In this document: piece by piece, positions 1-64,000 of the stretch | Layout of the letters: every line of letters begins with the position of its first letter | Numbering within the stretch: the first letter of the stretch is position 1 | DNA from: a virus | Taxonomy: Duplodnaviria > Heunggongvirae > Uroviricota > Caudoviricetes | Reading direction: 5' to 3' (one strand) | Length of the DNA: 64,000 nucleotides | Virus record (IMG/VR): IMGVR_UViG_2910649936_000002 | Location: 66,713-130,712 of that record | The notes under the pieces: model-generated | Seen by the model: only the letters and a program-made list of their open reading frames with translations | Told to the model about the DNA's origin: nothing | The model's database searches: none | Program-made: the position numbers and the translations under genes

Positions 1-107
1 AGCATAAGAGCAGCAATCACCCATAATGTGAGCTCTTATACTTTCTGTCGTTCCATCATATGGTAATTTCATAATTACCTCTCCTTTAAAATCAGTATTT
101 TATATGA

Positions 108-1046
108 TTATTTCCTTATATACAGTTCTTTCTTTTTATATGTAATTTTAGTGATATTCCTACAAGTAAGAACTTCTTTGCCATTATTATTCCCTCTCCA
201 TGTAGCAGCATCTAACTTTCTAATGAGTTCGTAACCACGTTTAGTAGTTTCAAAATCATATGCACTAAAATAATCGTTGTCCATCATACACCTAATGACT
301 CTATGAGGATTCATTTTTGCGAACTCTTTTCTCCCATTCAATTCAAATTCAACAGAAACGGTCTTAGCGTCTACACTTCTAATTCCCTCCGCAATTTTAA
401 CTTCATAATCTTTTACCACTGAGCGATTTTCCACCAATTCTTTCACTTTTTTGTTATAAGACTTTTTATAAATCCAATTCTCCTTCTTTGATTCTAGTCT
501 TTTAACCGCCTCTAATTCCAGATTAATTACTCCACATAAAGAGTTCGCTATATCCTGTTGATTAAACATAGATTCAATTGTTGATTCATTTACTACCGGA
601 TTTTTTACAAATAAAATTCTTCTTGCTTCATCCTTGCATTCCTTTAATAACTCCTCACCTGTAATATCATTTTCCTTCAAAGACTTGTAGAAATCCGCAA
701 AGATAACAGATTTAACATACTCATTTTCCTTTATAACAATATCTATGAGTTTGAAAATATTTTCCGGCAATTCAGTTTCTCCTCTGTATATATCAAGTTC
801 AAACTCATCTACAATATAAATTTTGTCATCTGCTACAATAGCAACCAATTTCGGATTTAAATCTAAATCAGTATGAAATTTTTCGTCTCTATATGAATGT
901 TCTCCATACACATATCTTGCTTTTCCCACATTGCACTGAATAAAAAAGTGATACCTTTTATCAGTATCACAATTTCCAGACTCAACCATAAATGATTCTG
1001 TTGTTTTTAATACTTTCTCCGCAAATTTATCAATTAATCTTTCCAT
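108..1046 (-). CDS. Phage hypothetical protein (312 aa)
   Basis: Long ORF with SD (aggaaag) co-oriented with the minus-strand early gene array; no recognisable motif. Confidence 0.8.
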   Translation of the reverse strand: MERLIDKFAEKVLKTTESFMVESGNCDTDKRYHFFIQCNVGKARYVYGEHSYRDEKFHTDLDLNPKLVAIVADDKIYIVDEFELDIYRGETELPENIFKLIDIVIKENEYVKSVIFADFYKSLKENDITGEELLKECKDEARRILFVKNPVVNESTIESMFNQQDIANSLCGVINLELEAVKRLESKKENWIYKKSYNKKVKELVENRSVVKDYEVKIAEGIRSVDAKTVSVEFELNGRKEFAKMNPHRVIRCMMDNDYFSAYDFETTKRGYELIRKLDAATWRGNNNGKEVLTCRNITKITYKKKELYIRK

Positions 1047-1087
1047 AGTATACTTTCCTTTCTTATATCGAATTTATTACCATACTT

Positions 1088-1498
1088 TCAACTTTCCATT
1101 GCCTTTCCTATTAATGAACAATATGGATATTTCTGTTCATTTTTAACAATCTGATTTTCTATCTCTTCTGCAACAATTTTTAAAACGCTGTCAGAATCTT
1201 CATTTTTAATATCATCAACTTTCCAACAATGCCCAATTTCATCACAATAGTCATATGGATAGCTTTCACCTTCTAAATTTGCATATCCATACCCCGTATC
1301 AATACCACCAACATATAAATCTGCACACAGATACTCAATGTCATCAATATTTTTATTAATTAAATCCAAACATAATACTCCTACTCTAATATGTGTTATA
1401 AAATCGTCGTTATCAGGGAAAACATTATTTCTAGCATTTTTTAACCATGTCTCTAATAGTCCAATATTATCACAAACCCAATTAAATTTCTCATTCAT
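1088..1498 (-). CDS. Phage hypothetical protein
   Basis: ORF with SD (gaggtg) in a tightly packed array. Confidence 0.75.
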   Translation of the reverse strand: MNEKFNWVCDNIGLLETWLKNARNNVFPDNDDFITHIRVGVLCLDLINKNIDDIEYLCADLYVGGIDTGYGYANLEGESYPYDYCDEIGHCWKVDDIKNEDSDSVLKIVAEEIENQIVKNEQKYPYCSLIGKAMES

Positions 1499-1513
1499 AA
1501 TTTTGTCACCTCG

Positions 1514-1765
1514 TCAATCTATTACACCGCTACCATAAAACATTTCTATAGTTTCATTCTTATCTTTCCACTTCTGATATTCTGATTCCAATATTTTATC
1601 CTGGAACTCATAACGCCTTGCACTATCATATCTTCCGCTTCGACGCAATGCGTATATTCTTTTAAAACATTCCTCTTTCGTCCCATGAAACTCATGCACC
1701 TGTACTAACTTATCCCTATAATTACTATAAAACCAATTAATAATTTCGTTCACTTTTACTACCAT
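1514..1765 (-). CDS. Phage hypothetical protein
   Basis: Start moved to the ATG at 1765, downstream of the ggagag SD. Confidence 0.7.
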   Translation of the reverse strand: MVVKVNEIINWFYSNYRDKLVQVHEFHGTKEECFKRIYALRRSGRYDSARRYEFQDKILESEYQKWKDKNETIEMFYGSGVID

Positions 1766-1808
1766 ATTTTTCTCTCCAATTTTATAAAAAAACATTATTT
1801 TTTACGGA

Positions 1809-2467
1809 CTATTCTTCTACTTCTATTACAATTTTTCCAACATATGTATCCCAACTCATAGGAAGTATAACTGCCAATCCAACACTTGTTTCAATATACA
1901 GTGCTGATTTCCCATTTGTATAATAAACTTTTGCGTTCTTTCCGTCATTGATAATGCTATATGCCTAATCTAAAATCCCGACTTTATAATAAGCATCTTT
2001 ATAATGCCAAGCGTATGTAAATTTACAAATATCCAGTTCTGAGCCTTTATATTTATATCCTCTAGCTTTTACAATAGATAATGCTTTATTCGGATCAAAC
2101 TCTTGAAAATCAAAAGGCATATCAATCATTTTCTGCACATTAAAATATTCTTTTTCATCTGCCACACTACTAAAATCTTCCATCGTTCCAATACTTTCTG
2201 ATGTAAGAACAAATGAATATTTACTAAGAAAATAATTCATTTCTTTTCACCACGGATTTCTACAGAAAGGTTTTTACAGGGATAAAACAACCTCTTATCA
2301 TAACAGTCTGCATATTTAAAATATCTCTTCATTGCAGTATATCTTTTCTTTGCATCAGCACCGCCTAATTTTTTTAATTCATCTTGAAAAATTTCATCTT
2401 GAATTTCTCTTTTAAGTTCTTCGATTCGTCCGTTATTCAACATTTCAAGTATTTTAGTCTTTTCCAT
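1809..2467 (-). pseudogene. Disrupted phage gene (one frameshift near 2240, one in-frame TAG at ~1965)
   Basis: ORFs 2237-2497 and 1965-2240 abut out of frame. The second continues past its TAG in frame (…GILD*AYSIINDGKNAKVYYTNGKSALYIE…VEE*) to 1809. Only one SD, before ATG 2467. Confidence 0.65.
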
Positions 2468-2480
2468 TAGAAAATTCCTC

Positions 2481-2720
2481 CTATACAATAAATTCAATCA
2501 TAAATTGCTCATAATCTTTATACTCTATCACTTCTTCCATTGCTGCGCGTAAATAAAGTATACTTAACGCATCATCACATTCTTTTGTATCCGCATCAAT
2601 ATGAAAAATTAGGCACCAGCTTGTAAATAATGCTCTGATTTGATCTTTACCATGACAATCTTCCCACCCACAACATATAGCACAATCAATTATATAATTT
2701 AAAAATTCTTTCTTATTCAT
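2481..2720 (-). CDS. Phage hypothetical protein
   Basis: SD ggagggg; packed array. Confidence 0.75.
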   Translation of the reverse strand: MNKKEFLNYIIDCAICCGWEDCHGKDQIRALFTSWCLIFHIDADTKECDDALSILYLRAAMEEVIEYKDYEQFMIEFIV

Positions 2721-2950
2721 AATGTAATCCCCTCCCTAAAATTTCCCATTTTCGCAAATTCTCTTTTATCAATTTCTTCTGCTATTTTGTTCCTTTTGAT
2801 ATCTGTGTTGATACCATAAATCATTTTTCCAAAGCATAGCGAAATATATTGTTTCTTTAATTCATTAGTTGCCGTATTATCAAATTCACTCTTTTTATTT
2901 TTCACTCTTATTCTCCTTAAATATTCGTTGATAACCATTGATAAATCCAA
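2717..2950 (-). CDS. Phage hypothetical protein
   Basis: TTG start; overlaps the next gene by 4 nt. Confidence 0.6.
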   Translation of the reverse strand: MDLSMVINEYLRRIRVKNKKSEFDNTATNELKKQYISLCFGKMIYGINTDIKRNKIAEEIDKREFAKMGNFREGITL

Positions 2951-3005
2951 TTTTCTATGTTTCCTTCACCATTATCTTTATTCCTTATAACAAATCGATT
3001 TTATG

Positions 3006-3266
3006 CTATCTTTTTTTCAATTCTTCTATCGTATTAATCATAGATTGAATTGTATATGGTTGTGGTCTGTTCAATTTTTTTGATAATTCTGGATGTCTAA
3101 CTCTTACTTCATAAATCCACTTATTGTTATCAATTTCCTCATCTGTGACATTATCTAAATCACAATTTGTAATTTTATAATATCGAATACTGCATCCTAT
3201 ATTATCTGCATGACAAGCAGAATTAATTTCTTTTCCTGTTGCTCTTATTTTTATATTACTTTCCAT
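3006..3266 (-). CDS. Phage hypothetical protein
   Basis: SD aaggag. Confidence 0.7.
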   Translation of the reverse strand: MESNIKIRATGKEINSACHADNIGCSIRYYKITNCDLDNVTDEEIDNNKWIYEVRVRHPELSKKLNRPQPYTIQSMINTIEELKKR

Positions 3267-3318
3267 TACTTCTCCTTTATTGACTTACTTAAACACTTAA
3301 AATATTCGTTTTATGTTT

Positions 3319-3540
3319 TTATCCACGATTATAATAAAGCCACGTTTCTAGCTCATCTAAATCTCCAATTATTCTTCCACATACAGCAATTGATTTGTTA
3401 TCATCACCAATTTCTATCCTCGTTATATCCCCATTATTAAAGAAAAATGTAATACTTTTTTTATCGGCTGATAATTTATACTTGCTATGAAATTTTTCTA
3501 ATACATCAATAATATTTTGTATTGTAATTGCCATTAGCAT
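3319..3540 (-). CDS. Phage hypothetical protein
   Basis: SD gaggagg. Confidence 0.7.
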   Translation of the reverse strand: MLMAITIQNIIDVLEKFHSKYKLSADKKSITFFFNNGDITRIEIGDDNKSIAVCGRIIGDLDELETWLYYNRG

Positions 3541-3564
3541 TCCTCCTCTTGTTTACAATGTTAT

Positions 3565-3780
3565 TTAATTTAATACCGAGATATTATCTTCCTGCGCTTC
3601 CCACTCCTCTAAAAAATCATATATTGCACTATCATTGTAAACTGGTGAAGAAAATCCATGTTCCAATGTATGAAATTCATCACTATTTACACATAATACA
3701 ATATCGTTATTTTCTTTGCCTTCTTCGATTTCCTTTTTACATAATTCATATAACTCCTTTACTGTCATAATTTTTCCCAC
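3565..3780 (-). CDS. Phage hypothetical protein
   Basis: SD ggaagg. Confidence 0.7.
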   Translation of the reverse strand: MGKIMTVKELYELCKKEIEEGKENNDIVLCVNSDEFHTLEHGFSSPVYNDSAIYDFLEEWEAQEDNISVLN

Positions 3781-3808
3781 CTTCCCTATAAACTTCGTGA
3801 TTTATATG

Positions 3809-4015
3809 TTATCTTTCTACAACTCCAAAACATTGATTAATTTCTTCTAATCCATGACAACATACTCCACCTGGATAACGATAAATAGCCATATATTCAC
3901 CACCATTCAACGGTTGTATATCATATAATGTTGCTTTATATCCTCCATTTCCGATTATCTTGTATGGATATCCATCTTTTCTCATTTTTTCAATAATGTC
4001 TTGTGTTGTTGCCAT
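3809..4015 (-). CDS. Phage hypothetical protein
   Basis: SD gagggg. Confidence 0.75.
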   Translation of the reverse strand: MATTQDIIEKMRKDGYPYKIIGNGGYKATLYDIQPLNGGEYMAIYRYPGGVCCHGLEEINQCFGVVER

Positions 4016-4030
4016 TGCAACCCCTCTTTC

Positions 4031-4363
4031 TCACCAGTCTAGAAATTCAATTGTCCAAATTTTACGGTCGCCAATATATTGTATACATAGTTCATTTTCA
4101 AATTTCCAGTCACTTGCTTTCCCATATTCGATCCATGAACCTTTTCCACTATTCGCTAGTGTAACAGGATGATTTGGTTCATTATCAACAATTGAATAAA
4201 AACCGTTTGTTTGGATTAGATTCGGTTTTCTGATCTGTCCAACATATTCTGGTCTTATTCCATGTTCTACAATTATAAATTCATTTTTATTATTAATTGC
4301 TTTCTTTAATTGTGATAAATTTTTTATTTTCATAATAGTTTTCCTTTCTACTGAAAAGGACAA
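4031..4363 (-). CDS. Phage hypothetical protein
   Basis: Likely start at MKIKNL (4333) after the aaggaaa SD. Confidence 0.7.
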   Translation of the reverse strand: MSFSVERKTIMKIKNLSQLKKAINNKNEFIIVEHGIRPEYVGQIRKPNLIQTNGFYSIVDNEPNHPVTLANSGKGSWIEYGKASDWKFENELCIQYIGDRKIWTIEFLDW

Positions 4364-4448
4364 GTGTATTTCAACTTGTCCTCAACGATTTTATTCTATA
4401 CTTAATTATTTGTTTTTCTTTCTCCTTTTCTTTCATAAAATGCTTATA

Positions 4449-4733
4449 TTAAAATGTTAATGCTTCAAAAAGTAATATCAATGCATATCTAAATCCATCT
4501 TTAAAACCGTTGATTAAAGCTATATTCATTACAGGACAAATAACCATTTCTTCTAGCTCTTCCCATTCTTCTTCCGATAAAGTATTTTCGTATTTTTCTT
4601 TATATTCTCTTACTAATTCATCTTCATCAATTTTTGCTCTAGTTATTGCTTCTACATGCTGCGAATGTTCTGTTCTCAAATACACCTCTTCATAAATATC
4701 ATTCAGTTGTGACATATTATTTTCTCCTTCCAT
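4449..4733 (-). CDS. Small acidic helical protein (DUF6809-like C-terminus GFKDGFRYA)
   Basis: SD ggag; resemblance judged by eye. Confidence 0.6.
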   Translation of the reverse strand: MEGENNMSQLNDIYEEVYLRTEHSQHVEAITRAKIDEDELVREYKEKYENTLSEEEWEELEEMVICPVMNIALINGFKDGFRYALILLFEALTF

Positions 4734-5038
4734 TTTAAATTTTTGAAAAAAATAAAAGCTTTTAAATTATTGTTATTGTCAAACGCTTTCATATTTTAAA
4801 ATCTTTATTAAGTTTTATATATCCTTTTGTTAATTCAGAATATAACAGAATACATAAAGAGAAAAAAATAAGCTCCAATTATTATTAACTCAACACTTAA
4901 ATAGTTATCCTCTTTTTTCTTTTTACATTTTTTCTCTTTTGTATTAATATTAATTAATTGTATAGTCTTTTTAGGTTTTATATTTATAAGCTGTAATTCT
5001 TTCATACTTCTCCTTTCCCATTCTACCTAATAAGTTTT

Positions 5039-5962
5039 TCAATCAAAATTTAATTTATCCAAAGCTTCCACCGCGGTTTTCTGAATAGTCGGAATTATAT
5101 GACTATATGTTTTTAATGTTTCTATTATATTCGCATGTCCTAGCCGTTCTTGTACGACTTTGATATGCACGTTATTTAATAGCAAAAATGTGGCATGAGC
5201 ATGTCGCAGATCATGAAATCGCCGCGGGCGCACCCCTGCAATTTTGCATTTCTTTTTTAACGTGTGAGCAATATTATACGGAACTATCATTCGCCCATCA
5301 TTCCAGGAAAATATGAATTCTGATTTACTATTTTCGTAATACTTGCGTAATATCTTTATTGTTGCTTCATCACAATCTACACGCCGCTTTGAACTCGGCG
5401 TTTTTGTTTTTCCAATCACTGTTTTTCCCTTTTTGTCGAGGCTTTGTGATTGTTTTACTATAATAAAATTTTCCTCAAAATTTATTGCATCTTTCGTTAG
5501 TGCAAAAATTTCTCCTTTCCTCAATCCTGTTCTAAACGCTATTTCTATAGCATCACGTGTCCACTCTTTCATTTCCACCTTTAAAATTTTTTCTACCTCT
5601 TCCGCAGTGAACGGATCTACTATGTGCACATTTTTTGCCGGAATAACTAAATTCTTACAAGGTGTTTCTTCTATATATCCTTTTTCTTCTGCATATTTGA
5701 AAGACATATTCAATACTTTACTATAATTTATAATTGTATTTCTCTTTTTTTCTTTTTTATTAAACTCATAGTAAATACTCTGTATATCTTCTCCTTTTAT
5801 GTTTTTTATCTTTTTATTATATATATCGTAATTTTTTAATAAATTTATACTTTTTATATATCCATATGTAGTTCCATCATGTACTCTCATTTGATGTAAT
5901 TCAATCCACTCGTTTAGCAGTTCACCCAGAGTCATATTTTCTTTTTTGTTTAAAAAGAACAT
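5039..5962 (-). CDS. Tyrosine recombinase/integrase (SAM-like N domain plus catalytic domain, no arm-binding domain)
   Basis: TGLRKGEIFAL (R), FHDLRHAH (HxxR), RLGH, and TYSH (catalytic Y). Confidence 0.92.
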   Translation of the reverse strand: MFFLNKKENMTLGELLNEWIELHQMRVHDGTTYGYIKSINLLKNYDIYNKKIKNIKGEDIQSIYYEFNKKEKKRNTIINYSKVLNMSFKYAEEKGYIEETPCKNLVIPAKNVHIVDPFTAEEVEKILKVEMKEWTRDAIEIAFRTGLRKGEIFALTKDAINFEENFIIVKQSQSLDKKGKTVIGKTKTPSSKRRVDCDEATIKILRKYYENSKSEFIFSWNDGRMIVPYNIAHTLKKKCKIAGVRPRRFHDLRHAHATFLLLNNVHIKVVQERLGHANIIETLKTYSHIIPTIQKTAVEALDKLNFD

Positions 5963-6007
5963 TTTTTCTCCTTTCTTTTCTATAAGCAAAGCTATGAGAA
6001 AAATTTA

Positions 6008-6388
6008 CTATTTTACAACATATGTGAATACATAATTTATATCCCCTGTGCCTATATACTCACGATGCCCCCACGTAAATTCATGATATGTATAAACCTC
6101 TTCAAGCATGTCCCGACACTCAATATATACTTTTCTTTTTTCATCAGTAATTTTCAATAAAATTTCATCAAAAAGTGTATCTATATTTTTCCTTGTCCAG
6201 TAGAAGCTCGCTGCGCGATGTTCGTTTACCTCATCAATATTTATCTTTTGCCCTTTATACATGAAATATCTAAAATGACAATTTCTAGAATAATTATATT
6301 CTGCTTCTATTGTTGCCCCCACTTCTTTGATTCTCCTTGCCATGTACGCAAAATCTTTTACCTTTTGACTTACCATATTTCCCATCAT
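6008..6388 (-). CDS. Phage hypothetical protein
   Basis: SD aaggaa. Confidence 0.7.
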   Translation of the reverse strand: MMGNMVSQKVKDFAYMARRIKEVGATIEAEYNYSRNCHFRYFMYKGQKINIDEVNEHRAASFYWTRKNIDTLFDEILLKITDEKRKVYIECRDMLEEVYTYHEFTWGHREYIGTGDINYVFTYVVK

Positions 6389-6548
6389 ATTATTCCTTTC
6401 TTTTTCTGTTTTTCACACTTATGTAAAGATTGAATCAGATATACTTCTGATCCATAAAAAAACAGATTAAAGATTTTTCTTCGCAGTACTCTTTAATCTG
6501 TTTTATTCTTTCTTCTCTATTTTGTTTTGATTTTTTACCCCGTTCTGT

Positions 6549-6914
6549 TTATTCTTTAAATTCTTTAAATTTTCGATTTTCCATTCTATGATTAAACAAA
6601 CTGTTATTTGAGCATAAGCAATCAAAAACAGCTTTATTAAGACTATATGCATCCGGCTTATCGTTTTTAATCCAATATAAAAAATTATCTATTGTATTAT
6701 TAAATATTTTCATAAATGAGCAGTTATTTCCAAGATGTTTGTTATAAATATCATTTCCATTTTCGTCTGTAATTCGCAAGCTAATAAGTACATCCTCTAA
6801 TGCTCTATCTGGGTAAATTGTCCATTCGTATTTATTTATTTTTCCATAGACTGTAAATCCATATGCTATGTAAAGTTCCTGTTCTTGTGCGTTCTTGTTA
6901 TAGATGATTCCCAT
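6549..6914 (-). CDS. Phage hypothetical protein
   Basis: SD gaggag. Confidence 0.75.
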   Translation of the reverse strand: MGIIYNKNAQEQELYIAYGFTVYGKINKYEWTIYPDRALEDVLISLRITDENGNDIYNKHLGNNCSFMKIFNNTIDNFLYWIKNDKPDAYSLNKAVFDCLCSNNSLFNHRMENRKFKEFKE

Positions 6915-6991
6915 TGCTTAACTCCTCCTCTCTTTCCACCTTGAATAACCAATCTATCTCTTCATTATTGTGTCATTCGTTCTTTTCAAAC

Positions 6992-7942
6992 TTAATCCCT
7001 CCTCAATATTTTCATAATATTAATAGGTTTTATTTTTCCACTTTTCAATTCTTCCCTTGCGATTCTATTTTCTTTTTGATTTTCAACATACCGCTTAATC
7101 ACTTCATTCTGTTCTTCCATACATTGATAAAATTCTTTTTCCGGCTCATCCCAATACCACACGAAATATAAGTCTATCAAACTATTTGTATCATCATATA
7201 TACGCTTACATTTCCTAATAGAGCCATTCATTAGAAAAGTATCTTCTAAAGCGTCAATAGATTCAAATATATCTGGCGATACATGATGTTCTATAGTTTT
7301 ATAAGTCCATACAATAAGCTGATCATCCCAATTTCCAGGTTTTACATTCGCTCTTACAGTTCGTAACCATGCTTGAAAATCTGTTTCATTTTTCCACGCA
7401 CAATGTGTATTAGATATAAATTGATATTCATTTTCTTTATTGTCCAAATCACATATAATATAATGTTTATCATGTGTTTTCGTTGAGCATTCTTCTTTAT
7501 TGCAATCACATATCCATGTATTGACAGTAGCATAAAAATCAATACCACCATCCGCGCATGCTCCACAATGCCCAAAATGCCAAAAACGACGCTTATTTTT
7601 CCCGATATATGTAAACTTTTCTAATGATATGTAATGAAATGCTCCACCTGCTGACACTGAAAATAAAGCGTTTTTCTTTTCACCAAGATCACAATATACA
7701 TTTGCATGTTCCGCAATATACGCATTGTTTCCTTTTATATGTTCAATAAATGCATTGTCATAATATATACCTTGTTCATCCGTATACTGGACAATATCAC
7801 CTGCTTGTGGTTGTATTTCCGTTCTTGATGTTTCAATACTTTTTACGCATTCATTAACCTTATTAACATCTGCTTCAATCAATTCATAATGTGCTGATAA
7901 AAATCTAGAATTGATTGTTGATAATGTTTCGAGTGTATACAT
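6992..7942 (-). CDS. DUF4121-like protein
   Basis: PQAGDIVQYTD and GACADGGIDF motifs recalled from the DUF4121 family; SD aggagg. Confidence 0.6.
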   Translation of the reverse strand: MYTLETLSTINSRFLSAHYELIEADVNKVNECVKSIETSRTEIQPQAGDIVQYTDEQGIYYDNAFIEHIKGNNAYIAEHANVYCDLGEKKNALFSVSAGGAFHYISLEKFTYIGKNKRRFWHFGHCGACADGGIDFYATVNTWICDCNKEECSTKTHDKHYIICDLDNKENEYQFISNTHCAWKNETDFQAWLRTVRANVKPGNWDDQLIVWTYKTIEHHVSPDIFESIDALEDTFLMNGSIRKCKRIYDDTNSLIDLYFVWYWDEPEKEFYQCMEEQNEVIKRYVENQKENRIAREELKSGKIKPINIMKILRRD

Positions 7943-7963
7943 TGTTTTTCCTCCTGTTATCAT

Positions 7964-8152
7964 TTAGATTCTAATTTCAGCATGCAAAACATATTTTCTA
8001 GCTGCATCTTCACCTTCATGTTGTAATATTCCATATATGCTGTAATAGATTGCGTCTAATTGACTTTCATTCAACACTATTTGATGATTTTTTTCTTTAA
8101 CTCTCTCAATAGCAATATCGTATAATTGATCTATGGTGTTCCTTTTTAACAT
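7964..8152 (-). CDS. Phage hypothetical protein
   Basis: SD aggggaa. Confidence 0.65.
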   Translation of the reverse strand: MLKRNTIDQLYDIAIERVKEKNHQIVLNESQLDAIYYSIYGILQHEGEDAARKYVLHAEIRI

Positions 8153-8373
8153 ATTTTTTCCCCTTTCCTTTTATTCCCTTTACAAGCATGTCTGCTCCAG
8201 ACAACGCATGATGGCGATACATTATATTGTTTCGCTAACTCTATGCTGTCTTTTTGTACTTTTCAATAGCAATATTTTTCATATCTTTTTTCCTTCTTCT
8301 TACTTGCTATCATTAACATCGGGATGCGATTCCTTGTCAAACGGAGAATTCCTCCCCGGTTTCGCTGGCCTGC

Positions 8374-8655
8374 TTAAAAATTTTCTTCTTTGATTTCTAC
8401 AACACCAAACAGATCACAAGGCTCATTTCTAAAATATTTGAAACATTGATAAAAGATACAAGACCTGACAAAAAAATTATAATCGTTATATTTTTTCTGA
8501 TTATTGTTTTGATCATAAATTTTAAAATCGTCTACTAGATTATTATTCCCGGTTACGATTAATGTAGTTTTTACATCTTTCGCTGTGCTATCATCTATTT
8601 TTAATATATCCCGACAATATTTTAATTCATCAATTACAAATGTTATTTTTTTCAT
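8374..8655 (-). CDS. Phage hypothetical protein
   Basis: Start moved to the ATG at 8655, after the agaggt SD. Confidence 0.65.
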   Translation of the reverse strand: MKKITFVIDELKYCRDILKIDDSTAKDVKTTLIVTGNNNLVDDFKIYDQNNNQKKYNDYNFFVRSCIFYQCFKYFRNEPCDLFGVVEIKEENF

Positions 8656-8956
8656 TTCCAAAACCTCTTTTCTATTTATTCCTTTTTCGAGTAAAACATC
8701 CATCCGGCATCTATCCGGGCGTACATCCTCTGTGTCAGTTATTTGGTACAAAAGAAAAATTCTAAAAACCCATACTTATCGATTGCGGAAATACAACGCT
8801 TTGTCTGTGTTTTAATAATAAAGCCGTAATTTTCCAAATATCCAGCCATTTCATTAATTGTAAATCCTTTCATTTCTTTCCTTAAAAAATCCCACATATT
8901 TTCTCCTTTCTCGCCTGCCTCGTCACATTTCGGACGGTCATTTCTGACCGCTTCGG

Positions 8957-9313
8957 CTATCTATCAATGATCCGCATCCCGTTTTTATCAGTTATAAATT
9001 CATCAGCAGATTTACAAAAATGCTTAAAGAATCTTGTATCATCAATTCGACAAAAATAATCTTTTTCACCTATCCGGTATGTATTTTTTGTTAATTGTTC
9101 AGCACCTTGAATACAAAGAAAAATATATTCTTCTGTGTAAATGTCGAAGGCTTTCAAAAACAGATCATCAATGGCGAACTGTATATCGTTTGTGAAATAT
9201 ACTTCCTGCACTACAATGTCAGTGCAGTTTATAAAAGTGATTGTATAATCTCTTTCTGCGTTCTTTTCTGCGTAGACTTTAATATTTCCAACTTTTTCTA
9301 TATATTTCATCAT
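8957..9313 (-). CDS. Phage hypothetical protein
   Basis: SD gagga. Confidence 0.7.
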   Translation of the reverse strand: MMKYIEKVGNIKVYAEKNAERDYTITFINCTDIVVQEVYFTNDIQFAIDDLFLKAFDIYTEEYIFLCIQGAEQLTKNTYRIGEKDYFCRIDDTRFFKHFCKSADEFITDKNGMRIIDR

Positions 9314-9357
9314 GTTTATATCCTCGATTTCTTTTTTTAACTTTTCAATACATGCTT

Positions 9358-9849
9358 TTATTTTATGTCATGCTCATAAAATGAATAATAGTCATCTCCG
9401 ATAATTAAGTTATCTAAAAATGATATATCCATCAGTTCAGATACTTTTTTAATTTTCCGATATACAAATATATCTTCTCTACTAGGACTAACATCACCAG
9501 ATGGATGATTATGTGCTAATACAAAACTCGTTGCATTACACAATAAAGTTTTCTGTAAAATTTCTCTCGGACTACAGAAAGAAGCGTTGACACTTCCATG
9601 TGATAATTCAAATATTCCAAGCAAACGACATTTCTCATTAAAGCAAAGTAAATATACATATTCTTCTGTCTGCCTGTTGTGATTAAACACATCACAAAGC
9701 ATTTTATAAATTTTCCCTGCATTGTCCAATTTTTCAACTGGATAGTTGACAGCATTTTCTTTAACTAATAAACAATGTTTTTCATAATCTAGCAAAGTTG
9801 CATATTTCGTTATTCTCATATGATTAACCTCCACTTCTATCTTCTGCAT
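9358..9849 (-). CDS. radC: RadC-like JAB/MPN domain protein
   Basis: E…HNHPSGDVSPSREDI JAMM motif; the final His of the usual DHLII motif is replaced (LDNLII). Confidence 0.88.
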   Translation of the reverse strand: MQKIEVEVNHMRITKYATLLDYEKHCLLVKENAVNYPVEKLDNAGKIYKMLCDVFNHNRQTEEYVYLLCFNEKCRLLGIFELSHGSVNASFCSPREILQKTLLCNATSFVLAHNHPSGDVSPSREDIFVYRKIKKVSELMDISFLDNLIIGDDYYSFYEHDIK

Positions 9850-10803
9850 TTTCCGAGCTTAAACCTAAATACAGTTATTTGTATCAAATATTTTCTTACA
9901 TTCATTCAATGCTTTTTCATATTCAGATTTTTTAATCCTCTTTTTTACAAGTGCTCCATCCATGTTCTAATCATGAAGGTTGCAAGATTCAACAAGCATA
10001 TAACATCTTCCGTTTTCTTTGTCTCTTTCATAATCGATACAATTATATGTAAAATCATTTTCGCTTCCAATCCAATGTTGGACATAGCCTCTATAATCTG
10101 TCTTGATTTCTGTCATTTTTCTCCCTCTCTTTCCTTACATTAAAATTTTCCAGTACATCAATACAGAAGGTTTTCTTTTGTTGCGTCTGTACTCATGTAC
10201 TGGAAAATAAATTTCCTTTATTTTCTACTTCATATATGTAATTTATTTACAGCGGTTTTTTCTGATACTTTGTATTGTTTTTTCTTGTTCCTGTTTTCAG
10301 CGATCCGCCTCTAACGCTTAAATTTTCCAGAATAAGCTCTTTCAATACAGTTGTCAAAAACTCTCGTCCACGGTTTCCAACACCACTTTTGACCGTTTCC
10401 AATAAATTATTAGGATGTATTTGAAGGATAAAGCGCTTTTTGCTTTTCCGTTTGGATGATTCATCATCGCCATTTTTCCGCATTTCACGGTCAGCTATTA
10501 TTCCACTGATATTTTCCGTTTTTGGATGGTATTCCGCTACGTCTGATGTATGGTTATCCCATACGTCCCGGATGTAGTCAGCGTGTACGGCAACACGATA
10601 TACTTGTTTTACGGCGTATATTCTCCCGTAGTGTTATAGAGTGACTCTCTCTTCTTACATTCTCATTGAATATGTAATTCCTCCATGTGCAGCGTCTAAA
10701 AAAGGTTGCACTTGTTACGCCTTAATTCCAGCACTCCACTAGAAAAAAGGATTTCATTGTTACTATTCTCTTTTTATCTGGGAAATTTCCGTCAAGTGAA
10801 TAC

Positions 10804-10907
10804 TTGACGTTCTTTAAGAAATGATTTATACTCAAATTGTTCAGAAGTGAGTATTAAAACACTCTTGAAATTTCCCTGTTCTGTAAAGAATGGGGATTTT
10901 TCTTTTT
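10804..10907 (+). ncRNA. Candidate ~65-nt small RNA with its own promoter and terminator
   Basis: TTGACG(10804)-N17-TATACT(10827), a gagt/actc hairpin, then the terminator tccctgttct-gtaa-agaatgggga followed by a T-run; no ORF. Confidence 0.45.
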
Positions 10908-10995
10908 TCAATTCTTTACTCGGAAAATGATTTTCCGACCGCCCCATGAGGGGCACGCACTAGGCTTGACGGCTATTTATACTCGCCTAGTCGAG

Positions 10996-11343
10996 TTATG
11001 ATACTTTCCTTTTCAGTTCATCTATTTCTTTCTGCATGGTGTCCATTTGACGAATTAAAAGGTTTACCGTGCTATTTTCCAGTTTAATCGTATTTACTGT
11101 ACTTTCAAGATTATCAAGGCGTTTATCCATTCTTTCAAAATGTTCATTTGTTCTTTCCTGTACGTTGTCGATTTCATTTAAAACTCGATTTTCTAACGCT
11201 CTCATGTCTTTTCTGACTGATGTAAACTCCGCTTTCATCTCTTTTCTAACCGATGTAAACTCCGCTTTCATCTCTTCCCTGACGCCTGATATTTCCTCTT
11301 TCATTATCGTCCGAATCATCTCTAGATCCTGTTTTTCTAACAT
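10996..11343 (-). CDS. Coiled-coil protein with 11-residue repeats (EMKAEFTSVRK x2)
   Basis: 33-bp tandem repeat; SD aggagg; upstream promoter TTGACA(11460)-N17-TATGCT. Confidence 0.8.
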   Translation of the reverse strand: MLEKQDLEMIRTIMKEEISGVREEMKAEFTSVRKEMKAEFTSVRKDMRALENRVLNEIDNVQERTNEHFERMDKRLDNLESTVNTIKLENSTVNLLIRQMDTMQKEIDELKRKVS

Positions 11344-11477
11344 TTTTTGACCTCCTTCTTTTCTATATGAAATACATTTCCCCATTAATTTCCAGTGCGA
11401 TAGCATCCTTCCTGTCTTTTAACTTGTTTCAAGCATAACTCCAGATTTTCGCTTTGTCAACTATTTTCTTTAATATA

Positions 11478-11684
11478 TTAAAGATTTTCTTTTTCATTTT
11501 CCATTATTTCTCCAGGTTGACAGTCTAGCGTATCACAAATACGTGCTATAACATCTAATGAAACGATTTTATTTTGACGCATTTTTGACATTGTAGAACT
11601 AGATGCACCTATAGCAGTTCTTAACTCTTCTACTGTCATATGCCTTCTATTCAGCATGTCAAAAAGTTTATAGTATGTTATCAT
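11478..11684 (-). CDS. Cro/C1-type HTH regulator (HTH_26-like)
   Basis: YYKLFDML…VSLDVIARICDTLDCQPGEIME signature. Confidence 0.9.
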   Translation of the reverse strand: MITYYKLFDMLNRRHMTVEELRTAIGASSSTMSKMRQNKIVSLDVIARICDTLDCQPGEIMENEKENL

Positions 11685-11729
11685 ATCCTCACCGCCTAAT
11701 CTTAATATAGGCTATTATAGCATATTTCT

Positions 11730-13042
11730 AGTTGTATATCTATTTGTTTCGGTTCGTTAGTTTCCATGTTTAAAATGTACTTATAGCGTCACCGCGTAAA
11801 GGTGAACCATTGACGCCATGCCGGAAATCTCCGGCTTATTATATGTCGTTTACGTCAGACATCCAGACGGCAGCTTTTTAGGTTTACAGCATATGCTTTC
11901 ATCCCTGTCGGGGGTTCGCCCGTCGCGGTTATTATATTCTTCAGTAGTCCCGCGCCTTTTTCTGATTTTTCAGATTTTTAACCTCAAATTTTTGGAAAGC
12001 CCATTCTACCTAGCTTAATCGGTAACGGTAATCATTTTAAATGTGATACCTGTTTTCACATATCGCGGTCATCATATTTTTAAACCGCTGACCGTCTCAC
12101 AGTTTAAGTACTACTTTCTATTCTGTACTGCCTGGCTCAACTTTTTCAATTTTTCAGACTATGAAAGTTTCATGTAATGTCCCTTGCTTCTGTCACGCTA
12201 CTTATTAAATTGCTATAGATTGTTTTATGTCCCGTTTGTGCGGTGGTTATTATCAACCGTCAATTTAATTTTCACATCCACAAATGATTGTATTGTCTGC
12301 CAGTTTTCAATGAAATACACTTCTTGCATCCTCTTCTGCTTTTCATGCCGTGTCAATCCCGGCAGAGAGTCAAACGCTTGAAATGTATTACATTTTCAGC
12401 GGTACAGTATAGAAAAGTTATACTTTTCAAGATGTATCGTCATATCTCATTTACGTTGTTTTTTACGGACGTTTACAATAACCTTCTACTTATTGCGTTG
12501 TGCTACTTGCATTTTATACAGTCGCATTGTATAGCTGTCTGTACTACTGATTGACGTTGTAACCGTTTAGCTTTTTTACAGAGTTCGTAACTTTGCTCTG
12601 ACTACACCCACATTTTTATTAATCGCTTTACTTTTTAGAACTGACACGGCAGAACTTCATTTCATACGCTTTTATTATATAGTTGTAGTTTTCATTTTTT
12701 CGGGAAATGTAACCGCTATAAAGTTTAATATGTAACTTTTTTGGAATGTCGCCGACTATACAAAGATAGTTCGTTTTACAGCTTGATTCCGGTGCTCTGT
12801 GTTTATACGGACTTGCAACCGTTACGGAAAAAACCGTAGTCACATTACCGGTGGTATATGCTTTTTTATGCGCTCTAGGTAAAGCTATATATACCAGTGA
12901 AACCCTAGTGTTATTTTGCAAAATAAACATTCAATACAATTTCTGGTTTGTATTAGATCAGTCATAAAACGGAACCTATTTTGACACCGCGAGAAGGTAA
13001 AGTTTTTATTGTCTAAACCGTTTTGTTTATCTCTTTTAACTT
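11730..13042 (-). ncRNA. Candidate large (~1.3 kb) structured non-coding RNA
   Basis: Consensus promoter directly upstream, no SD-led ORF, and more than 15 short hairpins visible on the minus strand. Confidence 0.45.
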
Positions 13043-13048
13043 GTCTTA

Positions 13049-13077
13049 ATCTTATCACAAGTTTTTCATTGTGTCAA
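13049..13077 (-). promoter_or_regulatory. Sigma70/sigmaA promoter TTGACA-N17-TAAGAT with extended -10 TG; overlapped by the repeat tcacaagtttt(t)cat
   Basis: -35 at 13072-77, -10 at 13049-54; the repeat occurs at 13055 and 13095. Confidence 0.75.
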
Positions 13078-13151
13078 TAGTTTTTTATTGTTTTTCACAA
13101 GTTTTTTCATGTTATTATGTTTATAGAAAAAGCATACATCTATAGTATGCT

Positions 13152-13364
13152 TTACTCTATGCGCGTGCCATCTGGAAATTCAAACCCGGAAAAATATTTG
13201 CAACCCAGAGCTTGCGACATCAACTTGAAATCTTTATCGCTAAACTTGCCAGTTTTCAAACGTCCTGAAAAATTTTGTTGACTCATCCCCATTCGACGGC
13301 CTAGCTCTGTTTTACTGATTCCGGCAATAACACATGCACTTTCAATTTTTTGTTGTATAGTCAT
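13152..13364 (-). CDS. XRE-family HTH regulator
   Basis: ISKTELGRRMGMSQQNFSGRLKTGKFS HTH; SD aggag. Confidence 0.85.
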   Translation of the reverse strand: MTIQQKIESACVIAGISKTELGRRMGMSQQNFSGRLKTGKFSDKDFKLMSQALGCKYFSGFEFPDGTRIE

Positions 13365-13475
13365 GTTATACACTCCTGTTATAATTATGTAATATTAGTA
13401 TAGCAGATACTAAAAAAATTGGAAAGCATTGTTTTATTTATTAATCAAAGTACAAAAAAGTGTAAAGCCTTTAAC

Positions 13476-13868
13476 AACTTAATAGACTTTACACCCTTTA
13501 TATTTGCTATGTAATATTATGATACCTTTTCAAGTTTTGCGCTATGCTCACGTACCACTTTTTTAAGTAGTGCTATATCTTCCTTCATGCCATCTATGCT
13601 GTCAGCTTCATTTTTGTATCGCTCATATGTACTAGTATAACATGATTCAATGTTTTGTAAGCGCGGCAAAACGTTGTTTTCTAATGTCAATTTAATACTT
13701 GTTATATCGTTGCGAATTGGTGCCAACTCGGAATTTAACTTTTTATCCAACATGTCTGATATAGCTAATAACAATTCATTATCTGTCATGGAATCACCTC
13801 TTTATATGATATACAATGTATGATGTGATAAGATTATAACATATCAAGAGTATAAAGTCTATTAAGTT
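13476..13868. repeat. 16-bp perfect inverted repeats (aacttaatagacttta) flanking a single gene
   Basis: 13476-13491 and reverse complement at 13853-13868; an 11-bp direct repeat atcaaagtaca lies outside them at 13444 and 13869. Confidence 0.8.
13517..13789 (-). CDS. Small coiled-coil protein
   Basis: SD gaggtg; heptad pattern; ends KVS* like 10996-11343. Confidence 0.8.
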   Translation of the reverse strand: MTDNELLLAISDMLDKKLNSELAPIRNDITSIKLTLENNVLPRLQNIESCYTSTYERYKNEADSIDGMKEDIALLKKVVREHSAKLEKVS

Positions 13869-14174
13869 ATCAAAGTACACTTTTAGAAATTATGTAAGTT
13901 TGCGATCGACATTATTATAAGCTATCCATTTTGTGAGTTTGCGGAGCCTTACACTTTATAGCGTCGCTTATTTTGTTTGTTGTGTCGCTTGACTTGATGT
14001 AATGATAGCATATAAGTTTATTTATGTAAATAGTTTTATTTATTTTTATACCATTTTGTTTAATATACATAAATACAAATATTATTCACTTGCTTTATAT
14101 TGTTAAATATGTATAATTATATTTATAAATAAAATTTGATACAATAATCTACTATTCAAAAGCGAGGTAGAAAG

Positions 14175-14393
14175 ATGTTAGAATATAAAAGCACAGAACA
14201 ATTTTTACATGACTATAGAAAATATCTTAATGAAAAAGGAATTACTAATGCGCACGTTGCTAGAAAAATGAATATATCACCGCAACAACTACAAAATATC
14301 TTTAAAAAGAAGCAGTTAAATATTATAGACTTAAAAAAATTATGCAATGCTATAGATCTTGAATTTATTATAGACATTAAAGCAAGAGAATAA
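14175..14393 (+). CDS. XRE-family HTH regulator
   Basis: ITNAHVARKMNISPQQLQNIF; SD gaggt. Confidence 0.85.
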   Translation: MLEYKSTEQFLHDYRKYLNEKGITNAHVARKMNISPQQLQNIFKKKQLNIIDLKKLCNAIDLEFIIDIKARE

Positions 14394-14430
14394 CATTAAG
14401 TAGATGACGATAGGAGTGTTATAGTTATAT

Positions 14431-14664
14431 ATGAAATATAAGGGAAACATAGAAGATATAACACTATTAATTAAGCATGCTATGTTAGATAAAGATAAAA
14501 GACAAAAAGATATTTGTAATAGTACCGGGTGGAGTAAAGGAACTGTAAGCAATTTGTTAAACAATAGAACGGATAACCCTAGTTTAAAAATATTATTACA
14601 AGTATGTGATGCTATTGATTGCGATTTAATGATTGATATTGTACCACGTAAAGAAGAAAATTAA
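14431..14664 (+). CDS. XRE-family HTH regulator
   Basis: RQKDIC…WSKGTVSNLLN…NPSLKILLQVCDAI; SD aggag. Confidence 0.88.
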   Translation: MKYKGNIEDITLLIKHAMLDKDKRQKDICNSTGWSKGTVSNLLNNRTDNPSLKILLQVCDAIDCDLMIDIVPRKEEN

Positions 14665-14697
14665 TCGCTGTAATCGCATTTTATACAACGTGTCAAA

Positions 14698-14825
14698 AGT
14701 GGGGATTATCATTTGTTTTTTCGCTAATTTTTATATATAAGTGGGGATTTATTTTAAATTATCATGTATTTTTATGTGTATAGTGGGGATTTTTACTCAA
14801 AAAGTTATCCGCATAATGTGGATAA
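14698..14825. promoter_or_regulatory. Putative replication origin: three iteron-like agtggggatt repeats at 42-bp spacing plus an inverted DnaA-box pair
   Basis: Repeats at 14698, 14740, 14782; TTATCCGCA 14805-13 and TGTGGATAA 14817-25; near the strand switch and next to ~1.5 kb of AT-rich ORF-less DNA. Confidence 0.6.
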
Positions 14826-16412
14826 CTCCCTTTTTTAGTGTGAATAATTTTTCGATTTTGCAACGAACTTTTACAATAAAAAACATCAACAAAAATCTCA
14901 TTTTAGCAAATCCAAAAATTCCCTATAAATACGCTATTTTTTAGATATTTTATTGATTTTTCTTATCATAGTATAAAAATAAATATCCCCCATTATTGTA
15001 AATAATAGGGGATGTTTGTAGCATAGGGGGTGTTTTACATTTCAAATTTAAGTTAGTTCTCGCTAATAACCCCCATGTGACCTATTCACACGTCACAGCC
15101 AAAAAAATGTTCGAAAATATGTTCGATATTCTCCCATTTCCCACTTCGTTAAACCTCAATAAATACGCAAATCCCCCTTCGTTCTTAACTCCAAGAAAAA
15201 CCATTCAATCTACCTAGATTTTCTCAAATTCATACTTCACCAACGCAACACTTCCAGTAAATTCAACGCCTCAAACGAACTTACCACAAATATCCCCTAT
15301 TATGGATTAATCCCTCTCATATTTTCCTAAAAAAATCACCCACAATATACACCACCCACATATTATAAAATCCCAGTAAAATCAATCATTTCTCCAATAT
15401 ACCCCCACCCAAATACAATATAAATTCTTATGAAAATCTCGAAGTCAATAAAATTTATAAAATAAAAAAATACAAAAAGAGAAGGAAATAAATAAAAGCA
15501 TTCCTTCCACTCATTTCCACACCCTTGTTTTAATCATACAAATGCCTACTAATTTAAAATCAATTTTATTTTTGCTACGCAATGACTAACCATTGAAAAA
15601 TCAGCACAACCCTACTAACCCTATAAAAGTATCACATAAGCACCATATTTTTTTAAATCTAGTTATAACAATAGAAAATAAATGCAACATGGAAAATACA
15701 ATTACTCATACACCCGGAACATTGCATGTAATTGATTCGGGAAACGTATATGCTTCAGCAAACACATCCAACATGATAAAAGCAATCTAATTTCAATTCT
15801 ATTCCGGCTATTCTATTATTATCCATAGAATATAAAACAAAACAACTATTACCCTACCAATTTATTACCTAGTTATATTTATTTTTTAAATCTAATTGTA
15901 ATGCTATAAAAAAAACGAAAACTATATTGTCAGATTCAAAAAACAATACTTTCAATCATAAAATTCACAACATTTATGCTTACACCACTATCCCGGAAAA
16001 ACATTTCAGCTCCGTAAAAAATTGATATAAAAATATAAATATAATAAAACCAATATATGATTAGATATTAAAATCAATTTTATTCCCAGAAATCTAACGC
16101 TAATAACAGAGTAGAATTTATAACTATCATTTAATGATAAAGTTATCACCTGATGACATTTAATTTTCCAAATCTATGGTTATCATTAGAATAAAACAGA
16201 AGTTATTTTTTTCATGACAAATATAAAAAATAAAATTTAAGCTCCATCCAGTGAAATAATGATAAAAAACATTATATTTTAATTCAGCAGACAAAATCGT
16301 AATAAAACAGAGAAGATAATTATAGAAACTAATTAAAACAGATTCACACAGTCCTTACTGCAATGGTATACTATTCACATATTAAAATATCATTGTTGTC
16401 AAGGAGGAAAAT

Positions 16413-17150
16413 ATGGAGGACATTTATAATTATATGATATGGGGAAATTATGACCAAAAAATTACCGCACTTGCAAAAATGACAGGTGAAAACTGGAATA
16501 CCAAAGATAATACTAATAATCCAATTCTAAAACGCTATCTAACTCATACAACAAAGAAGTTGGAAGAAGAAGGAAAAATTTTAACTACAGACGAATACTG
16601 TATTATAAATACAGGGCTATTTACAACTTATTATGAACCCATATATATTTATGCTGAAAAAAATTATTCCTCGTCAGATCCAGATTGGTTTTTTAAATCA
16701 TTTGCCACACCTTATGATCTTGGCAATTTAGGAATTACTACATTACCTGAAAGAGCAAATTATTTTCAAGATCCAAGTTTGCTTATCTTCAATCCGAATT
16801 ACAAAATTAATGTACAATTTAAACATATCTATGACGATGAGGATAACAGAACTCGCATGCCCAGGGAGATTTTAGAAAGCAAAAATATTCACTCCGTGTT
16901 CAAAGGAGCCATTGACACAATGATTAAGAAAGTAACGGCAAATTACAAAATTGCTGTACCACAATATTTCAATGGACAGATTCAGTTATTGCTTCCTTTA
17001 TGTTTAGTTGATGAAAACAAACCTGATTTAGCGTTAGTTGTTACCAGAGTAAATAATATCTATCAAGGGCATACTTGCTTAACATTGGAAATGGCGTATA
17101 ACAATGCCCGATTGATCGCAAAACCCGAAAGTAATTGGTTAGTTCCTTAA
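16413..17150 (+). CDS. DUF3825 domain protein
   Basis: AVPQYF…IQLLLPL…T(C)LTLEMAYNNARLI.KP.S.WL signature; own terminator at 17190-17223. Confidence 0.8.
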   Translation: MEDIYNYMIWGNYDQKITALAKMTGENWNTKDNTNNPILKRYLTHTTKKLEEEGKILTTDEYCIINTGLFTTYYEPIYIYAEKNYSSSDPDWFFKSFATPYDLGNLGITTLPERANYFQDPSLLIFNPNYKINVQFKHIYDDEDNRTRMPREILESKNIHSVFKGAIDTMIKKVTANYKIAVPQYFNGQIQLLLPLCLVDENKPDLALVVTRVNNIYQGHTCLTLEMAYNNARLIAKPESNWLVP

Positions 17151-17291
17151 AAGACTTCACAAATAAATATAACAGCATATTATATCAAAGTAAGGTAAAC
17201 GAAAATCGTTTGCCTTATTTTTTTGAAAATTTTCAAAACATATGGAGAAGAAAGTAATGTATCTACAAATTCAAAATAAAGGAGAAAAATT

Positions 17292-18143
17292 ATGAGTAAC
17301 TTAAAATTAGTGACAACTGAAACTTTCGGGAATATCGTATGTAATTTTTACCGAAACATGAATGATGACATTCTATTAACCAGGGAACAAATAGGTCAAG
17401 CATTGGAATATGCAAACCCATCAAAAGCGATCCAAAAGATACATTTAAAGCATAAAGACCGATTAGATTCCTTGTATGTACGAATAAAATTAACAGGCTA
17501 CCCCCAAACTGGGAATAATTGTACCCAGAACGGGGCTAACCTGAGAAAAAAAGAAGAACAAGAGCGTGTATATTACTCAGAGCGTGGGATTATGGAAATA
17601 TGCAGATGGTCAAGACAGCCCAAAGCAAATCAGTTTATGGATTGGTGCTGGGATATCATAGAGAATTATCGCCACGGTAATGGAGTAACTACAAAAGAAA
17701 TGGCATCTTTGCTTTCAACCGTATCCACTCTGACAAATACAATAACAGAGCTACATAAGGATATTACATCCCTGAAACAGAAAGTAAACAACCCTATTTC
17801 CATTCAACAGCCATCATCAGCATGGCTTATTGAAATGTTCCCAAAATTCAAAATCTTGGAGAAGCATTTAAATATCAGTCGCACAGAATTATATCGCAAG
17901 CTGTATATATCCTTAAAGCAGGCATATGAAATAGATGTAGACCAATTAAAACTGGATTATTGCGTCGCTTATGGTTTATTAGATTGTCATCCAATGTCCG
18001 CGATTGCGCATAATAAAAAGGCAAGAACATATTTGACCGGAATCATAGACGCCTTATTAAAAAAATATAAGCTCCAAAAAAATACGGATTCATTGGATGA
18101 GATATTTAACTTTGATAAAGTCACGATTACAAGAGAATGGTAA
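17292..18143 (+). CDS. BRO-N-type phage antirepressor
   Basis: TREQIGQALEY.NP…YSERGIMEICRWSRQPKANQFMDW. Confidence 0.8.
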   Translation: MSNLKLVTTETFGNIVCNFYRNMNDDILLTREQIGQALEYANPSKAIQKIHLKHKDRLDSLYVRIKLTGYPQTGNNCTQNGANLRKKEEQERVYYSERGIMEICRWSRQPKANQFMDWCWDIIENYRHGNGVTTKEMASLLSTVSTLTNTITELHKDITSLKQKVNNPISIQQPSSAWLIEMFPKFKILEKHLNISRTELYRKLYISLKQAYEIDVDQLKLDYCVAYGLLDCHPMSAIAHNKKARTYLTGIIDALLKKYKLQKNTDSLDEIFNFDKVTITREW

Positions 18144-18495
18144 AAACAATCATATTGATATATTCATTTTCAATTCAATTTTGATGTACATGGAGAAGAT
18201 AATAATAGGACATTACTTTCCTATCCCCTCTTATATCCAATTAATACAACTAATAATTGAACAAAGGAGAATATCAATAATCATGAATCATAGATACGAA
18301 AAATGCTATGCTGAAATTTTAGAAAAATCAGATAACCAAATAATAGATACATGGAAATTCTATCAACGTTATCTTCTTTGCATTAGTCGAAATAATCGGC
18401 AATATGCCACAGCAAAAACATACATACAAGTCTGTGAAGATATATTACGAATCCGAGGTAATGATTTTATAGATCGTACTTACCTGCAAGATTAA
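18097..18495 (+). CDS. Hypothetical protein (start uncertain, probably MNHRY at 18283)
   Basis: SD aaggag upstream of the internal ATG. Confidence 0.45.
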   Translation: MRYLTLIKSRLQENGKNNHIDIFIFNSILMYMEKIIIGHYFPIPSYIQLIQLIIEQRRISIIMNHRYEKCYAEILEKSDNQIIDTWKFYQRYLLCISRNNRQYATAKTYIQVCEDILRIRGNDFIDRTYLQD

Positions 18496-18512
18496 AAAGG
18501 AGAAGGGAAAAT

Positions 18513-18710
18513 ATGAAAATGTCTTTTTATCGAAAAAATAAGAATCTATATGTAGACGTGATTACACATAAAGCAAATGAATTACCAAAGATTCGTACTA
18601 AGATGGAATCTTATGGCATTTCTAAATACAGAGTAATTAAAAATAAGCCATATTCATGGGATTACAAAAGAAAATCGCGTAAGCGATTCAAGGGTGCGTT
18701 AGCACCCTAG
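18513..18710 (+). CDS. Small basic hypothetical protein
   Basis: SD aggagaaggg. Confidence 0.55.
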   Translation: MKMSFYRKNKNLYVDVITHKANELPKIRTKMESYGISKYRVIKNKPYSWDYKRKSRKRFKGALAP

Positions 18711-18947
18711 CGAAGCACCTTTAGGTGCGTAGCATTTTACGGTTGAAATTTTTTCGTGAGAAAAAATGAAATCGTAAAATAAGTATTACTCTTATTATAT
18801 GGTGTATTAATATTATTAGAGTATAGGTTTGGTTGCAGTATTATATATATCTTTTACTAGGTTTTTGGAAAGTAATATCAAAAAATACATTTATTTTTAC
18901 CGCGACAAGAATAATATTATAATTATATTTTTTAAACAAAAATAATT

Positions 18948-19805
18948 TTGAATCATAAAAAGGAGAAGGGATATTTGATGAAGAGTGATATTCAATTTAA
19001 TACTATCATTCCAATAGAGCACACTACAAATTATGAATATATATGTAGCGGCAGATTGTTTACACGAATACCTAATGAGTTAATTCAGCGCAATCTAAAA
19101 AAAAGGCATGGAATACATAACATATTATATGCTGTTTATTTGTTATTAGATAGATATAGTACCAGAGAACATGTCGTTCAAATCAGTATTGGTAAATTAC
19201 TTGATTTAAGTGGGCATAAATATACGAGAAACGTAAAGACTTCTGTATTTTATGAAGTTATAAAATGCTTATATTTTTTAGAGCAAAGTAATTATATTGA
19301 AACTGATATTTGCGATTATCAAACATTTCAAAATTCTATAGATAGAAAAACATTGATTACGATACGGTTGATTTACGACAGATTTAATATTACTCAAAAT
19401 TATACGCATATTCGTTGGAATGATTATGATAAGATTATGAATCTTACATCTTCTAATTCTAAACATTTATCAAAGGATTCATTATTATTCATTTATCTTT
19501 ATGTTTGTTCTTATATAGGTACTCGCCCTAAAAATATGCCAATATCAGAATTTCCCGAAGCATTTTGGAAATCATTAAATGTTATCAATCTAGAAACCGG
19601 CATGTCCCGGCCATCAATTATTCAATATTTAAAAATTCTTTGTGAAGGCACTAATCCTCTATTAATTAAAATGGATGTAAAAGCTCGGCATAAATCTAAT
19701 GCAGCCTTTCAAAATTTTCCAAACATTTATGTATTAAATAGAGAAGGATATAGAGAAGAACTAAATGCAGCTTACACAAAGTTGCTAAATAAAATTACCA
19801 AGTAA
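18948..19805 (+). CDS. Winged-helix replication initiator-like protein
   Basis: FTRIPNELI…LYAVYLLL and C-terminal HTH SLNVINLETGMSRPSIIQYLKIL…PNIY. Confidence 0.5.
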   Translation: MNHKKEKGYLMKSDIQFNTIIPIEHTTNYEYICSGRLFTRIPNELIQRNLKKRHGIHNILYAVYLLLDRYSTREHVVQISIGKLLDLSGHKYTRNVKTSVFYEVIKCLYFLEQSNYIETDICDYQTFQNSIDRKTLITIRLIYDRFNITQNYTHIRWNDYDKIMNLTSSNSKHLSKDSLLFIYLYVCSYIGTRPKNMPISEFPEAFWKSLNVINLETGMSRPSIIQYLKILCEGTNPLLIKMDVKARHKSNAAFQNFPNIYVLNREGYREELNAAYTKLLNKITK

Positions 19806-19881
19806 ATATGTTTTCATTCTAAAAAAACGAGAAAGGATGATGTACGTATGAATTTAAACAGCAAAAGGAGAAGAAACCAAT

Positions 19882-20070
19882 ATGATAGATTTTATAAATT
19901 GTTCAAATTATTTAGACCATAGACGATATGGCGGCAGCATTTACAAATCAGATTTCGAGATGGAATATGGAGTAAGTATAGCAGATATGGCAGATAGAAT
20001 CATTCGTGATTTAAGATTTGATGAACAATGTAGAAAAAATATAGAATGTCGCAAGCGGAGGTCTAAATAA
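19882..20070 (+). CDS. Phage hypothetical protein
   Basis: SD aggag. Confidence 0.65.
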   Translation: MIDFINCSNYLDHRRYGGSIYKSDFEMEYGVSIADMADRIIRDLRFDEQCRKNIECRKRRSK

Positions 20071-20072
20071 AA

Positions 20073-20405
20073 ATGGAGAAGGATATATTGACACTTGAAA
20101 AAGATATAATTCCCAGAAAATCAGTACCACTCTACGAGCAGGAAACTCATATTTATTATATGCGTGATGAAAAAACTGCAAAAATCTATACTTCAGACTC
20201 TACTCAGATAACTAAGTTTGACAAATTGTGTAAAGAAAATCCACAAATGTATCAATTGATTGAAGACACTGGATGGGGTAAGACTTATCTTTGTCAAAAC
20301 AAAAATATGATTTCAATCAGAAAGAAAAAACGAGTTCTCACAGAAGCTCAAAAACAATTAGCGGCTGAACGTATGAAGAATATGCATTCAAGTAAAATTT
20401 TATAG
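20073..20405 (+). CDS. Phage hypothetical protein
   Basis: Packed operon. Confidence 0.7.
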   Translation: MEKDILTLEKDIIPRKSVPLYEQETHIYYMRDEKTAKIYTSDSTQITKFDKLCKENPQMYQLIEDTGWGKTYLCQNKNMISIRKKKRVLTEAQKQLAAERMKNMHSSKIL

Positions 20406-20424
20406 AAAAAAGGAGAGATGAATT

Positions 20425-20820
20425 ATGAGCACAGTTACAGGATGGGCAGATATGAAATACAGAGAGGAAGGATATGGTATTACTATCCCACTCTCTCAAC
20501 TTAGTCAAGAAGCAATGTATAAAGATTATTCTGTATTTTGTCAGTATCAGTTTAATAAAAAGAAAAACAAATACCAGCTTACAATGTGGATTCAGCGAAA
20601 AGATATTGACGGACACTTCCGCTTCGAAAGAGAAGGAATTGATACACAATACATATCTGGAACCCGCGAAACAATCCGTGAAAATATCTGTCGCATCGTT
20701 GAGCAGGCAATGAATGTAAAATATTTTGATTATTATATTAACAGGTATGAATATGACATGGAATGCTATGAAAAAGGGTTTGAGATTTTAGAATTAAAAG
20801 GTGAGAAACCATGTGTATAA
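20425..20820 (+). CDS. Phage hypothetical protein
   Basis: SD aggag. Confidence 0.75.
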   Translation: MSTVTGWADMKYREEGYGITIPLSQLSQEAMYKDYSVFCQYQFNKKKNKYQLTMWIQRKDIDGHFRFEREGIDTQYISGTRETIRENICRIVEQAMNVKYFDYYINRYEYDMECYEKGFEILELKGEKPCV

Positions 20821-21047
20821 TTTGTGGATTTGATCCATGTACATGTTCCTGCCCAAACTATATACCGCCAAAGTCAGTACACCATTGTATTATTTGTAAT
20901 GAAGGTATCATTGAGGGAGAAAAATATATTGAAAACCTCACTGGTGAATGTGTACATTTTGATTGTATTCCGGGATTAAGATGGTTACTTTCCTGGTTGG
21001 GAAAAGAAATTAAAGAGGAAGTGAATTATGAGTCATATAGAGATTAA
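20811..21047 (+). CDS. Small Cys-rich zinc-finger protein
   Basis: CxxC…CxC…CxxC…HxxC. Confidence 0.7.
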   Translation: MCIICGFDPCTCSCPNYIPPKSVHHCIICNEGIIEGEKYIENLTGECVHFDCIPGLRWLLSWLGKEIKEEVNYESYRD

Positions 21048-21384
21048 AATAATGCCAAATGAGCAATTCAAAAAAATCATGAACGAATTAAAGCAGACAT
21101 GGGATTTCAATGAGGATTACAACAAATTATTCAAAAGGTACAATGTAGATGGATATATTATGTTACCGGATGCTACGGAATAAGCAATTGCTCTATTAGA
21201 AATTATATTCAACGACACAAATCATTGGATATCATATTTTATATATGATTTAAATTGGGGAAAAGATTATAAACATGGAGATATTGTGATTGATGGTAAA
21301 ATATTTGATTTGATTACGTTAGATAATTTATATGATTTATTGATAAAAGGTATTAAATTTGGGGAGGAAATTTCTATTGCTTGA
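21028..21384 (+). pseudogene. Phage gene interrupted by an in-frame TAA at 21181
   Basis: SD gagg; the frame continues after the TAA for ~67 codons (WISYFIYDLNWG…LDNLYDLL). Confidence 0.65.
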
Positions 21385-24121
21385 CTCACAAATCAATATT
21401 TATTCAATTGATACTGGTAGTTTTTATTCAAATCATGAAAAATATCTTCACGATATGAATTGCAAATATCGGAGAGAAAGAAATTTTGTTAAGAATAAGC
21501 TCCCTCCTTTAGAAAAGTCATTAAAAGATTATGGCTTTCATGATTCTGAAATTTCAAACTTTAAAATGGGTAAGACTGAAGGGTTAGAGCGTTTACCTCC
21601 AACTGATGAAATCACAAGTATAATAAATGAATACATGCATTGGAATAAATTAATACGTCATAAACGAAAAAAAGCTTATGAATCAAAAGATAAATTACTA
21701 AAATTGCTTGCTAATCGTGTCAAACAGAATCAAATCACAGACGGGAAAGATCATATCCGGTGTATTCGCGAAGAAGATATTCATGATAAAAATATTATTT
21801 CTGTTTTTGAATCATTTATTACACGCACAATTGGTATAAAGCAAGATGAATTATCGGATGCTCTAATCGTTGTACAAATATATTATTTTGATGTATTCAA
21901 AGATTTATCTTTTCATGGTTTTACTTTTCGTGGAGAAAAATATAAATATTTCACATCATCAGCGGGTCAAATTCGAAAAAAGAAAGCTGTATTTATCAAA
22001 GAATCTATATGGAATAATATTGAAAAAACTATTATGTGCGGTTTGACTGTAGATATAATCAATGCTAATGGCGGAAATAACGTAAACAAACACTTAGCAT
22101 ACATGGCACTCACAAGTTCAGCTACAGATGAATGGACTGACTTTGATATTGATCGTTGCATTGTTATTGATGATTTTGAAACTCATGTTTGGGGAACATA
22201 TGATTATGTGGATGATGTTACGTACCAGATTGAACGTCGTAATGGATATGTGCCAATTCCTCACACGGACGGAGCTGGAATGATGCTTCCTTCTGTGATG
22301 ACAAAAAATACTATGGTACGTTTACCATGGATTAAGGGACTTCTGGGTGTATTTGATTTTAGGAAGTTTATTGAAGTTCATAATTACTCTCCTATTATCA
22401 AAGATATTTATGGCAAAGAATGGAATGTTATAAATGACGATATTCAAATTATTTTTACTAAAAGTCAATTTAAAATGTGGAAGTATTATAATAGCTGGCA
22501 AGATTATAAGGATAATTTTAAAAAATTTAATTGTCAGGCAGGGTTATGTAACACAGAAGAAGACAGAATTAAAAATGCCACAATTAATTATCAAATGTTA
22601 CAAACATTAACAAATATAACCGATGATGAAATAGATAAGATTATTTCTAAATCTTATAAAAAAGTATCTAATATTTGCACATCTTTAGATACCATAAAGA
22701 ATGTTCTTGGTATAACTCCTTATAATAATCATATGACTGCTTTTCAAAGAGCAATCAAAATCTATCCAGCGTTATTAAATGACACATACGCAAAAGATGT
22801 TTTAAGAGACATTAAGAACAGTCTAGTCAAACGATATCGCAGTGGAAAGCTTGAAATCAATGGGAAATATACATTTATACTTCCAGATTTTTATGCTGCT
22901 TGTGAACATTGGTTTGGGCATATTGATGTTCCAAACGGTCTTTTAAATGATAGAGAAGTATTTTGTTGGTTATTTAAAAGATATGATAAACTTGATTGTT
23001 TACGCTCCCCTCATCTCTATAAGGAACATGCTGTAAGATATAATATTGCTAATAGTATACATGGGGATAGGGCTAAAAGAATACGAGAATGGTTCACAAC
23101 AGATGGGTTATACATAAGTACAAAGGATTTGATAAGTAGAATACTCCAATGTGATTTTGATGGAGACAAATCACTTGTAGTAGCAGACCCAACTTTCATT
23201 TCTATTGCAGAGCGTAATATGAATGGAATTGTACCACTCTTTTATGAAATGAAAAAAGCAAAGCCTACGTTGATTAATAATCAAACAATTTATGAGGGTT
23301 TAAATGCAGCATTTGTAGGTGGAAATATCGGAATATATAGTAATAATATTTCAAAAATATGGAATCATAATGTGTTTATAAATGGAACTGAAGAAGAAAT
23401 TCAACATGCTATTGATTGTGTAAAAAGATTATGCTGCCAAAATAATTTTGTTATTGATTACGCAAAAACTTTATACAAACCTGAATTTCCTCAAAAAATA
23501 TCAAAAGAAATCAAAACTTTCACCACTTTAAAGCTTCCTGCCTTTTTTGAGTTTGCAAAAGATAAATCTAAAGAACAAGTGCAAAAGCGAAACAATAGTT
23601 TTGTGAACAAACTTTATTATAGAATTCCTAACAAGCGGATGGATATAAAAAAACTTCACTTACCTAAATTAGATTATAAAATGATGATGTCTAATCCCAA
23701 AATAGTTTGTAGTAAAGAAGTATCAGATTTATATGCTCAAGTAAGCAAAGAATATAGTTTTCAAGTAAATATGAAAGATGAATTTGTAGATAATTTGCGT
23801 TATCTTGCATGTAAAATCAGGTATCAATTTAACGATTTGGGATATGCTGACGAAACTATTACAGATATGTTAGTTCAAAAAATATATGGCGGTAATAGTA
23901 GAAGAAAACAACTTTTATGGTTTTTGTACGGTTATTATATTGTGCGTAACTTGGAGAAAAACTTAGATATTAAGAAAACAAAAATTATTCAGTGCATTGA
24001 CTGCGATGAGTGGTTTGAAGTCGATATTTATTCACATGCTTGTCGTTGTAAAAATTGTCAAAAAGAATATCGAAGAACCTACCACAGAGAGCGAAATCGT
24101 AGAATTTCAACAGATCCTTGA
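21377..24121 (+). CDS. yonO: YonO-like single-subunit (two-barrel, RdRP-like) phage RNA polymerase
   Basis: Catalytic QCDFDGDK motif; TDGAGMMLP, RSPHL and SNNISKIWN blocks; C-terminal CxxC…CxxC; SPbeta-like synteny. Confidence 0.85.
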   Translation: MLDSQINIYSIDTGSFYSNHEKYLHDMNCKYRRERNFVKNKLPPLEKSLKDYGFHDSEISNFKMGKTEGLERLPPTDEITSIINEYMHWNKLIRHKRKKAYESKDKLLKLLANRVKQNQITDGKDHIRCIREEDIHDKNIISVFESFITRTIGIKQDELSDALIVVQIYYFDVFKDLSFHGFTFRGEKYKYFTSSAGQIRKKKAVFIKESIWNNIEKTIMCGLTVDIINANGGNNVNKHLAYMALTSSATDEWTDFDIDRCIVIDDFETHVWGTYDYVDDVTYQIERRNGYVPIPHTDGAGMMLPSVMTKNTMVRLPWIKGLLGVFDFRKFIEVHNYSPIIKDIYGKEWNVINDDIQIIFTKSQFKMWKYYNSWQDYKDNFKKFNCQAGLCNTEEDRIKNATINYQMLQTLTNITDDEIDKIISKSYKKVSNICTSLDTIKNVLGITPYNNHMTAFQRAIKIYPALLNDTYAKDVLRDIKNSLVKRYRSGKLEINGKYTFILPDFYAACEHWFGHIDVPNGLLNDREVFCWLFKRYDKLDCLRSPHLYKEHAVRYNIANSIHGDRAKRIREWFTTDGLYISTKDLISRILQCDFDGDKSLVVADPTFISIAERNMNGIVPLFYEMKKAKPTLINNQTIYEGLNAAFVGGNIGIYSNNISKIWNHNVFINGTEEEIQHAIDCVKRLCCQNNFVIDYAKTLYKPEFPQKISKEIKTFTTLKLPAFFEFAKDKSKEQVQKRNNSFVNKLYYRIPNKRMDIKKLHLPKLDYKMMMSNPKIVCSKEVSDLYAQVSKEYSFQVNMKDEFVDNLRYLACKIRYQFNDLGYADETITDMLVQKIYGGNSRRKQLLWFLYGYYIVRNLEKNLDIKKTKIIQCIDCDEWFEVDIYSHACRCKNCQKEYRRTYHRERNRRISTDP

Positions 24122-24321
24122 TAATTTTTTTCGTCCACTATTAATGGACTATTTTAAATGGCAAAAAATCGTAAAAAATGGAAATAGTCCATTTGTAATG
24201 GGCGAAAGTTTTGTACACTATATGGAAAGATAAAACGTATCAAAATAGCTTCAAGTCATTATATGTAAATTATGATACTTTTCTATAATTTCATTTCTGA
24301 CAGAATGGAGGTTGCAATTAT

Positions 24322-24618
24322 TTGATTTTAACACAAGAAAATTTAATAAAGCAAATAGCGAAAAGAGAAGATATAAATGTGGTGCTAGTTCGCAAGGTCT
24401 TTAAGTCAGCCGAAAAGATAATTTTCGAGCACTTATCTTCTACTACTCCGTCTGAAAATATGACAGTAAAAGTTTTAAATGGTTTAAATATTGAATGCAA
24501 TTATATTCCTCAAAAGGAAATACATACATTTAGTAACTTTATATGTGATGATAGAATATGGGCTAAACCAAAATTGTCTCGATATTATAATAAAAAACTG
24601 AATGGGTATGTTGACTAA
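24322..24618 (+). CDS. HU/IHF-like DNA-binding protein (YonN-like)
   Basis: LIKQIAKR…VRKVF…; directly follows the RNAP as in SPbeta. Confidence 0.75.
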   Translation: MILTQENLIKQIAKREDINVVLVRKVFKSAEKIIFEHLSSTTPSENMTVKVLNGLNIECNYIPQKEIHTFSNFICDDRIWAKPKLSRYYNKKLNGYVD

Positions 24619-24655
24619 ATATACAAGTATATAGTAGATAGTATTAAAAATTCAA

Positions 24656-25291
24656 ATGGAGGATTGCTTAATTATGATCTTAAAAGAAGCTTACCGTTAC
24701 CAGAATCACTTAAAAGATTTATTTTACGAAGCAAATCATATGCTTACAATGTCTGATTTTATAACAATAAAAAAGCAGGAACACTATAGAAATGACGCAA
24801 ATGTAAACGCCAAAAATGATACATTAATTGTTCCTAAGTCAATGGATGTATCATATACTCCTTCTGCAATAATTGATGTTGTTATGGAAATCATTGCAGA
24901 AAAAGAGTGTCTCTCAAAAGCAATTGATGATGCAAAAAAAGAAACAGAAATCAGTATAGACTCTTCTATATCACTCAATAAATTAAAACAGTCTTTTATA
25001 GCTACTCTTCAAAATATGTATTCCAAGAAGCCTTCCGAAAAAGAAATATTTGGAAAAGACTACTGTTTCAACAATGACGGAAATCAGATCGAATATGTAT
25101 ATAAGATCAAAGAGATTATATCAATTGACTACGATAGAACTAACGTAAGAAAACTTGCAAAAAAATTGCAGAGAGAATGTGATGAAATATCAATGAAACT
25201 AGACCAGCTTGAAGTTACTACAGAAATAAATTTTACACCTAAATTTGATATTGATGACACATTAGAAGATATTATGTTAAAGCAACAATAA
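24656..25291 (+). CDS. Conserved coiled-coil protein (MILKEAYRYQN family, DIP1984-like)
   Basis: LKEAYRYQN…NNDGNQ..Y…IDYDR…PKFD pattern recalled from Clostridia hypothetical proteins. Confidence 0.55.
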   Translation: MEDCLIMILKEAYRYQNHLKDLFYEANHMLTMSDFITIKKQEHYRNDANVNAKNDTLIVPKSMDVSYTPSAIIDVVMEIIAEKECLSKAIDDAKKETEISIDSSISLNKLKQSFIATLQNMYSKKPSEKEIFGKDYCFNNDGNQIEYVYKIKEIISIDYDRTNVRKLAKKLQRECDEISMKLDQLEVTTEINFTPKFDIDDTLEDIMLKQQ

Positions 25292-25700
25292 CATTATTAC
25301 TAAGATGAAAGACTCATATAATATTGTGATTGTCGGACGCTTCTTGGCAGATGAAGTATAATGCTGCTAAATCAAAATGAAAATGGGTAAAACAAGAAAG
25401 TACATATACTTTTAATGTTGATATGATTTAAATGATTGCGTTATTTGTTTCTATATGTGATATTTCCTATTTCTGTATTTTGTCAATACGTTCGGTATGA
25501 TCGTACATTCAATCTATGAGAATCGTTTCAATAAAGTATAATTATATATTAATGAACAGTTGGTAGAAATAACCAAGTAAATAATTTCACATAATTTGAT
25601 ATTCACATTGTCTGAAGTCGCAGTACTTATACGAGTTTTCATATATTGTATCAGTGGCGGTTCTGGATGTATCATTCAATTTGGCACCGTCACTGAATTT

Positions 25701-25771
25701 TGGGATATGGTGTAATGGTAACACATAAGACTTTGACTCTTATAACTCAGGTTCGAATCCTGATATCCTAG
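25701..25771 (+). tRNA. tRNA-Gln(UUG)
   Basis: Full cloverleaf; anticodon stem TAAGA/TCTTA, loop CT-TTG-AC, T-loop TTCGAAT. Confidence 0.9.
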
Positions 25772-26836
25772 TTGTCAGAATCTCTAACATGGTGCTCGCT
25801 GCCGGGCGGCGCAGAATTGGCAGACGTGTCATTCTTGTTGCGGTTCTGATAATATGTAACAATTCAGATGGACGTCACATCGGCAACAAGATTGGTTGTG
25901 AATGATTGTTACAGAGCGAATTGAAGTCGGTCTTTTCGCTATATAAAAATAGAAACAAGGGCAAATCGACAGTAGCCTCGTTTCATTAAAAACCCGTGTT
26001 AAAATTGCTCTAAAAACAACAGTGGCGATTGGGAGAAATGAAGTTCAGCGCAAAGAGCAAGCGAGACTCATATAGTTACCGAAAGCCCAGTCAGTTTATA
26101 CGTGGGAAGCTGACACTATAAGTACCACAAGGTATTAGATGTTTCTGGTGTGTACCAGAAAAGGTTTTAATGGTTGTGGGAAGTTGCCTATTTGTAAGTG
26201 TAGAAAGGTTTCTTGAACCGCTTTGGCGGTTCATGCGGAGATTCCGACTCTCCTAAAACACGTTTTCATAGTGTGGCTACGGACTATGAAGTAATTGCAG
26301 GCGTAGTATTGGTGCATGAGGGCATGGGAGACTGCTTAAATGTGTGCAATCCTATCATGGGAATGGGGCCATGCACAGCCAATAGGACAGTAAGCCGATG
26401 TATAAGTCGTGTCAAGTATATGACAACGATCATATTGAAAGCACAATATGATTTGCGGGACGCCGGGCTTATATCGCAATCCTTAAAATTTAAATCGCCA
26501 ATATTAACGCATGATAACCGGTCAATTTTATGCGAGACCACTGAGAGGAAGAATCCTTCTTACCACGAATGAGGTGGTGTGAAAACAGTAGCAATTCAGG
26601 TCGCTCCTAATGAATTTCGGACATAAATTGCGATCCGTGGATATAGTGGAAAGGCGGTAAAGGCTTATCGCATTGAGCCATAATCAATGTACGGGGCTGC
26701 CGGTTAAACAGCACCTTGCACTGGGTATAATAGTGTCATCAGGTCTTGCGGATTAAGCGATAGATGTAAAAACGACATCCGATAGTGTCAAGCATGGCAC
26801 GAAAAACATCAATGCAAGCCAGGATGACTGGCTTAT
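25772..26836 (+). ncRNA. Large structured ncRNA candidate (GOLLD/ROOL class)
   Basis: ~1.06 kb, GC-richer, without a credible ORF, densely hairpinned, and flanked by tRNA-Gln and tRNA-Tyr. Confidence 0.6.
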
Positions 26837-26926
26837 GGGAGAAAGGTCACTGTTGGTTGTGTGTCGGCAGACTGTAAATCTGTTCCCTTGTGGTAAACAT
26901 CGGAGGTTCAATTCCTCCTTCTCCCA
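26837..26926 (+). tRNA. tRNA-Tyr(GUA)
   Basis: Acceptor GGGAGAA/TTCTCCC, anticodon GCAGA-CTGTAAA-TCTGT, long variable arm; atypical D arm. Confidence 0.8.
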
Positions 26927-26986
26927 TTCCACAGTAGCTAGTACCCTATAGGCTGTCAGGTACGGCAGCGGCTACGGGAGGAACCT

Positions 26987-27058
26987 GGCTCCGTGGTCAA
27001 GCGGTTAAGACATCGCCCTTTCACGGGTGTAACGTCGGTTCAAATCCGGCTGGAGTCA
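26987..27058 (+). tRNA. tRNA-Glu(UUC), anticodon stem with two mismatches
   Basis: Typical Glu D-arm GTCAAGCGGTTAAGAC; anticodon stem TCGCC/GGGTG. Confidence 0.75.
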
Positions 27059-27270
27059 TTTTTCCACCGAGCAAGGCGGTTCAACCCACTAAGAAGCCTT
27101 GCGAAAAAACTTTTCCAGAGAGATAAGACCAAAGACCGTGAGGAGTGGTAGTCGGTGATTCTGGAATATCCCCGGAAGTATACGTTATTTCATGTGTATT
27201 GCGCCTAAAGGGCATTAAAATGGTGGTTTTATATGGGGATTAAAGGCTGATAGTTTAAATAAATTGATAA

Positions 27271-27304
27271 GAAACCCATTGGCTTTAGACAATGGGTAGT
27301 TCAC
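27271..27304 (+). mobile_element. Orphan IS200/IS605-family right end
   Basis: Hairpin cccattg-gctttaga-caatggg followed by tagttcac; no tnpA/tnpB nearby. Confidence 0.6.
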
Positions 27305-27359
27305 AACCACTAGTAGCTGGTGATGAACTGGTGTCGGGGTTTGAGTCCCTGATGTGGCG
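27305..27359 (+). pseudogene. tRNA remnant (T-arm and 3' acceptor strand)
   Basis: CGGGG-TTTGAGT-CCCTG T-arm followed by ATGTGGCG; no anticodon arm. Confidence 0.4.
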
Positions 27360-27362
27360 TTT

Positions 27363-27446
27363 GCCGTGTTCCCATAATGGTATTGGAACGGATTGCTAAT
27401 CCGTCGCCGGATATCCGGCTTATAGGTTCGAGTCCTATACACGGCG
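27363..27446 (+). tRNA. tRNA-Ser(GCU)
   Basis: Acceptor GCCGTGT/ACACGGC, ACGGA-TTGCTAA-TCCGT, long variable arm. Confidence 0.88.
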
Positions 27447-27473
27447 CTAAAATATCATCATGTTTTTAAATAT

Positions 27474-27547
27474 GGAGCTGTAGCTCAGTTGGTTGTAGCG
27501 CGCGACTGTTAATCGCGAGGTCAAAAGTTCGAGCCCTTTCAGCTCCG
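27474..27547 (+). tRNA. tRNA-Asn(GUU)
   Basis: GGAGCTG/CAGCTCC, CGCGA-CTGTTAA-TCGCG; weak T stem. Confidence 0.85.
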
Positions 27548-27596
27548 TTTACCACTGACCGATATGTGGTATATAAATGGTCGGGTTGTATAGTTT

Positions 27597-27668
27597 TACA
27601 GAAAGACTGTTGGTCGTCCGCTATGGCTCATAACCATAGTTACGTGGGTTCGATTCACACTTCTGCCA
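27597..27668 (+). tRNA. Degenerate tRNA with CAU anticodon (Met/Ile2), unpaired positions 1-2
   Basis: TATGG-CTCATAA-CCATA and T-loop TTCGATT; acceptor TACAGAA/TTCTGCC with two terminal mismatches. Confidence 0.55.
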
Positions 27669-27776
27669 CTACTCTCCTATTTGGAGAAATTCGTATATTG
27701 AAAGGAAACAGCCAGCTAAAAATATTTTACAAAAAGTTTATAACTTTTTATAAGTTTTCAGTAACGGAAGATTCAA

Positions 27777-27950
27777 ATAGTTAAAATATCTACACAAGAA
27801 AAAGACTATCTTATATCTCGTGGTGTCACATTCGGATATGGTGGCATCAGTCATACTGACAGCAGACATCGACGTTCATATTATCTGTGCGAGTCGAGAT
27901 ACAACATGAAAGTTTTACAAAGATATCGCAATTCAAGAATTACAAAATAA
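27777..27950 (+). CDS. Small hypothetical protein, probable ATA start
   Basis: 57-codon frame IVKISTQEKDYLISRG…; not in the ORF track. Confidence 0.5.
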   Translation: MVKISTQEKDYLISRGVTFGYGGISHTDSRHRRSYYLCESRYNMKVLQRYRNSRITK

Positions 27951-27984
27951 CGCTTAAAACTCAGGCAGAAAGGCGGTTATTATT

Positions 27985-29418
27985 ATCGCTTCAAAAAAGA
28001 AAAAGAATATAAAAGTTTCATTTGTAGACTCTCCATCATCCGAAGATGTAACTGGAAGTCTTATTTTTGTTTCTACACCAAATCATAAAATTTTAGTTGA
28101 TGCAGGGCTACATCAAACGAATGATCGGTATCATGACTTTCTAGTAAATAATCGAAAATTCAAAGAATTTAAACCTAAAGAAATAGATTATATTTTTATA
28201 ACACATCTCCATGCCGACCATGCCCTTCTTCTCCCAAAATTGTTTAAAGACGGGTGCCGTGCAAAAACTATTATGACAAGTGAATCTGCGGCGGTATTAG
28301 AAGATATGGCAATGGATTGTGCAGAAATCAATCAAAGAGATGTTTTACTAATTAATAATCAACATAGTAAGAACTACCCTCCTCTTTATACTGAGAATAA
28401 TGTGGAATTGATGTTGAATTATGTCTACGAGTATCCTATAAATTCGCTTATAAAAATTGATGAAGAGTTATCTTTTGAATTAGTTCCAAGTGGTCATCTT
28501 CTTGGAAGTTGCCAAATCATGCTTTATATTACCATTGATAATGCCAAAAAGTCTATACTCGTCACAGGAGATATTGGAAATAAACAAGTTAAAAATCGAT
28601 TCGTCGGAGAATATCAGCAAGTTCGTTCTGCTGATTTAGTAATTGGTGAAGCTACGTATGGAGATAAGCCTACTCTTAAAACTGGTAAAAAAGAACGTAG
28701 AAATGATTTAGAAAAATTTAAATCTATTATCGATACTCAGATAAAGGAATTAAACGGCAGGGTTATTATTCCCTGTTTTGCTCAATCAAGGATTCAGCAG
28801 CTTTCTTTAATGGTATATCAAATGTATAAGGATTCGGAATGGAAACCTAAAACTTATATTGATTCTCCATTGTCTATTAAAATTTTTAATGATTATCAAA
28901 AGTGTTTAAGCGGCAAAGACAAGGAAGACTTTGATGAAATGTTGGAAAGTAATTTTTTAACATTTATCAAAGAATCGGAAGACAGCAAGTACCTTGTTGC
29001 AAGTAATGAACCTTGCCTTATTTTATCAACTTCAGGTATGTGCCAGGTTGGAAGAATTAGACATCATTTAAAACGATGTATTCCTGATCCTAATGCTACA
29101 TGCTTATTTGTCGGTTTTTGCACAGATGGAAGTCTTGGAGCAATCCTCAAAGATGATACGCGTACTTCTATTACTATAGATCAGAAAGAATACCCTTGTA
29201 GATGTGCAGTTTATAACCTCAAGAGTATGTCTGGTCATTCACCATTTAATCAGTTGGTAGAAAACTATACAGAAATCAACTGTAACAAGATAGTTTTGCA
29301 TCATGGATCAAGTAAAGCAAAAGATACACTTAAAAAAGCCCTAGAAAAAGAATTTGCAAAGAAATGTAAATCAACTAGAGTTATAATAGCTAATTCTAGT
29401 TTAAAATTTAATTTATAA
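27985..29418 (+). CDS. MBL-fold beta-CASP ribonuclease-like hydrolase (non-AUG start)
   Basis: THLHADH lies upstream of the track start at 28240; SGHLLGS, TGDIG, SGMC.VGRI, SGH and LHHG motifs; SD agaaaggcgg followed by ATT/ATC. Confidence 0.85.
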   Translation: MASKKKKNIKVSFVDSPSSEDVTGSLIFVSTPNHKILVDAGLHQTNDRYHDFLVNNRKFKEFKPKEIDYIFITHLHADHALLLPKLFKDGCRAKTIMTSESAAVLEDMAMDCAEINQRDVLLINNQHSKNYPPLYTENNVELMLNYVYEYPINSLIKIDEELSFELVPSGHLLGSCQIMLYITIDNAKKSILVTGDIGNKQVKNRFVGEYQQVRSADLVIGEATYGDKPTLKTGKKERRNDLEKFKSIIDTQIKELNGRVIIPCFAQSRIQQLSLMVYQMYKDSEWKPKTYIDSPLSIKIFNDYQKCLSGKDKEDFDEMLESNFLTFIKESEDSKYLVASNEPCLILSTSGMCQVGRIRHHLKRCIPDPNATCLFVGFCTDGSLGAILKDDTRTSITIDQKEYPCRCAVYNLKSMSGHSPFNQLVENYTEINCNKIVLHHGSSKAKDTLKKALEKEFAKKCKSTRVIIANSSLKFNL

Positions 29419-29432
29419 AAGGATGATTAACA

Positions 29433-29615
29433 ATATATAAGAAAAAATTTGATAAAGAATATAGTACCCAATTCGTTCCTGAAATGAAGTATTTACAGTC
29501 GCAAGGAATTAACTATTCTTTCGTAAAAAAAATAAATGGAATAACAACGTATAAATATACTAAGACACCCGAATTATTTTTGGCTTTGGTGTCTTTTTAT
29601 ATGAATAATAAGTAA
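29433..29615 (+). CDS. Small DUF5659-like protein, ATA start
   Basis: FDKEYSTQF..EMKYL…GI.YSFVK…YKY.KT.ELF.AL; SD aagga. Confidence 0.55.
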   Translation: MYKKKFDKEYSTQFVPEMKYLQSQGINYSFVKKINGITTYKYTKTPELFLALVSFYMNNK

Positions 29616-29640
29616 AAGGATTAATAATAGGTGATAAATA

Positions 29641-30774
29641 ATGGCAAGAAAGAAAACAAATCAAGAATTTATTTCCGAGTTAAAAGAGAAGAATATTGGG
29701 TATATTCCATTAGAGGAATATATAAATGCAACTACAAAAATTAAATTTCGTTGTAGTAGTGGACATGTATGGAAAGCAACACCACATAACATACTAAATG
29801 GAAGAGGTTGTCCGTATTGCAATCATTCTATTAAACTTTCAAATGCAGACTTTATTACAAGATTAAAAAGAGTAACAAATACAATAATACCATTGGAAGA
29901 ATATAAATCGTTTCACGAAAAGATTCAATGTTTGTGTACGGAATGCGGAAATAAATGGATGGTTTCTCCTGCAAAACTTTTAAATAATCGTGGGTGTCCA
30001 GTTTGCTCGCGTAAAATATGTGGTAAAAATAGAATTTCAAATCATGAGGGTGATTTTTTATTAAAATTAAAGAATAACAAACCTAATATTCTTTTATTAG
30101 AAGAATACTCCGGTGTGGATCATCCAATACAATTTAAATGTAATATATGTGGTTATGAGTTTTGTACAACTCCATACAAGGTATTAAAATCAAAATATGG
30201 TTGTAAAAATTGTCATAACAATTTCATGAAAATTTCAAATAACGATTTCAAAACTAGGCTCTCTATAGTTCTTCCCGATATTATTCCTATTGATGATTAT
30301 ATTAATTTTCATACAAAAATCAAATATTATTGTAAAAATTGTGGAGAATTTCATTATGCATCGCCAGGTAATTTATTACATGGATATGGATGTCCAACCT
30401 GCAATGCATCAAAAGGTGAAAAACGATGTAAATCAGTATTAGAAAAAATTGATATTGCGTATGAACCCCAATACATTTTTCCAGATTTACTTGGGATAAG
30501 AGGCGGAAATTTGAGATTTGATTTTGGTATATTAAATCATCAATTAAATTTAATAGGACTTATAGAATATGACGGAATATTTCATTATAAGAAGCAATAT
30601 GAAAATGATGGATTTGAAAATATTAAAATACACGATGATTTAAAAGATAATTATTGCATCAATCATGGCATTCCGTTATTAAGGATTCCATATTGGGATT
30701 TTGATCGCATAGAAAAATTGATATCCGCATTTATTTTCAACATTAATAATAAACAAATTGAAAGGTGTGTTTAA
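29641..30774 (+). CDS. Free-standing homing-endonuclease-like protein (tandem zinc-ribbon repeats plus a Vsr/PD-(D/E)xK-type C domain)
   Basis: Four KI.F.C..CG…GCPxC repeats; LRFDF…IEYDGIFHY…LLRIPYWD. Confidence 0.75.
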   Translation: MARKKTNQEFISELKEKNIGYIPLEEYINATTKIKFRCSSGHVWKATPHNILNGRGCPYCNHSIKLSNADFITRLKRVTNTIIPLEEYKSFHEKIQCLCTECGNKWMVSPAKLLNNRGCPVCSRKICGKNRISNHEGDFLLKLKNNKPNILLLEEYSGVDHPIQFKCNICGYEFCTTPYKVLKSKYGCKNCHNNFMKISNNDFKTRLSIVLPDIIPIDDYINFHTKIKYYCKNCGEFHYASPGNLLHGYGCPTCNASKGEKRCKSVLEKIDIAYEPQYIFPDLLGIRGGNLRFDFGILNHQLNLIGLIEYDGIFHYKKQYENDGFENIKIHDDLKDNYCINHGIPLLRIPYWDFDRIEKLISAFIFNINNKQIERCV

Positions 30775-30775
30775 A

Positions 30776-31369
30776 ATAGAATTTACATTAAATGAAATTA
30801 TTGAATCAATAAAACCAACTGGATTGCCAGATATTGTATATTATCAATATTACAAACAGCTTATGAATAGAAAGATTGTAATTAATGAGGCAATTAGTGA
30901 TTCAATTATAGAATCAGCGGTTATTCCCTTAATTGATATGGATAATGATGGGACAGGAAAACCAATCGAAATTTACCTTGCTACTGTTGGTGGGGATATT
31001 TACTCAGGATTTAATTTGGTTGATGTTATTAAAAAAATAAAAACACCTGTTACTATACATATAATGTCAATAGCAGCTAGTATGGGATTGTTGATTGCTA
31101 TGTCTGGTCATAAGAATCCAAACGTCAAAACAGTATGTCACCCATTTAGCGTTGGACTGTTACACTCTGGTTCACAATATATGGAGGGAACTGCTCATGC
31201 TGTAAAAGATACATTTGATTTTTCACAGCATTACGAGGACAAAATTAAAGAATATATATTATCACATTCAAATATTGATGAATATTTATATGAAAAAATT
31301 GAACGCAAAGAATACTGGATGGATGCAGATGAAATGAAAAAGCTTGGCATAGTTGATGAGATTATTTAG
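30776..31369 (+). CDS. clpP: ClpP-like protease (probable ATA start)
   Basis: T.GGDIYSG…AASMG (catalytic S)…LLHSG…EYWMDADE..KLGIVDEII. Confidence 0.85.
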   Translation: MEFTLNEIIESIKPTGLPDIVYYQYYKQLMNRKIVINEAISDSIIESAVIPLIDMDNDGTGKPIEIYLATVGGDIYSGFNLVDVIKKIKTPVTIHIMSIAASMGLLIAMSGHKNPNVKTVCHPFSVGLLHSGSQYMEGTAHAVKDTFDFSQHYEDKIKEYILSHSNIDEYLYEKIERKEYWMDADEMKKLGIVDEII

Positions 31370-31431
31370 GAAGAGTACTACTGCTCTTCTATTTTTGTAT
31401 TATAAATTAGTTAAAATTGGAGGAATTATAT

Positions 31432-31653
31432 TTGGCTAAATTTACAAAATCCACAACATTTAAAAATGCTGTTATTGATTTAGATGAAGAAACCATTACT
31501 GAATTTACCAAGGATGATACAAGAGTCTATAGTCTCAAAAAATTATTGAAAGATTGGGATGGTGTTGAAGGGATTTCTATTACAATTAAACAAGATGACG
31601 AAATTCCTGAAGATAGCTTCTACGACGATGATAATAATGGGTATGATGAATAG
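31432..31653 (+). CDS. YonK-like protein
   Basis: FKNA.ID…ITE.TKD…YSL..LL.DWDGVEGISITI; SPbeta synteny. Confidence 0.7.
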   Translation: MAKFTKSTTFKNAVIDLDEETITEFTKDDTRVYSLKKLLKDWDGVEGISITIKQDDEIPEDSFYDDDNNGYDE

Positions 31654-31666
31654 GCGGTGATTTATT

Positions 31667-32872
31667 ATAGATATCAATAGATTGCCAAATGAAAACGAGG
31701 AACAATATATATGGCGAATCGGACAAGCAAAAGATTCCGGATTATTAGATATGGATTGGAATGAAATAGCTAATATCATTAATAAAGAATTTAGAACGGA
31801 TGAAACCGAATACCGCACAGAAGCAGCTTATAGAAAGCCGTATCAACAGACAAAACGCTTTTACGAAGCAGGCATATTCAATAAATTGAATGAAGACGCA
31901 TATTTCAAAGAGTTGCAACTTCAGAAGCAAGATTTAGAAAAAGAACGTGTTAAAACTCGTGATGAGCGTAATGAATTACGGCGTATTATCAGAGAAGAAG
32001 CTCGGAAAGAAAGTTACAAAGAGCAAATATTGCGTAGTATATCAGAATACCATGGTATACCACTAGATTATGATAAAAACAAGCAATTTACAGGTATATT
32101 AAAAACTGACAATGATTTAATTATTTCTTGTACAGACATTCATGCAGGTATAGAAATAGATAACTATTTTAATAAATTTAATGAAAATGTATTGAAAGAT
32201 AGATTTAATCAGTATCTTGATAAAATCTTTGAGATTCAATTACGTCATGGTTCAGAAAATGCTTATGTAATTCTTTCCGAATTAGTAAGCGGAATTATCC
32301 ATAACACTCTTCGTATAGAGAATAATCAAAATCTAATTGAACAATTTCTTTGTGTTACAAATTATATTGCAGAATTTTTATCTGAACTGAGTTATAGATT
32401 TAATACAGTAAATGCATATATTTGTCCCGGAAATCACTCTCGCATTTCTCCCAAGAAAGAAGATTCATTAAAAGGTGAAAATATCGATCATCTTGCTCTT
32501 CCATTTTTAGAGGCAAAGTTACAAAATTTTAAAAATATACTTTTTAATCGAAATACAATTGAAGAGTCTATCGCAATGTTTTCAGTAAGAAATAGCATTG
32601 TAATGGCAAGTCACGGTGATAAAGATTCTCCGAGCAATGTAGTGCAAAAATTCACATTACTGTTTGGTATTCGTCCAGATATTGTTTATCTTGGGCATAG
32701 ACATACAAATGGATTAACCACTGTATATAATTGTAAAGTTATTCAAAGCGGATGTATGTCTGGAATAGACAACTACTGTTTGGATCGCAGGCTATACGAT
32801 AAGCCCCAACAAACAATATCGGTTGTTACAGAAAGAGGATTGGATTGTTTATATGATGTGAAGTTTAATTGA
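31667..32872 (+). CDS. YonJ-like metallophosphoesterase
   Basis: TDIHAG, PGNHSR, SHGD and LGHRH calcineurin-like motifs. Confidence 0.8.
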   Translation: MDINRLPNENEEQYIWRIGQAKDSGLLDMDWNEIANIINKEFRTDETEYRTEAAYRKPYQQTKRFYEAGIFNKLNEDAYFKELQLQKQDLEKERVKTRDERNELRRIIREEARKESYKEQILRSISEYHGIPLDYDKNKQFTGILKTDNDLIISCTDIHAGIEIDNYFNKFNENVLKDRFNQYLDKIFEIQLRHGSENAYVILSELVSGIIHNTLRIENNQNLIEQFLCVTNYIAEFLSELSYRFNTVNAYICPGNHSRISPKKEDSLKGENIDHLALPFLEAKLQNFKNILFNRNTIEESIAMFSVRNSIVMASHGDKDSPSNVVQKFTLLFGIRPDIVYLGHRHTNGLTTVYNCKVIQSGCMSGIDNYCLDRRLYDKPQQTISVVTERGLDCLYDVKFN

Positions 32873-32990
32873 TGAATACAGAATAAACAGACAAAGAACG
32901 GCTCATTGGTTTATCAAGAAAAATAGAATCAAAATTGACGAGAGTTTGATTCCAACTTCAGGATAAACAAGTTTTATCTACCTATCGGCT

Positions 32991-33111
32991 AGGCAGACTA
33001 CGCCAATGCTCATTAACGTGTTCCCACTTATTCAGTCGGAAACGCCAATAAGCATTAACGTGTACAGGTCTTTTAATCGAGTACATATTAGACATGCAAC
33101 ATCACCTGCCT
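32991..33111 (+). ncRNA. Candidate structured RNA with two repeated hairpins
   Basis: acgccaat-NNN-cattaacgtgt at 33000 and 33042, enclosed by aggcag/ctgcct. Confidence 0.4.
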
Positions 33112-33381
33112 TTCTTAAAGAATATTTTCATATCTTTTTGGAAAGACCAATGAGCCAGACTATTGTGGTATGAATCCACGATTATTATATTAACATAATA
33201 GTTTTTTATCGTAAATGATTATAACACCCATATAACACTTATTCCCAGGATTATATCAAACTCTTAAATTACTGTTCGATTTTGGTATGTGGGTGTTAAA
33301 ATATAATTTTTATCTGGAGAATAGTTTTTTTACTCTCCTATTTTCATATTGTAAAAATTTAGTTGAAATGAGGATTTTATT

Positions 33382-33993
33382 TTGAAAAGAATTATTTTTG
33401 AAGATGCATATAATTTTGCTGATCGTGTGCATGACGATTATACTTTAAATGATTATGATGATGTGTTGGTCGTAGCGAAATATGATAAGGCAAAAGAAGT
33501 TTTAAGGGAATTAGTACATTACGGTCATGATATTGAGTTTGCCGAATTCTATGATTCAGACTGGAATGGGTATGATAAAGAATTCTATCTATATCTTAGC
33601 GATGAAGGAATAAGTATCTCTCCTGCCTTCGGTTTTAAGAAGGATGGCTATAGCAAAGATACATATCTTATAATAGGTGCGGACAAAACCTATATTCATG
33701 AAGACTGTAACAGTGCAATAATTAAATATATTGATTGCGACGATATCGTAGAATTTGGATATCAAGATAACGAGATTGATAATAATTCAGGCGATACTAC
33801 TGAAAATGATTGTATAGTTGATACGGTCAGTACAATAATATATAAAACGGATGATGGTGTTATTCACGGATTTTCTCGCTCATGGAATAATACAGATGAA
33901 AACGCGAATTTCTACCACCCTTCTGTCACGTATTTCAATGATAATATTGATGAGTTAAAAGAAATAATGGATTTATTTGGTATTCAAATTTAG
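33382..33993 (+). CDS. Acidic phage hypothetical protein
   Basis: SD gagga; long ORF. Confidence 0.75.
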   Translation: MKRIIFEDAYNFADRVHDDYTLNDYDDVLVVAKYDKAKEVLRELVHYGHDIEFAEFYDSDWNGYDKEFYLYLSDEGISISPAFGFKKDGYSKDTYLIIGADKTYIHEDCNSAIIKYIDCDDIVEFGYQDNEIDNNSGDTTENDCIVDTVSTIIYKTDDGVIHGFSRSWNNTDENANFYHPSVTYFNDNIDELKEIMDLFGIQI

Positions 33994-34068
33994 ATAAGAT
34001 AGCTGTGGTCTATGTGTGCAATACATATAGACCATTTTTTACTTGATATGGAAGGAAGTGAGAAATAG

Positions 34069-35022
34069 ATGGCAGAACGCAGCAAGCGTATTAAGTTATA
34101 CGATTCGGACAAAGTAAAAGATATTAATCCGGAAACATTAAAGTTATTTCAAAAATATCAAATAGATATGTCTATCAGGGATTTATCAGAAAATAGTATT
34201 AAACAATATAATTCAGATCTAATGCAATGGTTTATATATATGCATGACAATCAATTCAATTTGTCGGTATTAGAAGCAACAGACGAAGATATTGAAGAAT
34301 ATTATTATTTTCGTAAACAACAAGGCAACAATGTTAATCGTCAAAAACGTATCATGTCTTCTATTTCTGCTTTTTACAAATTCCTTCGTAAAAAGAAAAT
34401 AATTAAGGAGTCCCCTGTTGAATTTATTGATAGACCAAAGCAAGGACAATCTGTTGTTAAGCAAACTTTTTTGACTTTAGACCAAGTAAGTATGCTTCGA
34501 GAAAAATTAATTGAATATGGCGATATTCAATTAATAACTTATATCTTCTTTGGGCTTTCTACAATGGCAAGAGTTAATGCAATGGCTCATTTACGTTGGG
34601 AACAAATAAATTTTGATGAGAGAATGTGTATTGATGTTTTAGAAAAAGAAGGAAAAATTGTTGATCTATATTTCTCCGAGCAAGTTTCTGAATTGCTACA
34701 GAAACTAAAGCAGTTTCGTTCCGATAATAATATTAATGATTATGGATGGGTATTTATTACACCATATGTTACAGAAGAAAAATGTATATCAAACGGGACA
34801 TTAAATGACTGGTGCAAAAAGGCCGGCGAAATGATTGGTATTCCTACACTTCACAATCATGATCTTAGGCATTCTGGAAGCAATATTTTAAAAGAATTGG
34901 GGATGGAGGTTGAAGACATAGCCGAACTGCTACATCATGAATCTACAGAAACAACAATCAAGCATTATCTTACTAAGAATAAAAAGAAAATAAAAGAGAA
35001 TAAAGACAAGTTCTCATTTTAA
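34069..35022 (+). CDS. XerC/D-like tyrosine recombinase
   Basis: STMARVNA (R), HNHDLRHS (HxxR), LLHH, and TIKHY (Y). Confidence 0.9.
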   Translation: MAERSKRIKLYDSDKVKDINPETLKLFQKYQIDMSIRDLSENSIKQYNSDLMQWFIYMHDNQFNLSVLEATDEDIEEYYYFRKQQGNNVNRQKRIMSSISAFYKFLRKKKIIKESPVEFIDRPKQGQSVVKQTFLTLDQVSMLREKLIEYGDIQLITYIFFGLSTMARVNAMAHLRWEQINFDERMCIDVLEKEGKIVDLYFSEQVSELLQKLKQFRSDNNINDYGWVFITPYVTEEKCISNGTLNDWCKKAGEMIGIPTLHNHDLRHSGSNILKELGMEVEDIAELLHHESTETTIKHYLTKNKKKIKENKDKFSF

Positions 35023-35086
35023 AAGAAGCTAATCAGAAATCCAATTTAGTTTACTGTATCGGAAGTTCGCGAAATACATATTGACT

Positions 35087-35172
35087 GGAGAGGTATCGAA
35101 GTGGTCATAACGAGGCGGTCTTGAAAACCGTTTGTCCGCAAGGGCGCGTGGGTTCGAATCCCACCCTCTCCG
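35087..35172 (+). tRNA. tRNA-Ser(UGA)
   Basis: Canonical cloverleaf GGAGAGG/CCTCTCC, GCGGT-CTTGAAA-ACCGT. Confidence 0.93.
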
Positions 35173-35253
35173 CTTCTTTTTTAGAAAATAAATTACAGAA
35201 AGAAGGGCTGATTTATTCATATTCAAGATAGAGAAACAAGAATTAGAGAATCT

Positions 35254-36222
35254 ATGAATTCTCCCAAAGTGATTGATGAATCTGTAGAGTTTAAAATTCC
35301 AAGAGCACTACAGCAATTTAATCCTCAAAACCCAAAGCATAAATTCAAATGTACTTGTTGTGGAAAAGGATTTAGTGTACAAAAGGGAAATTTTCAAAAA
35401 TCTAATAGTCCACTATTTCAATCAAATGATGGATTTCTACCATGGTGTAAGGAATGCACAGATAAATATGTAAATATATTAACAGCCTTTTACTCTGGGA
35501 ATGAAGAACATGCAATTGGTCATTTCTGTCAACAGGCAGATTGGGTGTATGAATTAGAAGTTCTAAAAATGGCAAAAGAAATATCTGGGGATAGAAGTCG
35601 AATATCGCATTATGCTGCTAAAAAGAACCTCAATGTTGATGGAAGAAAGACATATTGTGATAGCATAAAATATAATTACAAACTGAATCAATATAATATC
35701 ATTCAATCTAAAGAACAGGTGAAATCAGAAAATTATTCTGTATCAGGAGCAGCCGTTGATAGATGGGGTGTTGGTTTTACTGAAATTGATTATAAAAACC
35801 TTGATGACCATTATCGTATGCTAAAAAATAATAATCCTAATTGTGATAGTAATCAGGAGATTTTTATAAAATCTCTTTGTAATCTTAATATGCTTATGGT
35901 GCGTGCATTAAAAGACGGCGATTCTGATAAGTATGTAAAATTATCAGAGCAATACTCAAAGACATTTACCAAGGCAGGACTCAAAACTGTGGAAGAAAAA
36001 GATTCAAGTAATGATGAAACTTTTTGCATGACACTAGGTTTTATTTCAGAATATACACCTGAAGAATTTTACAAAGACAAAAAATTATATGAGGATTGGG
36101 ATAATATTGGCGAGTATATAGATAGACATATTACAAGACCTATGATTAATCTCGAAACTGGTTCAGATATCCGCGACAAAGAATTTTACGTTCCCAATGA
36201 GGATGAATATGAAGATGAATAA
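35254..36222 (+). CDS. YonG-like protein (putative terminase small subunit)
   Basis: CTCCG…LPWCKEC zinc motif; directly upstream of TerL. Confidence 0.65.
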   Translation: MNSPKVIDESVEFKIPRALQQFNPQNPKHKFKCTCCGKGFSVQKGNFQKSNSPLFQSNDGFLPWCKECTDKYVNILTAFYSGNEEHAIGHFCQQADWVYELEVLKMAKEISGDRSRISHYAAKKNLNVDGRKTYCDSIKYNYKLNQYNIIQSKEQVKSENYSVSGAAVDRWGVGFTEIDYKNLDDHYRMLKNNNPNCDSNQEIFIKSLCNLNMLMVRALKDGDSDKYVKLSEQYSKTFTKAGLKTVEEKDSSNDETFCMTLGFISEYTPEEFYKDKKLYEDWDNIGEYIDRHITRPMINLETGSDIRDKEFYVPNEDEYEDE

Positions 36223-38023
36223 ATTATCCGTGTATGCAGATGATATGCAGCTTAATTTGTATAAAAACTTTCCTTCTACCCATTTTCTCAGTAATAGTAA
36301 TAACGTTCTCCATGTATTAGCATGGGGAACTTTTTTTAGAAGAAATATGCACCGTTTTGTTATTGATTATTTAAAAATTCAATTATATGAATATCAAGCA
36401 ATTGCTATATATATGATGGGCATTTGTAATTTTATTTGTATTATAGCAAGTAGAAATGATGCAAAGTCTTTTATAGTTGCTGTATATGCAGTGGCAAGGT
36501 GTTTATTGTATAAAGGTACAAAATTTCGTATAGGGGCTTCAACTGAAAAACAGGCAAAATTAATTGTTTCCGAAAAAATTATGGACGAATTGTGTGAATG
36601 GTCTCCGATATTAAGAAGGGAAATTAAAGATTATAGTATAAGAAGTAGTGATATTTACGTAAAATTCAGAAACGGTTCTAAAATCACTGTATTTGTTGCA
36701 AATGAAAATGCAAGAGGCTTAAGAAGTAATGCTATTTGTAGAGAAGAATGTAGACAAATTAAGAAGAAGGTTGAAGATTCTGTAATTTCTCCATTTCAAA
36801 CACCTCGCAAGCCACAATATATGTTTAAACCAGAATATAAAAATAACAAGCAATTAAAAGAACAGCCTATTGATATTTACATTAGTAGTAGTTGGTATGA
36901 CGATGGAAACTGGATGTGGGATATTTCTGAACAGGCACTTAAAGCAATGAAAGAACATAAGGGTGGACTCATGCTTGCTTTTGATGAAAGCATTGCAATA
37001 AAGCATGAATTAAAAACCATTGAACAACTTATAAAAGAAAAAAAGAAACAAGACCCGGCAACATGGAAGATTGAGTTCCTTAATTTGAAAGTACGAGATT
37101 CATTGTCTTCATATTTTACATATTCTATGTTGATGAATTGTCAAGTATCTAAATATGTATTCTATCCAAGAACTACTTTGGATTATAAGTCACATAAAAA
37201 AAATAAATATTTAATTCCGAAGTTAGATAATGAAATTAGAATTATTTCAAACGACTTTGCGTTTGTCGCTGGCAACCAAAATGATAACTCTGTATATAGT
37301 TGTATACGTGGCATTCCAGAATCAATAACCTATGAAAATGAAAACCATACAGTCGAAATAAAACGCGGATATCGCAGATCTTTTTCTTATATGGAATCTA
37401 ATCAAATGGGTGATACAACATTACAAGCAATTAGAATACGCCAACTTTATGAAGATTTTGACGCAGACTATATTGTTGTTGATGCCAGATCTGGAGGTTC
37501 CCAAGTAGTTTACGCTCTACAGAAGGTTTTATATGATGAAGAGCGAGGTGTAGAATATTCTCCATTAAAGGTCATGAATAACGATGAATATGCAAAAGTG
37601 TGTTCCGATCCGAATGCACCAGCTTGTATTTATGTTATTAACGCAACTCAAGTATTAAATAGTGATATTGCTATTGCATTTCGTAAGAATCTTATTGAAA
37701 ATAAAATTGAATTTCTTGTTAGCTTAAATATAGCGCAACAAGAAATATTATCTTCTAATCAAGATTATATTAGTTCTCCAGATACAGATGTGCAAATTGA
37801 ATATGAACGTCCGTTTTTAGAGACGCAAGCAATGATCAATGAATGCGCAGAACTTCAATATGAAAAAATGCCACAAACAGGAATTATTAAAATTCATGAA
37901 CAAGGGAAAAAACGAAAAGATAGATACACTAGCTGTTCGTACGGATCGTATTTTTTCGATCAGCTAGAGCTAGATTCATTTTGTTCATCATCAGATTATG
38001 AGTACGCAACATTTATCAATTAA
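36197..38023 (+). CDS. terL: Terminase large subunit
   Basis: Walker A-like ASRNDAKS, Walker B ICREE, nuclease VVDARSGG…KDRY. Confidence 0.88.
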   Translation: MRMNMKMNKLSVYADDMQLNLYKNFPSTHFLSNSNNVLHVLAWGTFFRRNMHRFVIDYLKIQLYEYQAIAIYMMGICNFICIIASRNDAKSFIVAVYAVARCLLYKGTKFRIGASTEKQAKLIVSEKIMDELCEWSPILRREIKDYSIRSSDIYVKFRNGSKITVFVANENARGLRSNAICREECRQIKKKVEDSVISPFQTPRKPQYMFKPEYKNNKQLKEQPIDIYISSSWYDDGNWMWDISEQALKAMKEHKGGLMLAFDESIAIKHELKTIEQLIKEKKKQDPATWKIEFLNLKVRDSLSSYFTYSMLMNCQVSKYVFYPRTTLDYKSHKKNKYLIPKLDNEIRIISNDFAFVAGNQNDNSVYSCIRGIPESITYENENHTVEIKRGYRRSFSYMESNQMGDTTLQAIRIRQLYEDFDADYIVVDARSGGSQVVYALQKVLYDEERGVEYSPLKVMNNDEYAKVCSDPNAPACIYVINATQVLNSDIAIAFRKNLIENKIEFLVSLNIAQQEILSSNQDYISSPDTDVQIEYERPFLETQAMINECAELQYEKMPQTGIIKIHEQGKKRKDRYTSCSYGSYFFDQLELDSFCSSSDYEYATFIN

Positions 38024-39693
38024 TGAAAGGGGTGATACATATATCTGAAGAAATAAAAAAGAAACATGGTAGACCACAAAAAACCTCTTTATCTGAAAGC
38101 AACTTTCACTCCTCTTCTATTTCTACTGAAAGGTCAAATCAATCTAATTCAAATTACGAAGTGAACTCCTATCGGTCTTATGGCAGTATATTTGATCCGC
38201 TATTCTCATGTGGTATATACGACTATTTTTCAAAGTCGGAGCTTAACTCAGTATTTTCAGATCCCATTATGAATCATGAAACAGCAATTAGATTATCTCA
38301 TTTTGTATATACAAAAAACGGCATTGTATCAAATTCAGTTGATTATATGACGGCACTTCCCTGTCTTGACCGTATTGTGATACCAAAGTCAAAACTAAAA
38401 TTGTCTACACAAAGAAAAATAGAAAAAAACAAACAAATGATGATATCCACACTGAGATCTATTAATGATAAGCAATTTATTAGAGACGCATTATTTACTG
38501 AGATGCTTGATGGTATTGCATTTTATTATTTTGAAACTAAAGTATCAACAGCAGATAGAACAAAATTTCTGACTGATTATGAAGTTGAAAACATTGTAGA
38601 AATTAATGAAGCCGGTATAAACGCAAAAATTATTACTCTTCCTTGGAAGTATACAAAAATCGTAGGTAAAAAGAATGGGCGCTATGTGTTAGCTTTTAAT
38701 TTAAGGTATTTTGATGATTATACTGGTGAAAAACGAGAAAGAAAATTAAAAAAATATCCTGATGAAATACGTAATGCCTATAAAGAAAAACAAAACCGAA
38801 CCGGCGATTGGGTTGTATTAAATAATGACAAGACTATGTGCAAAAAGATAAAATGTAAAGATACAGAGCCTTGGGGCAGAAGTTTGATTATTGCTGCTCT
38901 TGAAGATGTGTTATATAAAGATTATTTTATAGATACAAAACGAAATGTCTTAGATGAATTAAATTCAAAGATTATTTACGAAACATTTCCCGAAGGAAAA
39001 GAAAAAGGAACCAGTGCCTTATCAAAGAAGCAACAAGAAGATCAGCACCATTTAGTTAAACAAGCTGTATTAAATAAGCAAGACAGAAAAAAAGTCAATT
39101 TCTTTAGTGTTGCGGCCGGGACCAAAATTGATTCTTTGGATGTCTCTACAGATATTTTTGATGATAAAAATGAATCAAATTTAAGTAATCAAATTTCTCT
39201 GGATCTTGGAATTTGTGCTTCACTTATTGGAGCCATGACTACAGGAAATTATGGTTCATCTCAAAGTAACTTAGAGATGATTACAGCACAATTATATACA
39301 TGGGTGTATGAATGGCAGACTGAATTAAATTATGTCATTAACAAGAATATTATTCAAGATAATAAAAACAAAGTTGAAGTTTACTACTTCCCCACTTCTT
39401 TCGTAAATCGAAAGAATTTTTTCGATATGATGAAAGGACTTTACGATGTTGGTGGTTCTCTTTCATTTCTAATTGCAAGTACAGGAGTAGATATTGATGC
39501 TTATTTATCTACGCTTGATAACGAAATCGATAATGGGTATTTTAAAAAATACCTTCCACATCTTACTAATTCAACTATATCAAAAGATGATGCAGTCACA
39601 GGACGTCCAGTAACAGATACACCTACTGAAAATACAATAAAAAGTCGTGAAAACGGCGGGAATAATATTCCAAGTCCTAGTGATAATAAGTAA
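38023..39693 (+). CDS. Portal protein (YonE-like)
   Basis: Position after TerL; PWGRSLIIAALED and NLEMI motifs. Confidence 0.8.
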   Translation: MKGVIHISEEIKKKHGRPQKTSLSESNFHSSSISTERSNQSNSNYEVNSYRSYGSIFDPLFSCGIYDYFSKSELNSVFSDPIMNHETAIRLSHFVYTKNGIVSNSVDYMTALPCLDRIVIPKSKLKLSTQRKIEKNKQMMISTLRSINDKQFIRDALFTEMLDGIAFYYFETKVSTADRTKFLTDYEVENIVEINEAGINAKIITLPWKYTKIVGKKNGRYVLAFNLRYFDDYTGEKRERKLKKYPDEIRNAYKEKQNRTGDWVVLNNDKTMCKKIKCKDTEPWGRSLIIAALEDVLYKDYFIDTKRNVLDELNSKIIYETFPEGKEKGTSALSKKQQEDQHHLVKQAVLNKQDRKKVNFFSVAAGTKIDSLDVSTDIFDDKNESNLSNQISLDLGICASLIGAMTTGNYGSSQSNLEMITAQLYTWVYEWQTELNYVINKNIIQDNKNKVEVYYFPTSFVNRKNFFDMMKGLYDVGGSLSFLIASTGVDIDAYLSTLDNEIDNGYFKKYLPHLTNSTISKDDAVTGRPVTDTPTENTIKSRENGGNNIPSPSDNK

Positions 39694-39699
39694 TTAATA

Positions 39700-39843
39700 T
39701 GAGGTTAATATTCAGGGATTGAGAATTAGAATTGCACAATAAATAATTATAACCGTAGGAACTACGGGGATAGCCTAGATAAACTTGTCTCGTTAGAGAT
39801 ATTGACTAGGAAGCCCATTGTCTAAAGCTAATGGGTGGTTCAC
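39700..39843 (+). mobile_element. IS605/tnpB remnant: last tnpB codons, omegaRNA-like scaffold and right end
   Basis: NI-QGLRI…* fragment, accgtaggaactacggggatagcc, gaagcccattgtctaaagctaatgggtggttcac. Confidence 0.75.
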
Positions 39844-39916
39844 ATATTAATAAGACAAAGAGAACCGCTTAATTGCAGTTCTTTTTTATTATATAAAAAT
39901 CAGGAAGGAGGTAACT

Positions 39917-41155
39917 ATGGCTATATTTGAATTGTCGTCCAAAAAATACAAAAGTGGTCGAAGAATGTTTACTGCTACCTTATACGAGTTACAGCCTCCG
40001 GATTGTGTAGTTGATGGTGTTGGAACTAAATATAACAAAAATGGTATTACATTTTTAGAAGAGTACGCAAAAAACGCTTTGGATAGCATCGAGAATATGA
40101 GTGTCCGAGTTGAATTTATTGATGAAGAAAGAACAATAATTGCTGGACATGGCGAAACTGGTATTATTAACGATACTCCAGTTTTTGAAAATGCAACTGT
40201 AATTGGACATTTCACCAAAGGATATATAGACGATGTGGTTGTTAATGGAGAAACAAAAAGATGCGTTTGTGGTAAAGGATATTTAGACGAAATGTGTTAC
40301 CCTAGTTTTGTTTCTACGCTCGAAGAAAATCTAAACAATGGTATTTCGGTTGAGGGAAGTATCGAAATCTATAAAACAAAAGATAATGATGCAATTGTTT
40401 ATAAGAATGGATGGATTGAAAAAGGACGAATTCCAACAGAATATATACATTCTGGTTGGGATATGGTTATGTTTCCAGCAGACCCAGCTTCTACACTATT
40501 AGAACTTAATAATCAAAATAAGGAGGAAAAGAAGACGATGGAATTCAATATGGATGAAATCAAAAATGCAGTTAGAACTACGATTTCAGAGATGAATGAA
40601 AAATCTGACACGCATGCAAAGGAAGTTGCTGACCTTAATACTCGTATTCAAGAATTGAACTCTACAATCGACGAAAAAGATAGTGTTATTTCAGAAAAAG
40701 AAGAAAAAATTTCTGAGTTGAATGCTTCTATTGAGGACATGCAAAAACTTCTGAAAAAGATGGAAGATGAAAGAGAAACCTATTGGAAAGAGAGAGACAT
40801 ACTTGAAGCTGAAATTGCAAAAGCAAAGGTAGCTGAAAAGCTTGCAGAACTTGATTCTGTTCTTGGTGAATTTAATGAGGAAGAAAAAAAGGTAGCTGAG
40901 GAAGATATTAACAAGCTTAAAGAAAATATAAATTCTTGCCAGAAAAAGGAAGAATTAAATGAAGTAACTTCTGAAATCAATTCTATTAAGTCTAAAATTT
41001 GTATGGCTATTGTTGATAAGCAGAAAAAAGCCAATTCTGATGCAAAAATTTCTGAACAGAATTCTACAAAAAAAGAGTTTGATATCGAAGATATCTTCTC
41101 CGAAATTTGTTCTGAAACAGTAGTTGAGGAAAAAGAAGATATCAATATTTTTTAA
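39917..41155 (+). CDS. Prohead protease/scaffold (YonD-like)
   Basis: N-terminal protease-like domain (SVEGSIE) plus an acidic coiled-coil C-terminus; synteny. Confidence 0.75.
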   Translation: MAIFELSSKKYKSGRRMFTATLYELQPPDCVVDGVGTKYNKNGITFLEEYAKNALDSIENMSVRVEFIDEERTIIAGHGETGIINDTPVFENATVIGHFTKGYIDDVVVNGETKRCVCGKGYLDEMCYPSFVSTLEENLNNGISVEGSIEIYKTKDNDAIVYKNGWIEKGRIPTEYIHSGWDMVMFPADPASTLLELNNQNKEEKKTMEFNMDEIKNAVRTTISEMNEKSDTHAKEVADLNTRIQELNSTIDEKDSVISEKEEKISELNASIEDMQKLLKKMEDERETYWKERDILEAEIAKAKVAEKLAELDSVLGEFNEEEKKVAEEDINKLKENINSCQKKEELNEVTSEINSIKSKICMAIVDKQKKANSDAKISEQNSTKKEFDIEDIFSEICSETVVEEKEDINIF

Positions 41156-41234
41156 ATTAAGCACAATTGTATAACAAATTATGTATGAAGTCGGATAAAA
41201 TCCGGCTTTTATTTATTTTTAGGAGGTAAACAAT

Positions 41235-41663
41235 ATGGCACTAAAATTTCATAGTATCGGGCAAATTGAACACGAGCGCGTACCGTTTATTGACGCCGTA
41301 ACGGATGCAGATACATTTAATGGCGCATTTGGTGATGTAGAAGATGGCGTTTTTAAAGTCGGAGTGGCCAAAACAAAAGTAATTATGCAGGTTGAATGTG
41401 GTGATGAAGAAGGGCTTCCGAAATATCCAATTGCAAAAGGAACACATGTAAGAGTTCTCGATTTAGATAAAAGCAAAAGAAATCTTATTGAGATTTATGA
41501 TTATCCACTTCCAGACACAGTCGATGTTGGTGACAAACTTGAGTCTCAGGCAGATGGTTCTCTAAAAGTTAGTGCTTCTCCAACGGCCGCTGTTTACTTG
41601 ACTGTGACGAAAATTATTGGAAACCATGATGGTGTCGTAGCAGAAATTACGGCTAAAGCTTAA
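41235..41663 (+). CDS. Head decoration/minor capsid protein
   Basis: Between scaffold and major capsid genes. Confidence 0.6.
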   Translation: MALKFHSIGQIEHERVPFIDAVTDADTFNGAFGDVEDGVFKVGVAKTKVIMQVECGDEEGLPKYPIAKGTHVRVLDLDKSKRNLIEIYDYPLPDTVDVGDKLESQADGSLKVSASPTAAVYLTVTKIIGNHDGVVAEITAKA

Positions 41664-41704
41664 TCAATCACATGTTTTATACATACAGGAAGGAGAATAT
41701 AATT

Positions 41705-42805
41705 ATGTCTTATACATTTGAACTTAATAATGAACGTAAAGACGCTAATTTTGTTAGCGGCAAAGTTAATGCAAAATCTGCTGTTGTTGAAATCTTTTCC
41801 GCAATGGCTGCTGGTAAAGATCTTTCACCGTTTGGGAAAAAGGCAGACGTTGCTGCTAAATATATTAAGGAGTTGAATCAAAGAGCTTCAGCAGGAGATC
41901 TTATGTCCATTTCAGAGTTGAATGAAATCAGGCGCTTTGCAATGGAGCCGAAGTTAATTCAGGAAATCAAACTTTTATCCATCTTTGGTAACTATAAGAA
42001 TGTTGGATATAACGATACATGCGAAGTAGAAGTTCCTGATTTTGTAAATCTTGATGCGAAGGAACAAGCTCCGGGTCAGGATGTTACATTTCCAGTAATC
42101 AGAAAGAAACGTGTATCTGTTCCAATGACAACTATATCTGGCGGTTATGCAGTTGATTATAGAAAGGCTGCCGTTGGTGATATGACAGACGAAAATGAAC
42201 TTCAGGAACAGGTTCGCGTACAGATTAGAAACAAGGCTGCTAAATATGTTGTAGAAACTATTTATAATGCAATTAAAAATATAGATGGAGTTAAATATTT
42301 TACCGAAGATGCTGGACTTACTAAGACAAATACAGATAAAGTAATTGCGAATGTAAGACGTCTTGGTAAACCTACAATCGCAGGAGACTACGCACTAATT
42401 TCTCAATTTAATGGATTTGCTGGGTATGAAGGTACTACACCTACAATTAATGGTATTTCCCGTACTATTATGGATGAAATTCATAATACAGGTTTGATGG
42501 GAATGTATAATGGTGCCATCCTGTCTGAAATTCCGAACCCTTATGACTTTACAACGCTGAATACAGATGGTGATAATTTCGATACAATGCTTCCGGCTGG
42601 ACTTGGATTTGTAATCCCAACAGGTATCCAATCTCCAATTTATACTTTAACTCGTGGTGGACTGACATCATTTAGTGGAAATGATGTAGCAACAGGAAAT
42701 ATTATTTCCAGATTTGATATGTCAGTTGGTTCTATCGTAGCTCCTGGGCGCGAATATGCCGTTGGTTTGTTACATGATAAAAATCTGGATAATCTGACTG
42801 AGTAA
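41705..42805 (+). CDS. Major capsid protein (YonB-like)
   Basis: Size, position and HK97-fold-like composition. Confidence 0.8.
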   Translation: MSYTFELNNERKDANFVSGKVNAKSAVVEIFSAMAAGKDLSPFGKKADVAAKYIKELNQRASAGDLMSISELNEIRRFAMEPKLIQEIKLLSIFGNYKNVGYNDTCEVEVPDFVNLDAKEQAPGQDVTFPVIRKKRVSVPMTTISGGYAVDYRKAAVGDMTDENELQEQVRVQIRNKAAKYVVETIYNAIKNIDGVKYFTEDAGLTKTNTDKVIANVRRLGKPTIAGDYALISQFNGFAGYEGTTPTINGISRTIMDEIHNTGLMGMYNGAILSEIPNPYDFTTLNTDGDNFDTMLPAGLGFVIPTGIQSPIYTLTRGGLTSFSGNDVATGNIISRFDMSVGSIVAPGREYAVGLLHDKNLDNLTE

Positions 42806-42878
42806 TTTTAAATAGCATTTTATTGGCAGGTACGTAAATTGCGTGCCTGCTATTTTGATTAATATAAGGACAAGTCCA

Positions 42879-43064
42879 ATGGAAAAGAATAATATCTTTT
42901 ACTGCTATTCAAAACGTATGTCGTATTTCATACGTTCTTTTGGAATTCAATATATTTCTATTGGATTCAACAAAAATACAAATACAAAATATTATATATT
43001 TGAAAAATCAAAACAACTGGATAAAATCATTCAATTCTATAATGAAGTGAAATATAAATTTTAG
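42879..43064 (+). CDS. Small DUF5659-like protein
   Basis: FYCYS…GI.YI..G.N..T…YYIF.KS..L. Confidence 0.55.
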   Translation: MEKNNIFYCYSKRMSYFIRSFGIQYISIGFNKNTNTKYYIFEKSKQLDKIIQFYNEVKYKF

Positions 43065-43101
43065 TCGAAAGAAAAATGATAATTGCAATGGAGGAAATAA
43101 T

Positions 43102-43587
43102 ATGGAAAACGAAACATCAAAAGATATTCAGAATGTTCGACTTGACGAAAAAGTTATTGTCAGAAGCATAGCCGCATGGAATACTGGTTCCGCACGAAAA
43201 ACTTCTATAGGTGATATTAGTATTGCTCCACGCGGTACTACTCTTCTGTCACGAGAAGAAATTATTGCACAGGCACAAAACGGGAACAAACTTATTACCG
43301 GAACAGATGGAAATGGTTCTCATGCTACTTGGTATATCGAAGATGATTTTACAAGAAAAGAATTAACATTTGATTTTGGTTCTAAGAAACAAGCATTTTT
43401 AACCAAAGAGTCTATCAAAAAAATGTTTGAATTAAAAACACAGAAGTCTTTTGAAGATAATATTCAAAAAAATGTTGTTACTAGAGCTGAAAAAACATAT
43501 CTATTAGATATGATTAAAGAAATGAGATTTAATGACTATCAGAAAATTGCTTTTTGTGAAAAGCATGCGGGTATAAGAACTTTTTAA
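43102..43587 (+). CDS. Phage structural/head completion protein
   Basis: Synteny after the capsid gene. Confidence 0.55.
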   Translation: MENETSKDIQNVRLDEKVIVRSIAAWNTGSARKTSIGDISIAPRGTTLLSREEIIAQAQNGNKLITGTDGNGSHATWYIEDDFTRKELTFDFGSKKQAFLTKESIKKMFELKTQKSFEDNIQKNVVTRAEKTYLLDMIKEMRFNDYQKIAFCEKHAGIRTF

Positions 43588-43601
43588 GGCGGTGAAAACT
43601 C

Positions 43602-43994
43602 ATGGCAAATACTACAGCAAATGATGTCATCCAGAGTTTTGAATCTTCCTTTGCTGATAAGCGAGTATTGCCGGAAACTTTGGAATTAGAATGGCTTAAA
43701 AAGGCTATAGGGAGATATTCTGTTGAACTGGATAAACTGAATTTTGATGAAAAACTGAAAGAATTTGATTGTTTATTGGATCGATATGTAATAGATACTC
43801 TTGCTGAATTTATGATGCAGTCATATCAAGAACGTCAAGTCTCATTAGTGAATAAACGTGTAAGTATAGTTGGAAAAGATTTAAGCATAGATGGAAGTAA
43901 CGGTACAAAGACAGCCGAGAAAGCACATTTAGAATATATATGTGAAAAAGCAAGTAATATGGTTCATAATCAAAAGCCTACGGCTTATGTATAG
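43602..43994 (+). CDS. Head-tail adaptor
   Basis: Synteny and size. Confidence 0.55.
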   Translation: MANTTANDVIQSFESSFADKRVLPETLELEWLKKAIGRYSVELDKLNFDEKLKEFDCLLDRYVIDTLAEFMMQSYQERQVSLVNKRVSIVGKDLSIDGSNGTKTAEKAHLEYICEKASNMVHNQKPTAYV

Positions 43995-44003
43995 GAGGCT
44001 TAT

Positions 44004-45041
44004 ATGGAAGAATGGTATTTGATGACCTCGCAAACACGTCCTAACATAACTGGAGGTTATGAAAATGATGCTTTTGCTGACTACAAGGGTGATGCTTTTG
44101 CTGAATCACTAGAAACAGAACTTGCAACAACCGTTATTTTATATAATCACGATTTATCTGTAAGTAAAGAAGCACGATGTATTATTCAAGGCAATGGGGC
44201 AGACACGCAACTTAAATCTTTAGAGCGCACTGTTTTATTTCCCATTGGAACAGTGAAAGCTGGAATGTATATCTTTTTTGAAAATCGTTACTGGCTTATT
44301 ACTGGTTATCCTGGAAATAATACTATTTATGAAAAGGCAACTATAATTGTTTGTCAATATCTTCTACGATGGCAAAATAAATCTGGCGACATTATTGAAA
44401 GATGGACAAATTATACTTCAGCTTCCAAATATGATGTTGGTGAAAATGGGAACAATACAATATTTTTGACATCTAATAACTATACTATCCTTGTACCATA
44501 TGACGATGAAACTATTAATTTGGAAGGGAAACGTGTCTTTATTGATACCAACAAATCAAATCCCAGAAAAGTATTTAAAATAACACGAAGTGATGATGTG
44601 CTGTATGATTATGGAGAGGAACATGGTAGGCTATTAAGTTTAATTGCAGATAAAACAGAACTTAACTTAGAGACTGATAATTGTGAACTAATGATATGTG
44701 ATTATATATCTCCGTCTACCTCTGATATTCCATCAGAACCACCGAAACCAGATGAAGATTCTGATTTCGTTGCAAGGATTATTGGTAAAGACAATATACG
44801 TTTTGGAATTAAGCAATTATATACGGGTATCTTAGAAAATTCAAAAGGTGAAGAACTTACAGATTATAATTTTAGATGGAATATTGTATCTGATAAGAAA
44901 ATACATTATAGCGAATCCAATAACACAATCACTATAGAAATTGACAATGAGAACTACATTGGTAGTTCTTTTTTGTTACAAATTATTGTGGATGAAGAAA
45001 TTGTTGCAAGTAAAGAAATCAAAATAATAGGCATTTTTTAA
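44004..45041 (+). CDS. Head closure protein with C-terminal Ig-like extension
   Basis: Synteny; Pro-rich linker PSEPPKPD followed by a beta-rich domain. Confidence 0.55.
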   Translation: MEEWYLMTSQTRPNITGGYENDAFADYKGDAFAESLETELATTVILYNHDLSVSKEARCIIQGNGADTQLKSLERTVLFPIGTVKAGMYIFFENRYWLITGYPGNNTIYEKATIIVCQYLLRWQNKSGDIIERWTNYTSASKYDVGENGNNTIFLTSNNYTILVPYDDETINLEGKRVFIDTNKSNPRKVFKITRSDDVLYDYGEEHGRLLSLIADKTELNLETDNCELMICDYISPSTSDIPSEPPKPDEDSDFVARIIGKDNIRFGIKQLYTGILENSKGEELTDYNFRWNIVSDKKIHYSESNNTITIEIDNENYIGSSFLLQIIVDEEIVASKEIKIIGIF

Positions 45042-45053
45042 AGGGGGTGTTTT

Positions 45054-45551
45054 ATGACAAAAAATGTTTTAAAAGACCTCGGACTTTATAAAAATAAGCT
45101 TATAAGTATGTTAATAAACTCTTCCGAAATATACGATGCGCTTTGTGAAAATAATTCTACTTATACTGATTCTTCTGAACTTATATTTAGTCAAATTTAT
45201 CCTTATTTATACGTAGATGAAACCCAAACAGAAGTATTAACATATATTTGTGTTGAAACCTCTGTTCCACGAATACCTACCGGAACAATAAAAGATGTAA
45301 AGTTAATTATTTGGGTATATTCACACAAAGAAGATATGAAATATCATGTTGCAGATTATGTTGGGACTAAAGTTGATATTGTATCAGACATAGTGGAGCG
45401 CATTATTTCTAGTGAAGAAAACTGTTATCGATTTGGTATCGGAAAACCAGAACTTATTAATGTAGATTACTTCTTCCCACAGAATAAATACTACGGAAGA
45501 CAAATGATCTACAATATACCAGATTTTAAGGTTAAGGAGACAAAATCGTGA
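45054..45551 (+). CDS. Tail terminator-like protein
   Basis: Synteny; IYPY…YICVE. Confidence 0.5.
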   Translation: MTKNVLKDLGLYKNKLISMLINSSEIYDALCENNSTYTDSSELIFSQIYPYLYVDETQTEVLTYICVETSVPRIPTGTIKDVKLIIWVYSHKEDMKYHVADYVGTKVDIVSDIVERIISSEENCYRFGIGKPELINVDYFFPQNKYYGRQMIYNIPDFKVKETKS

Positions 45552-46327
45552 GACTAGATTACTTTGATTGCATCTCTCCTCTCCCACTTTATCTCCATAA
45601 CGTCGGTTCTATAATATCTCCAAAGCTCATTGATATTGCAAAAATCTCATACTATGTTTATGCACAATATGTTAGTCATTTAAGGATGACGCCTGAAGAC
45701 TATTGTGATGTCTATTTAAAAAGTGAGCAGGTTAATTTTGAACAATTATTTCAAACCACAAAATTTGATTTAGTATTAACTGATGATAGATTCCGACAAA
45801 TCATCACATCTGCTTTAAATTTCTTTTTTGTTGAGACATTTCAATTTTATCCAGAATATAAAGCTTTCATTTCCACATCCAACAATAATGGTGAACTGGT
45901 AGCAACTGGTATTATTAACCGAGATAATTATGCAGGTATTATCGATATTATTTTGCAACGCGTACACATCACACCGGATGAAAATGAAATAGATGATATT
46001 AAAAAGGCTAAGAACAAACGTGGAATTAAGATTTACAAAAGGATGATGGAAGTTAGAAAAAAGTTTCAGAAAAATAAAGGTTCTAATCCAAATTTAACTC
46101 TTCCTAATATTATCGCTTCCGTCGCAGCGAAAAGTGAGTCACAAAATTGGAGTAATATTTGGGATATTACAATCTTTCAGTTATTTGATGTTTTTGAAAG
46201 ACTTCAGGTAATTGATTCATACGGTATTATAAGTGCGCAAGTTGCCGCATGGGGAGATAAAGAGAATAAATTCAAATTTGGGTTATGGACAAATAACATA
46301 TATGACGATGGCAAAAACACGGAGTAA
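45548..46327 (+). CDS. Phage tail-region protein
   Basis: Long ORF in the tail operon. Confidence 0.55.
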   Translation: MRLDYFDCISPLPLYLHNVGSIISPKLIDIAKISYYVYAQYVSHLRMTPEDYCDVYLKSEQVNFEQLFQTTKFDLVLTDDRFRQIITSALNFFFVETFQFYPEYKAFISTSNNNGELVATGIINRDNYAGIIDIILQRVHITPDENEIDDIKKAKNKRGIKIYKRMMEVRKKFQKNKGSNPNLTLPNIIASVAAKSESQNWSNIWDITIFQLFDVFERLQVIDSYGIISAQVAAWGDKENKFKFGLWTNNIYDDGKNTE

Positions 46328-46370
46328 TCCGTGTTTTTTATTTTAACTATTTTTAAGGAGGAAAATAAAT

Positions 46371-47135
46371 ATGGCTGATAATGCAGTATTTTCAAAACAA
46401 ATGGCTAACCGTGAAGTATGCGATATGGTCTTTGTTGACTACAAAACAAAAAAACCGTATTTGTTTGTAGATTATGCAAATACATCAAGTAAAGAACTTA
46501 CGGGTGAAACTGTATTCGCTTACGGTGGTAAAGGCCATCCTAAAAAAGTGTCTTTTTCTGGGGAAAAGGGTGGTACACTAACTATCGAAACACAGATTCA
46601 GACACCGAAACTCTGGGAAATGCTTAGTGGTGGTACAAAATCAAATAAAGCCAACATTATGAAACATGTGAAAACAACAATCGATGACACCACTATTACT
46701 CTTCAATCTGGTATTGAACTTACAAAAGGACAAGTATGGGTATATGATGCGGCAGATGCAAACATGAATAAAGAAATTACGGTAGCTTCTGTGTCCAATA
46801 ATACTATTACTGTATCTGAAGCAAGTGGAGTTACGGATGTAGATGTATTTTATATTATTGCTGTATCTGATGTTTATAATATTAACATTAAATCCACAAG
46901 TTTTCCAAAGGCGTTCACTGTCTATGGTGATACATATATGAAGACAACAGATGATGATATTCTTCCGTATTTGTTTAAAGCATATAAAGCAGTTCCACAA
47001 TCTAATATGTCATTATCTTTTGCTAATAGTGGCGATCCTGGCACTGTGACTATCACATGTGACTTGATGGTTGATGATGATGGTAATATGTTGGATCTTA
47101 TGCTGCTCCCAGAGGAGGCTGAGTCGGGGGAATAA
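46371..47135 (+). CDS. Major tail tube protein
   Basis: Beta-rich; GG.G.PK…GE..GTLTI…GDP.T.TITCDL; strong SD aaggagga. Confidence 0.75.
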   Translation: MADNAVFSKQMANREVCDMVFVDYKTKKPYLFVDYANTSSKELTGETVFAYGGKGHPKKVSFSGEKGGTLTIETQIQTPKLWEMLSGGTKSNKANIMKHVKTTIDDTTITLQSGIELTKGQVWVYDAADANMNKEITVASVSNNTITVSEASGVTDVDVFYIIAVSDVYNINIKSTSFPKAFTVYGDTYMKTTDDDILPYLFKAYKAVPQSNMSLSFANSGDPGTVTITCDLMVDDDGNMLDLMLLPEEAESGE

Positions 47136-47220
47136 TTTCCCCTGATGATTTAGCCTTGGTTGGCAGGGGTAAAGTTGGAAAGGCAAAAGTTGGTAAATCT
47201 GAATAATGGAGGTTACTTTA

Positions 47221-47526
47221 ATGGCATATTCAAAAAAAACATGGGTTGATGATGAAGTCATTTCAAAAGATGCATTGAATAACATGGAATCGGGAATTGA
47301 ATCTGCAAGTAAAGGCATCCCTTCTACTGCTACTAAAACAAAGGCAGGTTTAGTAAAACAGTCCAGTGTTGTTAATGTTGTCTCAGCAGAGAATGCCGGA
47401 ACAGTCGGTGCCGAATTTAATCAGGCAGAAGTACAAAAGGTAGCTACGCTTGCAGATGCAAATAAAACAGCGATTAATGCTGTTATTGAAGCTTTAAAGA
47501 CTTCTGGAATTATGGCTTCATCTTAA
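47221..47526 (+). CDS. Head-fiber-like protein
   Basis: AYSKKTW.D…LNNMESGI; KAGLVKQ motif. Confidence 0.55.
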   Translation: MAYSKKTWVDDEVISKDALNNMESGIESASKGIPSTATKTKAGLVKQSSVVNVVSAENAGTVGAEFNQAEVQKVATLADANKTAINAVIEALKTSGIMASS

Positions 47527-47621
47527 AATTATAATATTGTGAATTGTATATGTGGGGATATAGAATATTCACAGTATTTTATATCCCTATTTTTTACGGT
47601 TTGCTTAGTGAGGTGTTTAAT

Positions 47622-47861
47622 ATAAAGTTTAAGACTTTGCAAGATGTTGAAGAAGTATACGGAAAGGAAAATCTTGTATGCATTGTTAATACAAAACAAA
47701 TCATTTTTTATACAAAAAATGGGCTGCAACCAGTTTTTGTATATAAAGGATATAATGAAAAACTCTGTTGCTGGTTTCATAAACCTTCAACAAAAATGGT
47801 TTGGAAATATTGGCTAGAATCAAATCCTAATAAGAAGGGAGAAAAAAATGAAGAATATTAA
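47622..47861 (+). CDS. Small DUF5659-like protein, probable ATA start
   Basis: SD gaggtg, 6 nt, then ATA. Confidence 0.5.
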   Translation: MKFKTLQDVEEVYGKENLVCIVNTKQIIFYTKNGLQPVFVYKGYNEKLCCWFHKPSTKMVWKYWLESNPNKKGEKNEEY

Positions 47862-48180
47862 TTTAAAAGGACTTACAAAGGAAAATGTTATTGGCGTTGT
47901 CGTTTTATTAGTAGCATTAATTAATGCTATCTTACAGATTTTTGGAATACAAACATTACCAGTTACAAATGATGAAGTTTCTAATATTATATCTACTATC
48001 TTCTTGATTGCAACTACTGCGTATGGTGTATATAACAATTTCAATGTGTCAAAGCCTAGTCAGATTGCACAACAGATTACAGATGGAATTAAAGACGGTG
48101 AACTCCTCGTAGAACAAGTTGAGGATATGATTGAAAAACTGAAGAATACATATAAGGATACAGAACATACGGAAGGATAA
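47848..48180 (+). CDS. Holin
   Basis: Two TM segments, ILQIFG…LPV…YNN.VSK pattern, charged tail. Confidence 0.75.
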   Translation: MKNINLKGLTKENVIGVVVLLVALINAILQIFGIQTLPVTNDEVSNIISTIFLIATTAYGVYNNFNVSKPSQIAQQITDGIKDGELLVEQVEDMIEKLKNTYKDTEHTEG

Positions 48181-48187
48181 TTGAAAA

Positions 48188-48898
48188 ATGAAACCGGATG
48201 ATATTGTTACGATAATAAGTATAGACTGGAATTATATAATTACATCATTATTAATAGCAACTCCGATTATCGCTTCGTGTATCTTATGTTTTGCAAAATT
48301 ATGGTCAAAATTTAAAAAGAAATTTGGTATTACTACAAAACGCGACAAAGAACGTGAGTTACTTGTAAAAACTGCTGAAAGCCTTTCTTCTTTACAACAG
48401 CAACATACAAATGATATGGAAGATTTTCGGCGCACGCATAAGGAAAGTGTCAATCAATCTATACGTCATGACCAATTAGTACGTGATAATATTAAACAAG
48501 TCACAGAAGAAATTCGAGATTGCATTGCCGAAACACAAAAACAAATCAACCAATTTGCTGAAAACCGTGTACATGATCGAGAACAAAGTTTTCGTATACA
48601 AAAAGAATTAGTGGATAGTATCCAAGTCGTTGCTCAAAATGGTGATAAACGTGAAAAGCAAATTGAAGCCTTAATGTTTGGAAGTATGGAGCTTCTTGGT
48701 GATAAAATTGATCAAAGATTTAGTAGATATATATCTTTAGATGGCATCCCAGAAAACGAAGTTGAGGAATTTGAAGGAATTTATGCTGCCTATAAAAAGT
48801 TGGGTGGAAATCATAAACGAGAAGAAAAATACAAATATGTGAAACAACATTTAAAAGTAATCCCTGTAGTATCGAAATTGAAACAAGAAGAACTATAA
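48188..48898 (+). CDS. Membrane-anchored coiled-coil protein of the lysis region
   Basis: N-terminal TM segment; C-terminal YAAYKKLGGN. Confidence 0.6.
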   Translation: MKPDDIVTIISIDWNYIITSLLIATPIIASCILCFAKLWSKFKKKFGITTKRDKERELLVKTAESLSSLQQQHTNDMEDFRRTHKESVNQSIRHDQLVRDNIKQVTEEIRDCIAETQKQINQFAENRVHDREQSFRIQKELVDSIQVVAQNGDKREKQIEALMFGSMELLGDKIDQRFSRYISLDGIPENEVEEFEGIYAAYKKLGGNHKREEKYKYVKQHLKVIPVVSKLKQEEL

Positions 48899-49175
48899 AT
48901 GTCAGTCTTACTATTAACACATAGTGCATTCACCAGTTATACGATAGATATACATCAATTAATGAAAGTTTGATACATAGCTGTAAAATCTGCTTACGTA
49001 ATTGTTGGTTAAAACTGGTGAATGCAGAAATTACTATAAAATCTAAACTTATAATAAGCCAATATATAAATATTTTTAGCACTTGATATTCAGCGATGTG
49101 CTAAGGATATTTAGGGTAGATGAGTATATGCTGAATCACTGCTCTTCTACTCTATTCCAAAGAAAGTTGGTGATA

Positions 49176-49715
49176 TTGATATCTAAAAATGAAGGTAAAT
49201 TATTTGAAGATGACTTTAAAAAATCAATTCCTGATTATTGTTGGTTTAAAAGACTAAATGATAATGCTGCTTCATTTTCAGGAGGAACTAATACAAGATT
49301 TGCTTCTGATAATGAATGCGATTTTCTTCTTTTTGATACAGCTCGGCAAAAGCTACTACCTATCGAATTAAAATCAACACAATCTTCGTTTTCATTCTGG
49401 AGAGAGGATTTTGAAAATAATAGTAAAAAACATACCTTTCAAATTAAAAAGAATCAGATAGTTGGATTACAAAAATGGAGCAAATACAGCAATGTTATAT
49501 GTGGATTCATTTTAAATTTTCGCAATAAAAATAACGCTACATATTTTGTAAACATTAAAGACTTTCTCCAGTACACTTCTACCCTGTTAAAAAAATCAAT
49601 TAATTATAATGATGTTCTTCAAATGAATCCCGTTAATATAGAAAATGATAAAAAACGTACTCGTTATCGTTATAATATTGATAATTTTCTTTTAGAAGTA
49701 TGTTGTGTTTTCTGA
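49176..49715 (+). CDS. RecU-like Holliday junction resolvase
   Basis: NEGKLFE, CDFLLF and IELKST PD-(D/E)xK motifs. Confidence 0.7.
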   Translation: MISKNEGKLFEDDFKKSIPDYCWFKRLNDNAASFSGGTNTRFASDNECDFLLFDTARQKLLPIELKSTQSSFSFWREDFENNSKKHTFQIKKNQIVGLQKWSKYSNVICGFILNFRNKNNATYFVNIKDFLQYTSTLLKKSINYNDVLQMNPVNIENDKKRTRYRYNIDNFLLEVCCVF

Positions 49716-49861
49716 TAAAATATGTCGAATTCTAGATCCGTGTAATCATCACATTCCATCATTATTTTTTTATATATATTTTTACAAAATATCCCTTTAC
49801 TATTTATATATAAAGTGGTATTCTTGAGCCAAAATTATAAATATGTATAGGAGGTATTCCA

Positions 49862-50116
49862 ATGGCTGGTAGACGTAAAAAAGTATCTGAAAAAGACTAT
49901 GATGCATTGATTAAGTCATCAGAGGGAAAAATTGCAAAGCTTGTAGAAGACACTAAAGCAGAACGATTAGTTCTTAGGCAACTGAAAAAAGATAAAGCTA
50001 AATATGAAGCACAAAAAGCCGCTAAAGCTGCTGAAAAGGAAAAAGAAGAACTTGTAGAAATGATTGTAAAGTCTGGCAAGACTATTGATGAAATCAAAGA
50101 GTTGTTATTGAAATAA
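49862..50116 (+). CDS. Small coiled-coil protein
   Basis: SD ggagg; own terminator at 50138-50168. Confidence 0.7.
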   Translation: MAGRRKKVSEKDYDALIKSSEGKIAKLVEDTKAERLVLRQLKKDKAKYEAQKAAKAAEKEKEELVEMIVKSGKTIDEIKELLLK

Positions 50117-50201
50117 AAACTTAATTTCATATGATAAAAGGGAAGTCTATATTAGGCTTCCTTTTTTATTAATTTTTTGAGAATTGTGAGGAAATGTATA
50201 T

Positions 50202-50846
50202 ATGACAAAATCTAATGAAATTGCAATTAGGGAACTAACGCTTATTGACAAAATAAATATGATTGATAATATTGTATCCGCATGTTTTACAGATGGTGAA
50301 TATACTCCTTATTATTATGAATCTTCATTAACCATTGCTATTGCATTATATTGTATTAACGGTATAACATTCGAGGAAAATGAATCTGTATATGATACAG
50401 TAATGGCTGATGAACAGATCAAAGTATTAATTGATGATATAAAAGAACATAATAGTGATATTTGTGAAATAGAAAAGCATGCCATTGATATTATTAAATT
50501 TAAAAAACAGCAAATTATCCATGGCTCAGATACACTGCGTAAACTTGGCGAATTTCTTGATGTTTTTGTAGATGCTCTTTCTGGTATCGCTAATTTGAAT
50601 ATTCAGAACATATCTAATGAAGATATGAAATTAGCTGTAGAATTTATGCAGAATATGAAAGATAAAAATATTACTGAAACAACTATTGCTAACGCAATGA
50701 ATAAGGTAATTAAAAATCATAAAGTTCCAAACACTAAAATTTACGAGGGCCAAAGAGAACGTATTGCCGAACAGCAAAAACAACTTAAAGAAAAAGATGC
50801 GGAAATTACTGCATTAAAAATTTGGAAACAGGAACATGAAAAATAG
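50202..50846 (+). CDS. Phage protein (possible tail assembly chaperone)
   Basis: Upstream of the tape measure gene. Confidence 0.5.
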   Translation: MTKSNEIAIRELTLIDKINMIDNIVSACFTDGEYTPYYYESSLTIAIALYCINGITFEENESVYDTVMADEQIKVLIDDIKEHNSDICEIEKHAIDIIKFKKQQIIHGSDTLRKLGEFLDVFVDALSGIANLNIQNISNEDMKLAVEFMQNMKDKNITETTIANAMNKVIKNHKVPNTKIYEGQRERIAEQQKQLKEKDAEITALKIWKQEHEK

Positions 50847-50854
50847 GAAGTGAT

Positions 50855-51220
50855 ATGATGGGGAAAATAATGAGTACAATCGACAGAGAAATAATTAAAC
50901 CTAGAGTCGATGCAGCTTACCAAGAAGGATTTGATATGACAAAAGAAGATATTAAATCCTTTTATTCACAGGGAAGTCCAAAGAGATATAAAAGAACCAA
51001 AGCATATGAAAACTCTCCAGATTCCATTCCCCCTTCTGGTGGCAATGGTAGTTATCATTATAATATCCATCTCAATGAGCACTCATATAGCACGGGGACT
51101 CCAGGATTCCCAGTATTTCAAGAAGCCCAGCATAACGGCTCTGGAATACTCGGTAAGGCAGACACATGGTTTGAAGCTGAAGAAGATATCAGGCAAGCTT
51201 TAGAAAATAATTTCACATAG
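50855..51220 (+). CDS. HK97 gp10-like tail completion protein
   Basis: FY….P..Y.RT motif; position. Confidence 0.5.
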   Translation: MMGKIMSTIDREIIKPRVDAAYQEGFDMTKEDIKSFYSQGSPKRYKRTKAYENSPDSIPPSGGNGSYHYNIHLNEHSYSTGTPGFPVFQEAQHNGSGILGKADTWFEAEEDIRQALENNFT

Positions 51221-51278
51221 CAGATTTATTTAAACTCTCATTTCGAGGGTTTATTTTTTTGCTGAGAAAGGGGAAACA

Positions 51279-53156
51279 ATGGGGACAAATTTTAATGTTG
51301 ATGTTAATATACGTCCACATGGTGCAGAAAAAATTGACCGTTTAGAACAGCAAATTAATAGTTTAAAGAATAAAAATATTAATTTGAAATTTAACATTAG
51401 TGGTATAAACTCCAAGGATTTAAATTTTAATAAGCAATTTAAAAATCTTGGAGAAAGCGCAGGGAAATCATATTCCACCGCCTTGCAAAAGCAAATAAAT
51501 GCGGTTGCCAGAACACAAAGAAACGCTTTTTCTGAACCATTAAAAACATTAACAAAAGCACAACAGAATTATGATGATTGGTGGAATAAACAGCTTTCCA
51601 AAAAATCTAATGCGAATTATGGGAAAAGTCAACAGTTTATTATGTTTGATCAATACTTGAATCAAATGAAAACTGTTGAAGAAAAAGCCCAAGAAATAAA
51701 GAAGCGTGTCTCTCAATCTTTCTTGGATGTGGATACATCTTCTATTCAAAAAAATCTTAGAAAATTTTCTGGTTCTGATTCAGAATCGTATAAATCCGCA
51801 CAAGCTAGTCTTGAAAAATTATTAAGTTTACAAAAAGAATTAAAAACCGGAGTCAGCAATGGTGGTCTATCAAAAACGTTAAATGCCAATGAGTATATTG
51901 CAAAATATAATGAATATGCAAGTATACTGGAGAAATGTAAGAATCAAGTAAAAGTTTTAAATAATGAATTAGTTGGATTATCTAAACCAATTAGTAGTAT
52001 GGATGCTGTTACAGCTTCAAACAAAACTTTGACTTGGCTTAATAATAATACAAAGGCGGCAAAAGAATATGGTGAAGTTTTACGTTCACTTGCAGAAAAG
52101 CAAAAACAGGCAACTACGAGTGATCAACTTTCACAATACAATAAAGAGTTTAGACAAATTGTTTCAGAAGCGCAAGTACGTGGTTTAACAGGTAATTCAA
52201 GACTTTCTGAACTTAAACGTGCAGCCAGTCAAATTGCTGAATTTGTTGGAATTTATGGAATGTTACAAAATGTAATACTGGAAGTTCCGAGACAGATGGC
52301 GCAGAATGTACTTGATGTAGATGCTGCCATGACTAACTTGCAAATGGCAACTGGTGTAACCAATACACAAGCCCAAGAGCTAATGTCTACATATAGCAAA
52401 CTTGGAGAGCAGTTAAAGGCGACAAGTACAGATGTTGCAACTAGTGCTACAGAGTGGCTTAAGCAAGGGAAGTCGATTGAAGAATCACAAAAACTTGCTG
52501 AAGATTCAATTGTTTTATCTAAGATTGGTGATTTATCTTCTGAAGATGCAACTAAAACCATTACTGCCGCTATGAAGTCATACAACCTTGATGAATCTGA
52601 GGTTATGAATTTTGTTGATCAAATTTCTGCTATTGATATGGCATCAGCCACAGATGTAGGTGGTCTTGCTTCTGCATTTAATGAAGTGGCCGCTAACGCA
52701 AGACAGGCAGGTGTAGATACAAAACAACTTCTTTCATATGCGGCGGCAATTGGAGAAACAACACAAGAAGGTATGTCTTCTGTTGGTACATCATTGAATG
52801 CAATATTCTCAAGAATGGGAAATATTAAATTGTCTCGTTTGAAAGATTATGAGACAGGTGAGGATCTTAGTAATGTAGAAACCGTTCTTCGTGGAGTAGG
52901 AATTTCATTACGAGACTCACAGGATGAATTTAGGGATTTTGATGATGTACTTGAGGAAACAGCTAACCGTTGGACTTCGCTGAGTGGGGTACAACAAAGA
53001 GCAGTGTCACAGGCTTTCGCCGGAACGCATCACATGAATGATTTTATGGTTTTGATGGAGCAGTGGGAAAATGTAGAGAAATACATTGAAACTGCTGACA
53101 ATGCTTCTGGTCAGAGTATACAGAAATATGAAGCATATACAGATTCATTAGCAGGC
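51279..53156 (+). CDS. Tail tape measure protein, exon 1
   Basis: TP901-family core (VDAAMTNL…A..W.KQG…LSKIG…); the frame ends at the intron (…DSLAG|). Confidence 0.9.
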
Positions 53157-53731
53157 AAATTTTGCCTGATCGCATAGAAATATGCGAATAAGAACATATT
53201 TAATTGCAGGTAATACCTAAAGCTCTACACTACAATATAGGGGAAACTACTATATGACAGTTTTAAAACGTAGAGATAAAACAATGGTTGTTCATGCAGC
53301 GAAGCACCCTAACGTATCCCGTAGACCATACGGTACTTGAGCCGAGGGTGAACGTTCACAGACTATTCCCTTGTCGGGATTCAACAATATTCTATTTCAT
53401 TTCTAATTTTTTCACATATTAAAAAGAGAATATAAAAATAAGGGTGGAAATCCCGAATAGTTGAATCAATAGAAGTACGGGCGCAATCGCAAATGGCGCA
53501 GGTGAAAACCCATAAACGGAAAAGGTATGACTGCTACTCTTCTATTTTGAATGAGTGTGGTTAAGAAATAGTCGGTTCTTGTATGAAAATACGAGATGTT
53601 GTTGATTAATTATATGATGGAGAACATTAAATGAACAATATTTTTAAATGTAAATCATTATTCAAAATAGCATTTATAAAATATTAATCAACAACTGATA
53701 AACTATTGCGAAGTTTATCGAACATAATAAG
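53157..53731 (+). ncRNA. Group I intron 1 (575 nt, no endonuclease ORF)
   Basis: P aattgcaggtaa, Q catgcagcg, P7 GACTA(53361)/TAGTC(53569), P9 cttgtat-gaaa-atacgag, terminal G53731; removal restores GGC|AAA ATT GAG in frame. Confidence 0.9.
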
Positions 53732-53920
53732 AAAATTGAGGGATTCAAAAATAGCTTCCAATCTCTCTCGACTTCAGCTTTAGATTCAGATTTATTCAAG
53801 GGAGCTATAGACTCCGGCACAGGACTTCTCAACATCATAACTAAACTTACAAGTGTTGGTGATGGAATTCCTGCTTTAATAGCTGCATTTTCTGTTTTGA
53901 AATCAGCTACAGGTTCGGGT
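53732..53920 (+). CDS. Tape measure protein, exon 2 (63 codons)
   Basis: KIEGFKNSFQSLSTSALDSDLFKGAID…SATGSG; absent from the ORF track. Confidence 0.88.
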
Positions 53921-54468
53921 AAATATAAAGTCATAGTTATAAATGCCCCCTTATATAAGATTGCGTAATAATGCCACGCAATTAACATATAGGGTGTTTG
54001 CGGCAATTAATCATAAGTTGCTAATACGAACCTTGGTTATAACCTAAATTGTCGAATATCGGGGGAAGCCGTAAGCCAGAAATGGTGCCAAACGGATGAG
54101 ATAAAAGCGCATTTAATATAAATAGCGTTCCGAATGGAATAAGTGTATCTACACGAAAACGGTAGTCACCGACGCGGTATATGCTAGAATGAAAGTGTGA
54201 TTTCATAATATATCGTGCGAGAGGCTGACAAGACACAGCGTGATACAGGCATAATTGTATCATTGGCTGCAATATACAGTCCGTAACCTGGGGGAAAGCC
54301 CCTGAGAAGCGAATAGGGATATGATTAGCACTACTGCTACCCTACTTAGTACATATCACACAAACTACTGCCGACTTGCAAAAACGGAGTAGAAAATATT
54401 TTATAATACTACTATTCTCTGATATAATATGTTTATATATAGATTAAACATGTGGAGAATAAGTGAAA

Positions 54469-54612
54469 ATGCCAAATAATAAATCAAACAAAAGACAAAT
54501 TAAATCATCTACAAAAGCTCATAGTACAAAACATAGGAAAAGCACAAATTTGTACGGTAATAATGGCACTAATGTTACAAAGCCATTCAAAGGGAACAAA
54601 AAAAATAAATAG
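54469..54612 (+). CDS. Intron cargo: small basic peptide (47 aa)
   Basis: SD ggag; K/N/S-rich; upstream of the membrane gene. Confidence 0.4.
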   Translation: MPNNKSNKRQIKSSTKAHSTKHRKSTNLYGNNGTNVTKPFKGNKKNK

Positions 54613-54626
54613 TATGCAATAAGGAG

Positions 54627-55196
54627 ATGATACCAATTCATAATATAGAAGTATTAATAAATAATATACCAAGTATTTTACAATATATTATTCCTGGGTA
54701 TTGTTTGATGTTTGTATTTAAACATATTACAAATGTAAAAACAGATAATAATACAACAATTATTCTAAGTTGCGTTATTAGTTATATTACGCTTTCATTA
54801 TTATCATTATTTTATATCAGCAATAATATTTATATTACTTCTGCTATTGCTATTTTAATAAATGTATTTATTGGTTTCTGTATTGCTATGGTTGCAAAAT
54901 GCAAAATATTTAATACCTTTTTACTTAACCATTTACATACCAATACTTATCATGATATATGGAATGATGTATTGGATTATACTCATGGTTCAAATATGAA
55001 GATATATCTCAAAGGATACGATTATTATATATTAGGTCATTATAGATTTAATGAAACAAATGGTAATGAATCATGGTTCGCAGTCAGTGGATATGAAAAA
55101 ATAGATTTAAAGACTGATAAGATTTTGCAAATAGAGGATGAAACTTCTTATTTTGTTTTTAACTTGCGAGATGTGGATCATATTGAAATAATTTAG
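54627..55196 (+). CDS. Intron cargo: membrane protein (DUF6338-like)
   Basis: Three N-terminal TM segments (IPSILQYIIPGY…), soluble C domain; SD aaggag. Confidence 0.65.
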   Translation: MIPIHNIEVLINNIPSILQYIIPGYCLMFVFKHITNVKTDNNTTIILSCVISYITLSLLSLFYISNNIYITSAIAILINVFIGFCIAMVAKCKIFNTFLLNHLHTNTYHDIWNDVLDYTHGSNMKIYLKGYDYYILGHYRFNETNGNESWFAVSGYEKIDLKTDKILQIEDETSYFVFNLRDVDHIEII

Positions 55197-55466
55197 ATTA
55201 TTACAAAAAAATAATCAAAGTACTTTTTATTGGACATATATTATGCTATTATAAACACATGGTTGTTGCTGCACCTTTTATACATAGCCGGTAGACTTTT
55301 TAGGTTCTATCGGCTATTGTCATATAAGTAATCAAAATTCCTTAAATAATTTACTGAACTTTGAATTGCATGTAGATGTTCATCTCACAAATAGAAATTC
55401 TATTTCTTTTCTAAGAGTTTGTATAGATGGATCTCTCATAACACCGTCTTGCATTGTACGTATAAA

Positions 55467-55619
55467 TTAATATGTAACAACATTATATATAATAGCAAAC
55501 AAAAAGAGAATAACAATGGTTAAAACTATAGCTACAGTAAGGGCTAGACCTGAATTGTCAAATATAACATTCGCAATATAATAAACGATACAAAATATAA
55601 TTATACCAGGTAAAAGCAT
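55467..55619 (-). CDS. Intron cargo: 50-aa hydrophobic two-TM peptide
   Basis: MLLPGIIIFCIVYY…FAIIYNVVTY; SD gagggg; below the track threshold. Confidence 0.6.
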   Translation of the reverse strand: MLLPGIIIFCIVYYIANVIFDNSGLALTVAIVLTIVILFLFAIIYNVVTY

Positions 55620-55718
55620 AATAAATCCCCCTCTTTATCATAACATGTTTTATAACCGATTCAGTCTTGTTCCAAATTAAGTTTCATTCCTACCTCCACC
55701 TACTAATCAAAGAAAGGA

Positions 55719-55934
55719 TTGATTAATATAAAAGAATATATAACAAATGATATTCATATTAAATTCATACGCCAGAAAAAGGATGATTCAATCTGCTCGT
55801 TTGATACCATTGAAGTATCTATTAACGGGAAAGTTATTCCTAATCTGAAACGTTTTAAATTAGATCTTAATGTAGAGTCAGGTAATTTTTCGCAACCATA
55901 TACAATCGAACAATATCTTTCTGTACCAGACTGA
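55719..55934 (+). CDS. Intron cargo: small hypothetical protein
   Basis: SD gaaagga. Confidence 0.5.
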   Translation: MINIKEYITNDIHIKFIRQKKDDSICSFDTIEVSINGKVIPNLKRFKLDLNVESGNFSQPYTIEQYLSVPD

Positions 55935-56092
55935 TTAATCCAATATCACCATTTATTTACACAATTTTTATCATCTGAGAAATAAACATCACATGGTTTT
56001 CGTTCAGGGATGTTTGAAAATTGATTTATTACCTGGATAGCATTATTGGACAGTGAATTCAAAAACTGTTTTTTATTCATTAATAAATTTCC

Positions 56093-56226
56093 CTACCATT
56101 TATGTCCACAGTTTTTACAATGCATAGTATTCCTTACGTCACTACTAAAAACACCAAATAATATACTACCGCCGAGTTTTTTCCCAGCCGATATTTTCTT
56201 TATGTTGGTAGACCCACAGGTGGGAT
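56093..56226 (-). pseudogene. Intron cargo: C-terminal remnant of a fourth zinc-ribbon paralogue
   Basis: HPTCGSTNIKKISAGKKLGGSILFGVFSSDVRNTMHCKNCGHKW*, truncated directly below the peptidase gene. Confidence 0.75.
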
Positions 56227-56234
56227 GGATATCT

Positions 56235-56972
56235 CTATAGTATATTTAATTTCATAATTATTTTGTTAGAGATTTGGTTAGAGATGCTATTTAAGTCAGA
56301 AAAATATGAAAAATTATCAATTTCAGGATTTTTTAGTAATCCATCTAAAATTTCAATATCATGCTTACCTAATAATAATGATATAAATTCATAATCAATC
56401 AACTTTGATACATCTTCTTTGCAATACTTGTTCCAGAAATTAATCTGACTTAAATAATAAATTGAATGTAATATAATATGGTATATATCTTTATTTTTTA
56501 TAAATGATTGAATAGTCGATTTATAATCTAAGGTTTTATATGCAATATCTTCAGCTACATTCTTTTTATAAATCCAATCATTAACCTTTGTAGATAATTG
56601 AAATTTATAATTTTCATAATAATTGTTAAATCCCAAAGCTGCTTTCATTTGAACTTGTGTAGCATAATACTCAGTGTACCATTTAATATATGGTTCTCTT
56701 TGCTGTTTATTTAGTCCTGTAAGAATTGTACTGTCATGTAAAATATGTGTTAATTCATGATAAACTCCTGGTCTAGCATTTGATTTTAGTTCTGGTATGT
56801 ATGTACTGGAAAGTAAAAATGTTGGTATTCCCTTATCAAAGGTTGTTTTGAGATTTGCGCCTAGTGTATCATCTATAACAATATTGAAATCTGGAAATGT
56901 ACTAATCAGCATGAATTTTTTATATTCTTCTTTATAGCTATTTATAATATTATTTATCTTATTATACTGCAT
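56235..56972 (-). CDS. Intron cargo: HExxH metallopeptidase-like protein
   Basis: YHELTHILH…TEYYA third-ligand motif. Confidence 0.65.
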   Translation of the reverse strand: MQYNKINNIINSYKEEYKKFMLISTFPDFNIVIDDTLGANLKTTFDKGIPTFLLSSTYIPELKSNARPGVYHELTHILHDSTILTGLNKQQREPYIKWYTEYYATQVQMKAALGFNNYYENYKFQLSTKVNDWIYKKNVAEDIAYKTLDYKSTIQSFIKNKDIYHIILHSIYYLSQINFWNKYCKEDVSKLIDYEFISLLLGKHDIEILDGLLKNPEIDNFSYFSDLNSISNQISNKIIMKLNIL

Positions 56973-57021
56973 AATTTATACCCATTTCTACAAACACAAT
57001 ATTTTAAAGGATGGTGAAAGT

Positions 57022-57198
57022 TTGAAAGATATTAATAAAAATATTCAATCATGTATTGATGATTATAATAAAAAAATGACTTCTCTTGTTTATGATGATC
57101 CAGTTGGTGTTTTATCACAGCAAGAGTATGAGAAATATGAAAAAATATATCTTGAAAAACGTCGTGAGAAACTACGTTCTCATGGTTTACATGTGTGA
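57022..57198 (+). CDS. Intron cargo: small hypothetical protein (58 aa)
   Basis: SD ggtgaaag and TTG start; divergent from the peptidase gene. Confidence 0.45.
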   Translation: MKDINKNIQSCIDDYNKKMTSLVYDDPVGVLSQQEYEKYEKIYLEKRREKLRSHGLHV

Positions 57199-57305
57199 GC
57201 GTAACAATATATTTATACCCAATTAAACTAAGGTTTAATTAGCAGAGTTTCTTTAGAAAATCCAGCTTTTAAACATCAGTGACGTATTAAAATATTTTCA
57301 ACTTA

Positions 57306-58040
57306 TCATTTTAATTCATTACTATATATAGATGAGGATATTTTGTTTATCATATTATTAGATTCATAACAAAAAGCATCCGATGGTTCTGTGCTTATTA
57401 ATAAGTCTATTAGAGCACACATATCATCTTGTACATATGTAAAGGGTAAATGAAAGATAAATAAATCCTCAAAAATATTGTACTGGTTATATATAGAATA
57501 AAATCCAATATTATATACAATCCAATACATTAATAAATGAAAGTTTTGTTTTGAATTAATTCGTCTTGCATGTTCAAGCCGTAAATTAAATTGTTCGTTT
57601 TGAATTTGAATGAATTCTTTTAATGTTATAATTCCATTCTCATTATAAATAGTTGTAGATTTTGTAATGTTTTTATTAGGATTGTGGAATAGTTCTAATA
57701 ATTTTTTTATTTGAATTTGCGCAGCATGATATTCTGTATATGGATAGAGTATATTTGTTTTTTCTTGTTTATCATATATATCTGTTAGTAAAACAGTTTG
57801 ATCATAAACATGAGTAAACTCATGATATAGATTTGATATAATATACTTTTTGTTTATTTTCGGATTGTAAAATTTACTTCCTAATGCAATTTCATATATA
57901 TCGGACGTAATTTGCTTGACTTGTGCAAGATATTGCATTTTTAAACGCGGCATTGGAATTATTTCTGGCATTTTACTTTTTATATCCAAGTCGTTTATAA
58001 ATTGAGTATATATTGCGGCAATCTCATCGTTTGACAACAT
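57306..58040 (-). CDS. Intron cargo: HExxH metallopeptidase-like protein, paralogue
   Basis: YHEFTHVYD…TEYHA…QIKKLL, collinear with 56235-56972. Confidence 0.65.
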   Translation of the reverse strand: MLSNDEIAAIYTQFINDLDIKSKMPEIIPMPRLKMQYLAQVKQITSDIYEIALGSKFYNPKINKKYIISNLYHEFTHVYDQTVLLTDIYDKQEKTNILYPYTEYHAAQIQIKKLLELFHNPNKNITKSTTIYNENGIITLKEFIQIQNEQFNLRLEHARRINSKQNFHLLMYWIVYNIGFYSIYNQYNIFEDLFIFHLPFTYVQDDMCALIDLLISTEPSDAFCYESNNMINKISSSIYSNELK

Positions 58041-58077
58041 AATATTTATATCCTTTCAAGAAAGTTGGTGTTATATA

Positions 58078-58314
58078 ATGTATAATAGCATAAATAACAA
58101 AGCCGATTCAGATTCTATTTTAAACACACAAGACCCACATGTGCATGTTTTACTCAATCCTTCTGACATTAGTCTACCACTCCCACCCAAACCAAAATAT
58201 AAAAAGATATTGAGTGATCTATATTTATTAATCAATATACGAGGAACTGATAGCTTTAGCATGTGGTTGGACATTTGGAAGCAACTTTTTTATCATATAA
58301 TAAGTCATGACTAA
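58078..58314 (+). CDS. Intron cargo: small hypothetical protein
   Basis: Divergent from the peptidase gene, same arrangement as 57022-57198. Confidence 0.4.
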   Translation: MYNSINNKADSDSILNTQDPHVHVLLNPSDISLPLPPKPKYKKILSDLYLLINIRGTDSFSMWLDIWKQLFYHIISHD

Positions 58315-58336
58315 AGACTAATTATCTAACTAATCT

Positions 58337-58786
58337 CTACCACTCATATCCACAATTATTACAATGAAACTGCATTTTTCTTTTATTACCAAACAAACCA
58401 AATAATACAGCATTTGTTGCTTTTGAAGCTGTAGTAATTTTACGAATATTGGTACTTTGACAAGTTGGGCATTTAGGCTTGTTGCTTTCTTCTGCTGCCT
58501 TCTGCTGTTCTACTTGAGTTCGCAGTTGAGACATTTTTAATTCATATTCGATGATGTCTTCATCATGAAGTTTAATCATGGCATCAAAAAAATTAGGGTC
58601 TATTGCAACATCCATCCAAACCTTAAAGTCTTGATATGTGACATTTAATGTTTTTATAGGATGTCCATATTCACATTCCGTTGCCTCTTCTGGTAAAATA
58701 AATTTATACCCCCATACTGGATATGCGAATTCTTTTGGTAAATGCAATCGCTGACATTCAGCGCAATATTTTATATAATCTGGCAT
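58337..58786 (-). CDS. Intron cargo: zinc-ribbon protein
   Basis: N-terminal CxxC…CxxxH, central DAMIKLHDEDIIEY, C-terminal CPTCQSTNI…CNNCG. Confidence 0.8.
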   Translation of the reverse strand: MPDYIKYCAECQRLHLPKEFAYPVWGYKFILPEEATECEYGHPIKTLNVTYQDFKVWMDVAIDPNFFDAMIKLHDEDIIEYELKMSQLRTQVEQQKAAEESNKPKCPTCQSTNIRKITTASKATNAVLFGLFGNKRKMQFHCNNCGYEW

Positions 58787-58887
58787 TATAAATACACCCC
58801 CTTATAGTAAATGTAATATTCATTTTCAAAATTTTAATTGCCTTTGCATTTTTCACAATATTTTGATTTTAAACTAAGTGTTTATAC

Positions 58888-59073
58888 TTATTCATCAAGA
58901 TATATTTTTAATGCATTGTAACAATTTAACACTTCATTATCAGCGGCATATGATTCTGAGCATTTTTGAATTTTATCTGTGTAAATAAACGTTGTAAGCA
59001 AAATCAAAAACACAAATACGATAAAAGAGCTAATAACTTTATATTGCTTATCATATATCAAATTTTTGAACAT
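58888..59073 (-). CDS. Intron cargo: small membrane protein
   Basis: One TM segment; SD gaaagtgag. Confidence 0.5.
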   Translation of the reverse strand: MFKNLIYDKQYKVISSFIVFVFLILLTTFIYTDKIQKCSESYAADNEVLNCYNALKIYLDE

Positions 59074-59121
59074 GGTTAATGCTCACTTTCTTAATGATTT
59101 ATCGCTATTTAATAAGACTGT

Positions 59122-59592
59122 TTAAAAATCACTTTTACAATTATTACAATGCCACTGCTTTCCAATTTTCTTACTTAAAATACCAAAGCCTATAATGGAG
59201 GCTGCTCTGTTTGTAGCAGAAATTTTCTTGATATTTGTAGAATTGCAATACGGACATTTGGGAAGATTACTTGCCTGTGGTACATATTTAGCTTGCTCTT
59301 CAGTTCCATAACACCCAGCACGTTTCGCATCTTCTCTCCATTGTGCAATACGACTTTTATACTCTATAATATTTTCCTTTTGGAGTTTTATCATAGCTTC
59401 TATAAACTCTCTATCTTCTGATACACGTCTAATCAAAAACATTTCCTCTGCGGTAATGGTTGTATGTATTAACGGCGATCCGCACTTAAAACAGAAATTA
59501 GATTTATCAGTGTTATCTTTGTCTGGATCATATAATAATCTAACATTACAATCGCGGTTAGAACAAATTGTTACATGACTATTAAATGCCAT
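59122..59592 (-). CDS. Intron cargo: zinc-ribbon protein
   Basis: CFKCG, EAMIKLQKENIIEY, CPYCNSTNIKKI…CNNC; SD aggagg. Confidence 0.8.
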   Translation of the reverse strand: MAFNSHVTICSNRDCNVRLLYDPDKDNTDKSNFCFKCGSPLIHTTITAEEMFLIRRVSEDREFIEAMIKLQKENIIEYKSRIAQWREDAKRAGCYGTEEQAKYVPQASNLPKCPYCNSTNIKKISATNRAASIIGFGILSKKIGKQWHCNNCKSDF

Positions 59593-59743
59593 TTAATCAA
59601 TCCTCCTTAATATATTGCAAGTATATTATAACATGGATATTTTTAAAAACAAACGGTTTTTAACTATGACAAAGGCAACAACAATGAGAACCTATATAAT
59701 AATAGAACCTCATTATCATCGCCTTTGTCAATTGATTCAGTAT

Positions 59744-60229
59744 TTATTTTGGTTGCATTTTATATCCACAGTTATTGCATACTAACTCTACTTTATTCGT
59801 TGCAAAGCCTGTGAGCAATCTCCATTTCTTTCTCAAAGGAGTAAATTCAGTGCAACCACATTTTGGACATTTAGTTTTGCGCTCTTCTTGTTTAATGGAT
59901 TCCAACTCCTTTGCTTTTACACGAAGTTCGGCCATCTTCGTTTCGTAAGCAATGATGTCTTCATCATGAAGTTTAATCATGGCATCAAGAAACTGTCGAT
60001 TATAATTTGAAGCTGTTCTGATAGCTATAAAATCATCATGCGTAAAATTCAAATCTACAATATCTTGCTGACAATATGGACATTTTGATAATCCATGTCC
60101 CCATCCGCCAATATATCCTCTGATATATTGCATGTTCTTTGGATCTCCATTTCCTTTTGGCTCATTATTATCATAACAGTTTTGGCAAAAATATATTGTT
60201 AATTCTTCTCCATTATACATCTTTATCAC
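59744..60229 (-). CDS. Intron cargo: zinc-ribbon protein
   Basis: CQNC…CPYC, DAMIKLHDEDII.Y, CPKCG…CNNCG. Confidence 0.8.
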   Translation of the reverse strand: MIKMYNGEELTIYFCQNCYDNNEPKGNGDPKNMQYIRGYIGGWGHGLSKCPYCQQDIVDLNFTHDDFIAIRTASNYNRQFLDAMIKLHDEDIIAYETKMAELRVKAKELESIKQEERKTKCPKCGCTEFTPLRKKWRLLTGFATNKVELVCNNCGYKMQPK

Positions 60230-60308
60230 CTATTCGAATCAATATTTTATTTTTAATTATCTTACTTAATCCATATAAAATATATGTGATATTTGCAAGA
60301 TATTACAT

Positions 60309-60337
60309 ATTATACCAATTGCAAAAGTGATTTTCAA
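60309..60337 (-). promoter_or_regulatory. Antisense promoter TTGAAA-N17-TATAAT (extended -10 TG) straddling the 3' splice site
   Basis: -35 at 60332-37 (in exon 3), -10 at 60309-14 (in the intron). Confidence 0.75.
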
Positions 60338-63300
60338 CTATGACAAACACAATGGCTTTAGTACGATATTCGAAACCTTTAAAAAGGGATCCTTATCTGA
60401 TGAATGGACGAAGGCTTGGCAAAAAGTCGGAACTATGACTAAGCCTGCATCTTGGAAAGCTTGGGCTGAATCAATGGAATATAGTGATAAAGCATTACTT
60501 AAATTTTTAAATGATGTAGACTTAGGCAAAAAAGATATTACTGATATGGGTGCTGTTATCGAATCGTCCGGTAAATCCACTTCCAAATTTGGAAATACGT
60601 TAAAAAGCTTTGGAAAAAGCATTGGAGCCAATCTTTTAAATTTAGGGACAGATTTGGCCATAGGTCTTGCTATAACAGGTATTGTAAAAGCAATTGATAG
60701 TGCTTACGAAAGCTATGATGAGGCATTAGAAAAGTTCCAAAATTCACAATCCAATTACGAATCTGCTTCTGCTGAAGTAGAAAATTTAAAATCTCAACTG
60801 TCAGACATAGATTCTCAAATTGCTACCATTAACAGTCAGCCTTTAACTATTACATCTCAAGCAGAATTAGATAATCTACAGGCTCAAAAGGCAGAATTAG
60901 AACAAATGCTTACATTGCAAGAGAATATCGCTACTGCCGCAAAAAAGCAAGCCGCTGCTGATGCATATAATCTTTCACAAAAGACATCTTCTTTATCCAC
61001 ACTTTACAAAACAAAGAATTCTAGTGAAGCAGAAGGACTTTTAGTGGATCTTATGGATTGGTATGGAAGTGATGCGACATCTGCTGTAATTGCAAGAGGT
61101 ATTATGGGCGTTGCTTCCCCCGCAGCCAGGATTCCAGGTGGACTAAATCAAACTGCAAAAGCGTTTAATTCATTTAGCGACACAGATATAATTAGACATG
61201 ATACTGAAGAATTAGTAACATTAAAAGAACGAAGAGAAAAAATTTTAAATTCTATTACATCAACTTCTTTAGATGATATTGGTGAAATTGATAGTGCTGA
61301 TAAATTAGCTAATGGGTTAGAGAACTTATTCATGTCTCCCAATACTAAGGATGCATTATTAAAAAGTGTAGATAATGACATAGCTTTGATTGAATCTGAA
61401 GTTGCTGAGAAGCAGGCTTTATTATCATCACAAATTGAAGCAATGACCGATGAAAATGGAAATGCCATTAGTCCATCATACCAGAGTACAGTAGATGAAC
61501 TGCGAGATGCTTTAAATGAACTTGAACACTATAATACACTTGGTATGTCTGAAGCAGAAAAAACAGTCAATTCCATTGACAAATATTTTGGAAAATCTTC
61601 TGCTTCAACTTTAAAAAATTATTTTCAAGAATTAGCGAACGCCGGCGAATTAACTGAAGATATTTTCAAAACACTTGGTTTATCTGCCAAAGATATAGGC
61701 GTAGAAAACTTACAAGATGTCGTTAGATATTTCAATGACATGGCAACGGCCGCTACCACCGCTGCTGATGCAGTTGAGAGTGTGGATGGCAGTTTTGAAG
61801 GTGTTCAGGCAGCTTTTGAATCTGAAAATGCTGGTTCACAGTGGGATACTATGTCTGAATATCTTGCGCAGGCGAAAGAACTATATGATCAAGGATTAGT
61901 AGGAACCGATGAATTTCAATCTACAGCAAAATTCTTCGCTCCTGGTAAAATTAATGAGGACGACTATAAATACGATTCAGATGCGTATGTTGCTGCCTGG
62001 CAATCAGCATATGAAACTGTATCACGTTGGTTTGATGCTGAAAACCCTCTACAAAGCATGTGGAATTTCTCTACAGATTTACGTGATTGGGGATTAGCTG
62101 AAATTAATTATAACGATGATGGAAGCCTTGCAGAAATCATTCCTACATTCAAAACTACCGCTGAAGCCGCTGATGCATTAGGTGTTAATGTAAATGCTGT
62201 AGATACTGCTTTGCATAAACTTGAAGATTATGGATTTGAATTTGACGATATAATGTTTAGTGGTGACGGATTAAGTGAAATAGAATCTACCCTGAACAAT
62301 ATGAAGGCATTATATGATTCTATGGATGAAGGTGCTACTAAGCAAAAACTTGGTGATACAATTGCTGGATGGGATGAAGAGTATGCAAAATATCAGGAAG
62401 ATTTATCTTTACTCACCGAAGACCAAATTGTTAAAATCAAATTCGAATATGATTTGGCTACAATACAGCAACAGATAGATGAATTGGATTTAGCTTGGCA
62501 ATCTGGTGATAGATCTTCTGAAACTGGTGCTTCTAGGATAGCTGAAAAAATGAAGTATCGTGAAACTAGAGAAGAACAAACTGGATATACAGAAGATAGT
62601 GATGACGATTACGCATCTACGTATGATAAAATTTCTCAGCTTTCCGCAAAATTTAATGATGACCTATCCGACTCTCAACGTGAGTCAATCCAAAATCAAA
62701 TTTCATCTTTGCTTGATCTGCAAAATGCATTTCAAGATACATTTGCGAATGGTGAAGTTACCAACTGGGATGATTTCTTGGGAACAGAAGAATTCAAAAC
62801 GGCCGCTAGTTCTATAATGGAAGAAACTGGGATGACTAAAGAACAGTTATCCGAACTTCTTGGAGTGGATTCCGAAACTTTAGATTTACAAGTCTCATTA
62901 TCCAAAGAAGATTTAGATGCGCAGCTTGCTAATCTTACAGAAGGTGAAACTATTCATTTTTCTGCTGATGTTGATGGAGTTGCCACCGAAATTAACGCTA
63001 TAAAAGATGAAAATGGAAATATTACCTATACTGCTATTGTAGATGGGGTTGAACAAGAACTTGCTCCTGTATTGAATGAAGATGGAACAGTAAATTTTGT
63101 TCTAGGGGATTCTCCATCAAGCGTTCCTAATGCTGAGGGTAAAGCAGATTATGATATGGGAGAGCATCCTAGTAGTGCACCAAATATAGGAGGCATTGCA
63201 AACTATAGTGGTATTTTCCCAACATCAGCACCAACATTATTCGGAACCATTCAATATACAATTCAAACAGTTGGAAATACAATTTCTAATCTATTTAGCG

Positions 63301-64000
63301 GAGCAAGCGGCTTATCTGGAACCGCACATCTTAGCGGAACAACTGGATTACACCCTATTCCCAAACTTTCTGGACGCGCTCTTGCTATGGGAACACTTCA
63401 GGACGAAAGTATACTAAATCCAAATTGGAGAACAAAGCGTACCGAAGTTGCATTGACTGGCGAAGAAGGTCAGGAAATGGTGGTGACACGCTCAAACCGT
63501 TGGTATACTGTAGGGGATAACGGTGCCGAATTTGCAAAAATTCCGCAAGGTTCTATAATTTTTAATGCTCAACAAACAAAAGAACTATTGTCTAAAGGTA
63601 AGATCAATAGTCGCGGCACTGCTATGATAAGTGGTACTGCATATGCTACTGGTGGACGGCTTCCTGTCCCTGGTACTGGCGGTTATTCTGGAAGTGGCAA
63701 TAATGATTACTCTTCTACTGCCTCAGCCGCTAATAACGCTGCTAATGCCGCTGCATCTGCTGCCGATTCTGTTTCAGAAGCAGCCGATGAATTTGAAGAA
63801 AAGTTTGATGCAATCGAAATTTTATTAGATAGAATGGATCGGGCACTGCAACAACTCACTGATTCTATCGAAACATATTCTTATGATTTATCAAAACAAA
63901 GTTCTGTAGCAGATCAGGCTATGAACCAAATTCGCAGTAATCTAAGTACCTTACAATCTGCTTATAATAGATATATTCAAGAAGCTAATGCAGTTGGACT
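60330..64000 (+). CDS. Tape measure protein, exon 3 (runs off the window)
   Basis: Frame IFNYDKHNGF… is the same at both ends checked (60330 and 64000); Ala/Ser/Glu-rich TMP composition; no SD-led start at its 5' end; missing from the track because it has no stop. Confidence 0.85.
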   Translation, partial: MFNYDKHNGFSTIFETFKKGSLSDEWTKAWQKVGTMTKPASWKAWAESMEYSDKALLKFLNDVDLGKKDITDMGAVIESSGKSTSKFGNTLKSFGKSIGANLLNLGTDLAIGLAITGIVKAIDSAYESYDEALEKFQNSQSNYESASAEVENLKSQLSDIDSQIATINSQPLTITSQAELDNLQAQKAELEQMLTLQENIATAAKKQAAADAYNLSQKTSSLSTLYKTKNSSEAEGLLVDLMDWYGSDATSAVIARGIMGVASPAARIPGGLNQTAKAFNSFSDTDIIRHDTEELVTLKERREKILNSITSTSLDDIGEIDSADKLANGLENLFMSPNTKDALLKSVDNDIALIESEVAEKQALLSSQIEAMTDENGNAISPSYQSTVDELRDALNELEHYNTLGMSEAEKTVNSIDKYFGKSSASTLKNYFQELANAGELTEDIFKTLGLSAKDIGVENLQDVVRYFNDMATAATTAADAVESVDGSFEGVQAAFESENAGSQWDTMSEYLAQAKELYDQGLVGTDEFQSTAKFFAPGKINEDDYKYDSDAYVAAWQSAYETVSRWFDAENPLQSMWNFSTDLRDWGLAEINYNDDGSLAEIIPTFKTTAEAADALGVNVNAVDTALHKLEDYGFEFDDIMFSGDGLSEIESTLNNMKALYDSMDEGATKQKLGDTIAGWDEEYAKYQEDLSLLTEDQIVKIKFEYDLATIQQQIDELDLAWQSGDRSSETGASRIAEKMKYRETREEQTGYTEDSDDDYASTYDKISQLSAKFNDDLSDSQRESIQNQISSLLDLQNAFQDTFANGEVTNWDDFLGTEEFKTAASSIMEETGMTKEQLSELLGVDSETLDLQVSLSKEDLDAQLANLTEGETIHFSADVDGVATEINAIKDENGNITYTAIVDGVEQELAPVLNEDGTVNFVLGDSPSSVPNAEGKADYDMGEHPSSAPNIGGIANYSGIFPTSAPTLFGTIQYTIQTVGNTISNLFSGASGLSGTAHLSGTTGLHPIPKLSGRALAMGTLQDESILNPNWRTKRTEVALTGEEGQEMVVTRSNRWYTVGDNGAEFAKIPQGSIIFNAQQTKELLSKGKINSRGTAMISGTAYATGGRLPVPGTGGYSGSGNNDYSSTASAANNAANAAASAADSVSEAADEFEEKFDAIEILLDRMDRALQQLTDSIETYSYDLSKQSSVADQAMNQIRSNLSTLQSAYNRYIQEANAVG

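What the first reader, a model, noticed from the sequence alone, without database searches (positions are those of the whole stretch)
25772..26836. ~1-kb GOLLD/ROOL-class giant ncRNA candidate embedded in the tRNA cluster
Seen: a 1,065-nt interval between tRNA-Gln and tRNA-Tyr that is GC-richer than the genome and has no SD-led ORF. It contains many stems (ttgtcagaa/ttctgataa, tgtaacaat/attgttaca, gaaccgc-tttg-gcggttc, atcatattg/caatatgat, aagcc…ggctt). Established: GOLLD and ROOL are large ornate RNAs of Firmicutes phages located beside tRNAs, with unknown function. Inference: a member or new variant of this class; family assignment cannot be made by eye.
Basis: partly seen in the sequence, partly recalled or inferred. 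Interest (0 to 1): 0.7.

Follow-up and report, generated by a model that had tools for sequence, protein, structure and literature searches.

The report
Phage array of uncatalogued small RNAs
The gene-free kilobase between two tRNA genes of this gut-type prophage is not a GOLLD or ROOL giant RNA; it is most likely a string of at least six separately folding, uncatalogued small RNA modules that related phages gain, lose and reorder, one with a loop that stays self-complementary and one a common pseudoknot placed directly in front of phage tRNAs.

Summary
Observation confirmed: the 1,064-nt interval is GC-rich (43% vs 32%), holds the named stems, folds better than shuffles (z -2.8) and has no credible ORF. 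The family guess fails. Rfam GOLLD and ROOL give no hit at E<=10, although they score 173-309 bits in the same slot of related SPbeta-like phages; my ROOL and GOLLD profiles also miss it. Homologues came through spurious antisense 'proteins': three short metagenome contigs from two lineages share five blocks (70-91% identity, compensatory pairs, single-base indels). Blocks are present, absent or reordered between them, and a 10-bp long-range helix predicted in the window is broken. The last 53 nt are a separate pseudoknot-plus-hairpin module found in about 147 loci, usually 1-6 nt before a tRNA, and absent from Rfam. The first module has a 6-nt loop that changes at 4 of 6 bases yet stays palindromic, a sign of a self-kissing loop. 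Best reading (0.6): a cassette array of small stable RNAs cut from the tRNA precursor, like T4 RNAC/RNAD. A single new modular giant RNA remains possible (0.25). No expression data. The scan noted similar arrays on other DNA.

The parts
25700..25772 (+). tRNA-Gln(TTG), 5' boundary
25773..25851 (+). Closed 79-nt branched domain (10-bp closing helix, pairing probability 0.96); no homologue found
   Evidence: (z -2.8)
25855..25913 (+). Module M1: three-way junction; 9-bp closing stem and second hairpin each with two compensatory pairs; invariant 4-bp stem carrying a palindromic 6-nt loop (GACGUC here; GCGCGC, ACCGGU, GCCGGU in homologues), candidate symmetric kissing loop
   Evidence: 70-74% identity; in L582 it starts right after a tRNA-Ser. 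RNAalifold on 4 rows, two truncated, recovers only the 4-bp stem
25914..26180 (+). Unassigned hairpin-rich stretch; no significant homologue (about 57 nt in L581, about 170 nt in L582 at this place)
26184..26249 (+). Module M2: two hairpins; shared with L580/L581, not found in L582
   Evidence: 82% identity, E 4e-6 in a search of the three contigs
26257..26385 (+). Module M3: hairpin with four compensatory pairs plus a multibranch; shared with L582; replaced in L581 by a distantly similar block X
26391..26478 (+). Module M4: closed cloverleaf-like four-way junction, the best conserved block
   Evidence: 91% identity to L581, 82% over M3+M4 to L582; 30 predicted pairs, 3 with change on both sides
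26490..26655 (+). Unassigned structured stretch with a GG-UCGCU-CC hairpin (26599) like ROOL P18; no homologue, no ROOL model hit
26662..26696 (+). Module M5: short conserved block; in L581/L582 it directly precedes tRNA-like genes; its pairing in the window is not settled
   Evidence: 82% identity over 33 nt; 3 pairs broken in the window row
26782..26834 (+). Module M6: H-type pseudoknot (GUG/CAC, GCA/UGC, A-rich loop) plus a 7-bp covarying hairpin, ending 1-2 nt before tRNA-Tyr; widespread tRNA-leader motif absent from Rfam 15
26836..26927 (+). tRNA-Tyr(GTA); M6 plus this tRNA match L484 as one unit
   Evidence: E 1e-16
21359..24121 (+). Context: single-subunit RdRP-family (YonO-like) RNA polymerase gene, marks an SPbeta-like prophage
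   Evidence: YonJ/YonK/YonG/YonV neighbours in relatives
27985..29418 (+). Context: beta-CASP metallo-hydrolase (RNase J/CPSF family) gene with probable ATC start; candidate processing nuclease (inference)

Best explanation
The interval is the non-tRNA part of a prophage tRNA operon: a cassette array of at least six small, self-closing RNA modules (M1-M6, 35-130 nt) with unassigned structured spacers. Shown: the modules exist, are held by base-pair conservation, and vary independently in presence and order. Inferred: the cluster is transcribed as one precursor; RNase P and RNase Z-type cuts at the tRNA ends, perhaps aided by the adjacent phage beta-CASP nuclease, release the pieces; closed modules persist as stable small RNAs like T4 RNAC/RNAD. 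M6 most likely acts in processing: after the cut at the tRNA 5' end it becomes the structured 3' end of the upstream piece, or a nuclease-resistant small RNA. M1 most likely dimerises through its palindromic loop. The cloverleaf-like M4 is the best candidate for a tRNA mimic or decoy against host tRNA-cutting defences. These roles are hypotheses (about 0.35-0.5 each, given the array).
For: Presence and absence: M2 in L581 not L582, M3 in L582 not L581. Order: a 140-nt block X (86% identical) lies before M4 in L581 and after M4 in L582. L581 has about 385 nt between M4 and M5, holding a tRNA-like sequence (by eye) and a block also found in L410/L429/L484. M6 occurs without the other modules in about 147 loci; 30 of 48 distinct copies end within 6 nt of an ARAGORN tRNA, and most others precede tRNA-like sequences by eye; its hairpin is paired in 280 of 280 cells with compensatory changes at 4 of 7 positions. 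M6 was found in 0 of 277 loci anchored on the phage's own proteins, so it came in as a cassette. Local stems covary (M1, M3, M4), while the window's 10-bp helix 25891/26383 is broken at 3 of 9 aligned pairs in L582, and helix 25877/26401 has 1-2 broken pairs and no compensation.
Against: M1, M4 and M5 keep the same order in all lineages. The window folds in silico into two large nested domains (25877-26401, 26472-26762) with pairing probabilities 0.6-0.95. GOLLD itself tolerates tRNAs and variable linkers inside it (PMC12990946). The homologues of M1-M5 are three contigs of 1.0-1.6 kb from two lineages, and L582 carries adapter-like sequence at one end, so mis-assembly is possible. Only 444 of 1063 nt have any homologue. 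No RNA data.
Confidence: 0.6

Rival explanations
1. One new class of large ornate RNA (about 630-980 nt, from M1 to M4 or M5) with a conserved scaffold and swappable peripheral domains, homo-oligomerising through the M1 palindromic loop and filling the GOLLD/ROOL slot; M6 caps its 3' end.
For: Same genomic slot as ROOL (15 loci) and GOLLD (7 loci) among 277 anchored loci. Collinear M1-M4-M5. Palindrome covariation is the signature of symmetric bridges in OLE and GOLLD (PMC12286853). Nested long-range helices in the window fold. A ROOL-like GG-UCGCU-CC hairpin at 26599.
Against: Long-range helices are not compensated in homologues; block X changes place; tRNA-like genes and unrelated modules are interleaved. 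The 26472-26762 domain has no counterpart in the homologues or in 99 other loci.
Confidence: 0.25
2. A highly diverged GOLLD or ROOL.
For: Genomic slot; isolated short motifs resemble ROOL (GGUCGCUCC followed by UCGGAC) and GOLLD (GUGGAUA).
Against: No Rfam hit at E<=10 while relatives score 173-395 bits. An HMM of 32 ROOLs and one of 5 GOLLDs give nothing in the interval. A ROOL 3'-domain covariance model finds a held-out ROOL at 72.5 bits and nothing here with filters off. The true homologues resemble neither family by eye.
Confidence: 0.05
3. Mostly decayed tRNA genes and processing spacers with no function as RNAs, apart from the M6 leader.
For: The cluster holds damaged tRNAs (26986-27059 has a 2-letter anticodon; weak calls at 27306 and 27597). 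About 58% of the interval has no homologue. Folding z-scores are moderate.
Against: 82-91% identity and compensatory pairs in M3 and M4 between the window and unrelated contigs; palindrome maintained in M1; no tRNA-like call inside the interval until ARAGORN is relaxed to the level where it also calls noise.
Confidence: 0.1

Closest known systems
T4 RNAC and RNAD, small stable RNAs of the phage tRNA region (PMC3014915)
   Same: Small non-tRNA RNAs encoded inside a phage tRNA cluster; function unknown.
   Different: No sequence relation tested or seen; here six or more modules in a Firmicutes prophage, and transcription is not shown.
ROOL RNA (Rfam RF03087; PMC5737381, PMC12286853)
   Same: Same slot in related phages; one GG-UCGCU-CC hairpin like P18; M6 is common in ROOL-bearing tRNA clusters.
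   Different: No model hit; no ROOL P1-P19 architecture; homologues are mosaics.
GOLLD RNA (Rfam RF02032; PMC12286853, PMC12990946)
   Same: Similar length, placed between tRNAs, occupies this slot in the closest relatives found (L201, L219; polymerase 72% identical).
   Different: The conserved 3' domain that defines GOLLD is absent.
Theta ribozymes, HDV-like, beside tRNAs of gut phages (PMC10879173)
   Same: M6 is likewise a small pseudoknotted RNA fixed next to tRNA genes of gut phages and suggests a processing role.
   Different: M6 lies 5' of the tRNA and I could not fit it to the nested double pseudoknot of HDV-like ribozymes (by eye); no cleavage shown.
Symmetric kissing loops of OLE L9.3 and GOLLD L21 (PMC12286853); retroviral dimer initiation loops (own knowledge)
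   Same: M1 loop switches between palindromes across lineages.
   Different: Only three independent loop sequences; dimerisation untested.

Membership tests
GOLLD (RF02032) | Conserved 3' domain matching the covariance model (gathering 150 bits) | tested here: not met
   No hit at E<=10; controls L099 172.6 and L201 200.5 bits; full-length HMM of 5 local GOLLDs gives nothing in the window
GOLLD (RF02032) | About 800 nt, beside tRNAs in a phage or prophage | tested here: met
   1,064-nt interval between tRNA-Gln and tRNA-Tyr of an SPbeta-like prophage; context only
ROOL (RF03087) | Match to the 574-position model (gathering 99.1 bits) | tested here: not met
   No hit; controls L001 286.7, L006 308.8 bits; HMM of 32 ROOLs negative
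ROOL (RF03087) | P17-P19 3' subdomain | tested here: not met
   Model R2 finds held-out L091 at 72.5 bits; the interval is not among 28 window matches at E<=10; only the P18-like hairpin sequence is present
Large ornate RNA (new class) | Covarying long-range helices joining distant domains | tested here: inconclusive
   Two predicted long-range helices are broken or uncompensated in 2 lineages; too few sequences for a statistical test
Large ornate RNA (new class) | One discrete abundant transcript; homo-oligomer | not testable with these tools
Small stable RNAs of phage tRNA clusters (T4 RNAC/RNAD type) | Short, self-closed, conserved non-tRNA modules inside a tRNA cluster | tested here: met
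   M1, M3, M4, M6
Small stable RNAs of phage tRNA clusters (T4 RNAC/RNAD type) | Released from the precursor and stable in infected cells | not testable with these tools
   Needs RNA data
Any Rfam 15 family (for M6) | Match at gathering score | tested here: not met
   No family covers M6 in the window or in 11 loci that carry it
Protein-coding gene | Conserved reading frame | tested here: not met
   No homologue of the 119-aa ORF; single-base indels in six of seven aligned blocks; the antisense hits are singleton predictions, one needing TGA=W

The most novel reading that the evidence does not exclude
M1-M5 are swappable domains of one previously undescribed giant RNA, a third or fourth class in the GOLLD/ROOL slot of SPbeta-like phages, which self-assembles through the covarying palindromic loop and is capped at its 3' end by the tRNA-leader pseudoknot.
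Probability: 0.22. Interest if true: 0.78.

Novelty: new variant of a known kind. Interest (0 to 1): 0.47.

Why it matters
Phage tRNA clusters have been known for decades to carry small RNAs of unknown role, and GOLLD and ROOL are unexplained too. This locus shows one genomic slot in a phage family filled by ROOL, GOLLD, a third uncatalogued 850-nt element, or a module array, which makes swap and deletion comparisons possible. It yields two compact, testable motifs missing from Rfam 15: a very common pseudoknot fixed just before gut-phage tRNAs, the likely 5' counterpart in position of theta ribozymes, and a 60-nt junction with a probable self-kissing loop.

Tried and rejected
No hit for the whole interval in phage and plasmid records, among about 350 loci gathered with neighbouring proteins or guessed patterns, or in three samples of about 400 genomes each (the 9 weak matches looked like chance). 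Three guessed DNA patterns gave chance matches. My by-eye idea of a ROOL 3' domain at 26520-26670 failed its model test; that model was if anything biased in favour, since its members were picked with a pattern partly taken from the window. A one-sequence model of 26565-26725 found only itself. Group I/II intron, RNase P, tmRNA and pistol or HDV folds were considered by eye and by Rfam and not supported. Promoter and terminator scans were at chance level. My first structure string for M6 was one column out of register; one search corrects it. Several hand-entered helix registers (M3 3' stem, M4 closing helix, M5, first pair of M2) were wrong and are not used; replace them.

Full report
Setting. 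The window is part of a large SPbeta-like prophage: an RdRP-family single-subunit polymerase at 21359-24121, terminase and portal genes downstream, and YonJ, YonK, YonG, YonV genes in relatives. Its proteins are on record on one 1.96-Mb contig, and the closest polymerases in named genomes lie in Lachnospiraceae. The host is therefore inferred, not shown.

Observation. The interval between tRNA-Gln and tRNA-Tyr is as described: GC 43.5% against 31.9%, all five stems present, z -2.76 for 1000 nt. The 119-aa ORF has no clear ribosome-binding site, family or homologue.

Family test. Rfam gives only tRNAs in 25300-28200 at E<=10. The same library finds ROOL at 287-309 bits and GOLLD at 173-201 bits in the equivalent slot of relatives, so the negative is meaningful. 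Among 277 loci anchored on the phage's proteins, 15 carry ROOL, 7 GOLLD and 4 a third 850-nt element with no Rfam hit. Profiles built from local ROOLs and GOLLDs, and a covariance model of the ROOL 3' subdomain that recovers a held-out ROOL at 72.5 bits, find nothing in the interval. One ROOL-like hairpin at 26599 remains unexplained; among unselected loci that 9-mer occurred only in ROOLs.

The 3' module. A pattern scan meant for ROOL brought in loci whose tRNA clusters match 26782-26835 (E 9e-6). In 40 copies the terminal hairpin is paired in 280 of 280 cells, with both sides changed at four positions; the window has its own A-U pair. The two pseudoknot stems are nearly invariant, so they are plausible but not proven by covariation. 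No Rfam family covers it. None of the SPbeta-like relatives has it, and module plus tRNA-Tyr match an unrelated 59-kb phage contig as one unit.

The rest. Searching the meaningless antisense ORF against predicted proteins returned three singleton 'proteins' that are mis-called antisense frames over homologous DNA. Two were fetched: L580/L581 (near-identical, one study) and L582. They match the window at E 2e-39 and 6e-27 within those contigs, in blocks of 70-91% identity with single-base indels. M1 keeps a three-way junction with four compensatory pairs in L582, and its 6-nt loop reads GACGUC, GCGCGC, ACCGGU or GCCGGU. Each of two lineages changed four of six bases and stayed palindromic; my rough chance estimate is 1 in 250, noticed after the fact. 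Such covariation marks intermolecular kissing loops in OLE and GOLLD (PMC12286853). M3 has four compensatory pairs and M4 folds as a closed four-way junction.

One RNA or many. M2 is missing from L582 and M3 from L581; block X lies before M4 in one and after it in the other; L581 has a tRNA-like sequence and a foreign block between M4 and M5. X resembles M3 weakly, so duplication and loss could explain the order, which is still modular behaviour. The long-range helices that close the window's predicted 525-nt domain are broken or uncompensated in the homologues. This favours an array. Against it stand the constant order M1-M4-M5, the small and short sample, possible mis-assembly, and 58% of the interval without homologues.

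Mechanism. Shown: non-coding, locally paired, modular. Inferred from general knowledge of tRNA operons: co-transcription and release of the pieces by RNase P and RNase Z-type cuts, giving small stable RNAs as in the T4 tRNA region (PMC3014915). Hypotheses: M6 as a processing or end-protecting leader, M1 as a dimerising unit, M4 as a tRNA mimic, and the adjacent beta-CASP protein as a processing enzyme. Nothing here shows transcription.

Verdict. Not GOLLD or ROOL. Most likely (0.6) a cassette array of uncatalogued small RNAs; a new modular giant RNA is the main rival (0.25). The array reading was prompted by earlier scan notes on other genomes and then tested on this DNA. Interest 0.47.

Noticed in passing
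L104 6567-7428; L108; L096 6605-7434; L106 6571-7410: A third 830-860-nt element between tRNAs in the same slot: no Rfam hit, conserved over its whole length among these loci, both halves fold at z -3.2, ends in a GOLLD-like UCUCAGCCU. A better candidate for a new single giant RNA than the finding itself.
   Followed up: partly
window 27985-29418: The beta-CASP gene appears to start at an ATC codon behind a Shine-Dalgarno sequence; ATC at the same place in at least 19 of 28 relatives by a crude rule.
   Followed up: partly
window 10934-10996 (-): Pistol ribozyme, 66.3 bits.
   Followed up: no
window 25292-25699: AT-rich spacer folds at z -3.6; the hairpin at about 25651-25696 just before tRNA-Gln is shared with L200 and looks similar in L001, L201, L219.
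   Followed up: partly
window 26986-27059, 27306-27389, 27597-27669: A tRNA-Glu-like gene with a 2-letter anticodon call, and two weak tRNA-like genes seen only at relaxed thresholds.
   Followed up: no
L130 870-889, L137 3552-3571, L136 3071-3091: A short hairpin RNA with the GG-UCGCU-CC loop inside other phage tRNA clusters, outside ROOL.
   Followed up: no
L182 about 11320-11505; L078 about 12185-12300: Another module shared by L581/L582 and these polymerase-anchored loci but absent from the window.
   Followed up: partly
window 29641-30774: Homing-endonuclease-like gene with a 21-member cluster at 90% identity, found in phages with otherwise different neighbours: recent spread.
   Followed up: no
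L008 13929-14442: ROOL copy matched in two pieces with about 90 model positions missing.
   Followed up: no

Follow-up and report, generated by a model that had tools for sequence, protein, structure and literature searches.

Stacked zinc-ribbon genes and a fossil splice junction in a putative giant group I intron of a prophage tape measure gene

Here, we report that the tape measure gene (TMP) of a prophage is split by a 6.4-kb insert of the group I intron type (positions 53921-60329 of the window, by which we mean the whole 64,000-nucleotide stretch of DNA that was analysed), and that this insert contains three antisense zinc-ribbon genes, referred to as cassettes 1 to 3, as well as the remnant of a fourth (Table 1). 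We consider it probable that terminal ribbon modules were stacked in this intron by ordinary recombination between intron alleles, a reading that takes in a signature gene of the intron family, a fossil junction and later shuffling of the ribbon genes. The first-pass annotation of this DNA had instead proposed an integron-like gene-capture site built on the intron boundary, in which each incoming cassette brings a new 3' splice region and leaves the old one behind.

Table 1. Coordinates of the intron, cassette and junction features in the window.
Feature	Position	Strand	Remarks
End of TMP exon 2 (GGGU), 5' strand of P1	53917..53920	+	5' splice site after 53920; U.G pair with GCCC 53945-53948
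Internal guide sequence AAAGTCATAGTTATAAAT	53927..53944	+	Pairs with the exon-3 start as extended P10
Conserved ribozyme core	53929..54393	+	Matched by nhmmer at E 1e-116 with a profile built from relatives' cores
Remnant of a decayed fourth cassette, reduced to the C-terminal ribbon	56093..56245	-	Directly behind the HExxH gene
Cassette 3, zinc-ribbon protein, 149 aa	58337..58786	-	Intact ORF; AF2 model mean pLDDT 81
37-bp segment, codons of DAMIKLHDEDII	58551..58587 (cassette 3) and 59952..59988 (cassette 1)	.	Identical copies
Third motif copy of the first-pass annotation	58862..58884	+	Chance-level match
61-codon hydrophobic ORF between cassettes 2 and 3	58888..59073	-	ORF list only; reality uncertain
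Cassette 2, zinc-ribbon protein, 156 aa	59122..59592	-	Intact ORF behind AAGGAGG
Predicted cassette-2 promoter, extended -10 TGTTATAAT	59625..59633	-	Weak -35 TTGTTT at 59647-59652; sequence reading
Fossil 3' splice site with 7 initial exon-3 codons (G followed by GTTTTTAACTATGACAAAG, VFNYDK..)	59655..59676	+	
Hairpin behind cassette 1, 29-bp stem	59667..59730	-	Overlaps fossil end
Cassette 1, current terminal zinc-ribbon gene, 158 aa	59744..60220	-	Intact ORF
Predicted cassette-1 promoter, TTGAAA-17-TATAAT with TG	60309..60337	-	Sigma-70 consensus 11/12; -35 inside exon 3
Working exon-3 start and P10 target	60330..60344	+	3' splice site follows G60329

Several features suggest that the insert is a giant self-splicing-type group I intron. 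As expected for this group, a P1 helix with a wobble U.G pair can be formed at the 5' splice site (GGGU/GCCC in the window), and P1 covaries in the relatives, where AGGGU/GCCCU, GGGGU/GCCCC and, in L006 and L029, an isosteric C.A pair are found. The core lies 3' of the same TMP site in 26/26 IMG/VR stretches, and RNAalifold predicts 82 pairs for it, with compensatory changes in 28. A by-eye mapping, which covers part of the core helices, revealed R- and S-like elements and a P7 helix (GGCUG/CAGUC). No intron family of Rfam, including RF00028, was matched over positions 52800-60800, neither at the gathering score nor at E values of up to 10; the RF00028 model misses many phage subgroups of group I introns.

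The sequence motif that had previously been assigned to a 3' splice region corresponds to the first ~15 nt of exon 3 and is the pairing partner of the internal guide sequence, with 13 of 15 positions paired at the working site, and this assignment is thus borne out. Compensatory changes in this P10 pairing were observed in L001, in which the guide reads GUCGUAGUU and the exon AACUACGAU, and also in L008, and the spliced reading ..SATGSG/IFNYDK.. fits the logic of the uninterrupted exon1-exon2 junction of L001. The base preceding exon 3 is a G at 9/11 tabulated junctions and a C in L014 and L026, two junctions that also fit a placement one base later, after a G. Within the window intron, just two sites are preceded by a G and show such guide pairing, namely 60330 and the fossil described below. 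We propose that the long P10 is the means by which the ribozyme finds a splice site that is located 6 kb away from its core. A reading of the insert ends as transposon-like inverted repeats was rejected, because the complementarity of the ends is this guide/P10 pairing and covaries as RNA.

The common view of phage group I introns is that they are selfish elements of small size that encode a homing endonuclease. Related cases have been described as TMP-IVS1/2/3, group I introns in the tape measure genes of Bacillus cereus-group prophages (Tourasse and Kolsto, 2008; PMC2504315). Like these, the window element is a self-splicing-type intron placed in frame in a prophage TMP gene, its site is set by P1 and P10, and the same site holds related introns in different phages. 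The B. cereus-group introns are, however, small and contain a homing endonuclease gene, its remnant or nothing, whereas the core of the window intron is followed by 6 kb of self-promoted genes on the opposite strand, the constant passenger being a zinc-ribbon gene that matches no nuclease family and in which His, Asp and Glu residues are not conserved. IStrons, in which a group I ribozyme is fused to IS200/IS605 cargo (e.g. PMC13521648), resemble the window intron in having the core at the 5' end and kilobases of cargo before a distant 3' splice site. In contrast to IStrons, the cargo of the window intron is not a transposon, as no TnpA or TnpB was detected among the window ORFs scanned, and the insertion is found at one conserved TMP codon position and not at IS target sites. 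In having genes that run against a prophage structural operon and come with a promoter and hairpin of their own, the window intron resembles phage morons and the accessory islands of late operons, but here the island appears to lie inside a coding sequence, and the host gene would be intact only via RNA splicing. The window intron may be seen as a platform that holds kilobases of genes with expression of their own, concealed within an essential gene and spliced out of its RNA.

All three paralogous minus-strand genes named in the first-pass annotation are intact ORFs, although the ATG at 60220, which lies behind GGTGA, is a more likely start for cassette 1 than the GTG at 60229. The cassettes share 32-38% overall identity, and the annotated central helix and C-terminal ribbon are indeed common to them, with AMIKL..E.II.Y and CPxC...CNNC being invariant. 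Their N-terminal Zn domains had been called unrelated; these parts are only 11-21% identical, but as the first CxxC is conserved across the family, they are better described as very divergent. The ribbon family as a whole combines a hypervariable N-terminus with a conserved C-terminal ribbon, and in a comparison of 16 members, only Cys, Ala, Met, Leu, Ile, Pro and Thr residues were invariant. No family in Pfam, PHROGs, NCBIfam or PADLOC scored above the cut-off for the cassettes, and a PDB profile search together with Foldseek searches against PDB and BFVD returned generic zinc ribbons or unannotated family members only. Likewise, a search for homing endonuclease motifs (LAGLIDADG, GIY-YIG, HNH, His-Cys, PD-(D/E)xK or similar) gave no family match and no nuclease fold. 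One might speculate that the cassette proteins are prophage-expressed, non-enzymatic binding proteins that act in phage-phage or phage-host conflict, and this unannotated family is a good candidate for a role in such conflicts.

An antisense zinc-ribbon gene abuts exon 3 in every related intron that could be seen end to end, and among 80 additional loci from gut phages, most have a ribbon gene adjoining TMP 3' parts. Because it is always present beside exon 3, even in the minimal intron L026 of ~1 kb, the terminal ribbon gene is the signature gene of this intron family and not random or passive cargo. By eye, the -10 element of its promoter is located in the final intron bases of the relatives and the -35 element in exon 3 in several of them. 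Cassette number and order differ among the relatives, as had been anticipated, internal ribbon genes in other loci include truncated copies, and defence-like genes are present, for example one coding for a GmrSD_N protein in L131. A 392-aa ORF in L002 has a C-terminus that looks TnpB-like by eye.

The nearest relative of each window cassette is a terminal gene elsewhere (in L031, L001 and L131, respectively). Cassette 1 shares 43% identity with the gene in terminal position in L031 and L032, the N-terminal type of cassette 2 (MAF..) recurs in the terminal genes of L001, L002 and L125, and the closest relative of cassette 3, P0002 (67% identity), is the terminal gene beside exon 3 in L131-L136. 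Deeper in the intron, the fourth cassette persists as a stop-to-stop frame (..IHPTCGSTNIKKIS..HCKNCGHKW), in which a start codon is lacking and the first Cys has been lost; the DNA repeats D2 and D3 tie it to cassettes 1-3. We rejected HExxH-ribbon fusions as the origin of this remnant; long ribbon proteins have other N-terminal parts. For the 61-codon ORF between cassettes 2 and 3, no protein-family match was obtained.

Evidence for the history of the array comes from the second motif copy (59655-59673). It differs from the exon-3 start at 2 of 19 positions and is the sole other match in 64 kb at up to three mismatches, with 0.10 expected. On a matrix built from the relatives' junctions only, it reaches 27.8 bits, the top score of the window and one attained by no Markov shuffle, and it contains, as TTTTTAACTATGACAAAG, an exact 18-mer of the real exon-3 start in L131. 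In addition, region 59609-59674 shares 76% identity with the regions around the true terminal junctions in L001, L002 and L125, and the relatives' junctions match the window at this position and not at the window's own true junction. Judged from these matches, 59655-59676 is what remains of a junction that was once terminal, a real fossil, and as such it is direct sequence evidence of how an intron platform of this type grows.

It had been claimed that a relic copy of the motif precedes each of the three genes. This is only the case for the fossil: at 60330, the motif marks where exon 3 truly starts, and the copy at ~58866 matches at chance level only. With 4/16 mismatches, the latter scores -2.1 bits, which is equalled or exceeded at 135 window positions (~6.9 such scores are expected per 6.4 kb), and it pairs with the guide at 10/15 positions, as well as or less well than 36 other G-preceded intron sites. 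Homology was detected neither between the region upstream of cassette 3 and the junction of that cassette's nearest relative nor between this region and any other junction.

These observations bear directly on the integron-like reading, according to which the intron 3' boundary is a dedicated, recurrent capture site. A true relic lies exactly where this model predicts it, each of the three cassettes has its closest relative at the terminal position of another intron, and deeper ribbon copies are decayed. Tandem arrays of short, variable genes beside a fixed boundary, with newer units nearer to it, are also typical of integrons. However, a relic accompanies only one of the three cassettes here, and internal junction fossils were found in none of 14 other related loci, though L002, L019, L126, L128 and L130 hold several ribbon copies; in L019, two cassettes are separated by 4 nt with no junction between them. 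No IntI-type or other recombinase family was matched in eight intron ORFs, that is, all but the smallest, searched against Pfam and PHROGs (six also against NCBIfam). Neither attI nor attC is present: in a search for attC-type imperfect palindromes, the long hairpin behind cassette 1 was the only hit and nothing comparable followed cassettes 2 or 3. Integron cassettes are promoterless and depend on a common promoter, whereas at least cassettes 1 and 2 possess promoter-like sites of their own, and the window array reads away from the boundary. As it lacks a recombinase match and a repeated att-like site and has its own promoter-like sites, the array departs from integrons in every defining feature tested, and we regard integron-like capture as very unlikely. 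What stands of the earlier proposal is growth at the intron 3' end in one instance, in which an old terminal junction was left when a new module came; the fossil records one recombination event and not a capture machine working cassette by cassette.

A local tandem duplication could also have left such a junction, if one terminal unit, extending from the gene and its promoter through the 3' splice site to ~21 nt into exon 3, had been copied in place and the copies had then diverged and been partly overwritten by allele exchange. Direct repeats of the exon-3 start flank a 652-nt unit (repeat D12), as expected from this model, and a gene-conversion tract shows that the paralogues interact. On the other hand, cassettes 1 and 2 are just 12% identical in the N-terminal, 45% in the middle and 25% in the C-terminal part, the spacing of their promoter regions is unequal, and the fossil with its promoter region is nearer to the junctions of L001, L128 and L131 than to that of the window itself. 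A duplication in place is thus an improbable source of the array.

Cassettes 1 and 3 share an identical segment of 37 bp, which confirms the earlier observation and is far longer than the longest runs in shuffled sequences (mean 9.6, maximum 13). All synonymous sites are identical over 12 codons, although the same residues are encoded by different codons in the relatives, and this core therefore shows signs of gene conversion between paralogues. A comparison of identities for the N- and C-terminal parts further indicates that the two parts recombine, in line with the domain shuffling suggested before: L019 and L027 share 89% identity in the N-terminal but 36% in the C-terminal part, whereas L126 and L001 share 16% and 100%, respectively.

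Based on these results, we propose the following history, the order of events being our reconstruction. The family layout is a small antisense zinc-ribbon gene placed against exon 3, with its predicted promoter at the 3' splice site. In the window, three such terminal modules, derived from different intron alleles, would have been stacked, while a fourth, farther inside the intron, would have decayed. One or more of the stacking steps may have been an illegitimate join ~21 nt into the former exon 3, which fossilised the old junction at 59609-59676, comprising the cassette-2 promoter, the old 3' splice site and 7 exon codons, and supplied the new junction along with cassette 1. Since there is only one junction fossil, position and decay are what suggest a comparable stacking of cassettes 2 and 3 and of the remnant. 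Later homologous exchange and gene conversion, acting on the central-helix DNA with its 37-bp core and on the ribbon modules, would then shuffle the N- and C-terminal parts. No strain-level relative that shows a state preceding the stacking was found: near, distant and protein searches of INPHARED phages yielded only a 205-nt match to intron 1 and a 47-nt match in a ribbon, a family-level search of 201 genomes, including the window's own, gave short matches to ribbon 3' ends and no close prophage relative, and metagenome and genome scans with exon 3 retrieved relatives that are just 42-50% identical.

A more far-reaching and rather doubtful idea is that the intron 3' end is a recurrent docking point, at which phages exchange and stack whole terminal modules, each made up of a ribbon gene with its promoter, the 3' splice site and the P10 target. 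This would create an expandable, splice-protected accessory or defence island in an essential tail gene, and leftover junctions could act as decoy or alternative splice sites that are checked by antisense-strand hairpins. The fossil shows that long P10 pairing can create competing splice sites; it pairs with the guide at 14/15 positions (59656-59670), better than the real site, and follows a G. It is nevertheless highly improbable that it serves as a working alternative 3' splice site, giving rise to a truncated tape measure protein with a new tail of 50-55 residues and tuned by the overlapping hairpin. A plus-strand hairpin does cover part of the fossil, but conservation is lacking, as none of the 14 other loci of the family that were tested contains the site, the frame that follows it runs antisense to cassette 1 and is without relatives, and the hairpin is stronger in the minus-strand RNA (-41 kcal/mol, z -8.7) than in the plus-strand RNA (-26.4 kcal/mol, z -6.05). 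The hairpin straddles the fossil end, which is not accounted for by a simple join. By our own count, six mismatches between its arms are transitions, and pairing of the stems is nearly complete in the minus-strand fold.

The window is a prophage within a 3.6-Mb genome, and its tape measure protein (TMP) gene, identified by matches to PF10145 and PHROG TMP families, is split into three pieces. In L001, one of the related loci compared with it (numbered with L), exons 1 and 2 are fused (..AQGK joined to IEGFKNSF..), and the second interruption is common to L001 and the window. The 5' part of this interruption is conserved, and a 20-mer taken from it is carried by 26 IMG/VR stretches; in 26 of 26 it lies directly after the same TMP site (..G-x-G-K/N/L), in TMPs that are otherwise quite different. 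The ribozyme-like 5' core is a structured RNA with strong covariation (compensatory changes in 28 of 82 pairs), a U.G pair in P1 at the 5' splice site covaries among relatives, and a G directly precedes exon 3 in 9 of 11 tabulated junctions. L014 and L026 have a C there and are also compatible with a junction shifted one base downstream, where a G precedes it. Rfam gave no match to the second interruption. We read it as a group-I-type intron and infer its splicing from the sequence. The first, short intron is absent from L001; its 5' 205 nt share 79.7% identity with MT835469.1, a 176-kb human-gut phage record, and a group-I R-like element (GTTCACAGACTA) was seen by eye.

Features of the split TMP gene, its introns and other parts of the prophage (window coordinates)
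Feature	Position	Strand	Remarks
TMP exon 1	ends ~53155	+	
First intron	53156-53734		separates exons 1 and 2
TMP exon 2			short; encodes IEGFKNSF..SATGSG
Putative group-I-type intron	53921-60329		
Intron guide	53927-53944		AAAGTCATAGTTATAAAT; complementary to exon-3 start
Fourth ribbon copy, remnant	56093-56245	-	no start codon; first Cys gone
HExxH genes	56235-56972; 57306-58040	-	paralogues; 39% identity over motif region
Cassette 3	58337-58786	-	
Motif copy 3	~58866		
Cassette 2	59122-59592	-	
Motif copy 2	59655-59676		
Hairpin	59667-59730		29-bp stem; spans end of motif copy 2
Cassette 1	59744-60220	-	
37-bp shared segment	59952-59988; 58551-58587		
Cassette-1 promoter	60337-60309	-	TTGAAA-17-TATAAT with TG
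Motif copy 1	60330		
TMP exon 3	from 60330		reads IFNYDKHN..; no ribosome-binding site of its own
Pistol ribozyme match	10934-10996	-	66.3 bits; gathering score 34.5
tRNA gene cluster	25700-27548; 35087-35173		
tRNA (ARAGORN)	26986-27059		reported with two-base anticodon (tc)

An antisense zinc-ribbon gene abuts exon 3 in every relative covered from core to exon 3 (L001, L002, L008, L014, L018, L019, L024, L026, L027, L030, L125, L126, L128, L130 and L131), and in the ~1-kb intron of L026 it is the sole gene. With cassette 2 as query, 80 further loci were found, most of them with a ribbon-bearing gene in divergent orientation to a TMP-like ORF of >1000 aa. L039, the one inspected, has its TMP interrupted at the equivalent site (after ..GIFKFIKNFD) by a 3.4-kb insert (3952-7322) with sense-strand genes and then the antisense ribbon gene at its end. 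Because of this constant position, the antisense ribbon gene is the signature gene of the intron family; a literature search found no published description of this layout. What lies between core and terminal gene is highly variable among relatives: HTH regulators, HExxH proteins, an ATPase and a GmrSD_N/Peptidase_S24 protein are among the cargo. Introns also differ in the number and order of their cassettes, as had been anticipated: each holds between one and three ribbon genes that are intact, and truncated copies occur internally as well. A gap of 4 nt separates two intact cassettes in L019.

The three minus-strand paralogues of the window were confirmed as intact ORFs with 32-38% identity. 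Each combines an N-terminal zinc-binding part, a conserved helix (AMIKL..DII.Y) and a C-terminal CPxC...CxxC ribbon. The N-terminal parts, previously called unrelated, are indeed only 11-21% identical between copies, but their first CxxC is conserved. For cassette 3, the AF2 model reached a mean pLDDT of 81, and the protein families, solved structures and viral models searched gave no function for the cassettes. As His, Asp and Glu are absent from the residues invariant across 16 ribbon-family members, the proteins are unlikely to be nucleases. The decayed ribbon remnant comes immediately after the first HExxH gene, a pairing also seen in L130, L128 and L002.

The guide pairs with the window's exon-3 start at 13 of 15 positions, and guide and exon have changed together in L001 (GUCGUAGUU with AACUACGAU) and L008 (guide ACUAUCGUAGUU), which identifies the motif, the first ~15 nt of exon 3, as the predicted P10 target. 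A long P10 would be the means by which the core locates a splice site 6 kb away. Read on the opposite strand, the same bases supply the cassette-1 promoter with its -35 hexamer; in relatives, judged by eye, the -10 falls at the very end of the intron, and in several a -35 lies in exon 3.

The first-pass annotation had proposed a relic of this motif upstream of each cassette, which holds for copy 2 only. Copy 1 is the working exon-3 start. Copy 2, judged by its sequence, is a real fossil junction: it is the sole further match to the 19-mer with up to three mismatches in the 64 kb searched (0.10 expected), and on a junction matrix built from the relatives' junctions alone it scores 27.8 bits, the window maximum, compared to 14.4 bits for the true junction. 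Just two G-preceded intron sites pair with the guide at 13 or more of 15 positions, copy 2 among them, and its 18-mer TTTTTAACTATGACAAAG exactly matches the real exon-3 start of L131. The likeness extends upstream across the cassette-2 promoter and leader, where 67 nt are 76% identical to true terminal junctions in L001, L002 and L125, and exon homology stops near 59676, seven codons in (VFNYDK.). Guide pairing is slightly better at the fossil than at the real site, so the fossil could serve as a decoy, or as an alternative 3' splice site leading to a truncated TMP; however, it is missing from relatives, which speaks against a conserved alternative site. Copy 3 is at chance level, with 4 of 16 mismatches, -2.1 bits on the matrix (equalled or bettered at 135 window positions; ~6.9 expected per 6.4 kb) and 10 of 15 guide pairs (equalled or beaten by 36 other sites). 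None of the junctions compared is homologous to it, not even the one in the nearest relative of cassette 3. Nor does the motif accompany each cassette elsewhere: 0 of 14 other related loci hold an internal copy of their own exon-3 start at up to 5/22 mismatches, BLAST with the junction region found none in six (L001, L002, L125, L126, L128 and L130), and the multi-copy loci L002, L019, L126, L128 and L130 have no internal junction either.

At the hairpin, the minus-strand RNA folds with -41 kcal/mol (z -8.7), the plus strand far more weakly (-26.4). By our count the arms differ at seven positions, six of them transitions, and almost all stem positions are paired in the minus-strand fold, which fits G.U pairs. 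The hairpin has the appearance of a selected element that terminates or stabilises the cassette-1 mRNA. It could stem from fold-back repair at the joint, or from an earlier hairpin sharing microhomology with exon 3.

The reported 37-bp segment shared by cassettes 1 and 3 was reproduced and greatly exceeds what chance would give, since shuffled sequences reach 13 at most. Every synonymous site is identical over 12 codons, whereas relatives with the same residues use other codons, a sign of gene conversion among the paralogues within the window. In relatives, several internal remnants start at the conserved helix or just past it. Discordance between N- and C-terminal parts, predicted earlier, is strong (L019 versus L027, 89% and 36% identity, respectively; L126 versus L001, 16% and 100%; L008 versus L031, 22% and 100%).

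The nearest relative of each window cassette is the terminal gene of another intron (L031 for cassette 1, L001 for cassette 2 and L131, at 67% identity, for cassette 3), deeper ribbon copies are decayed and one old junction persists. The simplest account is that terminal modules of different intron alleles were stacked through recombination between phages. At least one stacking event would have been an illegitimate join at a point ~21 nt inside a former exon 3, with homologous exchange continuing afterwards in conserved segments. The idea of an integron-like capture site is not supported by any defining feature tested: an integron has a recombinase and a repeated att site, whereas none of the eight intron ORFs scanned matched recombinase families, no repeated att-like site was seen in the array, and promoter-like sites precede cassettes 1 and 2 at least.

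Further arrangements were seen among the related loci. In L033-L112 (IMG/VR), the ribbon module (CPYC.STN.KKIS..FGI.S.K..KQWHCNNCKSDF) forms the C-terminus of proteins whose N-terminal parts differ greatly, all-helical and transmembrane ones among them, and it nearly always diverges from a TMP 3' part; the nhmmer core profile detected no intron core in their 4-kb flanks. L116 (520-2055) and L123 (809-1941), two bacterial genomes from the same family, hold tandem ribbon-family arrays of three and two genes, respectively. In L129, the reading frame of a large cargo protein continues into a ribbon (..IKMEDNQPRCPKCGSTSI.., about -2171 to -1776 relative to the exon 3 match); in L002 these parts are split by a stop or frame change. 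The L002 intron also encodes a 392-aa ORF (851-2026 relative to the core) whose C-terminus (..RDKNAAINILNEGL..) resembles, on inspection, IS605-type TnpB. Beside its terminal ribbon gene, the TMP intron of L131 (7504-13237) carries, among other cargo, genes for a 763-aa protein, a 493-aa GmrSD_N/Peptidase_S24 protein and a DUF3800 protein, which are defence-like. Elsewhere in the prophage, a Pistol ribozyme match and a phage tRNA gene cluster were found.
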